DNA from: Eledone cirrhosa | Lineage: Eukaryota | Length of the DNA: 64,000 bases | Assembly (NCBI GenBank): GCA_964016885.1 | Contig: OZ024740.1 | Location: 382,044,001 to 382,108,000 of the forward strand | Reading direction: 5' to 3' | In this document: positions 1-64,000 of the stretch, in pieces | Layout of the letters: each line of letters starts with the position of its first letter | How positions within the stretch are numbered: position 1 is the first letter of the stretch | Notes under the pieces: generated by a model | What the model was told of the DNA's origin: nothing | Databases searched by the model: none | The model's input: the letters and a program-made list of their open reading frames with translations, nothing else | Translations under genes and position numbers: made by a program

Positions 1-1886
1 AAACGCTATGGTGGAGCAAGGCAAATGGCGAGATTGAGTTGAAGAAATACGAGCAGTGTGTGTGTACACTTACACACATACACGCACACACACACATACA
101 CACACACACATATATATATAAACTGAAGTTGGGCGTTGTTTGTTTGCTCCGTTCATCCGATTTTCATGAAACTTGACACATATATAAAACTCGACCCGTA
201 GATTGCAAAAGGCTCCTTGAAATTTTTGAAAAATCGATAATCGGGCCCCCAGAAGCCAAACAACGATATTTTCAAAAATCGTCCGATTTCGATGAAACTC
301 AATGCAAGTGTATATTTGGATCCGGGGATGAACGTGGGTTACAATACATTTTCGAAAGATCGATAATCGGACCCCAGAGGCAAAAATCGAAATTTGAAAT
401 TTGATATTACCACAATAATAGATCCATTAGGAGTTACTCCAAAGCTGCAAAAAATTCAGAAAGTTTTTTAAACTCATAAATCATGTGTTAAATGAGACCT
501 TTAAGAGTTAAGGCAGATAATTATTTATAGTTTAATTAACAATGGCGCAATATTGTGGAAATATGTAAATCTACGCCTTTCTTTATGTGAAAATGGAAGG
601 CTTTACAAACATATATTCAGGGTCCTTTGAGTAGAATTCTTAATTCTTAAATAATTGTAGAGTCAACAAAATATATGACAGAATGTTTGTCATATTTTTT
701 TCAAAAATCTTTCGATTTCAATGAAATTTAATATGTATGTATTCAAACACAAGCACTTTTAGCCTACACATGGCGCAATCAAAATCAATTTCATATGACC
801 ATATAAGCACGCACACACTCTGACTCACGCGCGTTATTGATTGGACGCCCTGTCTATACCACGAGCAGTATGTTTTCTCAACGATAGATACACAAACAGG
901 TATGCACGCACGTGCGAACCGCCTTTTTCTATTTGTGTGTATCCGCTTTTTGTTAACAACAATAAATCCGGCCGTCTCACTAAACGGACCTTTACAGAAT
1001 TTGCCCACTTACTTATCGGTGAGTTAGTGCTTATTTATTTAGTCTACTTGCATGCCATTTCAGTTAAATTTAATTCATTTTTCGCCTTCCTTAGATTTAA
1101 AAATCCCTATTGGGACTAGGGGATTGTCGACATCTTAGCGTTAAACTTTTCATATTCCCCCTTATTCAAGTGCAAATACAGTATTATCCCTATCTGAAAG
1201 GAAACCAAATTTAATGGTGTCTTTTGTGATGCCAAAAGCTAAAAGCGGTGAGTAAATTTTCAAACAGTCTTAAATAATCATGCTTTTTGAAAAACATTTA
1301 CTAAATTTATAATTTGACCAAGTTGTATTGGACACATACAAAGTTGTAAACAATTTCTTAATTCATAACACTACTGTCACAGCCTTTTGCACAGGAAGTG
1401 AGTAAGTTTTCGAGTTTTTAAACGTAAGTTCACCAGGGTTTGTGTCTTTACCATTATTAGCCCACCTCTAATGGAATTTTTTGTTCTGTTTACGACTAAA
1501 TGTTATGAGAGTATTTGCAAATTGCTATTGTTCTTTAAAATTTTAATTAGTTGTCATAGACCATCTGTATGCAGTGCAATCGATTGCGCACACGTACACA
1601 CCTGCATGTAGATAAACACTGACAGCTAATAAAAAAAATCGATAATTTGCTTATTAAGACATCGGTCAAAAGGAGAGATTGAATGTACTTTAGAAAGTTT
1701 TTTGAATATATTGTTCTTTTTGGCTACTATTCACTTTGGTTATTTTTTGTAACTAAGAAACGCTTCCTTTTAGGTGGATACTAACGAGAAAGATCCCAGG
1801 GTTTTGGACAAGTTTGTTTCAGGCAATGTATAAACGCCAATTTTGTCACACCGTGGTCATGAATTAGTATTCTTTTCCAATAGATA

Positions 1887-2130
1887 CTGTAGTTTCCCTC
1901 TATAAGGCTCACCGGGATATAAGGCGTATCATTTAAAATCAGGTCCGCACAACGGCGTGTATGGCCAACCAGGAAAATCCTATCTTCTTTACTTCTATTA
2001 CTTCTGTTAGAGCCGTGATTGATTACTATTTTATTATTTATACATAAGGCTCACCGGAGTATAAAGCGCAGAGCTGTTTTTTGATGAAATTTAGGTATTT
2101 TAAGTGCACTATATAGGCCGCAAAATTCGG
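1887..2130. mobile_element. Small Tc1/mariner-pogo-type MITE nested in the Helitron
   Basis: Imperfect TIRs (CTGTAGTTTCCCTCTATAAGGCTCAC ... GTGCACTATATAGGCCGCAAAATTCGG), flanking TA dinucleotides, and internal TATAAGGC(T/G)CACC repeats. Confidence 0.55.
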
Positions 2131-2254
2131 TAAGTTATTATAATCATATTTCCAAACCTTCCCATTCACCAGTAACCATGCTAGCGAATCTGGTGTCACT
2201 TCTCTCTGTACTTAAGCACCCCTCTCCAACTTAACAGCTTCGTTACACGTCGTT

Positions 2255-3285
2255 ATGCCCACACGCAAACGTTCAATACTTACCTCCAAAAAAGATACAG
2301 CTACTGCTTTGAGACGACGAATTAGGCATTCTCGGATATGCGTTCATTCACAATTGGTTAATCCTTTATGCAACATTCTCCCTTAATGTTAGCAAGCACT
2401 GCGTTTATCCTAACTGTCACCACTTTTAAGCAACTACAACATTATAATCGTAGTTATATTAAATTTATTGTCTTACCTTGATTCCCTTTTGTTCATATTA
2501 CATTTTTCTCATTTACTATTGGCACAGTGGCTTTGGCTTAGCTAACCAGTAGCATTAATTAACTTTCTCTAGGAAACACCTGTGAGCGCGAATCTCGACT
2601 CGCTGTTAGACGTCTTTCCCGGCTGGTTGAGTCACCAACATCCCGTACGACAAGGCATGCTGATGTTTGCCTTCGTCGACAACAAGCGCTTGCGGAGGAG
2701 TCACCAAGATCACATACGACGAGGCTTGCTGGCGTTCGCCTTAGTCACCAACAAGCACTTGCAAAGGAGTCATCAACATCCCGTCAGACTAGGCTTGCTG
2801 GGCTTCACCTTCGTCGTCAACAAGCGCTTGCAGAGGAGTCCACGGCAGACAGAGACAGCAGGCTTGCTGATAAGCGTTCCCGGCATACATTAGCTACTGC
2901 TGCTAAGAGCTCAGACTGGGTAAAAGCAGCCTTCAGATATAGCCCCTCTGAGGATTACGGACTTCTGCCTACAGTGTCCATTGGCAAAATGGATAATGTA
3001 TATACATCCTGCAAGGCAATGAAGTGGCCAGACGAGGCGCCTTCTATGTGCTTTGCTTGAGGTAAGGTGCAACTAAAGGCATTGGCTGACCAGCCAGACG
3101 TTCTTCTGAATCTACTTACAGGTGACGACACTACGGCTACAACGTTCCGCCGTAACATGTGTAAATACAACTCCTGTTTCATGATGACCTCCTTTGGTGT
3201 AGACAATAACAGCACCAACAACAACGTGAACCCCAACAACAACGTTGCAGCTGTGATGCGCGGGAATAATTTTCACACATTTTAA
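2255..3285 (+). pseudogene. Helitron Rep/helicase N-terminal remnant, probably intron-containing
   Basis: ATG at 2255 gives MPTRKRSILTSKK. Acceptor ttctctag at 2572 is followed by 23-aa (69-bp) repeats ESPTSRTTRHAD.../ESPRSHTTRLAG.../ESSTSRQTRLAG... and then AAFRY...SIGKMDNV..SCKAMKWPDEAPSMCFA*GKVQL...FRRNMCKYNSCFMMTSFG, typical of animal Helitron RepHel N-termini. In-frame stop at about 3058; the Rep and helicase cores are missing. Confidence 0.8.
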
Positions 3286-3421
3286 CAACAGGGCAAAGGT
3301 CGACTTACACCCGGGCAACGCCGGGTACTTCTGCTAGTATATATACATGAATATTTGCGTTGTGTGGATGAACGTATAGTTTAGAAAAAAATGGAATTAG
3401 AAGCAAAGAATGATTGTGCAA

Positions 3422-3426
<5 letters not shown>

Positions 3427-3478
<52 letters not shown>

Positions 3479-3552
3479 TGTGTGTGTGTCTGTGTGTGTG
3501 TCTGTGTCTGTGTATGTGTGTGTCTGTGTGTGTGTCTGTGTGTGCGTGCGTA
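3427..3552. repeat. (TG)n microsatellite
   Basis: Directly visible. Confidence 0.95.
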
Positions 3553-4224
3553 TGTAACTTTGTATGCTGTGGGAAAAACAGATGGAGAAGAGACTCTACT
3601 TAAGTACGTGTCTGAATGTTGGGATAAACCGAAACATCAAACTAACTTTCAACTGAAAACAACACTTCATATCTAACGTTTCTTTTATTTCTTTTTATCT
3701 TTACTACTGTATAAGCATAGTTTCAATATTAGAAGCCTCATTTTCATTCTCACAACTCCACGTTTTGCTTTATCTCTATATCTATCTATCTCTGCCATCT
3801 TCATCAAACCCCATGCAACTTCTGGTCATCTGATCTCTACATCGAAATTCTTTCCAAGTCAAACACAGTCGAATCGCTCAACGTGGGTGAATTCGCTTCA
3901 AAAATAGCAGCTGTGAATTTAGTTTCATTCTGTTTTGCTGTTGATGGTGATGTTTTTTTTTTGTTTTTGTTGTTTTGCAGTTGTTGCGATTTTCTTCTTT
4001 GTTTGGTTTTGTCTCTTTGCTTACATTGGCGAACATCTGGAATAACCCAGTTTTATTTTATCTAACTTCATATTCTTTTTTTTTCTTCCTCTTACTGCTA
4101 ACTAGAATGTTTTACATTTAGACAACGAATAACAAATACCAGACTCTAAAGAATCAATCATACAATTTAATAGTCGAAATAATCTTTTTTCAACTCAGCT
4201 CTCTTTCGTTTGCACTCTATTTCC

Positions 4225-5260
<1,036 letters not shown>

Positions 5261-8200
5261 TTGTATCGTGTGTGTGTGTGTATGTATATATACTCACATA
5301 TATACATTCTTACACACACGCATGCATGTGGTTGTGTGGCTCTCCTTACGAACAAATTGTCTTTTGGAATACTGCCAAAGTAAATATGGATTCCACTAAC
5401 TATTTCCTTTAATCAAAAAGCGGATATTTGCATGTAAGCGCTCATTTACGTATGTTAGTGCTTTCCTCAACTAGAAAGAAATCTCCAGCTTCAAAGAGCT
5501 GTCAAGAATTCTTTTTTTTTCTGAATAAAGACCTTCTTGAGATATATATGTTTTATAAGACGCTTAATCATTGTTTTTATCTTTTTTATTCAGTGAATTA
5601 CTGTTATTTCCTGGGCCAAGAAACTGAAGCAAATAAACTGATTTGCTTAGCGTATGATAATTAGTAAAAAGAAAGTTTAAAATTATGAATGAAGTTTTCG
5701 CTATACGATAATGATTCAACTTCCAAGGAGCGTCAGGCATGAACACAATGGAATGTTACAAATATTTTAATTTTGGATTTTTCGAACTGAATGTAGTGTA
5801 AATCCTTTTGAAGATTTACTATCAATTCCTGTTAGCGACCTTACAATAAGAATAAAAAAAAAACGGCTTTGCTAGTTGTGAATAAATACACAACCCCCAG
5901 ATATATGCGGTTACATATGTACACAACTCCCTATATATTCGTGTGCGAGTATGTGCGTATGTGAGTGGTATGGATGAGGGCGCGCGTGTGAGTTTGTGAG
6001 TGGCTGCAAGCCTGTCCGAGTGGTTAAGAAATCATTAGCTTCTAGGTTATTTTCTCCTGCGTGGTTTCCTGTACAAGTTAAATTTATCGAATCCTTGAGA
6101 AAAATTTGATGAACTGAAATTATATGGATGGAGTGTACATGTAATTCGGAGGCAATTCTTGCCAAATTGTGTAAGACTGATTCCACTTGACAAGGAAGTT
6201 AAATGTGGGCGGATTTCTAGAATAATTGGACAGTTTTTATCAGTCAATGAGTGCTCTATCATATGTGTGTATATATGTGTTTGTGTGTGTGTATGTGTGT
6301 GTGTCCGTATGCCTGTCTGTCTGTGTTTTTGTATATGTGTATGTGTTTATTATATATGTATATTTGTAAGTATGAATATGTATCCACGTGCGTGGCTTTG
6401 CATATATATTGGAACTAGGTATCAATCATGTCTATAGATGTATGCCGTCGAAGTCCAGAATAAAACTATCAACAGAAAACTACAAGTATAAATGGAATTT
6501 TAGATAGACAGCTAAATCCATTCGTTAAAGTGGACAGAATGATAGCTAGTACTTGCCTCGTGTCACCAGAAAACAAGGCAATATATTCAGATCGATCGAA
6601 ATATGAATCTTTGAAAGTATTCTGTTCCAATATTCAGATGAGCAGGTTGGGAAACAAAGTACAAAATAATGTTAATAATGGAAATGGCGTGGTTAATGTC
6701 ACACCATTTCCAATTTATAAGATGCATGCACTATCTCTGTATGCTATATAATGTCTCGTACGAGAAGTGCATATCCACACGTCTTCTACTGATGGATCTG
6801 ATACATAATCAAATAGCTATAAAACAACTCATTCCAATAATATGTATATAAGAACTGCTCAAACTTATTTTGTCTAAATTTCGAGCCCCTCTTTGATATT
6901 CTCCAAAATGGAGGTCATGCATTTATATACCAATCCTATAAGATACAATTTTATGATTTTTTTTTCTCAATTCCAGATAGTAGTATATCTTCCACATGTA
7001 TTGCTGTTGGTGTAAGCTACTATGAAGAAAAATAATACTTCACTCCAGAAACACAATTGTTTGATGTTTGTGCAATATTATCTCTGTAAGACACATTTAT
7101 TTAAACTTTAACACCTTATCTTTACATATTGGTTTTCAAGAAAATTCAGGTTCACCTTTTTTTATATGCAAAACAATATTTTCAATATTAGCAGGTGCAA
7201 CAAAATAACGTTCTAACCTTTGGATACAGGCATCGATCTGAATATCAATTATCAAACGTTATAAAGAGGTAGATATGTGAATAAATATATAATTGAATAC
7301 ATAAGAAAATAATATTACAGTGAATAAACACGATAAGCAATAGCATAATTATTAATGTGATAATCATAAATGGTCATAATCATGAGAATAATTTCAATAG
7401 TAACATCTTCGCTCTAACATTACATTGTAACGAAATTATTTTTAGCACGGAATTTATATTGTCTGTTATAATTGACAGCTAATACGAAAATACCATCTTC
7501 GTTTCCTTCGACATAAATTTTAACGTCCCATCAATCTATGACAATTCACCCGATATTTTCTGCACTTCATACATGACATTTATGTAGTTAACAATTACAC
7601 TATTTAATCCTATGAATATTACACAATCGTTGTCCTACATAACATGTCGGCTCTACAATGTCAGTAATTTCCGTGGATTACAATTTCGCATTTTTTCCCC
7701 GACATTCAGGTGTTGTTTTTAAGTCGAAACGGTTAAAAACTACTTCATTAAATTCTTTCTTTATATTTCGCTATTAAATAAAGCTCTTGTTATTCCGATA
7801 GCTTTAACTACGAGAAATAGCTGAGTCAAAACTTATAAGAATTCTTTCTTGGAATAGTAGTCACATATCTAACGAAACATACCTGAAATGCCTAAAAAGG
7901 CAATTTAGAAAATAAGAAATTGGTTAATATATTTTTAATATATTTGGTCGAATGCATGTGATCATTGGTAAGGATCTAAATATAAAACAAGAGTTAACTG
8001 TGGGTTTCGGGTTCAATTAACTTACGATACTCCCATAGGTCGGACACAATTGAGAATAAAGACACAGTTGGTTTTGTCTTTTTTTGTTAAGCCACTATGC
8101 TTTTGTTAAGCTACTATAAAGACACAACGTTAGTGTTATGAAGAATTATCTCATACATTTAATTATCAAAAAGGACAATCAAATTAAGAGATATCTTATG

Positions 8201-9633
8201 TATTACAAGACATAAGCTATCACATTTTCAAAAAAACAAATAAGTATTTTGCCTCTTAGTAGCTCACTACATTTTAAAAATAGTTCACACTCATGACTTA
8301 CGGAAGAAATCTATTCACATTGACCAATAAATTTTCCTTGTTGAAGAACGTAACCCTTGATAGATCTGCTACTCCAATATGCGATTCAAATTAGTAGACA
8401 TTCCTTGCTATATTCACTCCAGAGCTGAAGTTCTTCAATATTTCTTGTCGCTTGCAATCAATTTTCTTCACTTTAGTTTTCTTATTTATAGAATGTTAGG
8501 AACAACGCACAAACTAATTTATTTTTGTTTCGTAGTTTTTTTAATTTTATTTGTACACGGAACGTTTTTTTTCCGAGAACCTTTTTTTCTATCATTCAGA
8601 TTGGAAATTAATGAAATAAATATTATAGAGCAGCATGTGATATGTGTAAGAAAATTATTTATTGTCGAATTCAAGAAACTTTTTAACATAAACTTTGTTG
8701 TTTTAAATTGAGGAAACAAATTTTATCTGATATCCTAACCCTACACTCCAACCTAATCCAAGGCAGATATGCTTGTTAATGGAAGTGAGATATAAAGTTG
8801 TCAAATGTACCACGTATAGAAAAATTCGTATTATGCAAATACAACGAAAATATTTGATTCAATAATATAGTGACCACCGTCAAATAAAGGATAAGATCTA
8901 ATACCAATATTATATGCATCCATGCCAATTTATTTTACGTTTGCCGAAATGCTATCAAGGATATATTTCCAACCTTTTTGAAGTATATATATGATGCATG
9001 GTTAGTATATGCCGAATGTTGCTAATGTTCTGAAGCAGAAAATTAAAAAAATATCACCTTTTCATCTAAAAAAAATGCGCCAACTGTAGAATATTGATAA
9101 ATTAAAGTAGTAAGCTTTATTACAGAGCAGGCTTTATTATAATTTCAAGCTGCTATTGACATTATATGACACTTGTCTGGATAAGAAACATATTTTCAGT
9201 TTTTCTTTGTATTTCTAAATGTTATGTTGCGTGAAATAATGCATTTGTCCGGAATCGATGTCCATTCCAAATGCTTTGTGTTAGAAATACGTGTTATTTT
9301 AAATGAGCACATTTATCATTCTTCATCATGATAGTTATTCTGCCAATATCGTTTCAAGAGAACAATTTCTTTCTGCATGTATTTATAAACTTAAACAAAG
9401 AATCTCTTCTGTATTTAGTTTTTGTTCAAAGTTATATATTGTATAATGATCACATGAATTCGTGTAACAAATAAAAATATATATATGTTAAACATATTTC
9501 GTCATTCCTTCTCTACAACATACACAAATGACTGCATTATAATTTTGAATTATCCAATGCGGTATCTTATACTTAGAAACTATATCTGACAAAGGTTTCT
9601 GCATTTACTTGAGAACATGTTTGTTGTGTTTAG

Positions 9634-9907
9634 ATAACATATCTGTTGGATGAGCGTCGAAAATACCATTATATGTTTCGTCCATTGGTATTAGTTTCCA
9701 AGGCCAGCCCAATACAGAATGCAACCAATGTAAAGCACGATGGTATCAACCACAAGCTGGGCATGATAACAGGAAGTTTGCTACAGCTTGCCATGCATGT
9801 AACACCCAGAGCTGAATGTCATACAATTAATTCATTATATGAGAAACAAGTCTTGGAAAGATCAACTGTGGGTGAACTTCCAAAACCAAAGTCTGGTGGA
9901 GAACAAG
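9634..9907 (+). CDS. Candidate internal coding exon of an unidentified host gene
   Basis: Acceptor tgtgtttag| and donor CAAG|gtttgt enclose 91 open codons (ITYLLDERRKYHYMFRPLVLVSKASPIQNATNVKHDG...LPKPKSGGEQ) in non-repetitive sequence. No family recognised. Confidence 0.4.
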
Positions 9908-11414
9908 GTTTGTGAGATTGATGAAATTTGGACAGCGATAGTGGAACGGAATATGTTTCCAACACACGTGCATGTTGAAGTACATTAATGGTGGTAATGA
10001 TTTCATCGTAGCTGGAATTTCCAAAATCTCTGATGTAATTCTTATATTGAGTATTGGTTTATATTATATTTTTGTTGGTTCTAAGAATTTTTTATTTCTG
10101 GCCCAATTACTATATTTCATAGGTTTGCGAGAGTTTAATTATAAAACATAGGTAGTAGAATGGTATATCAAAAAACAAACAAACAATATGTAATTGAGAA
10201 AGGCTTAATATTAGTATTGTTCAAATATGAGTGTAAGCTTACTGTTCTAGAATATTCTTTATGTCTCTAGTGAATATCCCTTATAATAATAGAAATTAAT
10301 ATCAAGAAAGTACCCATATTATGAAGTGAAAAATAGATGAGGAGAAACATTGTTTCGTGATTCTGATGAGCGTGAATAGGATTGATGTTGCTTGTTGAAT
10401 ATCATCTAAAATAAAACAATGACTCCATCGAAAAGGGGGTGATAGGTTATAGACGAATTAGCGTGTTACAAGTTTAACATACTGGATGAGATAAAAATCA
10501 ACGAAAAACAGTCATGGTATTTACACTGGAAAATAGATTTAGCCACGAAATATATGTGCAGTATTATTTCGAAGAATTGTGTAATAGGCCAAGCATTCAG
10601 CGTGATTTTATAAGAGTTTTCTAACATAGTTAATCATTTGTTTTAAAGGAAGAAATCTGACATTTTTTGTCCGAGATAATCAGTACTTATAAAAGAGAGG
10701 GATACAATATGCCCACAGCACCGTTATTATTATCGGTATAGAAATGTTGTGTAAGAGAACAATAAGATTGTTGTTCTCGGTGTCAGAAGGATATTATTTC
10801 GGAGAGATGATACATTTGAAATGCTGAATTATTTCAAATAGAAGCCTGAAGAATGCGAAGTTGACGCCAATCGGTAAACTAATTTGGAATAGAGTTTCAA
10901 AGAACATATGTCCATATGACGACACTCGCAGTTAAATAAAGATGTTAAATAAAGATTAATAGAAAATCTTTGAGCAACCCAAAATTGCAATGGATATGTC
11001 ATTATACACAAGTGTTCTTATTACATTTAAAACGGAAATGAAAACTAAATATTTCGATTCAAAGGGACACACAGAAGGTTACAATGTATACTTTAATAGC
11101 ATTAGATATAAATCAGACATTAATTAGCTACCAGTTGCATAACGGTCGATAATACACAGAACTATATATATATATATAATATATATATTTATATATATAT
11201 ATATAAGTATGTATACGTACATACACATATGTATACAGACGTACAGTAGTATGTATATATATAGATACATGCACACATATATATATATATATGTACGTAT
11301 GGATTTACCGAACATTTATTATAATGCTCAGTGTGTTTGTAAATAAACATCCCGAATTAAACCGTACAGTGTTTAGCAACCATCGTTGCCCTTTTGTTCA
11401 ACACTGACAAAGGA

Positions 11415-11457
11415 ACGATGTACTAGTTTCTAGCTTATTAGCTATCGTCAGTACGTA
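11415..11457 (-). ncRNA. Minimal type I hammerhead ribozyme (family A, copy 1)
   Basis: Minus strand reads acgta CTGACGA tagct-aata-agcta GAAA ctag TA catcgt. Stem III is palindromic (ACTAGT), the cleavage triplet is GUA, and stem I is partly degenerate. Confidence 0.7.
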
Positions 11458-11842
11458 TACCTTCCCGCCAGATGATCGAACGTCCGAAAGTATATACTTT
11501 CCTTATGCATATTAACGGTTGAGCAGCCTAATTTGCATATCGAGTGAGTTAATCGGCCGGGCGCACCGAAAACGATAAACAGAAAAAATGAAACGAAATT
11601 TCATTTCTCACTCTTAGTACGGCTGTTACTTAAATATAAGTATGTATACGTACATACATATATGTATACAGACGTACAGTAGTATGTATATATATTCATA
11701 CATGCACACATATATATATATGTACGTATGGATTCACCGAAAATTTATTATAATGCTCGGTGCGTTTGTAAACAAACATCCAAAATTAAGCCGTACAGTG
11801 TTAGCAACCATCTTTGCCCTTTTGTTCAACACTGACAAAGGA

Positions 11843-11885
11843 ACGATGTACTAGTTTCAAGCTTATTAGCTATCGTCAGCACCGT
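11843..11885 (-). ncRNA. Minimal type I hammerhead ribozyme (family A, copy 2)
   Basis: Minus strand reads acggtg CTGACGA tagct-aata-agctt GAAA ctag TA catcgt. Stem I (acggtg/catcgt) pairs. It lies 428 bp from copy 1. Confidence 0.8.
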
Positions 11886-11962
11886 ATACCTTCATGCTCA
11901 ACCGTTAATATGCATAAGAAAAGTATATACTTTCAGACGTTCAATCATCTGGCAGGAAGGTA

Positions 11963-12007
11963 TACAGTGCTGACGATAGCTAATAAGCTTGAAACTAGTA
12001 CATCGTA
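11963..12007 (+). ncRNA. Minimal type I hammerhead ribozyme (family A, inverted copy)
   Basis: tacagtg CTGACGA tagct-aata-agctt GAAA ctag TA catcgta. Confidence 0.75.
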
Positions 12008-12267
12008 CCTTTGTCAGTGTTGAACAAAAGGGCAACGATGGTTGCTAAACTCTGTACGGCTTAATTCGGGATATTTGTTTACAAACACACCGAGCATTAT
12101 AATAAATGTTCGGTGAATCCATACGTACATATATATATGTGTGCATGTATGTATATATATACATACTACTGTACGTCTGTATACATATATGTATGTACGT
12201 ATACATACTTATATTTAAGTAACAGCCGTACTAAGAGTGAGAAATGAAATTGCGTTTCATTTTTTCT

Positions 12268-12301
<34 letters not shown>

Positions 12302-12304
<3 letters not shown>

Positions 12305-13115
12305 TGGAAGCTTAGTAAAATCATCGGAGCTTTGACTGTGGCCAAGCTAACGCCCTACTATTAGGAATAGCAGCAATGCCCTCAATAATACTTAGAGTAA
12401 TAACATACGTTTAGACAGCTTGACAAATTGAAAATTGTGGTAGGTAAAGCTACCACACAATACCAAAAACAACGAAAAACTAATGAGGTTAGACAACTGA
12501 CCTGGACATACCGAATTATATTTTGAAATACGTTCAATAGGTTTTTATGAAATCGTATTCATCCATCCAACTTACGTAATATGTAATCTTGTGGTATTCC
12601 ATGACCGAACAGTGGATTCTCGTCATCAACAGGAGTTTCGGTCTATGTCTCAAGCCGGTGTGGAATGCAACGCCGAACTGCTACCGTTGGCAGCCCTCAG
12701 TGTTTCACTGTCACGTGTTATTGCCAACAAGGGAAGTAACCCCCGGTTTGTGGCAGGCAAATTCAAAGTGTGAATGGAAATCAATTTTGTTCCACATTCC
12801 GAATGAAAAGCTCTCAACTAGACGTTATTAAACAAACATAAATAATCAACCAATCAATGGAATTGTCTAATTAAATTAATTATTTAATTATTATGTCAAG
12901 GAGATAATGATACAAGTGGAAGCATTGTAAAATCGAAGCTTTGGCTGTGGCCAAGTTAACGATCTACAATTAAGAATGAGGAGCAAAGCACTCAATAAGG
13001 TTGCAGGCCTAAGAGTAATAAAATACGTTCAGACAGCTTGACAAATTGAAAATTGCGGTAGGTAAACCTAGCCACACAATACCAAAATCAACGAAAAGAC
13101 TAATCAGGTTAGACA

Positions 13116-13116
<1 letters not shown>
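12302..13116. mobile_element. Partial-tandem non-coding element, family B (612-bp period)
   Basis: Diverged direct repeats of about 200 bp (12302-12496 and 12914-13116) around a GC-richer core, flanked by (TA)n. A further inverted fragment lies at 14060-14125. No canonical HHR found. Confidence 0.7.
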
Positions 13117-13178
<62 letters not shown>

Positions 13179-13183
13179 GATAA

Positions 13184-13861
13184 GTAAGGGCCACTAGGAG
13201 AGGTAAATATTTATATTATATTTTTTAATGTATTTTGAAAAATTGATTGAATTTTACTTGTTCTGCTTATCTTAATATTAAAGTTCTGGTGTATCAAATT
13301 AACACCATTGAACAACCTTGAATCATAGACAACCTATTTATTTCTAGGGGTACCTAGTAACCCTGGACATATTAACTTCTACCTTTTTCTCCGTCCGCTG
13401 AGAACAATCCTGTTGCTCTACTTGGCTGCTATTTTTTTAGTAGTAATTGTAGACAGCAAGTCTTTGATTTCCCCGCTTTTACTTCGGTCCAGTTTACATA
13501 TGGGTCAATTTTACGACCTTTCAGACCTTTATTAGCTGGCAGGAGGTTGTATATTTTGTCGTTCCTGGGACGTTTAGCCCTAGGAAGGGAAAATGCTTCT
13601 CTGATGAGCCTTGGTTTTCCATCATAAATCCATCGGATTTATGAGGTTTTACAAAGCGAAACTGATCAGTAAGGGCCACTAGGAGAAGTAAATATTTATA
13701 TTATATTTTTTAATGTATTTTGAAAAATTGATTGAATTTTACTTGTTCTGCTTATCTTAATATTAAAGTTCTGGTGTATCAAATTAACACCATTGAACAA
13801 CCTTGAATCATAGACAACCTATGTATTTCTAGGGGTACCTAGTATCCCTGGACATATTAAC

Positions 13862-13866
<5 letters not shown>
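13184..13866 (+). mobile_element. Retrozyme-like HHR element, family C (485-bp monomer plus 198-bp terminal redundancy)
   Basis: Near-identical direct repeats at 13184-13381 and 13669-13866 both start at GTAAGGGCCAC, the HHR cleavage triplet. Flanked by (TA)n. Confidence 0.85.
13595..13676 (+). ncRNA. Type I hammerhead ribozyme with extended stem II (family C)
   Basis: CTGATGAG (13601), long stem II including tcataaatc/gatttatga, then CGAAA, palindromic CTGATCAG and TA|agggc. Stem I is weak (G-U pairs). Confidence 0.7.
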
Positions 13867-13893
<27 letters not shown>

Positions 13894-13895
<2 letters not shown>

Positions 13896-14042
13896 CGAAG
13901 GAAATGTGGTAAGGAACCAGGTGGACAATAACGCACCAAAGTAATCAATACTTAGGGTAGTAGAGTGGGTAATAGGAACGAGTAAGACCCCGACGGCTGA
14001 GCTCAAGCCGTTTCGACGGCTAATTCTGGACTAAAAGTTCCT
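13894..14042. repeat. Dispersed pLTR-like fragment, family D
   Basis: Homologous to 32492-32675 (same strand) and to 25405-25548 and 58597-58652 (opposite strand). All copies are next to (TA)n. Confidence 0.7.
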
Positions 14043-14141
14043 ATATATATATATATATATTGTCTAACCTGAATAGTCTTTTCGTTGTTTTTGGTATTGT
14101 GTTGCTAGGTTTACCTACCGCAATTATATATATATATATAT

Positions 14142-14460
14142 GTTTTGCGAGGTTTATGATATGAAATCGTGTGTCGAAACATATATTGTTATACTTGGGG
14201 AAAGTCATATTGTTGTAATAATATTGCCAGTAATAATAACAGAACACGCTCACTATTTGGTTGGGTTTCGCTTCTGTATCTTTTATATCTCCACAATTAA
14301 TTCATTCGGTCCTCAATGTTTAGCATTGACTGACCAACGGTCAAAAATACAGATAATGTATAGATATAAACACATATATATAGGATAAAATATTTCTTTC
14401 GTTGCACATCTGCAACATCGTCAGTGGTACTATTATGTTCCTCCTGTTGTATTGTATATC
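14142..14460 (-). mobile_element. Solo 3' pLTR of the Penelope-like family at 58.7-61.6 kb, with HHR
   Basis: Reverse complement of about 61305-61620. Minus strand has acca CTGACGAT gttgca-gatg-tgcaac GAAA gaaatatttt (14385-14428) with a perfect stem II. Confidence 0.8.
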
Positions 14461-14560
14461 TAGCGTAGATATACAAATATATATCAATAATATATTTGCA
14501 TACATATATATATATGCGCGCGCGTGTGTTTGTGGGGGGATGTATATATAAAAGTATATA

Positions 14561-15160
14561 AGTATAAATATTTTGTATCTCCAAAGAAATACGGTTTTAG
14601 GAAGCCGTAGCTATGCAAACGACCTCTTGTGATGCATTTCAGGCGTAACTGGCCTTCGGCAGGACGGTCCCTCCCACCGCTTGCGAGTGCTGGACTAGGA
14701 GACAGGCGAGAATATATACTTTTCTCGTCTGTGTAAATGAGGTGATTAATCTCATTTGCATATGAAGCTGTATAAGTTGGCTCAACTTATAATAAAAAGA
14801 AATAGGATTTCGCTTCAAGCATAGCTTTATACAATATGTATAAATATTTCGTATCTCCAAAGAAATACGGTTTTAGGAAGCCGTAGCTATGAAAACACCG
14901 GGGGGCTAACGCCCTCTGGTGATGTCCAGCAGAAGCAAGGGGGACAACCGTCTATGCATTTCAGGTTTAACTGACCTTCGTCAGGACGGTCCCTCCCACC
15001 GCTTGCTTCTGTTGAATATCACCAGAGGGCGTCAGCCCCCCCCCCTCCCCCGGTGTTTGCATAGCTACGGCTTCCTAAAATCGTATTTCTTTGGAGATAC
15101 GAAATATTTATACATATTGTATAAAGCTATGCTTGAAGAGAAATCATATTTCTTTTTTAA
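14561..15160. mobile_element. Non-autonomous HHR element, family E (322-bp HHR spacing; tandem plus inverted arm)
   Basis: GTATAAATATTT(T/C)GTATCTCCAAAGAAATACGG is repeated at 14562 and 14838. 15003-15160 is the reverse complement of about 14795-14938. Two minus-strand HHR motifs. Confidence 0.85.
14947..14990 (-). ncRNA. Intact minimal type I hammerhead ribozyme (family E)
   Basis: Minus strand reads accgtc CTGACGA aggt-cagttaa-acct GAAA tgca TA gacggt. Perfect 6-bp stem I, 4-bp stem II, palindromic ATGCAT stem III, AUA cleavage triplet. Confidence 0.88.
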
Positions 15161-15189
15161 AAGTATATATGTTTATAGTTGATAAATAA

Positions 15190-16180
15190 AATATAACAAA
15201 CACAGGGATGCGAACATACAAAGTCTTATTAGGTTCACGCTTGGAGGAAGTAGAAGGGTATGTAAGTTTTCGGACGGAAGTCCTTCGTCAGGAAATTTCG
15301 AATACGGAGAAAACAAGTAGGTAAAAGTAAGTTGAGTGTGAAAGTTAGGAAATGAAGATAAGAAACGAGTGATAGGAGAGGAGTGATATATTAGTGAGTT
15401 TACTATTCAGGATCCAGGGCCGAATTAGAGGGTCCAGACGTGTGAGTGCTAAATAGATGAAATTGGTAGGTGTGCATTATTGAACCAGTTTTGTGTGTGT
15501 GAACAAGTGGGTGTCTCGGTCTTAATTTGTTAGTGTGTGCACACTGCTGTTCGCGTGCACGTGTGTATGTCTTTTTTGTAGTGTTTCTATATATGTGAGT
15601 GTGTACGTATTAGTGGCTGTGTGTGTGTGTGGGGGGGGGGGGGTATTTTTAAGCGTGTGTCGGATGAGTGTGTATATATGTATTTTAACGTGTGTGTTTG
15701 GGACGTTGTATTATATGTAGAGAGATTATTTTGTATGCATGTGTTTGTATGTTTATGTATGGATATGTCTGCGTGTTTGTCTACTGTTTACATGTATATG
15801 AGTGTTTACGTTTGTGAATGTGTGTATATATATATGTGTGTGTGTGTAGTTTCACGTGTGTATAAGCTGAGTGTATGTATGTGTCTTTCCTCCTGTTTGC
15901 GGCTTTATGTATTGTTTGTAGTGAAATGATTTTGTGTGCATGTGTGTGAGTGTGAATGTGTGTTATTAAAAACACAGAGGCGGCTATATTATATAATATA
16001 CTTTTTTGTGGGGAAAAGATAATAGTCAATATTAAATACTAAGGAGGCCAGTTCTTTAAAAGGTGAATAGATACGTGTGGGCATCGCGTGAAGAAATTCG
16101 TCCTAGTGTTAAGCGGTCAATTGTTATTGTGGCCCAAAGGAACGCACGTCTCTGATATGGCGCTGATGAAATGTCATTAA
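15190..16180 (-). mobile_element. Old Penelope-like 3' remnant with degenerate HHR
   Basis: Minus-strand LNTRTNFFTRCPH (about 16075-16115) resembles the PLE ORF-terminal LNxRxExxxxCRH motif. A CA-rich tail follows, then CTGACGAA ggac-ttcc-gtcc GAAA at 15267-15291. Confidence 0.55.
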
Positions 16181-16196
16181 TAATTATATAAAACAC

Positions 16197-16392
16197 GAGC
16201 GGTGGATTGGCAGTATTGGTAGACCGTAGGACACCATGCTTTGCAGCAAAGAGTTACGGCCCTTTATGGTTTGAGTTCAAATCCCGCCGAGGTTAATTTT
16301 TCCTTTCATCCTTACGGGGTTGATAAAATAAAATACCTGTAATACACTGGGATAATTGCTGGCCTTGTGCCAAAGGTAGAAACAAAATAATT
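16197..16392 (+). mobile_element. SINE (octopus-type)
   Basis: B-box-like GAGTTCAAATCCC and conserved core CCTTTCATCCTTACGGGGTTGATAAAATAA. Homologous to 42241-42417 and 55449-55637. Confidence 0.8.
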
Positions 16393-16494
16393 ATATTAAA
16401 CACGTCCTACTGATTAGAGTTGCACTCCCCCTTGGCTATCTCTACCAAACTATTATTACAGTATATATATATACTGATAGCCTGTATATATATG

Positions 16495-16530
<36 letters not shown>

Positions 16531-16689
16531 CATATATATACAAGGTATAAGTATGAGAAATTAACTTTGCCTTTTATTTGTATATATATACATAGTAATG
16601 TTTGCTTACTTGTTTTGTTTGAAGTGAGCCTATATATATACATGCTTGTGACAAATAAAAGAAGATTCAATATACAATAGCGATAATTA

Positions 16690-18446
16690 CACCGTCTAAC
16701 AAAAAAGAATATTTTCTCTGTTCCTGGCTTATACTCACTTTTTTGTGTTGCTTAGGTCCCAAATAAATAAAAAAGTGCTATTAAACAGTTAAAAGTTTGT
16801 GTTTGTAAAAATTCTAAGCTATTCAGTACAATTACTTGTATGCTGGATTTTACGTTGTATGTAAGTTTAATTTGCTTATGTTAAATGATTATTTTAAATA
16901 TAAGTTTCAGGTTGAATTAGAATTATAAAACAAAGAGTAATACCTAAAGAAAATTATAAAAGTGCAATAAAATATAAAAAGTGGATTAATACTGGGGTAC
17001 CAGAAAAAGTTCCTCACTTCCCAAACCCAAAAGAAGTCAATGACTTGGTCAGGGATATGGGTCTGACCAAGTCCAATGCAGAGCTATTCCTCTCCAGGAT
17101 GAAGCAGTGGAACTTGGTCAAGGAGGAAGTGCAGGTGACAAGTCAGAGAAGTCGACACCAACCTTTCTCAGGCTTTTACACTCTTAGGGATGGCCTCTGC
17201 TTCTGCCATGACGTGCCTGGACTGTTAGACGTTATTGGAGTGCCGTTTGGGCCCAGGGAGTGGCGGATATTTATAGACAGCTCCACCACAAGTTTGAAGG
17301 CTTTCCTCCTCCACAATGGAAACAAGTTCCCGACACTGCCCCTAGCTCATTCAGTCTGCCTGAAGGAAGATTGGTACAGTGTGAAAGTCCTCTTGGAAGG
17401 TCTGCAATACAACCAGAACAATTGGGAAATCATTGGAGACTTCAAGATGGTGGTTTTTCTGCTTGGACTCCAAGGAGGCTTTAACAAATTCCAATGCTTC
17501 CTCTGCCTTTGGAACAGCAGAGCCACCTCTGACCACTACAAAAGAAAGAATTGGGGGCAGCGAACAGAATTTGTAGTTGGGACCCGGAACGTCATGTGGG
17601 AGCCACTGGTTGATCCCAGGATTGTGCTCATGCCGCTACTGAACATTAAGTTGGGGTTGATGAAGCAGTTTGTGAAGGCTCTCAACCAAGAATCAGCCGC
17701 TTTTAAGTACCTTCTTGAGTTCTTCCCCAAGTTATCTGAGGCCAAACTCAAAGGTAGAATTGTTGATGGACCTCAGATAAAGAAGGTGTTTGAGTCTACC
17801 GAGTTCTCCAATAAGCTCAATAGGATTGAGAGAACAGCATGGAACTGTTTCAAGGCAGTTGTTAAGCGCTTCCTGGGCAACTACAGAGCTGAAAACTACC
17901 AGCAACTGGTGCAGGATCTGATAAAGGCTTTTGGCGCCATGGGATGCATTATGTCGCTTAAGCTCCATATGCTGGACGCTTACCTGGAAAATTTAAGGGC
18001 TACCCAGAAGAACAAAGCGAATGATTCCACCAATATGTGAAAGAGAAAGAGCGGAGGTACCAGGTCCACTACAATGAAAAATGGTGGGGGACTATATATG
18101 GCGGTTAGTGCGGGAATACGACCAGGACTACAACCGCAAATCCAGGAGATCCAGTCATTTCTGACGCATATAAGTTGCTTTATAAGTGTTATTTGTTTTT
18201 ACTTGTTTGCTTTTGATAAGCTTGTGTAATAAAATAAATATATATTCTGTTGATTTAATTATATGAACTGCTAAATTTAAAATAAAATGTGTTTTTTCTT
18301 GAAAAATATGAAAATTTTGAAATATCAAACTCCTGACCACAAACCCAAACTTCTGATTAAATAATAGTGTGTATTTTTAATAATGGGATATATCAAACCA
18401 AGAAATGACACTTAGAACCGGGGAACAACAAATATTTTACACGGTC
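16690..18446 (+). mobile_element. Chapaev3-like (CMC superfamily) DNA transposon, 5'-deleted transposase
   Basis: Termini CACCGT...TGTTCCTGG / CCGGGGAACA...ACGGTC with a TTA target duplication on both sides (16687-16689 and 18447-18449). Confidence 0.75.
17045..18160 (+). pseudogene. Chapaev3-like transposase, frameshifted
   Basis: Motifs WRIFIDSS, HNGNKFPTLP, IGDFKMV..LLGLQGG..CFLCLW, LNIKLGLMKQFVKAL and MSLKLHML. The C-terminal EEQSE*FHQ..ERRYQ...DYIWRL continues in a shifted frame. Confidence 0.8.
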
Positions 18447-20037
18447 TTATCATCTCTCTTGAAAACTGAAAATGTCAGATATGAGAGAAAGAGAGATCGG
18501 AAACGAATACATATGTGGCTGTGATGTTGGGGTTATATCATACCAGTCAGATGAGTGGCCTACGTTTCAATGTAGCAGCAGCATGAGCTCAAGTGTTTGA
18601 GTTCTACGGCATTCTTTATTATTTAGAATAGACGTCAGTATAAGCTACGTAATAGATGCTCATACGTTTATCAGAACATCTCAGATGAATCTGTGTGTCT
18701 ATGATACGGGTAATGATATTTCTTTATAAACATGCAGCTATGGATATTCGACACTATCATTGGACTAACTGATAAGCTATGAGCCAGATCATACATAATT
18801 TTAACTAAAATATTATGGAAATAAATGGCACATTGAATAATGAAATGGATATAATATACAGTATGAAAAGGGGGGATTGATCACGGTTGATAATAGATCT
18901 GCAAGTCCTGAGAATAACCAGCACGGCCAACAATATGCTTTAGAAATAAAGCTATGAAAAAGCTCCATTATGATTTTACTGTTCAAACAGGGAAGGAATG
19001 TGTATCTACAAGAATACTGACACGGAGGAGTAAAATATATCCAGAAACTGAAGAACTATCTCGAAATTTGCGACACAGTAGTCTTCGCTAAAGTCAACCA
19101 TTGGTTTGATAGTTGTAGGTTTAAATTCAGATCGTAATGGGTCGGAATAAACAGGTCATACACACAAGCAATTATATCTATCTTGAAAGAGTATATAAAA
19201 AAAGATAAGTGTAAAATCAAAATTGATATTGTATGAATTTAGTTCGAAGTGTGTTGGAACAAATACTGCAACAGATTTTGTATGCTCTAACTTTCCTATC
19301 TATTGATTTTAGAGTTGTTAGACAAATTTGCGTTCCTGGTGATTAGTTTGCAACTCATTGACTTTTAGGTCCATTACTTCTGCTGCCACAAACATATTGT
19401 ATGAATATATATCAATTGTAAGAATTACACACGACAATCGTGTTGATGTCTTGATAACTAGATAGAAATACAAGGACAGTTTACTGTTTGTTTTGATTCT
19501 TGTAAGGTTTTAATATGCCAAACTGAATACACACACACACACACACATATCTGGTAGACACGCGGTGACTAACAACAGAATGTTTTAAGTCTGCGTGTCT
19601 GACATGACATACATGCATAGCTTGTGAATAAAAAATTCAAGGGTTACCGCTGGCCGTGGTAATGCCTCCCAAACATCTTTTGTAATGTATCGTCTTATTG
19701 GCTAATCAACCTACGAGTGTAATTGTTGCTCAAAATCATCCGCCACTTTTATTCCACGTTTATTTATCGTTTCGCTTTCGAATCTTCCTCTAGTATTTCG
19801 TCTTTTATCATCAAAATAGTTTTCTCGTTTTCGTAAGTTAATTTATATATGAATTTTTAAATTCATATTAACTATTAAAAGTCTGAACATATTTTTATAC
19901 ATCTTACAATAATATTTATAAGACCATTTATAAAATAACAATTATATAATCTAATTATATTACAACGATAATTTATTATTAATATATATATAATGTTTAA
20001 CTAGAGTTATTACAAGCGTTGCCTTAAAAAATATTAA

Positions 20038-20483
20038 ACTAGACCTAAAAAATGCGCAAGCTCAAAAGAGCCACAGAATGTTATAATACACCTTCAAAAG
20101 TGTGGGACTAGAGTTGTTGCTCAAAAATATTGTAATCATTATCTATCGTACACTCTGTGGCATCCTTTATAAAAAGGAGACTCATGACGAACTCAAGGCG
20201 ACACGATAATTATTTAAGTGAATTGATAATATAGAATTCGGCTTAAGTGCATTTCGTATTAAATCATTACTAAACATCTAATATGAGATATTGAACATTA
20301 GCTTAAATAATTATCGTGTCGTCTTGAGTTCGTTATGAGTCTCTTTTTTATAAAAGGATGCCACGGAGTGTACGATAGATAATGATTACAATATTTTTGA
20401 GCAACAACTCTAGTCCCACACTTTTGAAGGTTTATTATAACATTCTGTGGCTCTTTTGAGCTTGCGCATTTTTCAGGTCTAGT
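20038..20483. repeat. Fold-back inverted repeat (about 180-bp arms, about 83-bp spacer)
   Basis: 20038-20218 is the near-perfect reverse complement of 20302-20483. Ends read ACTAG...CTAGT, and the right end abuts (TA)n. Confidence 0.9.
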
Positions 20484-20509
20484 ATATATATATATAATAT
20501 ATATATATA

Positions 20510-22447
20510 AACGTTTGTATATGTATAATAAAGCCAAAACAATGCAGGTATGGACATAGAATAAAGAATGCAAATGCAAAAGATATTGTTGAGAATTAGT
20601 CTTTTAACTTAGATTTATTTAAATGTCCTTAATTTTCGAGATAATATCTCTTCTTCGGAGGGAAGTAAAGCGGTAAAACCAGTGTTCTAAATAGCTTGCC
20701 AAGTCATGCTGACAGGAAATGGTATAGAGTATCTGTTCTATATATAATGTCAAAGAGTTAAGGTTAGGTGAATAAAGAGTAGTCTCCCTTTAAAAGGTTT
20801 TTTTTTTGTACATGCTTGTTTAGGTGTGTGGGAGAGTGCATGAAGGTGTAAGTATGTGAGTGTGTGTGTGTTAGAGAGTGAGAAGATATGTCTATACGTA
20901 AATGTGGGGGATAGATGTTATCTCGTGTTAGAACTGGTCTTTGTGTGCGTATGTGTGTGTGTGAGAGAGAATGAGTGGAGGTGTAAGCGTGTGTGTGTGT
21001 GTGCGTGTGTGGTTGTGTGTGTGCGTGTGGGGGGTGGGTGTAAATATGGGGCTAGAAGCTCTATCAAGTTATAAATTGGGAGTTGAGTTCTAGTCTATTA
21101 TTGATTGGTGGTTGTGTTTTGTCTATAATTAGTGCTTCCTTAATTCTAAGATTGCCGAGCTTTCTTTCCTTAGTTTCTATCCTAACTGTTATGGTTTTGT
21201 CGGTGTTTTTGCATTTAACTAGGTGTTTCTTAAATGAGGAAGCGTTAGTATTGAGGTGTTCTTTTATTCTTATGTAGAGTGATATGGTGGTACTACCAAC
21301 GTAGAAGTTGCTGCATTTGTCACACTCTAGTCTGTACACGACCTAAGCCTGTTGGCATAGGTCTGTGTCGTTGATGGGGCAGTTGGCTAGCCTGCACCAG
21401 TTGTCATGTCTGCTGGAGTGTCTTTTGGTTAGCTGTCCGCGTAGAGTAGGACCTGAGTGGGCCAGTTGGATATCTAGTCCTTCTCGTCTGATAGCTCTGC
21501 GGATGGCTGTTGTTGTTTCGTCACTGAAGTGTGGGAGCTTCAGGAAGCAAGTGTTAGTGCCTCGGGTGTGGTGTCCTCTGTTCTTTCTGGCACGGTTTGT
21601 GGTGGATGTCGTGTATCCGTTCAGTTTGAGTACTTCCAGGAAATGTGTGGTGTGTGTGTATCGGTCTCTAGCGTCGGTGCATTTGTTCCGGATACGTGCC
21701 AGTTCGTTCCTTATGTATCCGAACTTAGCGCCGGCTGGGAGGGCCGATCTGAAATGTACGAACAGGTCCCTGCTGGCGGCTTTTTTATAGAAGCAGGTGT
21801 GGATGTTGCCTTCCTCTGTTACTCTGAGTTGGAAGTCCAGTAGGGATAGGGATCCGCGGTCATCGGGGTGTTCCATGCTGAACTTTATACTGGCGTCCAT
21901 GCTGGAGATTGTTGTGTATATTTTATCCGCCTCCTCACGGGATGATGTAAGGATGAGTATGTCATCTACATATCGGGTGAAAAAGGTATGGAAATGGCAG
22001 GTGTTGAGTGCTCGGCATCCTAGCTGGTTCATATAGGTGATGTCCAGCAGGCCCTATAGGCTGGATCCCATGGGTAATCGTGTTGTCTGTCTGTATGTGT
22101 GGTGGTGGAAGGTGAAGTACAGGCTGTCTACTGTGAAGGACAAAAGCTGGTGTATGTCCGTCGGATGGAGGCCGTAGCAGTGGATGTCCTCTGCGACCAC
22201 GCAGTCCGTCAATAAATCGACAGCTGGATGAGCCGTGACTGTAGTGTAGAGTGAGACAACGTCGAGGCTAAAGGCGTATCTATTTAGTTTAAGTTGTTCT
22301 GGCTGGAGTTGGTGTAGTCTACGTATTACTTCGTCGGAGCTACTGACATGCCCGGGAAAGGTGGAGAGTAGTGGCTTGAGGGCCTGGGAGAGAAGCCAGG
22401 AAATTTTGTATAGCGGTCCTTCTATGCTAGAGACGATGGGTCTTATT
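20510..22447 (-). mobile_element. 5'-truncated Penelope-like element (RT plus GIY-YIG) with pLTR
   Basis: RT and endonuclease motifs, CA-rich 3' region, HHR-like CCGAAGAA gagat-att-atctc GAAA (20634-20658) and AATAAA on the minus strand. Flanked by (TA)n. Confidence 0.9.
21064..22446 (-). pseudogene. Penelope-like RT / GIY-YIG endonuclease ORF, disrupted
   Basis: [45 protein letters not shown], a CRLANCPI...C linker, VVYRLECDKCSNFYVGST..RIKEH and KEALII. Contains stops and a frameshift. Confidence 0.9.
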
Positions 22448-22599
22448 TGCGTCTTAGTACTATTCTTGTGGGTCTATATATATATATATATATATATATA
22501 ATTATATATGTATATATTTATATACTTAGTATATATATATATATATATTTATATACTAACATATTTATAGTTATATCAAACATATATAAATATTCTTAT

Positions 22600-22840
<241 letters not shown>

Positions 22841-22929
22841 AGAAACTATAACAAAATCAATTATTTATCTCTGTCCCTGATTCCCCATATACCCTGGATG
22901 TATCTGTGCTGGAATGAGGTGTTCATAAT

Positions 22930-24240
22930 AGAGATTCCAGTGCTGGAACAGAAGTCTAATGGGGCTTTACCATTCGTATTTAGATCTGGGTCACCGTTCA
23001 TTCTAATCACTCCTTTCCATGTCAGGTGGTCAGGGCCAACCGGTGCATTGAAGTCTCCTTCGGGATATATAACACTGCAGTTACTTCATCAAGGAAGGAT
23101 CTGTATTCGCACTCTTTGTATAGTGCATAAACTTGCACCACCCACAGAGTCCAATCTTTCAGCCTAAGCTTCGAAAGGTAAATCCAAATTTCAATGTTTG
23201 CTTCCTTTCAAAATATCTTTGGGGTCTCGGAATTCGCAATCAGGGGACGTTGAAACGGAGTGGATATTGTTCAGTTCAGCGGTTTCTGATTCAGCTATTA
23301 AATACTGCGGGCAACAGAGGCTTGGTGTGGTCAATGATTGCATCTGAGCAAAGAAGAAGACCTACAAAATTTGCGGTTGCGGTTCAAGCAGACACGAATA
23401 ATCGCTGTCCAATGTTAAGACAAGGTAATAAACTTGAAGCCGACTTCAGATCACCAAATAAGGTGTTTTGGCAGACCATCTACACCTGATATCAAGAACA
23501 CGCCTGGGGTGATACATCTCTTCAGAAAGGTGTGTGTAAAGCCTATGGTAAATGTCTAGCAATGAGATGCGGGGAGATTGTTGAGTAAAAGCTAGCTGAT
23601 GAACAATGCGGTGTTTGCACTGGACGCAGCAAAGACGACCAAATATTCACACTGCGGCAGGTCTTCAGGAGAACGTGGGAGTATTGCCAGGAGGTATATT
23701 CTAATTTATAGACCTTCAAAAAGCTTATGTCTATGTTCGCCGGGAACTACTGTGGACGTGTCTGTAGGAGTAAGGGATCGATGGTCAGCTTCTTGCAGCC
23801 CATATATCTCTATAAGTATGCTCAAGTATTTTGTTCGGATAAACGGTGCTAAATCGAAACCTTTCAAAGAGAGAGTTGGATTATACCAAGGGTGCAATCT
23901 CTCACCTCTTCAGATCATCATTTTCAAGAAAAGGATTGATATGCGCAGCCGGATTAGAAGTGGTATTACGACTGTTGCGTGTAAAGTCAGTCGTCTGGAA
24001 TTTGTAGACGAAATAGTGTTAATCAACTCGACAGAAGGTGATCTCCGGCTTGCACTTTGGTGCCGAGTGCTGCATGGCTGGAAGGTGATTTTGTGGACTC
24101 GAACGAGTATTTCAGGAATGAGTGGCCGAAGCAATATATATATATATACGTGTGTTTGCAGCACTTCAAAAGACGAAAAATTGGTTTCCACCGCTGGACC
24201 AACTGATATTTCGCTTCTGTTGCATGAGCTAGCCTCATTT
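22930..24240 (+). mobile_element. Highly decayed RTE-like LINE fragment
   Basis: RT motifs VRINGAKSKPF..VGLYQGCNLSP and KVSRLEFVDEIVL...EGDLRLAL (degenerate QGC.LSP / LLFADD) in ORF 23599-24291. The upstream boundary is approximate. Confidence 0.7.
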
Positions 24241-24287
24241 ACATGGTTCTCTTTTTCCCTCCCATATGTATATATGTCTATATATAT

Positions 24288-25393
24288 GTAAATATGATAA
24301 TAATGGAGCTGCGGCGCTGCAAATGGGTTACATATAAAAAAGTTTGTCCTCATCAGTGGTCTTCCAACCGTCGTAGGCATTTCGTCGCATTAAAGGCCAT
24401 ATACCTCAGGTTGGTGCGAGCAACGGCTAAAAAAAGTCGTTGGGACACGTAAATAAAGGGGACGCTAGGGTAAACAAACAAAATGGTTTAAGCAACAGAA
24501 TGTGATGAAGAAGAAAGAAACAAGTCCCAGATTTCTATGAATATAAATTCGGTGGAATCGTGAACGAGAGAATAAAGACCATCAAACCTGGTTGAAATGT
24601 GAGCAAGGAAGGAATTTCGCACAGGTCTAACGGGAGGAAGAAGGGATCTGGTCTGTGAATTTGGTAAACATAAGTTCTGTGAAGTCGCAGACGAGAGGGA
24701 GAGAAAAAAAAATTCATACCGGCTTGGTCAAGTGCCCGCGAGAAAAGGATTACGGACAGGTCAAACGAGAAGAAAGGGGAGGAGGAGAGGTAGTGACAGA
24801 GATTGAGTGAGTGAAAGGTGAGGAAGAGGCTAACAGAGAGAGAGAGAGACTGCTAGAAAGGGAAAAGACACAAAGAACGAAACAGACTGGTGGCAGCGGA
24901 GGAAAAAATATATGTGTAAATATGGTAATAATGGAGCTGCGGTGCTGCAAATGGGTTACATATGAAAAAGTTTGTCCTCATCAGTGGCCTTCCAACCGTC
25001 GTAGGCATTTCGTCGCATTAAAGGCCATATACCTCAGGTTGGTGCGAGCAACGGCTAAAAAAAGTCGTTGGGACACGTAAATAAAGGGGACGCTAGGGTA
25101 AACAAACAAAATGGTTTAAGCAACAGAATGTGATGAAGAAGAAAGAAACAAGTCCCAGATTTCTATGAATATAAATTCGGTGGAGTCGTGAACGAGAGAA
25201 TAAAGACCATCAAACCTGGTTGAAATGTGAGCAAGGAAGGAATTTCGCACAGGTCTAACGGGAGGAAGAAGGGGTCTGGTCTGCGAATTTGGTAAACATA
25301 AGTTCTGTGAAGTCGCAGACGAGAGAGAAATAAAATTCATACCGGCTTGGCCAAGTGCCCGCAAGAAAAGGATTACGGACAGGTCAAACGGGA
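24288..25393. mobile_element. Partial-tandem non-coding element, family F (628-bp period, about 1.75 copies)
   Basis: Near-identical units start at 24288 and 24916 with TA-rich flanks. Homologue at 31281-32205. Confidence 0.88.
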
Positions 25394-25564
25394 ATATATA
25401 TATATTTTCGACAGCTATTTCAGAAATAGCTGCCAGAACGAGCGGAGCTCAGCCGTCGAGGTTCTGACTCTTCTCCTACTACCCACTCTACTACCCTAAG
25501 TATTGAGTACTCTGGTGCGTCCACATGGTATCCTACGATACCCACTTTCTTATATATATATATA

Positions 25565-25654
<90 letters not shown>

Positions 25655-26749
25655 ATATATATATTTATTTAAATAACAGATTAAAGTTAAGCAAAGAATC
25701 ACCGTTAACGGGATCTTCTGAAACATATATAAGTGCGCGAGCTGCCGAGGTGTACAATACTGAGTGCGTAACCAAGTCTGCACCAACTTGTACATATGTA
25801 TCTAATGTGTAGACATGTGATGGTGCACAAAAATACGAACTTTCCTATGAATTAAAAAAAATGATAAGCAACTTTAATCGAATTTTGGATATTATTCGAT
25901 CCTTATCATAAGACGTGTATATCATCCAATCAACCACAATACATATATTCACTAAACTTGGACAACTTGAGAGATTCTGAGTCAAGAGTTATGCAGCTAA
26001 ATAATAGAAATTAATTAAAGTGTCTACCGAATGAAAAGGTGGACTAGTAAAGCCTCTTTAATGTTACACATATCAATACATTTTTGTTAGGAAAAAAGAA
26101 CAAAGGAAATATAATCGAATTAAATTGTGTAAGCAAAATGTAATATTTTTTAATAATTTCATAGGTTAGCACGAAATGGATTTAAAAAAATATGCAATCG
26201 TTGAAATATGAAATTAGAAATTGTATATTGAAGAGGAAAAAGTGATGGGAATATTGAAAAAATAGACTTGCATATTTGGTTAAGTGTAATTTATAAGTAT
26301 ATTTTGTGAAAAGAGAAACGAGAAGCGAAACGATATCCAAACAGGGATGGATGCATAAAAACTTAACAATATAGAGCCAAAAACAGAATATATATGGAAT
26401 TATGAATTCTATAAATAAATAATATTTGTATAAAAAAATTATACTGATGTGTATTATATGAATACATGCATAAACACATATCCACAGTCATGCAAGCAAG
26501 AACACAGAGATATACAAGCAAAGAATATATGTAAATGTAAAAAACAGTAAAGTTATTTCTTTTATAACAAAATATATTAGAGAAAAATTTTATAAAAAGT
26601 GATACATTTATATTTAAATTATACGTTAACAAAGAGGTAATAAGTAGCCTCTAAAAATGTAGAATTTCAAATTTAAGCTCTCTGTCTTACACACATATAG
26701 ACACTCACATAAAAACACACAGAGACACACACCATACATACATCTACAG

Positions 26750-26790
<41 letters not shown>

Positions 26791-26867
26791 GCCTATACAC
26801 ACTTTGAATAGAATGCTGCTGAAGTATGTATACATTTTTGGGGGACATGCTGTATATATATATATAT

Positions 26868-26899
<32 letters not shown>

Positions 26900-26989
26900 A
26901 TATATATTATATATATATATATATGTGTGTGTGTGTGAGAGAGTGCGTGTGTGTGTGTATGTGTGTGTGTGTGCGTGTGTGTGTAGTTA

Positions 26990-27720
26990 TGGTTAAAAAT
27001 GTCAATCACAGGGATACAATACTCAGTGCGGTTAGTTATATGTTTGTTAGAAAAGGAAAAGGAATGTTGCAACGTATCGGACGCTAATCTTTCATCAGGA
27101 ACACATTTAGGAGAAAGTTGATTTTGGAAGGTTGAAGTGAGAGAAAATTGGGCTATGTGTAGTGATCTGCCGATATAGTTGTAAAGCGTTCGGGACTGTC
27201 ATTGGTACAAGTACGTGTATGGTTTGTGTGCATTTTGTGAATGTTTTTTTTTTTTATTTATTTGTAATGTTTGAGTATATATATATATGTGTGTATGTGC
27301 GGGTATCCTTTCGGTTGTGCGAGTGTGTGTTATATATGTATGTGTCTAAACATGGATGTGTTTTTGTGTACGATTCTGTGCATTCTTATTTGCGTGTGTG
27401 TTTCTACATGAGTATGTGTATACATGTCTGTGTGTCTGTACTAGTTTGTATGTGTACCGTAAGAGAGTTTATATTCAAAACCCTGTATTCCGCGCAGAGG
27501 GCTTAGTTTGTAGAAAAGGAAACTATAATTTTTTAGAAGACAATAATGAAGGGCCGACGACAATTTAGGAAAGGGTTCGGTGGTGTGTTGATGAATGTCA
27601 CGCTAAAAATGAAGATTAGATCGTGTCAGTACAAAAGGTTAGGTTGTCGGAATTCATAAGAATTTAAAAGAGTGTGATATCCTTACAGGTCAGTGTCAAG
27701 TAAGAATTATGTGGCGTGAT
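26990..27720 (-). mobile_element. Old PLE-like 3' remnant with degenerate HHR
   Basis: Minus strand has ttc CTGATGAA agat-tagc-gtcc GATA cgttgcaac (27066-27102) after a CA-rich tail, the same layout as 15190-16180. Confidence 0.4.
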
Positions 27721-28282
27721 TGTTTGTGTATGGTGTGTTACTGTACTTGTTTGTGTATGTATAGGCGTGTTTTCCTGTTGTGATCTATAGCCTGTCTACG
27801 TATGTGTCTATATGTGTGCGTATGTGAGTGTTTGTAATAATATTTGTATGTGTCTATATATGAATAATTACTATACCATAACATTGATATATGAATAAAA
27901 TGATTATTCATACAAACATACATACAAACACACACACATAACCACACATCCGCAAATCTACATACACCCACACATTCATATATCTATATCTATCTCTCTC
28001 TATATATATACATATATACACACACACACGCATACATATATAGATATAGATATATATAGAGAAAGATACATATATATATACATACATATATAGAAACATA
28101 TATACATATATATATATACATTGCATATATATATATATATATATATTTTTTTTTTACTTGATAATTTTAATATATATATATATGTTTACTTGATAATTTT
28201 CCTATGCTTTAATGTATGTATACTCCATATTCTCCTGAGTTTTTGGCTTGTATTGGCCGATAGTGCTTCTTATAGCTTTACT

Positions 28283-28328
28283 TGCCCTGATGAGTCCTTA
28301 ATAGGACGAAACATTGTTGCCTAATAAA
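28283..28328 (+). ncRNA. Minimal HHR in a pLTR-like fragment
   Basis: tgcc CTGATGAG tcct-taat-agga CGAAAC attgtt gcct AATAAA. Core and stem II are perfect; stems I and III are degenerate. Lies in a roughly 300-bp island between (TA)n tracts. Confidence 0.65.
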
Positions 28329-28466
28329 GACTGTTGATGTATTGAAGGCTTCTTTGGTTTATTTTCATAATTCTTCGGCTCTATTTAATTACATTGAGCT
28401 ATATCTTTACTGTCATTTCTATAATATGAAGAGGGTGTTTAACTCCAACAAACTAGTATTTTAATT

Positions 28467-28501
<35 letters not shown>

Positions 28502-28507
28502 CACATG

Positions 28508-28538
<31 letters not shown>

Positions 28539-28954
28539 AGTTATATATATATATACATTACACATCCCATATATATATATATATATATACATTGACAGTG
28601 AAGAAAAGGGAGAAACGTGAGGGAAATAGATATAGAGGGAGAGAGTGAGGAACAGATACGTGTATCTTTAGTTGTGTATCTCTTTGTACGGACATATATA
28701 TATATACAAACATACACCTGTATACATTGTATAGTCATTTGTGTTCCATTGCGCTTAGAAGGGAATAGGCTGCAAATGGCGGACTTAATGTACACAGATA
28801 TCTACGAATAAATATACATGTAAGTGATCAATAATATGTATGTACACAAAAAGAAAAACAAAACCATTTGCAAACATGCATATATAAGTGCACACATAGG
28901 CATATAAGCCTCTGTGTGCGCACGACGTATGTTTGTGTGTGTATGTGAAAGTAT

Positions 28955-30110
<1,156 letters not shown>

Positions 30111-30384
30111 CAATATTAGTTTGGTATATTAAGCCACCATGAAATGTTAAGTATAAAATGCATTAACTATAAAAATACGTATAAAAATATATATGGAAAG
30201 AACCATTCCTGTTACAAAACAGGAAATGTCAAATACCGTATGCTAGAGAATACAAGACGAAATGCTAAATAGAAGGGAAACGATTAGCAAATAAAAAGAA
30301 CATTTAGCATATAGTTATTTTTCTGCGCATTTGTCTAACATGCACGAGGAGTGCAGTTTTCTGTTTTATGTTGGAATGGATGGG

Positions 30385-30455
<71 letters not shown>

Positions 30456-30578
30456 GGAGGTGTGTTTTATTGTAGTACGATAAAGCAATGCAGATATCGG
30501 ATAAGAATCACTCTACAGTTTGTAGGACTGGAGTATACATAATATATAAGATCAAAAGATGGTTAAAAGAGTTCCATG

Positions 30579-30649
30579 TATTTTATTATGCGCATTTCAA
30601 AAATAAATATCATCATCCAATAACATTTGTGTTTTCATCAGATAAAATA
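30579..30649 (-). ncRNA. Type I hammerhead ribozyme (family H, mirror copy)
   Basis: Reverse complement of 30743-30813 with the core intact. Confidence 0.82.
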
Positions 30650-30742
30650 GGAAGACATGATATGAAGGTTAAAAACACTTGTGGACGGTGCAGTGATTTA
30701 AAACCATCCACAAGTGTTTTTAACCTTCATATCATGACTTCC

Positions 30743-30813
30743 TATTTTATCTGATGAAAACACAAATGTTATTGCATGATGATATTTGTTTTTGAAATGC
30801 GCATAATAAAATA
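30743..30813 (+). ncRNA. Intact type I hammerhead ribozyme (family H)
   Basis: tattttat CTGATGA [aaacacaaatgttatt-gcat-gatgatatttgttttt] GAAA tgcgca TA ataaaata. 8-bp stem I, long stem II, palindromic ATGCGCAT stem III. Confidence 0.85.
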
Positions 30814-30843
30814 CATGGAACTCTTTTAACCATCTTTTGATCT

Positions 30844-30936
<93 letters not shown>

Positions 30937-31250
30937 GCATATATATATATGAATATATAGAAACCTACTGGTACAAGCAACTACATACAAACATACACGT
31001 GTATTCCTCTTCTAAAAATAATGTGTGTGTGTGATTTTTGGTTCCATTTCGTATTGTTCACTCTCTCATCTAGCTTTCTGTTTCTTCTCCTATTCCTCAC
31101 TCTATCAAGAGATGAACCACTAACCTGCAAAATATTAAAAAACTTTTCCTCTATATCAGTTGTTAAATTAATATATATATCATCATTTTACTCTATTATT
31201 TCCCTGTGCAGGATTGTTTTAGTTGAAGTTTCGCATAAATATATAAATAA

Positions 31251-31280
<30 letters not shown>

Positions 31281-31284
<4 letters not shown>

Positions 31285-32205
31285 GAAAAAAGTTTGTCCT
31301 TCATCAGTGATCTTCCAACTATCATAGGCATTTCATCGCTTTAAAGACCATATACATCCGGTTGGTGCGAGCAACCGGTAAAAAAAGTCGTTGGGACACG
31401 TAAATAAAGGGGACGCGAGGGTAAACAAACAGAATGGTGAAGCAACAGAAAGTGAGGAAGAAGGAGACAAGTCCCAGATTTCTATGAATTTAAGTTCGGT
31501 GAAAACGTGAACGAGAGAATAAGGACCATCAAACCTGGTTGTAACCATATGTAACCCATTTGCAACTCCGCAGCGCCCTTATTATCATATTTACACATAT
31601 TTTTTCCTCTGCCGCAACACCGTCTTTTTCGGTCTACGTATCATTACCCTTTCTAGCAGTCTCTCTCTCTGTTAGCCTCTTCCTCACCCTTCACTCACTC
31701 ATTCTCTGTCACTACCTCTCCTCCTCCTCTTTCTTCCCGTTTGACCTGTGAGTAATTCTTTTCTCTCACATTCTCGGCCAAGCTGGTCGGAATTTTTTCT
31801 CTCTCGTCTACGATTTCACAGAACTTATGTTTACCGAATTCGCAGACCAGACCCCTTCTTCGTCACGTTAGACCTGTGCGAAATTCCTTCCTTGCTTACA
31901 TTTCAACCAGGTTTGATGGTCTTTATTCTCTCGTTCACGATTTCACCGAACTTAAATTCATAGAAATCTGGGACTTGTCTCCTTCTCCCTCACTTTCTGT
32001 TGCTTCACCATTTTGTTTGTTTACCCTCGTGTCCCCTTTATTTACGTGTCCCAACGACTTTTTTTAGCCGTTGCTCGCACCAACCGGAGGTATATGGTCT
32101 TTAAAGCGATGAAATGCCTATGATAGTTGTAAGATCACTGATGAAGGACAAACCTTTTTCAAATGTAACCCATTTGCAACTCCGCAGCGCCCTTATTATT
32201 ATATT
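31281..32205. mobile_element. Family F copy: inverted arm plus more than one tandem unit
   Basis: 31281-31541 is in the same orientation as the 24.3-kb copy. From about 31546 the orientation flips and a full unit plus about 50 bp of redundancy follows (TGTAACCCATTTGCAACTCCGCAGCGCCCTTATT occurs twice). Confidence 0.85.
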
Positions 32206-32687
32206 TATATATATATATATATATATATTTAGATAGATAGATAGAACATATATAAATATATGTATATAAATATATGTATATATATATATATAAATCTATA
32301 TATATATATATACATAGATATATAAAGTGATAATAATAAATGTGTAGACTAAAATCGAAAGAGTTTCAGAAGGTCCCATTAAGGGTGAAAGCACCGATTC
32401 TTTGCTTAAACTGTAATCTGTTATTTTAATAAATAAATATATATATATATATATATATTCATATATTCCAAGGGCGGTATATGTATATATATAACGAAGA
32501 AGTTGTGGTAAGGAACCAGATGGACCATAACGCACCAGAGTACTCAAGACTTAGGGTAGTAGAGTGGGTAACAGGAAAATGTTTGACCCCGACGGCAGAA
32601 CTCAAGCCGTTTCGACGACTATTTCCAGAAATAGCCGGCGAAACATCTTGAGCTCTGCCGTCGGTGTCATACATTTCTCTCTCTCTC

Positions 32688-32781
<94 letters not shown>

Positions 32782-32844
32782 AAAGTGAGGTTTTTTTTAC
32801 AAAATGAAAAATAACCGAGGTGTCCTACACGAGTGAAAGTATAA

Positions 32845-33078
32845 AGAAAAAGAGATGAAATCGAAATTGCAACTGGAGTCTTATTTTTTTTTTAAATATA
32901 TATATTTATTTGGTTCCTTTACCGGTTTCGCAGTTCTTCTGCTTTTCAAAAGGTGAGTTAAGATGGCGGGTCTGTGGTTTTTCTCACATCTGTGAGAAAC
33001 CGGTAAAGGAACCAAATAAATATATATATTTAAAAAAAAATAAGACTCCTTTGCATTTTCGATTTCGTCTTTTTTTCT
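32845..33078. repeat. Fold-back inverted repeat (about 85-bp arms)
   Basis: 32845-32929 pairs with 32995-33078. Lies between (TA)n tracts. Confidence 0.8.
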
Positions 33079-33086
33079 ATATATAT

Positions 33087-33482
33087 ATCCGAAATAAATT
33101 AAATTAAATTAAATTAAGGAAGCCATGTCCGAGACAGGCGCCATATTCACCGTAGAATAAACTCAAAGATTCCAATGAATAGATCCGAGCATTTTATATC
33201 AACTAGAAATTGATTGACATATATATATTTAAAGTAACCACATGAAACAATCACAGTGGATAATTTGTAAAGTGTGTATCACACATAGCTAGGTAGGTAA
33301 CTAATTAAAGTTTAACTAGAGCTTTACATATTACCTTTTAAAAAATGATTAATCCTCCTCGTATATATTTCATTAAAGAAATATATTTCACCAATAATCC
33401 GTAAAGTCACAGTAGTCAAATCTTGGATATTCAGCAGGGGGAAGAAATAACTATCTGTGTTTACACATCAAATGCAAATCTG

Positions 33483-33485
<3 letters not shown>
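33087..33485 (-). mobile_element. HHR element family G, degenerate copy
   Basis: Homologous to 48878-49436 in the opposite orientation. The HHR core is mutated (CTGAATA) but stems I and III are retained. TA flanks. Confidence 0.8.
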
Positions 33486-33566
<81 letters not shown>

Positions 33567-34113
33567 CTACGATATATATATACATATATATATCGTAGAG
33601 TGTAATTTCTTCATCATCGACTCTCCAATTTCTTTTCTCTGCTTTCTCTTTACGCCCCCCCCCCCCATATATCTGTGTGTGTGTCTATGTGTTCCTGTTT
33701 TTATATGTGTGTGCGTGAATGTTTGTGTACGTGTGTATGTGTGTGGTTTTATGTGTGTTTATGTGTGTGCATCCGATCAATTGGAGGTTCTCTATATAGA
33801 TTTCAATTGATGACATCTGTGAAAAATCATTTAATTCCATATTTTTTCATCTTTAACTTTATGAAAAATGATTGCCTCTCTTCCTTAGATATCAGTCGTA
33901 TACATGTAGCCTATCAATGCATAAACATTCTTCTCCAATCATTTTTTAAACTTCAAGGTTTTGGGGAATTGCAGGATTTGTTTGTTTTTTTATTTATTTA
34001 GTCAACATTGGCAAAAAATTCTCACATTAAACTGTGGAAATATTTTATTGAATTATCAATTTCTCTGGAAATCTTCGTAATATTTAATAACATTAATATC
34101 TCTTTCTTTATTA

Positions 34114-35560
34114 GCCACTAGGGCTGAAAAATAAAGGACAATACAAAGGAACAGGGACAGTGGCGACTTAGAAGAAACATTTAAAAAAAATAAAAATGGT
34201 AATTAACAATCAATAAATAACTTTAGAATTCCCCAATAAGGGAGAGCATCTCCCTAGGGTAATTTAGGAACCGAAAAGATCCGATACCCGTCCCCCAACA
34301 ATCACCAAGAGCGACCTAATAATGTGTTCCGATCTTCTTTGAATTCACCAATCTACAGGTGCATATGTACTTGGGCTATATTTGCTAGATTTACACAGCT
34401 TTTAACTAATGCATTGGGGTGGAGACAGCAGTTCCCACTCCACCTTCACCCTCCTTTTCAAGTGAAACTTAAAAATATTGATGAGAACTCGGCCAAATAC
34501 GAGAGTGTCTTTCTTTAGTCGTTTCAGTCTTGTCCACCACACGACCTCATTCGTTACAGCCACCAGACAAATGAAAATTGCGCGTCTTTCCCGACCAAAA
34601 CAAGATATTGGGGTTATTTTCACGATGGAGTCGGGTGGTAGCTGGATATTTTCCTAAACGCGACAATTATTGTTCAAGAAATATCTAAAAGTCAGCAATG
34701 CCCGGATACTGTTTGTTTCGAAACGGCAGTGTTCCAGGGTAGCATTGCCAGGAGAAGGGTTTCAGGAAATTATCCATTGGCTCTGAATCAACATCTCCCG
34801 GAACAGACTAGTTAGTTCGTTCTTGTCGATACGTCGAGTCTCCTCGAGAACGTTGTCGCATCTACCCAACACTAATCGACTATAGACCTCTAAGGTGGAA
34901 TTTACATTTAGCGCGTTTTTGGTGGAGGGTTGTGAGAGTCTGACAAAATCCAGATGCCATGCGTTCATTCTCGGTTTACATTTGTCTCTCTACAGCAACT
35001 CAATTCAAGAGACGAGCTGTGGATAGAGGGATAGGGAGCGAATGATCTTTTATCACCTTCCCCTTCGTTGGTATTGTTTGAGTCTTCGTTGTTGTTGATG
35101 GTGGTTTCGCTGCTGCTGCTGCTGCTGCTGCTGCTGTTAATTTAGTTGTAGGAGTCGGTGATGGAGTTATTGGTGCCGTGGTTGTTTGGGAAGTAGACCT
35201 GGCTTCGGTGTGGCTATGATCAATGGAAAGCATTCGATAGGGTCGACCATCAACATCTGGATGTTGTCCTCAAAGCAGCTTCCTTCTGTTTTCGGTGGCC
35301 GAAGTAAATAGTCACGTTTCGGAACATGCAATCTAGTACATTCTTAGAGGAATATGAAGGTTTGTCCGGAGAAAAACTAACTGAACAAGGTTTTTTCGCA
35401 GGTTGTCTCTTTGACTGAGCTGCAGTCCTGGATCAAGAAAGACTGTGACTGGGTGCCTGGCATCTGGAATGTTGTCAGGCGCTCACTAGCCTCAACCAAA
35501 TAGGCAATGCGATCAGTAGAAATTCCACTCTAGAGTTCTATAGAGGATTAAATTACTGGC
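34114..35560 (-). mobile_element. Internally deleted L1/Tx1-like LINE remnant
   Basis: Minus-strand peptide SIVKITPISCFGRERRAIFICLVAV..VVWWTRLK...FKFHLKRRVKVE resembles C-termini of Tx1-like ORF2 (from recall, not searched). A low-complexity ORF1-like stretch lies upstream and a pyrimidine-rich 3' UTR downstream. Confidence 0.5.
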
Positions 35561-38500
35561 CTTGAGCCTTTTTCTCTACTCTAGTATGTTTTGAATTTTT
35601 TTTTATTGTCCATTTTATATATTTGCTAGTGACATCATTTTTTTTCTAGAAGATATTTAAGCATCTTCAAATAACCTTTTTTTTTTTTTTTGGTTAATAG
35701 TCCTTCGAAAGAGAAATTCAAGATTCTCTTTTGGAATTTGATTTGTTAAAACAAATTATATTACTAAATAATATCATCTTTTCTACATCTTTTCACAAAT
35801 ATGGAATCTCCGCCCCCATTGCAACGGGCAGTAACATCAGTAGCAAAAGCAACAACAACTCATACTCGTGCAGGCAATGCTGTTGCGGCCACAATAGACA
35901 GAAATAACAACAACTCCCACGCGTCTACAAAGGCACGAAACTACTGCCCCACCCCCGCAATAAACAAAATCCCACAGAAAGATGAAATACTTATAGCATA
36001 CTACACAGCAATAATGATAACATCAAAGACAATAAACACAACAACAATGACAAAACTATAGAGGAAGAATAAGAATATATCGAAATCAATAGTGTGTGTA
36101 TAAAAGAGGTGACTAGAAAGAGCAGCTTCACCAGCAACAATAGTGGTAACGATATCTAATATATCAACATCATAACCATCACCTCTCCGTGACACGAGAT
36201 ATATCAGAATATTAATGGAAGTAGTTGAAACAATATTATCTACTCTTCAAAACTCCTCAGAGACACGTTTGGAATTGCAAAGGCTGCTGTTACCAATAGA
36301 TATATCAGTTCTCGATCAAATGCGACCCACTGCAGGGAAACAATGGAAGGTGTGGCGAAGTGCAGAATGTCTAGGTGTTACTTTTATGGCAGCATTGAAC
36401 ACCGAAATGCCTTCTCTTTTGAAAACTTCGGGCAGAAACCTTTTTAATTGCTAAGACAACAATATGAACGATAAAAACATGAAAATCAGCAAGAGCATCA
36501 AAATAAAACCAAAATAGTTGCATGAGGTATTACTGATGTAATTACAAAAACAACGATAATAACAGCAGCGATGGTAGAGACAACAACAAATTCTGAATCA
36601 GTACCGCCAGCAACAACCACAGTAACAAATCAGAAATACCTAAAACAATCACAGAAAATACGAAACAAGTCGCTGAAACGCCTCCAAACGCCTCCCTTTT
36701 ACCCTCATCCCCAACAAAATGTAAATATACATAAATATTCAGGTATATTTCACCTCTACTCTGTCACTGAATGGTCGGGCACAGAAACATCAGAGATCGA
36801 CATCCGTGCAGAAGAAAATCAAAATGGCTACCTTAAGCATACAGCTGTTGGCGATAAGGAGAGGCTGTTCAAGCCTCGGGCATTCATGCATGCAAACCCT
36901 TATTAACAATAACAACAACAACAACAAACAAAACAAAAACACCAAAACAACAGCCACATTTGCAACCACACCAACACTAAAATGAATTCACACAGCCACA
37001 ATGTCAACCATATACAAACGAAAAGAAAGAAAACACTCACCAACGACGCATCCATTAAACATGATACGGTCGGATGTACCACCGCAGTGTCACACGGAGA
37101 ATAGGCGATTGATATAAGAAAATGTTGAGAAATTGTTGGGTTCAGGAAGAAATACAAGCCTGATGTAAGAAGGCTTTTAAAAATGCGTACGTAGTCCCAT
37201 AGTTTGTATGAAATTTACGGTAATCCGAAATGAGGATCGTGAAATAGTTTGACTTATACTATAATACAATGCGATTCAGCTACAGTGTTTATGGACCAGA
37301 GGACGTTGATCATGTACCTAGTGCCCCTAGATTATTGACGGATCATATATCTGGTATCTTTAAAGTCTCGACTAGAACCAAAAAAGATTTCGAGGTATTT
37401 TAGAGGAGCCAAATCGAAAGGGGTGACATAGAGTTACTTCAATTGTATTGATTCTACTATTGGATATGCATGCTATCATTATTCCTAGATGTCTTGAACT
37501 AAATTGTAAACTAGTTGCAAGATACTATATGGCATTTTTAACACCGTCCCTGTAATTACATATGTTTTAAACTCTTTTTGTTTTGAATCGTATGTGAGGA
37601 AGTTCGTGTGGACAATTAAAGAAGGAATCATCATCATTAATATTATAAATGTTTTGCTATTTTTATAAGAACAAGGAGAAAAAGTGGTGAAGAGAATAGT
37701 GTGAATGCAGAAGTGTCACAATAAGAGACCAGCTGTGAGTTTACAACAATATTGTTTAAGGCGACGGGCGACATTTGTGATATTTCAAAACACTTATCTC
37801 GAGTTTAGCGTGAGATTCATCCCTTTGCAGTGTTACGTTAATAAGGCACAAGAGAGGATCAAATATATGGATACAAACAAATAAAATGCATACACTCACA
37901 TACATACACAACTATAACATACACAAATAATTACAAATATACATCATTACACTAACAAATACATCCGCAAACAATAATCTGCCTTCGGCGTTATATTTGG
38001 CAAAGAAGTATTAAGAACCAGGGTCGAACTTCTGAGGAGACAAGGTGATCATTTTTTAGACGGAGAACAGAACTACTTCACACTTTTCGCTTAAAACAAA
38101 ACCCTTAGGCAAATTACACGCTGTAGATCATGAGGTTTTTTGTTAGGCTGCAGTTCAGGAATGAATAACATGCAAATGAGGTTTGAAGTTATCATTATTA
38201 TTTTTTTTTTCTTCTTTTAAGAATACTCAGACAGTATAAATACCAAATTTAGTAGTGCTGAAACAAAAGAGACTCCAGTAGCAGCAACAACGCCAGAACA
38301 GAAACGACAAGAAAAACAATAAGAACAAAAATACAAGCAACAGGAACGTAAATAGCATTATATGTAGCAAGCAAGCTGAATTCTAAAGTAGATATCTTCA
38401 AAGACCGTATTATTGATTTATTTTTTGTTGTATTCACTTCAAATATACTTTGGATAACATAGAACTGGATAATATATAAGGTGATATTATTTTGTTTCAG

Positions 38501-39899
38501 TAGCTATCAGTTCATAATAATCCTTCACATGTATATAAACATCAATATTATTGTTTGTCGTAAAAATCGTTAGTGCTGCGTACAAAATACTATAGTGTCA
38601 TATGTTTTGAGTTCAAAATCTAACGGAGTTGGCTTTGATTGTTATCATTCAGACTCGGTAAAATATGTACCAGGCAAGTACTGTGGATGATATAAACTAC
38701 TATATTCTATCAACGGGTCAAATATTAGGATCGATAGTATTGACAATCCGAGGCGTTGTAATATCAGAAAACCATTTTTTCTTTTCTACATTTGCATTAT
38801 ACAAATGCTGTACTCTGGCCTTTAAATTATAAAAATTGTAACAGAGAGGTAGATTTTTTGCTTACGTATTTTAGCTTTTGATTTCAATTCTTCGTGGGAA
38901 TGACTTTGCTTGACAATCAGATTATTATCAATCCTGATAAAATAGCTATCATTTATAATGTGTAGTTGAGTCGGTTGACTCTGTGATGGGTGAAACTTTA
39001 CGCACCAATGTTTTAATGTGTATCGATTAACCCCATGTATCTCCTGAGTTCTAAATTATGATATCTATATATTAACGTCACTTTCCCTACGATAAATACC
39101 ACTAATATGTTGATATCGAATATGACTTACATTGCTACGATGTGCTTCAAAATAAATAAAAGCAAATTATTATTTCATTCCCTTTATCTTACCGGAGCAA
39201 ATATATTAAATGCAAGTGGAACGTTAGAAATATTGAAATGGTTGAATAAATGGTTTAACTATAATTTTGTCTATTGACACCTTGAGTTTTAAATCGTATA
39301 AAATGAAATTAACTATATGCTCACATCGATGTGATTGACTATAACTGTTTCCTATACGTATCTTACTTCAGTGTTCACGAGGGTTGCGATTACTTGCAGC
39401 ATATGGACTTCATTATGTATAAGCACTGAGTTACTTAACCAAACCTTTAGCATGGTCAGACATCTTGTGAGAGAAATTGCACTTCAGTTCAATATTTTAA
39501 ATTTAACTGATGTCTCATTCATATATAAATTCAATATCTACAGCTAGATTGTCACATTCCCTATTAACAAAGATCTCAATACAAATAGGAATTAGATGTC
39601 AGTATTCTAGCATCGTTAAAAAAGGCTACAAGCACACCAGCATTGCTCTCCATAAAACTATGCAAAATATTATATTGCGACCTGAATTCCTTTTCTGATT
39701 TAAGTTCAGTTATATTTAATTATTTATTCCTTACGAAAATCATGAAATCATATACATTATATATGAAATGCGCAGAAAATCATCAGCAAAAGCCTTAGTG
39801 AGTTGATATACCTGTCATTTATTTGTTTATTGAATATGATGTCAAAGTCAGTCTGACTGAGTAAATAATTCTGTAGTTTAAATATTTTTCTTTATTCAG

Positions 39900-39932
39900 T
39901 TTGAAGTTGCTGTTCTCAAAGAGTTAAGTGAT
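39900..39932 (+). CDS. Candidate 33-nt micro-exon (FEVAVLKELSD)
   Basis: Strong acceptor atttttctttattcag|, donor GAT|gtatgt, phase 0-0, open. Confidence 0.3.
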
Positions 39933-42240
39933 GTATGTGATTAATGATTAACCTTGACCCAGTAATTTTCTTCTACTGGAAACAGGACATGAAGTTACCG
40001 CTGCAAATTAACAAATCATTTGAATATTTTATCACTGATTCAAATTTATTTTAAATAGCTTCAATTGTTAAATGCTTATAAAGAAGAGAACATGTCTGAT
40101 AAATGAATCAACTAATTTATGCATTACTGACCAAAATTTGTTGGAGAATATCTCATAAAAGTTTTCTAAATCTCACATATCTAAGTTACCATAACATTTA
40201 GTTGACTACATACTAATAGCTGTAAATAAGAAATGATCTATTTTAAATGTCTATAAATAAGTACATTAATATGGCAGGAGAATACGAACGACAAAAATGT
40301 GTTCTATAGACGGATTGTAAGATAATTTATAGACACCAGCAGAACAAAACCAAAAGTCAAATACCGTTTCGAAATGGCGAATATAAACATTGCCTACTAC
40401 ACAAATCACACCGAAGGATACATACACATTATATATCATATATGTCTGAAAACAATTATAGGAAAAAAGAAAAGCTAAGATTGATGTCTTGTTTTCCAGT
40501 TGTACAATTGCCTTTGGTAAACATACTTCTGAATTATAAGTCGAACATTTCATATTATAGATTATAAGATGAGTAAACAACATTATTTATTTCTGTAACA
40601 GATATATACACAAGATGCCACAAAATAGTTTCAATTAGTTACTTTTCATATAATTCAAGTCTCTCTTAAAAGACTTCAGTTTAACAGTACTTAAAAGTTC
40701 TTTAATAGATATTAAACTTTTGTATAATCATATTACAAACGTAAAAGAATTAACGTATCAAAGATATATTATAGAGTTTAAACATTGACACAAATTATGT
40801 AATAACTGTTATCTCGTATATCATTATCTGTTATATCATCATGTTATTTTATGATATTTTCAGTTGATATTATATGTATGTAATATTGTTTTGTATTTAC
40901 TGTGTGTTATCTGGTTATATTTGTCAAAATGAACAGCGTTATATTTCGCTTGCGTTGATTCGATTTTGATTTTATTTAAACTAAAATTTTATTTGAGAGA
41001 GTGAAAAGCATAACTTAACATCGTTAATATTCTGAATATGTTAGAAATATATATTACAGAGAATTGAAATAATATTCTGGTGGTTAGAATTGACAAATAG
41101 ACTTCAATATCTGGATGCGATAATTTTTCTTCACCTAATGTGTATATGTAAAAAAAAGGCTTAAACCACTTAACCTCCCATTTCTCTGCTAGCCTAAAAT
41201 TTAAGATCTAATTAATTAGTCTCTCTCTATCGCAAACACACACACACACACACACTCTCTCTCTCTCTCTCTCTCTCTCTGCCTGTCCCACTGCTTCTTC
41301 GCTATGTTTCTCTTTATCTCACAGACACACATACACACACACATATATATACACACAAGATGACTCATATAACATTATGTTTCGGTGAACTGAAGATAAA
41401 AACCCATGTTATATCGCTGGTATCCACAATATCACTATTTATTAGTTTTGAAAATTTCATGAATGCTAATTAACATTGATGTTTCTAATTTTGAGAATCA
41501 TTTATAACGCATTTTCTTTCCCTTAACATTAAAACCTAGGAAAGATAGAAATATAAGCTTTTAATTTACTCGAATACAAATAACTATGTAAATAAAGGAA
41601 GCAACAGGTCTCTATGAAGTGTCTAAACATGCAAGAAATCGTGGCCAAATCTTCCTCATGTCATGAAAACAGAAGTGAATGAGAGTACTATATTAATGTA
41701 ATTAACAGTTACACAACAAAGAGCGGTTCGTTTTAGGGGTGTATGTAAAAGCTAGCATATACGGCATCTTTGTATATAATAAACGTAATGTATATACTAT
41801 GTTACAGCCACTATTAATTAATTCTAGCTCGTCGACACCATACCATTCTGACTCTTCATTGAAATTCTAACGTAGATATATATATCACCAACGTGAAAAA
41901 CTCTACGGACTCGATGATGACTCTGCTTCTAGATCGTTAGACATGCGAGAGATGGCATCCAAATATATGTAAAACACTTTTACACTCTTGAAAACATAAC
42001 GTTGTAAATGTATTCTGAGATACATTTCAAGATTTTCATTCACTATATCGAGCATCCCACAATGTGTGAGATAATTCTCCATCAACACGAAACGAAGATG
42101 CACACATTAAAGCTAATAGACTTCACTGGCGCCCCTAATCCCGAAGGGAAACCTATGAAATGTCTACCTCATTTTTCATTCACATAAATTATTGAGCTAT
42201 ATAGCCGACGAAAAATGATTCTATAATTTGTTTTGGAGAT

Positions 42241-42417
42241 AATTGTTTCTACTTTTGGCACAAGGGCAGCAATGAACCAGTGTATTACTGGTACTTTATT
42301 TTATCGACCCCGTAAGGATGAAAGGCAAAGTTAACCTCGGCGGGATTTGAACTCAGATCGTAAAGGGACATAACTACGCTGGAAAGCATCTCTGACCCTC
42401 TACCAATACTGCCAATT
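42241..42417 (-). mobile_element. SINE (octopus-type)
   Basis: Reverse complement of the 16197-16392 family. Confidence 0.8.
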
Positions 42418-43415
42418 GATAATGAATTGAATTTATGACAAGTTCATTTTGATTGAGTGTTGAATATTTGATATGATCTAGATGATTTACGTCATATTTA
42501 TTTTGAATATTGGATACAAATGAATACAAACACTCCTTTTTTTCATTTGAATTGCTGCCAATTTTACTGGGAATTAATACTGAACTTTCAATATTAGAAT
42601 ACAATTTTGCATAACATGTTTACTCTTAGAAAAATCGCTTAGATTAGCATATGAAAGTTCTGAATATAAATATTTACAAATAAAACATGACAGTAATTTA
42701 TGCACGCATTTTCAAAAAAAAAAAATCTTTGAATTCCTTTACTTGTTATCAAAACATACTGACACAGTTCCTTAGTTGAAATGTGGGTTGTCAGAATACC
42801 GTGTCAGTTACTTGAATTTTCATGATGTGAAGTATCTAGCAATAGGTTCAGTAGTCTAGTGAAATATGGACACACTTCAGTATTAGATAATTTGTTCAGC
42901 GAACTTGTTTTTATAACTGGAATTACTCGTTAGAATATAAATTGGTAATCATTTATTTATGATCGGTTAATTAAAATTTGATCATGATAAATATTGAATC
43001 TATTGATCAGAGTGTAGTATCGTACAAAATATCATTTTTATTTTTCATTAACACGTATCAATGGCCTAGGTATATCTAAAGAGACTCTTCGAACTTGAGG
43101 CCTTTTAAACAAATTTTAACTCATTACAATCCTTGTGCGATAATAGTGTGGAAGTTCATTTTTAGTATTGGTACATTTTATATGATCACATGATATTGGA
43201 AATAAGTTCTGGAATCTTCATCAATTTATTTGACCAACTGTTAACAGATTTGAACTCTTTGCTCAATCTTCTGTGTTGTGTCGGGGGCTACAGGCATCTA
43301 GGGTGTCTAAAATGACATGACACCTTAACAGTTTTCTAGCACTGTAAGATATCGTGGAATTTCAGCGTTTTCAATTAACAATTAACAACCCAATACACAC
43401 ACACACACACACACA

Positions 43416-43486
<71 letters not shown>

Positions 43487-43537
43487 GAGGTTGTTTTTCG
43501 TTATTTCGTGGGCCGAAATACGATTCCCGATAATTTG

Positions 43538-43577
<40 letters not shown>

Positions 43578-44531
43578 GAGAGAGAGAGAAAAGGGTGGAG
43601 TTGGAAATAGCACGGAAAATATATTTTACCTTTTTTTTCCTCTCTTTGATTCGTCAAAGTGACATTATTGAAAAAATGAGAGGGATAATTTTTTTTTAAA
43701 GTTTTATAATGTATATAAAGTATATATGTTTTGCCGGTTTCGATGTATTCTTAAAATTCAACTTATCAAATGTCGTATTACAATTCAAATGAATTAATAA
43801 GAATTAAAAACTAAAAGTTAAAGATTTAAAATTAAGAGGTAAGTATTTTTTCCATCTTCTTTGCTGAGAAGGAGATCCGGTCTTAAATGGATCAAAAGAC
43901 CGCTAGAAAGAGCAGTCGATAATCATTCAACTTAAGATGCTCAACTTACATAAAGAAATGAATTAGGAGTCAAAATATCAAATTAAAAAAGAAACGGAGT
44001 TAAAAACTCGAGTTTTTTAAGAAAACACGTGGATATGTTCAGATAGATGAGAACCGAACTCACCGAAGCTGGAAACTAAAGGAACTACAACTTATGCTCA
44101 GTGCATGGAGTTCAGCTAATGTCTCTTTCGTAAGCAAGCTAATTAAGGAGGCCCTGTAAAGCTGTGGCTTTCTGAGAACGTTGGCACAGATACAGCGGAA
44201 AAAAGAATGTTATGCTACACATAGATCAGTGAAGACATTGAAAAATAAAATAAAACACTGGAATGCAGCAAATGCAAACTAAAGAACCATCAGACGTACC
44301 ACAATAAGAAGAGAAACGCAAATAAACAGGCAGGAGATGCATAGTGGATAAATCCTAAGGCGAAGAAAACTAGAACTAAGAAAAAAAGACCCCGCGAAAA
44401 GGGTGGCCCAGGTACTCTATAAAGTCTACAAACTAAGGTTTTGCACAGCCCAGACTACACGTAATTTGCGCCCTTTTGATGGTGCGAAAATTTAATACAT
44501 TTTTGACCAGAGTAAACACAAGGTTAAGAAC

Positions 44532-44614
<83 letters not shown>

Positions 44615-45005
44615 ATTTTACGATTCATACACACACTATTTCGTATGCTAACAATGGTTTCATGAATTAACAAACCTTACAGGACAGCTAACTATGTATG
44701 TAGTCACAGGTTCAGATGGAGGTGCAAATAAAGCAAAATGTGATTGCGGGATGTAGATTAAAGTGTGATTGGAGAAGAAAATGAAATATGTTTCAATATC
44801 GAACACAAAACATTTTAATTTTCTCATATCAGAACTCGAAATTATTCAATTTAGAACCACTTCATGTCTCATGTAAAATTAACACTTTCAATATTTCTCC
44901 ATATCCTACCAACTAATTAAAAACATTGGAAAAGGTAAAAATAAAATTTCTTTATCAATATTTTTTTATTCAACAACCCAACTGTTTTGCTTGTTTCTGT
45001 TGCAG

Positions 45006-45068
45006 AAGAAAGAAAAAAGATATAAAAATAGGATGAATCTAACCCGCACACTCTATTCTCAGAAAGCG
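45006..45068 (+). CDS. Candidate 63-nt exon (KKEKRYKNRMNLTRTLYSQKA)
   Basis: Strong acceptor ttttgcttgtttctgttgcag|, donor GCG|gtatta, phase 0-0, open. Confidence 0.35.
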
Positions 45069-46973
45069 GTATTAGCATTCTATGTTCGCTGATATCAGGA
45101 AAACTGATAACTTTTCTTTATCTATGAAATATGTAAGTGTAAATGGTTATGCAGTGGAATGATATATACAATTCAGCGAATTTCTTGGAGCAAGAGCTAA
45201 ATATTTTATCAACATTATTCTTCCAAAAATCAAAATCAGAGCTGTCACTGTAAGTGTATGTTTATCTTGTATGTATGTATGTATGTAATGTATGTGTGCG
45301 TATCTCTGTTGTATAGGTAGTCAGACATCAGCTAAGCTGTATGAATGTGATTTATTCTGATTGTCAAGCATATACAGAAGAGGGTTATCCTATAAATGGC
45401 TCAACTATACAAAACACAAAGGTCCAACATTGTTGCTGACATGGCAAACTCAAGCTAATTCGAATTATTACCATGATTAAATTTGACTCGAACATGTTCA
45501 CACGGGGAGAAAATCGGTGCTATGCTGACTGCACTACTGCCTGATTCTAATCGAACAGCGTCATTTGCCAAATTTGACAACTATAATAGGGATGTTTAAA
45601 TTGATCAACAAATGTTCATTACAGCATTTTTGAATGATTGCACCTTACTACTTCCTTATACTTTCTATCTTGTGCACAGTGATTTTAAAACATTCACATA
45701 TCACACATCATCTCACTTAGATGCAACTTACAACATTTCTACTTGGCCATTGATTTATGTTCTATGAGGCATTATGGTCTTTTTACTCGTTTTGCTATTG
45801 CACTCCGACTACCTGGAATATGAGAAAATAGTATGACATTTTTTGCGAAATTATCAATATTTGTAAGAAAGATTGTCATATAAACACAATGCCATTGAGT
45901 ATTGCAAATTTGAAAGTGGACGGGTCTAAGTAGTTAGAAAAGTACTTTACCAATAATTATTATGTCAAATGCAATGGTCAGCCCATATCTTTATAATGAT
46001 AGGTACGTTGCTCTTTCATATTCCGAAATTGGTTGACTGATGTTCCGCAGGATATAATTTCATGATTCTATGTTCATATATTAGCCGCTATTGGAAGCCA
46101 TGTGTTTTCTAGTAATTCACATTTAATCTAATTGTTCTGTTTTGTTGCAGAGCTGAGCTACATTAGAGGCCATAGGATCAGCCAGATGTGATTTCAAAAA
46201 TATTTCTAATGGGGAATTAACTAAATTGTAACGAATAAATACATGAATTGAAAAGGGAAATAGTTATTTTACTCAACTAAATTTCAGAAGAAAATTCTTC
46301 CATATGCACATTATCTAGAGTAGTGAGATACACCTCACACACATGGTATTCATATAAATGTTTCATTCATCAGATCTTTCACAGAATGACAGCAAACATT
46401 TGAAAGCTGATTGTTATATAAGATTAGGGAAGATATTTATTATTATCAAGATCTATAAGGAAAAGAAAATTACTTCATATAAATACCGCATAATTAGCAG
46501 CTTCAGCGAAAGGAAACTCAACAATATTGTTGATAAATTAATTAACTGAATAGTTATATTAGCGATATTACGCCTACGCGCTTTCTCTTGCTTGCTAAAC
46601 ACAAATGTAACACAATTAGGGGTCGATAATGTTAAGGGGACAGAATTTTATCAGTAAAGATGCCAGACAAAAATGTTGGTTACACAATATTAATGGGGTA
46701 TTTGGGTTTTCAAAATAGCCCGTTCGTCTCCAATTTCCAGTTGTCACACGTTCGTCGCAGTAATTCTACTTGCATGATTGTAGGCTGATATATGCGAAAA
46801 TAGGTGTATTTCTATGCCTGTATCATTACATGTATGTGTGTGTGCACGCAAGTTGTTCGCTTCCATAAGTATATAGACACACATATATAATGTATATGTA
46901 TATATCGGATTGCAGTATAAGGAACATGTACGTTAATTGCATATATTTCTGTTTCTATCTCAGTGTATGTGTA

Positions 46974-47045
<72 letters not shown>

Positions 47046-47308
47046 GTTCTAAAAGTAATAAATATATCCTATCTCGATCCAAATATATATTTGTGGGAAA
47101 ATCATATATAACATAGCCATCGCCTTAATCCATTGCTATATAGTATCTTTAATAGTCTCGTTCTTTCCCTTTTCTTTCATCTTCAAGACAATCATTACCA
47201 TCGTCTTATTCAACACTAATGTTTTCTTTAATACTTTGGACGTCAAATTAAGTATAAGCATAGTGTATGCACATTTAAATATAAAGATACACACAGATGC
47301 ACATATTA

Positions 47309-47363
<55 letters not shown>

Positions 47364-48687
47364 TCTATAATGTAGCAATCTTCAACGCAGGAAATAAAGC
47401 AATCACAGTCGACCGCTATAAATAATACATTAGAAAATCGGTTAAAATACACATATAAACCAAATAAATGGCCAGCAATCCAAGACCGTATCTCTCAAAC
47501 TCCGGTTGAAAGCTCTGACCATTGAGCTAAGGAACGTCTGGCAGACACGTCCGTCTAAATTAGATAGATATATTGAAGAGCCATGTATGTAACAACTTTC
47601 CATAGAAAATATCGAAGGCATAAGCCACTTCATTCTTTCCGCTTCTATGAATAATTTACCCACTTTACTCAGCACTTATCTATAGAGATCGACTGTTATT
47701 AGAGACGAGCGAATTACTGAACTGAATGCTTATAAAAGTGTGGAATCTACTAAAACACCTATACCCTTGACCAAAGGTTCTCAACCCATTTGGGCCAAAC
47801 GCCCCCTTTTGCCTCTCGAAATCATGACCACCCCCCTTACCCTATTTTTCCATTTATCAATATACTACTGATTTTGATTCAGTAGATTACTGGGCCAAAT
47901 CAAGTTATCTTAAAATCTTTAAAAAATACTCGCATGAATTAAATGCAAAGGTTTCAGTCCAAAACAAAAGCAAGTTATTTCAAATTATATATTTAAAAAA
48001 AAAAAAAGATTTGATCTCAGTCGAAAATCTTTTTTTTTTTTAATTCTATATTTCACTGTTAGCTGTTGTAATATTCTACAATTAAAACTGTAGAGTCAAA
48101 ATACAAAAGATGCAAAATATGAAGAATTTCTCACCTTTCTCTGAAATCACAAACTCAGGGGAAAAATAGTACCTTGCAAAATAATATACCTCGTAGCAAA
48201 ATAAACTACTTAGTAGCAACGAATGAATTGAGAAGCTTGGTGACAGTGAGAAAGCCATATCTATATCCCTTATATATATGGTGGCTGCCAACTCGTTTTC
48301 GAGTACGGCCACTACTTTATATCCATGTAGGAGAACCCCTACCGATGCGCTGAACGAGTGTGACTTTTTAGTCCCGCCAGCGACTTGAAAACTCTGGTAC
48401 AAACACTACACTTGTGACAATTATTGACACATAGTGCTGGGCCCATGGTACCATGTGACGACAAGTGCAGAGAGATCTCCAGATATAAAGCAATGCCTGT
48501 GCCCGGAAGCTTTTATAGTGAGCAAAGGCACTGCACAAAGCCAGTCCCACTCTCTTAACCAAGATGATATTTACCAAAAAGAAGAACAAGTCAACATCAT
48601 TGGATACCATCAGGGTTGCAGGTGTTATATCAGAGTTTTCCTTCTCCTGTTATATATATACATAGATAGATACACACACACACATAA

Positions 48688-48736
<49 letters not shown>

Positions 48737-48877
48737 TGTGTGTGTGTGCCTTGGTTTTGGTACAGAAAGAATTTGTCTCCAGTTTTTATTGCCAGGTCAA
48801 AGGGCACGGCTCTTTCAACAACGCCATATATATATAAGTGTGTGTGTGTGTGTATGTGTATTATATATATATATATA

Positions 48878-49434
48878 TATCCGAAATAGATTTAATTAAA
48901 TTAAATTAAAGGAGTCAGGTCCGAGACATGGATATGGCTCATGTCTCGGACATCATTCCTTTAATTTAATTTAGTTAAATCTATTTCGGATATATAAACG
49001 ATTCCTTATCTGTAGAGCTAAATCGGTTGAAAGGACTTGGCTGCTATTTATAACTGTTGACCACCCTATTCACGCCAATGGGAGGATGCTAGCATGTTGT
49101 TAGTAGTTTTAGAATTGCAGCACGTTCGACGGGTCTCTCGCAGATGTGTATTTGATGCGTAAACACAGACAGTTATTTCTTCCTCCTTGCTGATGATCTA
49201 ACATTCAAATGCTGTGATTTTACGGATGTTTAGTGAAATATATTTCTTTAATGAAATATATACAAGGAGGATTAATCATTTGTTAAAAGGTAATATTTGA
49301 AGATCTAGTTAAACTTTAATTAGTTACCCACCTAGCTGTGTGTGTTTACACACTTTACAAATTATCCCCTGTGATTGTTTCATGTGTTTATTTTAAATAT
49401 ATATATATATATGTCAATCAATCTCTAGATGATG

Positions 49435-49436
<2 letters not shown>
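48878..49436 (+). mobile_element. HHR element family G with 5' fold-back arm
   Basis: Hairpin 48876-48995 followed by a unit containing an intact HHR. TA/CA flanks. Confidence 0.85.
49181..49271 (+). ncRNA. Full-size type I hammerhead ribozyme (family G)
   Basis: tcctccttg CTGATGA [tctaacatt...gatgtttagt] GAAA tatatttc-tttaat-gaaatata TA caaggagga. Perfect 9-bp stem I, 8-bp stem III, AUA cleavage triplet. Confidence 0.85.
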
Positions 49437-49520
<84 letters not shown>

Positions 49521-51109
49521 TATATATATACACACACATATATATATATACATACATACATTTACGTATGTATATAGCTAGCAATTATAGATTTGTACAT
49601 ATACGTGCATTTATCTTTAAGTGTGTAAGGATGTTGACATGATTATTTATGAGTTTTTTGGGGGTACGGAGAAAATTCTGTCTCCAGATTTTATTGCCTA
49701 GGGGGATTAAGATTAAATACCTCAGCTCTGGCTGAAACCAGGTTCTCAACCTAATCAAACACTAATGCAGGCCTGTGTGTGTATATATGTGTGTGTGTGT
49801 GTGTATATGTTTGTGTGTATATGTATGTACGTATGTACGTATGCATGTGTGTGTATCACCATTGCTTCTTTTTGTTGTCATTTCTGTTGAAGCTGTTCTT
49901 GTAACTGTTCTTAAAGTTGACGTCCTTATGTTCATTTTCTTTGATTTCTTTTGTTTTTCTTTTATCTCCCTAGGGAATTCGTTGACAAGCTTCTTTTATT
50001 TGTATTCTTCATTCAAATGCATTCACACTGGCTGTCTAAGAGACGTACAAATATGACTTATAAAACTTACCAAACTAAAGGGGCTTCCAGCGCCCCCCTC
50101 AAAGCTTCAAACATCACCCTGGAGGGCCGAAACGCCCCCGCGGGGTGGGGGTGGGGTGCTCCCCGTTGAGAACCTTTGCACTAGACGGTCCTGTTAAACT
50201 TAGAGACAGATTGAATTTACCACGCAAGAATTAGTACGGTTTCTTCGACAGACTTCCATAAACTTCCAGTTTCACCGAGGTTGGCCGAGGTTCCGAGCCG
50301 TGGAATAATATCTATCTGACACCATGTAGTTGCGAAGGAAAAGTTTTAACCATGTAGTGCTGAGGTCAATGCTGCAATATATGTTAATATGTTTCAGGTT
50401 CATTTATTAGAAACTGTGCAAGACTGGAGGAAACGCACATGCGGAACCACTTTGAAATGTATCATTAAATAATCTATTTACAGTTTGGTGGACTGCAGTA
50501 AGTGAATCCTTTCCTCCAAGCAAAGACTCTATTTCTTAATGCACTGAAACTATATATTTTGCCAAACCGTTGAACAATTTATAGTTGATTACGGCATTGT
50601 TTTCTACAACCTTGATCTTCGTTACTGCTTAACTATTTTTACTGAAATATTTCTTTCTCAAGTTATACATCTGCCATTCTTAACTTGGCATTTCCTTGCC
50701 AGAAGTTTGCCTATTTCACCAATTTAAAGCATTTGTTCTTCGTCACATGAACATATTCCTCTGTCTGTTAGAATGATTTACGTTTAAACTTTTGACATCT
50801 CTGTGTGACTATTTAATGTATATACGTTGCATTATTGATATAAATTGTTGCAGGTTTATACAATATCTTGTTTAAAGAAAATTACGTACCATTTCTGGGC
50901 TCCAAATTGAATATACGTCAACCATTTTGATATTTGGTTTTGGAGGTTTGGTGTGTTTCTTGTAAACATGTGGTACATATTCCTCTTGATTTCACTTCGT
51001 TAAGTCTATGGTGTGGTCAGAATTAGTGTCGGCTAAAGAAACACTCATACACATTATATATCTCTATATATCTAAATATAAATATATATGGGTGTGTATG
51101 TATCTGTGT

Positions 51110-51154
<45 letters not shown>

Positions 51155-51689
51155 TGTGTGTCTGTGTGTGTGTGTGTGTGTTTATGTACATGTTTGTGCT
51201 TATGTTTGTCTGTGTATAAATCTTAGAAAATGTTTACACTGTAGACTTACTTTGCGGCATATGTTACAATTTGTAAGAAAGATTGATGATAATATAATAT
51301 AATTAAAACTACTTCCAACTAAAGTTTTAGTTCTAATATTTTGGTGGGTGGATTAGAACAAATTCCAGGGTATCGATAATTTTCTAAATAATTATTTTTA
51401 TGTTTTTTTTTGTTTCTGTATATAATTCTTATTGCAAGTATTTATTTTGAAAAATCATAGCATATGCCAAGATAATATGCATCCAGTACAGACAACATTA
51501 CCGAGCTTAAACCAATCACATCAGTTATCAATACAAGAGTACTTAAACTGTATGATCATATCAAAAGATCAACTCATGCTGTGAATAACTATGCCTAGGA
51601 AAGTTAGCCGGTAAGAGAAGCAAAAACGCTGGCTTGATGTAAACTTATGGACTGGACATGACGCTTTCTCTTTAAACTCTGCTGTTGGT

Positions 51690-52610
51690 GATCGAACTTT
51701 GTGGAGAAGAATATCTTATGTTCATGCGCAGTCTGCGACATGCTGTGTGAGCGTCTAGGAAGAGTAGCGGAGATATTTTGTATATATGAGTGTGAGGGTG
51801 AATTTGTGTATTTTGGGGAATGATTATATAATAATTATCTGCGTGTGGGTGAGTGGGTGTTAGAATGGTGGGAAATTTAGAACATTTCCGGGCCAGGTCT
51901 GGAAAAATAAATAGAGCATCGCTCATGTCTTATAGGTGTATCAGGGATTCCTGAGGATTTTATAAGCCGCAGACAGTGAGGCTGCGGGGTGATTTCCCGG
52001 CGAACCGGTCAGCCAATCGACGCCCAGTCTGTCCGACATAGACCGCTCCACATAGCCTGCTATGGAGCCCGGAGACAAGGTTGGACGTGGTAAAGCAGTT
52101 GGAGTTCCGAACTCTGAAGGATTGGACGTTAAGCTTGGGTAACGTGGCTGTGTTGGAGATATAATGGCAAGTGTAGCAGCAGGGGAGGGAGCAGGGGAGG
52201 GATTCGTGAGTGGAATTGGGGGCAGGAAGGAGCTGCGAACGAGGTGGTTTCGGGAGGTTGCGTGCGCGCTTGAAAGGGGGAGGCGTGGGAGTGCGATGAT
52301 GGTGGACAGCTCCGGGATAGGGCCAATGTCCTGGGTAAAGATTTGAACCTCAGCGTAGACAAAGAATAGGTAAGCATATATGCATATATGTCCATCCCGT
52401 TTAACTGTTGGTAGAACTCACCCGAGAAGGATAAGGTAGTTGAGAGTGATAAACAGCTCGGCGAGGCGAGAAAGGATGGAGATTGCGGGACAGGTGAAGG
52501 GGAGAAAGTCGAGGAAATGCTGGAGACCACAGACGCCATCAGCATTGGGGCTGACCTTAAAGAGGGAGTCTTGAAAAAAACATTTTATTGTGTTGTCACC
52601 CAATGAATGT
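51690..52610 (-). mobile_element. Decayed Penelope-like element fragment (RT plus GIY-YIG)
   Basis: Minus strand gives PNADGVCGLQHFLD, ILSRLAELFITLNY..FSGEFYQQLNG and TSNLVSGLHSRLCGAVYVGQTGRRLADRF, with deletions and frameshifts. Confidence 0.75.
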
Positions 52611-52944
52611 TTCAGGAACTGAATACCAGAGAGTACATTTTAAGATATCTGCATCTACAAGAAGAACATTGTTATTAATATATATCTTTATAATAAAAAA
52701 CAAGAATCACATGACAACCACTTTATGAGAGATTTGTCTGGCAAACGCTAATTTCATATCATCCTGCATAGCTTTCTCAGTATTGACAACTTATGCAATA
52801 GTTAAACGCACACACATACATGCACACACATATACGTACACACACCCACACAAATACACACATACACACACACATATATATATATATATATATTTATATA
52901 TTTATATATGTTGAGAGAGAGATTAAGAGACAGATATATATATA

Positions 52945-54512
52945 CAGTGCCCGCAAAAGTTTATAACACATTAGGAAAAATGCGGTTTTAGGTATTTTTA
53001 ATAAAGTCAGGGTAATGAACATTTAACTACTGATATAACATATAATGAGGTATCATATATTTTTAAAAATATAACAAGGAAATAACTCATGAAGAAAAAA
53101 CAATATTTTTATAACGCAAAAGTTTACAATACATTTATTAAATCATCTCTTAATATTTTGTAGCGTAAACTTTGTTGCTAATTACAGCCTGTGGGCATTT
53201 GGAGTAGCCTCCTACAAACTTCTTGGCTAATATTTTTCCATTCTTCACAACAAATTTTCTTTAGTTCAGGGATATTTTGGGGTTTCCTTTTTTGAATTTT
53301 GAGTTTCAGTTCTCTCCACAAATTTTTGATCGTGTTAAGATCTGGAGACTGACATGGCCATTTTAGAACATTTGTTCCATTCGTACTTAACCAAGATTGT
53401 GTTAGCTTTGCAGTATGCTTTGGGTCGTTGTCTTGTTGAAAAAACCAAACTGGCTTTAAGCTGAGAGAATGTGCACTTTGATGTAAATTCCTTTGCAAAA
53501 TACCTCTATAATAAGCGCCATCTATTCTTCCTTCTATTATTTCAATATTTCCTACACCTGTGGCACTAAAGCAACCCCAGACCATGACTGATCCACCTCC
53601 AAATTTTACAGTTGGAATAGTATTCTTCAGCGAATATTCAGTACCTTTCTTTCTCCAGGCTTTTGCCACAGCATTTCGACCAAAAAGTTCAATTTTTGTT
53701 TCGTCTGACCAAAGTACATCTTCCCAAAATGACGCAGGTTTGATGAGATACTCATTTGCAAAGATTAATCGACGAAGAACGTGTTTCCTTGGAGACCTCG
53801 AGAAGATATATCGATGTAGTGAACGACTAATTGTATCTGTGCTCACTTTTACTCCACCTCCTTCTAAGTTATCCTGAAGATTTTTAAGAGTACACCGGGG
53901 TTCGTTGCCAACCTTTCTCGTCAATAACCGAGATGCACGTTCCGTTATCTTTCTAGGACGACCATAGCTAATTAGAGGACAGATGGAATGATGAGATTTC
54001 CAGTGACGAATTATAGTACCAACTGAACTCAATGGCACTTTAACTGACAAGATATCTTTCTATAACCAACACTATTTGTATGAAGGTCTACAATGCGTTT
54101 ACGGAGGTCTTGATCAATCAGTTTATTTTTCCCCATATTGTCAATGTTTACAGGACGGTTGTAAATGTTTACAGAATGGTTGTCAGACAAATAATGACGT
54201 AATGTTTTTAATTGTCCTTAGAAGTTACCTTAAACCTAATCTAGAACATTCTACTGAATTTTAAATCTGAAAATTTAAGAATTTTCTTGAAAAATAGCGA
54301 TAAATATAAAATGTGTTGTAAACTTTTGCGTTATAAAAATATTGATTTTTCTTCATGAATTATTTCCTTGTTATTTTTTAAAAAATATGATTCTATCATT
54401 AAATGCCTCACTATATGTTCTATCTGTAGTTACATTTTTATTACCCTAACTTTATTAAAAATACCTAAAACCGCATTTTTCCTAATGTGTTGTAAACTTT
54501 TGCGGGGCACTG
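52945..54512 (-). mobile_element. Full-length Tc1-family transposon with IR/DR-type long TIRs
   Basis: TIRs of about 190-200 bp (CAGTGCCC...GGGCACTG), each with two GCAAAAGTTTA(T/C)AA direct repeats. TA duplication inside a microsatellite. Confidence 0.93.
53150..54136 (-). pseudogene. Tc1 DD34E transposase, inactivated
   Basis: ATG at 54136 (MGKNKLIDQDLRKRIVDLH), frameshift near 54045, then GRPRK, WSDETK, GGGSVMVWGCF, FQQDNDPKH and SPDLNTIKNLW. The catalytic E, 34 aa after the second D, is replaced by K. Confidence 0.9.
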
Positions 54513-54521
54513 TATATATAT

Positions 54522-54678
<157 letters not shown>

Positions 54679-55181
54679 TGTGTGTCTGTCTCTCTGTCTG
54701 TGTCTATGTGTCCGTCTATGCCTTTACGTGTTTGTCTATATGAGTGAGAGCGTACTCAGGTTTTGATGCAGAGCTATATGGAATGTTGCAGAGAGCGAGA
54801 CAAATACACACGAACACAGCCGCTTATATTGTATATATGTAAGCAACGAGTTGGAGATACCGTAATGGCGAGAACTGGATGGGATCATTCAGAAGTGAAT
54901 AGAGAAAATAGAGAGATTTAGGTGGGGTGAAATAGGGGATGGTTTGTTAGTTCTTTAGAATGATAACAGGGCATAGAAACTGTCAGTAAGTGCATTTTCT
55001 GCGGGAGAATACTTCATAACGATTGCTGTTGCAATTGAATAAATGTTTGTATTATATTGCTGATGTGGTTTTTACGGTTGCTACTCTTAATGGCTTTGTC
55101 AAGGATGATATTAGTGGGGCTGTTACCTTTCACTGTCAAAACGGTAATTTACAAGTGTTTGTTGATGTTGTTTAAAACGTT

Positions 55182-55212
<31 letters not shown>

Positions 55213-55448
55213 TTAGATTTGCTTCTGATGTTGCTGTTAGGTATGTTGGTTATTAATAGTGTTGTTACTGTTTCGGATTTAAATTGTTAATGAATGCCGA
55301 AGCTATAGTTTGCCAGTATTGTTGGTTGTTGTTGTTTTGTATGTTATTGTGGCCGTACTATCTCCGATATATCTTTGTAGCAGTTGCTTTTGAGGCTGTT
55401 GTTACTGTTGTTATTGTTGTTGTCAAAGGTGTTGGCGTTAAAGGTATT

Positions 55449-55637
55449 AATTGTTTCTACTTTAGGCACAAGGCCAGCAAATACCCAGTGCATTACTGGT
55501 ACTTTATTTTATCGACCCCGTAAGGATGAAAGGTAAAGTCAACCTCGGCGGGATTTGAACTCAGATCGTAAAGGGACGTAACTATCCTGGAAAGCATGGC
55601 GTCCGACCCTCTACCGATACTGCTACTCCACCGCCCA
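55449..55637 (-). mobile_element. SINE (octopus-type), near full-length
   Basis: Minus strand reads GGGCGGTGGAGTAGCAG...GAGTTCAAATCCCGCCGAGGTTGACTTTACCTTTCATCCTTACGGGGTCGATAAAATAAAGTACCAG. Confidence 0.82.
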
Positions 55638-58194
55638 GGTATTAATGATACCTGTGGTGGTATCAGTGGCTTCGTAATCGTTTAGCTTGCTATTGCTCTT
55701 TAAGTGGCTTTCTGCTGATTGTATTTTCTCTGTTTATATTTTTGTATCACTTTTTCATTTTGTACCACACTGATTTTCAGGTATTTGATTTATATTCTCT
55801 CGTTATTATGCTGTATTATTCGATATATATTTTATTACACATTGATTTTCTACATATTAGTTATTAGTTACGTAACTAAGACTATTATTACACTTGTTCT
55901 TCATATCAAAGTTCTTATTTATTAGTGCTGATTTTGTTGCGAAGAATGTAATCCTTTTACTTAGTTGCATCTTTTGTTGTAATGTTTTTACTATTGTTTC
56001 GGTTGTTGTCAATAGAGTTTCCGTTTAATACCTGCTTCGCTTTAGTTTACCTTTCATTCTTCTAGGCTAATAAAGCAAGGTACCGGTCCAGTACTTGGGT
56101 CAGTTTAATGGACTACAACCTCTTTTCAAATATAATCTCGTTCTGATGTTAAAAATCAATATTGCTGCTCTTGAATGCCATGTTAGCATAGAAAGGTCTA
56201 TAAAAGCCATTGAATATGAAGGAATCGAAGAAGGAGAAGTAAATGATGACAATAACCATCATAATCGCCCAAGCACCAACACCACTAACAACAACAACAT
56301 ATTACCAGAAGAGTAGAAAGATGCCAGAATGAATTCCGTGCTTGTAAAATGCATCTAGTGGTAAAGCTGGCAAATATCAAAAAACAGTGAAACGTGGAAA
56401 ATAAAATTTAGCATCGCATGGAATATTTACCGAACAGCATTTAATGGAATACTATACGTCTTTTATACTGGAGACACTCTCGATATATAAAGCTTCTCCA
56501 ACAATAACATAGTATATCAAGCATGCCATATCAAAATGTAAATGTAAACATATGACACTGCAAGCCAAAGGAAATAAAATTAAATCTAAAGAAATCTACA
56601 AGAAATATTTTTTATACCCACTATTCTTATACCTATCTATGTCTCCACTAAGAAATTGATGAACGAATCACTCATGTTTTAGTCATCGTTTTAAATCTAT
56701 TCAAAGCAGTTAATATCCAAATGAAATGTCTAATGATAAATATTCATTAATACAGTAAAGAAATAAAAAGGAGTATAGGAATAAATAAATGTTTTGAAAT
56801 TTCTTACTACAAATTAACTAAAATCGAGTCATATATATTAGATAGTTAACCTCAAACCACTTTGTAATAAACAAAACTAATAAAATGTCACATACTCAAA
56901 GGAAGAAGGAAATTAGAAACAAGTTCTACAGATGGGTCAGTCTAATATTTAGAAAATGACTCAGCGAAAGAAGCAAGATAATAGGGATGCATAATCTAAC
57001 CATCACAATTATAAATCGTTGCTTTAACATCATGAATTATAAGTGACCAGAAGAGCTTAGATATAAAACCTAGCTGGCTAATCTAAATTGTGAAAGTCTC
57101 AAAAAATGTTGTTGATAGCGCCCTAAATATTCGCCAATTTTGCCAGACAGTGTCGCGGTAGCCTGATAATTCGCGTCCATAATGATAGTAAAATATCAAC
57201 AGACTGCTTTTTCAGCAACAGGACTGTGTAAAGATACTTATACAGTATGGTAGTGTTGGTAATGTTCAGGTATATCCACCGGGTGTTCACAACAGTTAGA
57301 GAATGAGTAGCAGATATCACAATCTCGGACTAAATTATAAACTGTCATTCTCTACGAAATTCCTTTTACATATGATAGTGCAATGAATGACATCACTACG
57401 AACGACGTCATGAAGCACCATGGAGAGTTTCTCCGTGATTTGAGACAACATTGTTCTGGCGATTGGCAAGAAAATGATAGAAAGCTTGTAACAATTATTA
57501 CAAGGACACGGGTACTGTCATCAAAGATTACAGTCAGATAAACGAGTCACTGGACAACGTAGAAGTTCATCTCTTTTCTTAGTAGCCTTATCTCATTGAT
57601 GCTAAGTTTAATTCTAGAATAGATAAATCTAGCTGAACTTTTAGAAGACTAAATTCAATGGTTTGGAAACAACGGGCTTTTACCATCCACAACATGCTAA
57701 GTAACCACCAAACTGCTGTCATATTAGCATGCTCCTCTATACCTCATGGATAGGAACAAGACGGCAAAATATGGTCCCCATCTGTCGTTCTAGACATTGT
57801 CCAGCCTGAATAATCCCCGTCATTACATACTCTGTTGCAAAAGAACATCGTCCGTAAATTTGGTCATATCTTTCACACCAGTAATATGTACATTCACAAG
57901 GAACACCTCCATAGAGTGGTTGCTACGGAGAAGAGAACAGCCGGTGGCCAGAGAAGTAATATTGAAAGATGTGTATATTTTCTGGGACAGCTTGCTCATA
58001 ATAAGCACCTATGTTGTCTCTCATATGTAAAGGCGCCAAATATTCAGAGCAGACATGCAAGGAAAAAATTAAATGTAAGTTCCACAAATCTGGATCATGT
58101 TGTATCTCGAATAACCCTACACACACACACACACACACACACATACAATCACACACACACACAGTCACACTCACACAATCACACACAGATAATA

Positions 58195-58237
<43 letters not shown>

Positions 58238-58653
58238 GATTGGTGCTATATATATGTATATAAAATTAGCGATGTATACATGAGTGTATGTATAGAATAT
58301 TTGGCAAAAACATACAGTATGTATACGGGGATGGAGTAGAGAGATAGATAGAAAATAAAAATTGAAAGGGTTAGTGTTGATATATGGGTGATTAATGCCT
58401 AGCAGGCTGATTGTTTTCTCTTAAAGGGCGTGATGTGACTATAGGTAGAGAATGTGAAGGAAAGGTTGGGAGATTTATGATGTTGATTTAATGACCAGTT
58501 GGTCAGTTGACAGTTAATAACAGCGGGATGCTGTGTAGTCAGTACATTAAAATCCGAGTGGGTCTGCTTGAATTCTATAAATATATATGTATATAGTTCG
58601 GATCTAGCTGTCGAAACGGCCGGAGCTCAGCCGTCGGGGTTCTGACTATTTTC

Positions 58654-58692
<39 letters not shown>

Positions 58693-58860
58693 CATTGTTA
58701 TACATGGGGAGCGTCATATTTGTGTAATAATATTGCCAGAATTAATAACAGAACACACTCACTGTTTGGTTCGTTTTCGCTTCTGTGTCTTTTATATCGG
58801 TTAATTTAATTTATTCGGTCATCAATGTTACCATTGACTGACCAACGGTCAAAAATACAG

Positions 58861-61035
58861 ATGGAACAACAGCAACCACCATAATAACAATAATAGCAAC
58901 ACACACAACTATGACGATAGATATAATTACAAACCCTTAGAGAAACTATTCTTCAATCCAGCTGACAAAACATATAAGATTGGTAATATCTATCCTACGA
59001 GGTTACCCTTTAATAAAAGGGTTTGTATACCACAACAGATAGATGACGAGACAGAGGCACAGTTCACCATAGCTAGAAATAAGATTAGACAAATAGTAGA
59101 CCGGTATACTAAGAAACAGAGCAAACCAGAGGTCCAAAACTTGGGAGGGAACCTGTAGAAGGCTTGGTTAGCCTCAAGCAGCGCACAAGGGATGGTGAGA
59201 TAGTATGTCTACGACGGATAAGTCTGGTAGGATGTCAATAGACAGCATGCGGAACTACATCAAGGCTATGCAAACCCACATCACCAACACGAGCGAAATT
59301 GCACAGCAAATACATGATGAGAGAGAGAAAATATCCTCAACGTTCACATGATGATGTGGACCGACATCCTAAAGCCAAGCAGACGCATTGCCAACAACTT
59401 CCAGGCATCTAACAATGGCATACCACCCTTGTATGGGCTCCGCAAAGACCATAAGACAGTCGACGACCCGACAACAGGACCACCAACAAGACCTGTATGC
59501 GGAGCAAATATAGCTAGCAACTACAGGATCTCCTACTTCCTCTCAATGGAATCAAGAGGTCCCCAGATGTATGTGACAGTACAGAGGACCTCCTCAGCAG
59601 AATCAGTGAGTGCAACAAAAACAAAAACCTATCCAACTGCATAATAGGCAGTATGGATGTGGTATCACTGTACCCATCCATTAACATTGATTTTGCTGTG
59701 GAAAAATGTGTGGAGATGATCAATGAGAGTGAGGTGGAGTTCTGCGACGTCGACACGGACGAACTGGGCCTCCTACTTAGGCTTACCTATGACACTGACT
59801 ACCTAGACAGCCATGACCATAGACGTTTCTGCCCCAGTAGACCCATAAGAGGTAGACTCCCCCCCCCATAACCTCAATGGCAAAAAAGACTCCCATGGGA
59901 AGGTGGATTGGGTGGACCAAAGTTATACGGACCCCCGAAACAATGATCAGGTAAGAAAAATGGTCGCACATGCAATAGGGGCTAGTATCAAAACTACCCT
60001 AAAGGGCCACATATTCAAATTCAACGAGAAGATCTACACCCAAAATGAGGGAGCAGCCATTGGCGTCAGTATAGCTGGTGACGTTGCCAAACTTTTTATG
60101 GTATGGTGGGAAAGGAGACTTAAAGATCTCCTTGATGAGAGCCCCATAGACCTCATCATGTACTCTCGTTACGTAGACGACATCAATATAGTAATAACGA
60201 CATCCCCACAAGAGAGTACTAACAAGTTTGATTTAGAAGATAGCACAATGGAAAGCATCCAGCAGATAGCTAATTCCATACAACAGATTATAACTGTAAC
60301 TATCGACTACCCTTCCAAACCCCCTAAACATAGACTACCTTTATTAGATACGGAAATCTGGATTAACACTATAGAGTATACGAAGGAGCTACGGAGAAGT
60401 AAAAGACCCTCATAGAACTGGACATGAAAGGAATTTGCCCATTATACAGGAGCAAATCATGGAATAGCTTAGATAGGACTAGACATAAGATAGGGAAAGC
60501 CACCTCATGATACGACAACCAGAGATACCAGAGTGTCATGTTTGTGGACGCTACCCCTGGAGGAAAATTAGCTAACCAGTGTAGAAAGGCCGTGAGAAAG
60601 ACCCACTTAAAGATTAAGGTGGTAGAAAAGCCATGAACCAGATTAGCATCCCTGATTAGCAAAACCTACCCTTTTAAGAAAACCCACTGTACTAATAGGA
60701 AATGTATTATATGTAAAGTAAACCCCCGGATAAACTGTAAAACTAGAAACGTAGTCTATAGCATAAGATGTACAGAGGGTACTTGCAGAAACATGACAAC
60801 AACATACATAGGCGAGACAGCTCGTAGCATAGGTGAAAGGATAGACCAACACTGGGGGGAACTAAAAGGACGAAAACACGGGTCAGTACTATACGAGCAT
60901 GCCAGACAACAACACGATGGTAATATAGACAACATAGAAATTAGAATAATATCTTTACATAGAAATGACCCAGCAGATAGGCAAATCAGAGAGGCCAGCG
61001 AAATAGAACTTAGAACGCCAAGGCTCAACAGATAA
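58861..61035 (+). pseudogene. Penelope-like RT / GIY-YIG ORF, multiply frameshifted
   Basis: PPLYGLRKDHK, GPPTRPVCGA, GSMDVVSLYPSI, QNEGAAIG, YSRYVDDI, LPLLDTEIW, VMFVDATPGG, CTNRKCIIC, RNVVYSIRC, YIGETARSIGERIDQH and RQIREA. Confidence 0.9.
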
Positions 61036-61335
61036 CATGAATGGAATAACAACAACACCCAAACAAATAATACTGACCTAAGAGAAGTATAAATAAATAG
61101 ATAAATAAATAAATACATACACAAGCACAATAACAACAAACACATAGAAACACACACTAGTAAACTAAGATAGGCTACAATAACAAATACACAGTCACCC
61201 AAACACGAACACGCATCAAACACTATACACACACGCAAACGCATGCGCAGAGAAGACAAACGAAAATAATAAATAAATAAATAGACTAAATAAAGATTGC
61301 GTAGGCATACAATACAACAGGAGGAAACATAATAG

Positions 61336-61380
61336 CCCCACTGATGATGTTGAAGATGTGCAACGAAAGAACTTTCTTAG
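61336..61380 (+). ncRNA. HHR motif in the PLE 3' pLTR
   Basis: cccca CTGATGAT gttg-aagatgtg-caac GAAA gaactttc. Homologous to the 14385-14428 motif; stems I and III are degenerate. Confidence 0.6.
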
Positions 61381-61719
61381 ACTATATATATGTGTTTGTG
61401 TCTATATTATATCTGTATTTTTGACCGTTGGTCAGTCAATGGTAACATTGAGGACCGAATAAATTATATAACCGATATAAAAGACACAGAAGCGAAAACC
61501 AGCCAAACAGTAAGTGTGTTCTGTTATTAATTCTGGCAATATTATTACACAAATATGACCCTCCCAAGTATAATAATATTTGTTTCGACACACGATTTCA
61601 TATAAAAAACCTCGCAAAACTATATATATATATATATATATAGTAATAATAATAAATGTGAAGTCTAAAATCCAAAGATGGCTCGATAAGGATAAATATA
61701 TATATATATATACGAAGCA

Positions 61720-62210
61720 TAGAGCAATGGGTTACTGAGAAGGGAGAAGGACAAGACAAAAAAAGAAAAAGAAGATTGATGTTACTTTTGAATGTTGGCA
61801 AATTGTATTGGTAAGGAAAGCACGGAGCCGGAAGAGCATACCAAAGACAAGATGCGTGAGAGAAGAAAGTATCAGAATGCAATTTGCAAATGCATGTAGT
61901 AGCTTCAACTGTAAATGTATGAGACTTAACCACCAATATATAAAGTGGCAGTAACAGACTAAGGCGATTCAGCAAAGTAAGGCTGGTTCCCAATAACAAA
62001 AATTGTTTTGCTATCGAAATAGAAAACAGTCTTCCCATGATGGTGATATAAGAGTTGATAGAAATAATACAGTAACGTGCAACTTCAAATGTTGTGAGTT
62101 GGTTCTTTTTTTTTTCATAATAGATTCAAATCTGTTCGGTGTTTGCTTTGGCTTCGAGGATAAACCATAAAATAAATCTCATTGAACTACCAGTAATATA
62201 TTGAGCGACA
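61720..62210 (-). mobile_element. CR1/Jockey-group LINE 3' remnant
   Basis: SHTFTVE...HSDTFFSHASCLWYALPAPCFPYQYNLPTFKSNIN matches the conserved SFF..T..LWNSLP...FP..YNL..FK ORF2 C-terminus. Confidence 0.65.
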
Positions 62211-63403
62211 CTGTTTCCATATCGTTTCTTTATCAAAATTGTTTGATCGGCTGACTCCCCTCATTCCCAATATCTCCATATAACGTGCAGGAATAAAAAC
62301 AGAAAAAATATATTTTTACTGCCTGAGAACGAACTTCATTGAAATAAACGCTTGAAAGCAAATAATAAACGTGATTACCACTAATGTCACTGAAGTGAAA
62401 CAGAAAAGTCAGTTTTCAGCCAACTGATAGTCACTAAAGAAAACTACTTTGGCCAATCCTATCAAAGATGTATATGAAGCTAAGGTAAATGTGACCCAAA
62501 AGTTCATTCAATATATTTATAGCAAGGTAATAAACTATGCATTTAAAAATATCAAGGATGGTACGCTACGGCTTGTATCAAATCCAGCGCACTAATACAT
62601 ATACATAAATACATGGTGCTTGTGTGTAGCACTCACATTTGAACACTCACACAGAGACATAATAAAGTGGAGCTTAAGTACACGCACATATAGACATACC
62701 CATATAGATGTTTATCTAGTCATTCTATATACATATATCTACTCAGACCTAATTTTGTATACACACATGTATGAATGAGTTTATGTGTATATATTTGAAT
62801 ATACGCAAGTATGTATGCCTGTGTATGCGGTTGTATGCATGCATGTGATTTTACATGAGTATAAGAGTGAATGTAAACGTATACATATGTTTGAATGTAA
62901 AGTTATATCTATCTATCGTATATACAAACACGCACACTCACAGATACACAGACGTACACACCCATACATTTACACATATTAAACAAGAACAAATGTAATG
63001 ATATGCATCCCCTCGCATACAAATATATACACGACTGATCCTGTACATATACATATTCTCACATATAAAACTTATTTCAAAGTAGTAGTACAACAGTTAA
63101 TACTGAGAGAATATCAACAACAAGAATAATAAAATACAATTTGAAGCAGCAGCTGCAATATAATAACAGCCTAAAACAAAACTCGGAAAGAAAACCCTTC
63201 TTGTAAGCGCTGATCAAGACGAAACGGAAGACTTCAAAGAGGAATTCAAGCACTTTACACACTTAACGGTCATTGTACTTTAAAGTAATGGAAAACAAGT
63301 CATGTTAAAGAAACCATAATGATAGGGAAACAAAAATTAGATCAATAGCATAAGCCAATTCCATCATTGGCACAAGTACCAAGTTGAATACGGATACCCG
63401 AAT

Positions 63404-63505
63404 CGTCGTCATCATCATCATCATCATCATAACATTCATTCTCCTCATTCTCATCAACATCAAGATCTTCTTCTTCTTCTTCTTCTTCTTCTTCTTCTTC
63501 TTCTT
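63404..63505. repeat. Compound (CAT)n/(CTT)n trinucleotide repeat
   Basis: Directly visible. Confidence 0.9.
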
Positions 63506-64000
63506 GTCAAAGTCATCGTCAGCAACAACATCAAAAATTGACGTAGTGTTTGATTACTCTGTTGTCCGTCTTTTTCTTAAACAAGTTACAGAATCGCGTA
63601 TATTTTGACACTTCACTGGCAACGTAGAGTGAAATATATACAAAATCTTAGTATACGCCAAAGAGAAAAGACGATTCTATCACAATTAACATAGCTACAT
63701 ACGTATATCCACACAGAAGCTCATATATAGATGTTAAAGTCATTATGAGGATTGTAATAGTTGGCGGCAATTATACATCTTCTATATATTAACTGACACC
63801 CGTCGATATTCTACGGTTTACTTCGAAACAACCACTAATATTAGTAAACAATACGGTGAATGTATAATTTATAAGTTATATATATATAATTATAGTAAGA
63901 GAATTAATATTGTTTCTTAATTTCAGATACTGCAGTTAAAGATAAAATGAGACCGGAATTATTTTGTATTAGTTAGTTTGGTTTCAATTACCCTACTGAG

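What the first reader, a model, noticed from the sequence alone, without database searches (positions are those of the whole stretch)
33087..49436. Two copies of family G are circular permutations of each other
Seen: at 33087-33485 the segment order is Z (CCGAAATA...CCGAGACA), W, X (TTGATTGACA...CTGCGA). Read in the same sense, the 48.9-49.4-kb copy has X, Y, Z. Together they close a ring Z-W-X-Y of roughly 550 nt containing one HHR. Inference: independent insertions from a circular or concatemeric template with different start points.
Basis: partly seen in the sequence, partly recalled or inferred. Interest (0 to 1): 0.72.

Follow-up and report, generated by a model that had tools for sequence, protein, structure and literature searches.

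The report
Ribozyme ring with two entry points
The two copies are permuted pieces of one 551-base protein-free repeat with a hammerhead ribozyme motif (a retrozyme, a known kind of jumping element); its copies start at two fixed points on the ring and sit back to back, likely because a borrowed Penelope transposon enzyme copied a probably circular RNA from both sides of a DNA break.

Summary
The permutation is real. Both copies map on one closed 551-nt non-coding unit with one type I hammerhead motif whose core pair 3-8 covaries (C-G 99, U-A 47, G-C 7). Start points are not spread round the ring: 222 of 287 arms in pattern-sampled loci end 3' at two sites 113 nt apart, each at a TATA-like stretch before the same GCUC...GAGCU hairpin motif; only the 5' truncations scatter. 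Insertions are often two head-to-head arms, one ending at each site (60 of 61 classifiable pairs): the Penelope 'tail at one end' footprint, also seen in two autonomous Penelope-like families here. No coding interior turned up. So it is a new family of a known kind, a Penelope-mobilised non-LTR retrozyme; this scan has noted other such families in this genome. A closed circle is the likeliest template (about 0.55) but no RNA was seen. One extra locus holds two whole units inserted, cut site to cut site, at the predicted ribozyme cut of an RT-encoding Penelope-like element, suggesting that ribozyme-cut RNAs were joined before copying (one locus, not confirmed in independent reads).

The parts
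33082..33485 (-). Single-arm copy, ring r142 to r551 (X, W, Z in element sense); 5'-truncated, 3' end at site E2 running into (TA)n
   Evidence: 95% to family majority
33428..33434 (-). Hammerhead core of the 33-kb copy, CUGAAUA, G8 lost: predicted inactive
33353..33371 (-). Helix III 3' strand, predicted cleavage site (between 33362 and 33361) and helix I 3' strand
33160..33203 (-). Internal site E1 (r438) and the hairpin motif after it (mutated in this copy); the stretch from here to 33082 is the 113-nt 'tail'
33486..33590 (.). (TA)n-rich flank at the 5' end of the 33-kb copy
48874..48930 (-). Short inverted arm, r495 to r551, ending at E2 in (TA)n
   Evidence: 95% over 57 nt
48929..49436 (+). 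Long arm, r484 through the Z|Y junction to r438 (E1); head-to-head with the short arm, 2-nt overlap
   Evidence: 92% over 508 nt
48987..49019 (+). Z|Y junction = internal site E2 (TATATA) and the second hairpin motif (5' side mutated in this copy)
49181..49271 (+). Type I hammerhead motif: helix I 49181-49189 with 49263-49271, core CUGAUGA 49190-49196, GAAA 49235-49238, 9-bp helix III, predicted cleavage 49262|49263
49437..49560 (.). (TA)n/(CA)n microsatellite flank beyond E1

Best explanation
This is a non-coding 551-nt hammerhead-bearing repeat (non-LTR retrozyme) that is likely mobilised in trans by a Penelope-like RT/GIY-YIG enzyme, which would prime at two fixed internal sites of a probably circular RNA from the two sides of a cut in (TA)n DNA. 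Shown in sequence: closed unit, no ORF interior, conserved and covarying hammerhead, two fixed 3' ends 113 nt apart, each followed 4-6 nt later by a GCUC...GAGCU motif, (TA)n flanks, head-to-head arms with one end of each class, scattered 5' ends, arms longer than one unit. Inferred steps: (1) more-than-unit copies are transcribed and cut by the hammerhead into unit RNAs with 5'-OH and cyclic-phosphate ends; (2) a host ligase joins the ends, mostly into circles and sometimes to other cut RNAs; (3) a dimeric Penelope-type protein binds the two motifs, nicks both strands of (TA)n DNA and starts cDNA at E1 and at E2, perhaps helped by pairing of target TA with the UAUA at each site; (4) each cDNA runs through the ligated cut site and stops at a random point; (5) the two cDNAs are joined 5' to 5' by short microhomology. 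This regenerates copies with two ribozymes, which internal priming on a linear copy would lose each generation.
For: Two fixed 3' ends: 113 + 109 of 287 arms; in the earlier 149-locus set 95 of 100 E1 and 94 of 99 E2 ends run into (TA)3 or more. Head-to-head pairs: 60 mixed, 1 E2/E2, 0 E1/E1; 44 further pairs had one or both ends unclassified. Same rule in subfamily D (73% to A), in sister ring H (557 nt, about 50% to A; 16 mixed, 0 unmixed) and in two RT-encoding PLE families (5 of 5 and 6 of 6 classifiable pairs). Published PLE footprint: tail at only one end and inverted 5'-truncated copy (PMC8557442, PMC3846280 passages); two internal RT start sites define the tail, both strands are cut and extended, protein predicted dimeric (PMC11167929). 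Hammerhead: 3-8 pair C-G 99, U-A 47, G-C 7 of 168 readable cores among 205 extracted; 94.6% of cells paired, 9 pairs with two-sided change, slid controls 37-49%. Continuity across the cut site: in loci sampled downstream of it, 40 arms reach it and 2 stop within 4 nt; gap openings at most 0.5% in about 365 crossing arms, ring median 0.3%. One template per insertion: variants private to a locus are shared between tandem repeats 11 times (0.66 expected) and between arms 16 times (1.1 expected); in three-way comparisons the sister arm sides with neither unit (37 vs 40, 45 sister-odd) and the differences are nearly all single-copy. No homogeneous donor array: no same-strand neighbours at unit spacing among 100 of 101 listed Y hits; 3 of 287 arms exceed two units. 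Locus L354: two 546-nt units lie cut site to cut site inside PLE family K at K's predicted hammerhead cut.
Against: No RNA of the element was observed, so neither cleavage nor a circle is shown directly. In vitro, the anole PLE protein uses uncleaved RNA and its hammerhead is dispensable (PMC11167929), so read-through of tandem copies can give the same permutations. In L354 the two units already differed in the template (sister arm sides with unit 2 at 11 sites, unit 1 at 1), which is not one circle read twice. In L303 (family H) units two apart share four rare variants, pointing to later DNA-level duplication. Split by which arm is long, three-way counts are uneven (3' copy odd 31, 5' copy odd 13 for long E1 arms). 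Shared private variants could come from local gene conversion. The published anole start sites are not homologous to the cut DNA, unlike the TA match here. No autonomous partner with ring-like sequence was found. 15 of 38 H cores read UCGAUAA (U4C), a predicted defect. Arrays may be collapsed in the assembly.
Confidence: 0.6

Rival explanations
1. Same element and enzyme, but the template is a linear concatemer: read-through of a genomic multi-unit copy with uncut ribozymes, or monomers ligated to each other.
For: Uncleaved RNA is the main substrate for the anole PLE in vitro (PMC11167929). L354 shows two different units in one template. Arms of 2 to 3.5 units exist (6 listed).
Against: Internal priming drops everything 3' of the start site, so linear donors shrink by a unit per generation, yet several subfamilies down to 70% identity keep the same unit (inference). 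No homogeneous array seen. Units within an insertion behave as identical at insertion in the other 14 testable loci taken together.
Confidence: 0.22
2. The template is the cut linear monomer, and the RT jumps from its 5' end to the 3' end of the same or another monomer, so no covalent circle is needed.
For: A genome-wide pattern for two wrong letters right after the cut site gave 14 hits, including five 2-nt replacements, two short duplications and three loci that leave the ring.
Against: The same kind of event follows 0.44% of exact 20-mers elsewhere on the ring (298 of 67297). With a rough 1500-2500 copies of the 20-mer, 14 hits are between background and a few-fold excess, so an excess is not established. 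About 99% of crossing arms are seamless. Both arms of L354 carry the same seamless junction and the same unit variants.
Confidence: 0.13
3. The unit is the pLTR of an autonomous PLE (linear master with a coding interior), and the copies are its truncated ends; or it is a satellite spread by DNA recombination.
For: Retrozymes are related to pLTRs of PLEs (preprint 10.64898/2026.07.22.740005). The sample is a few hundred of thousands of copies.
Against: No 5' flank is shared at a fixed ring position among 436 flanks of 207 loci. Of the 54 longer flanking ORFs scanned (of 209 found), those with RT, GIY-YIG or transposase hits belong to neighbouring elements. Every ring position is read through. 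Fixed 3' ends with head-to-head arms in dispersed (TA)n sites do not fit satellite recombination.
Confidence: 0.05

Closest known systems
Metazoan non-LTR retrozymes (Cervera and de la Pena 2020, PMC7229834; Li, Clavereau and Pollet 2026, bioRxiv 10.64898/2026.07.22.740005)
   Same: Non-coding head-to-tail unit with one type I hammerhead, low GC, no LTR/PBS/PPT, PLEs proposed as the mobilising partner, circle proposed as template.
   Different: Unit of 551 nt is above the 170-400 nt of the 2020 paper but within the 51-972 bp of the preprint; copies are mostly under two units and two-armed rather than long arrays; 9-bp helix III and a long loop II; RNA not observed here; the parts of those papers that I read do not describe fixed 3' ends or the one-end tail for retrozymes.
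EN+ Penelope-like elements: pLTR, inverted 5'-truncated copy and tail (PMC8557442, PMC3846280); PAc of the green anole (PMC11167929)
   Same: Partial tandems, head-to-head inverted arm, tail at one end only, two internal start sites downstream of the hammerhead, AT-rich or (TA)n targets.
   Different: No ORF; tail 113 nt (81-133 in relatives) against 30-40 bp; both start sites match the TA target, whereas PAc starts at a non-homologous AC-rich site; each site is followed by the same hairpin motif.
PLE hammerhead variants (Cervera and de la Pena 2014, PMC4209133)
   Same: [quoted passage not shown]
   Different: A third core state, G3-C8, occurs in one subfamily, and a 10-bp pairing between the 5' flank and loop II is conserved.
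U6/LINE-1 chimeras made by RtcB ligation (Moldovan et al. 2019, PMC6789731)
   Same: Precedent for joining a cyclic-phosphate end to a 5'-OH retroelement RNA before retrotransposition, as inferred for locus L354.
   Different: Here both partners are ribozyme-cut retroelement RNAs and the insert is joined at both ends; no biochemical test.

Membership tests
non-LTR retrozyme | Short head-to-tail repeat unit without coding capacity | tested here: met
   551-nt unit closes on itself; no coding interior in 207 loci
non-LTR retrozyme | One type I hammerhead per unit | tested here: met
   descriptor scan, core covariation, pair counts; no Rfam hit at gathering threshold
non-LTR retrozyme | Copies with two complete ribozymes in tandem | tested here: met
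   13 of 199 end-classified arms in pattern-sampled loci cross the cut site twice; neither window copy does
non-LTR retrozyme | No LTR, PBS or PPT architecture | tested here: inconclusive
   no LTR-bounded interior seen; PBS and PPT were not searched for
non-LTR retrozyme | Self-cleavage of the RNA | not testable with these tools
   indirect only: L354 junctions at the predicted site
non-LTR retrozyme | Expressed as linear and circular monomer RNA | not testable with these tools
   no RNA holder listed
EN+ Penelope-like element (autonomous) | ORF with RT and GIY-YIG domains | tested here: not met
   the unit is non-coding
PLE-mobilised element | Inverted 5'-truncated arm, head to head | tested here: met
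   105 head-to-head pairs in 165 loci; 1 tail-to-tail pair in 129 loci
PLE-mobilised element | Tail at one end only (two RT start sites) | tested here: met
   60 of 61 classifiable pairs mixed
PLE-mobilised element | AT-rich or (TA)n target | tested here: met
   189 of 199 classified ends run into (TA)n
PLE-mobilised element | Sequence kinship with the pLTR of an autonomous partner | tested here: inconclusive
   no similarity to the two autonomous families examined; other PLE families not examined
PLE-mobilised element | Target-site duplication | tested here: inconclusive
   both flanks are (TA)n, so a duplication cannot be read

The most novel reading that the evidence does not exclude
Ribozyme-cut retrozyme RNAs and ribozyme-cut RNAs of autonomous Penelope-like elements enter one ligatable pool in the germline, forming homo- and hetero-oligomeric circles, and a dimeric PLE enzyme reads them from two duplicated GCUC...GAGCU initiation modules, one per DNA strand. 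Locus L354 would be a fossil of such a hetero-ligated RNA and would name a Neptune/Nematis-type PLE as the enzyme able to copy the ring; the module would be the first defined signal for the PLE tail.
Probability: 0.35. Interest if true: 0.7.

Novelty: new member of a known kind. Interest (0 to 1): 0.45.

Why it matters
How Penelope-like elements regenerate more-than-unit copies, what their ribozymes do in vivo, and what makes the 'tail' are open questions in the papers read. This family gives three testable handles: a strict one-site-per-arm rule that fits a dimeric enzyme priming both strands; a short RNA motif repeated behind both start sites and kept across rings only about 50% alike; and one chimeric insertion whose junctions fall on two predicted ribozyme cut sites. 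The class itself is known, and the scan has reported several such families in this genome, which limits the surprise.

Tried and rejected
Rfam scan of the window: no hit. RNA evidence: no RNA holder listed; this says nothing about expression. The three listed runs are contigs of one sample; they cover the family but no listed piece bridges the L354 junctions, so the chimera is neither confirmed nor contradicted. Pile-up of 5' ends at the cut site: 9 of 448 arms within 3 nt, 5.7 expected: rejected. Scars at the cut site as proof of template jumping: not clearly above background. Same-strand discontinuities (22) do not cluster at the cut site. More copies of the ring-K chimera: 4 pattern hits, 2 are L354 and 2 are chance matches. 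The apparent 5' pile-up at r229 came from mapping diverged subfamilies on one majority sequence and shrank with subfamily rings. 26 arms end at the internal TA tract r400-422; 6 resume within 260 nt, and the other 20 may be a minor third start site or later insertions. Autonomous partner by sequence: the 4.7-kb PLE of L291 and family K show no ring similarity. The 40-nt foreign piece after the cut site in L404 has no meaningful Rfam match. The circular majority sequences fold more stably than mononucleotide shuffles (z -3 to -5), a weak control not used as evidence. A direct genome-wide count of tandem dimers was not obtained.
Full report
Observation. The two window copies share X (88% over 258 nt) and Z, in the orders stated. 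Searches of the window's genome (3.0 Gb, unnamed) returned many relatives, and a majority sequence of 60 loci closed on itself at 551 nt. On that ring the 33-kb copy is one arm, r142 to r551, and the 48.9-kb copy is a long arm, r484 round to r438, joined head to head to a 57-nt arm, r495 to r551. Exact-match counts are 697, 1429 and 101 for three motifs, with 0 for reversed controls, so the family has on the order of a thousand or more copies.

Sampling. I fetched 320 ring loci, 253 distinct. To avoid choosing loci by their ends, the main counts use 165 loci found by short internal patterns, taken largely in coordinate order from the first chromosome; this is a part of the hits, not all. Arms were mapped to subfamily rings A (551 nt), F (535), D (567, 73% to A) and M (546), and to sister ring H (557, about 50% to A).

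Ends. Of 287 arms of at least 60 nt, 113 end 3' at r438 (E1, within 8 nt), 109 at r551 (E2, -30 to +6) and 65 elsewhere; the two windows cover about 10% of the ring. In the 149-locus set, 189 of 199 such ends run into (TA)n. 5' ends occupy every tenth of the ring (18-42 arms each; not uniform, p = 0.003, partly through the sampling patterns). Of 105 head-to-head pairs, 60 have one E1 and one E2 end, 1 has two E2, none two E1, and 44 have an unclassified end. Most junctions between arms lie between a 7-nt overlap and a 4-nt gap. Ring H gives 16 mixed pairs and no unmixed pair. Two RT-encoding PLE families of the genome behave alike: a young 4734-nt family with RT and GIY-YIG domains (tail 41 nt, 5 of 5 pairs) and family K (tail about 45 nt; the sister arm is E1 in 6 of 6 pairs, the query having selected E2). 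[quoted passage not shown]

Start-site motif. In all five rings each of the two ends lies in a TATA-like stretch followed within 1-6 nt by GCUC (or GCUU, GCCC), a loop of 10-22 nt and GAGCU; the motif occurs nowhere else on the rings, apart from one overlapping match in H. In family A arms these 16 positions differ from the majority in 63 of 1865 cells (3.4%), against 5.0% for all sites and 7.5% for G/C sites. A role as protein-binding signal is inferred, by analogy with the binding region 3' of the start sites in PAc. Neither autonomous family examined carries the motif by sequence.

Ribozyme. The unit holds one type I hammerhead motif: core at r194, GAAA at r239, 9-bp helix III, cut predicted after r266. 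Positions 3 and 8 read C-G in 99, U-A in 47 and G-C in 7 of 168 readable cores, 15 being mismatched; 37 of 205 extracted copies gave no readable core. On 42 hand-picked copies 94.6% of cells pair, 9 pairs change on both sides, and slid structures pair 37-49%; relatedness inflates the shuffle control. A 10-bp pairing of the 5' flank with loop II is kept (90% paired); it may be a pseudoknot or a blocking fold. The U3-A8 variant and the extra base after position 9 are known from PLE ribozymes (PMC4209133, parts 1-2 of 4). E1 and E2 lie 172 and 285 nt 3' of the cut.

No coding master. Among 436 flanks of 207 loci no 5' flank recurs at a fixed ring position; shared 3' flanks are other repeats next to the (TA)n target. 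Of 54 longer ORFs scanned (209 found), the RT, GIY-YIG and transposase hits lie in neighbouring elements. 103 arms read through the Z|Y junction.

Circle or concatemer. Arms pass the cut site: 40 reach it and 2 stop there in loci sampled downstream of it, with gap openings at or below the ring average. 74 of 287 arms exceed one unit and 3 exceed two; the longest, in ring H, is 3.5 units. Repeats within one insertion share locus-private variants far above expectation (11 vs 0.66; 16 vs 1.1), and in 14 loci where one position occurs three times the sister arm sides with neither unit overall (37 vs 40), the differences being almost all single-copy. This is what one sequence read more than once predicts. 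It is also compatible with young homogeneous donor arrays, though none was seen among 100 of 101 Y hits or the best matches to a two-unit query. Against a pure circle model: uneven counts for long E1 arms (31 vs 13), DNA-level duplication in L303, and in vitro use of uncleaved RNA by PAc. An earlier scan note prompted a test for template-jump scars: 14 loci have two wrong letters just after the cut, but such events follow 0.44% of exact 20-mers elsewhere and the denominator is only estimated, so the test is inconclusive.

Chimera. Locus L354 (G000:C1, about 61.778 Mb) is a two-armed insertion of family K, an RT-encoding PLE 42% identical to the 784-aa protein of the young family. Its long arm reads K sequence, two whole 546-nt ring units from cut site to cut site, then the directly following K sequence; the short arm repeats the second junction. 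Both junctions are placed to within a shared TA. K's break lies at the NUH after the only hammerhead core found in 7.9 kb of K (U3-A8, 4-bp helix II, 5-bp helix III, helix I only 2 bp; one other candidate cut 19 nt further on), and one K copy (L373) begins at that site. The units differ at 20 of 546 sites and the short arm follows unit 2 at 11 sites and unit 1 at 1, so two different units were in the template. A single departure from the ring at the cut site is expected by chance; both ends there, and at K's site, is not (rough estimate 1e-5 per event; inference). The simplest reading is ligation of ribozyme-cut RNAs, as RtcB does for U6/L1 (PMC6789731, abstract and opening). It is one locus, found once genome-wide, and unconfirmed in independent data.

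Comparison. The element meets the testable features of metazoan non-LTR retrozymes (PMC7229834: abstract, first third of the Results, Discussion; preprint 10.64898/2026.07.22.740005: parts 1-3 of 5) and of PLE-mobilised sequences; cleavage and circular RNA could not be tested. Circles as templates for more-than-unit PLE copies were proposed in 2014. Five literature searches (listings, plus the papers named) showed no report of a duplicated start-site motif or of a retrozyme-PLE chimera joined at both ribozyme sites; subscription papers and supplements, including the preprint's tables, were not seen and may bear on this. PMC8857657 and bioRxiv 10.1101/2025.02.02.635956 were seen as abstracts only. 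'Neptune/Nematis-type' rests on the CxxC linker before GIY-YIG described in PMC8557442, not on a tree. The scan has reported at least seven other retrozyme families with this footprint in the same genome and U6 joined at PLE ribozyme cuts in other genomes; these are unchecked notes.

Verdict. Real feature; new family of a known kind. Non-autonomous, PLE-mobilised retrozyme: about 0.93. Template mainly a closed circle about 0.55-0.6, linear concatemer about 0.22, jumps on cut monomers about 0.13. Interest 0.45, carried by the start-site motif and the chimera.

Noticed in passing
L354 (G000:C1:61778020-61779800): Two-armed insertion of PLE family K with two whole ring units placed cut site to cut site at K's predicted hammerhead cut.
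   Followed up: yes
L301-L330, e.g. L303 (G000:C3:345936050-345938600): Sister ring family H, 557 nt, 95-99% to its majority, U3-A8 hammerhead with long loops II and III read by eye, tail 81 nt, arms up to 3.5 units; in L303 units two apart share rare variants.
   Followed up: partly
L291 (G000:C5:17087000-17096900): Very young autonomous PLE, 4734-nt unit, with a 455-aa open frame ahead of a 784-aa RT/GIY-YIG frame; many intact copies; 41-nt tail at one end; my descriptor found no hammerhead in it. A tandem run of five or more copies lies at C2:359.52 Mb.
   Followed up: partly
L404:1521-1560: Ring arm that stops at the predicted cut site and continues into about 40 nt of unidentified sequence and then (TA)n.
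   Followed up: partly
L405:1520-1523: Ring sequence jumps from the cut site to r88, making a partial tandem duplication.
   Followed up: no
ring r168-179 with r207-216 (window 49164-49175 region with loop II): Conserved 10-bp pairing between the hammerhead's 5' flank and loop II: pseudoknot or ribozyme-blocking fold.
   Followed up: partly
L218, L232, L238, L248, L253, L255, L259: Subfamily with a G3-C8 hammerhead core and a longer helix III loop.
   Followed up: partly
window 32840-33080: A separate 93-bp inverted repeat with a 55-nt spacer abuts the 3' (TA)n of the 33-kb copy; probably another two-armed insertion.
   Followed up: no
window 11302-12270, 14558-15157, 20039-20482, 30549-30843: Other head-to-head inverted repeats, several with hammerhead-like motifs (11970, 11879, 11451, 14984, 15291, 28287, 30751).
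   Followed up: no
window 21067-21954 and 60233-61032: Fragments of PLE ORFs with GIY-YIG similarity, from two families other than the young one.
   Followed up: no
L008, L012, L081, L087, L149, L158, L213, L243, L244, L247: About 10 of 207 ring loci sit beside the same repeat family; in three of them the neighbour encodes an RT followed by a PHD finger.
   Followed up: no
runs X1-X3 on window 49227-49381: Summed contig depth over the 3' half of the hammerhead and X is about 30 times that over Y and Z, suggesting many more subfamilies share that part.
   Followed up: partly
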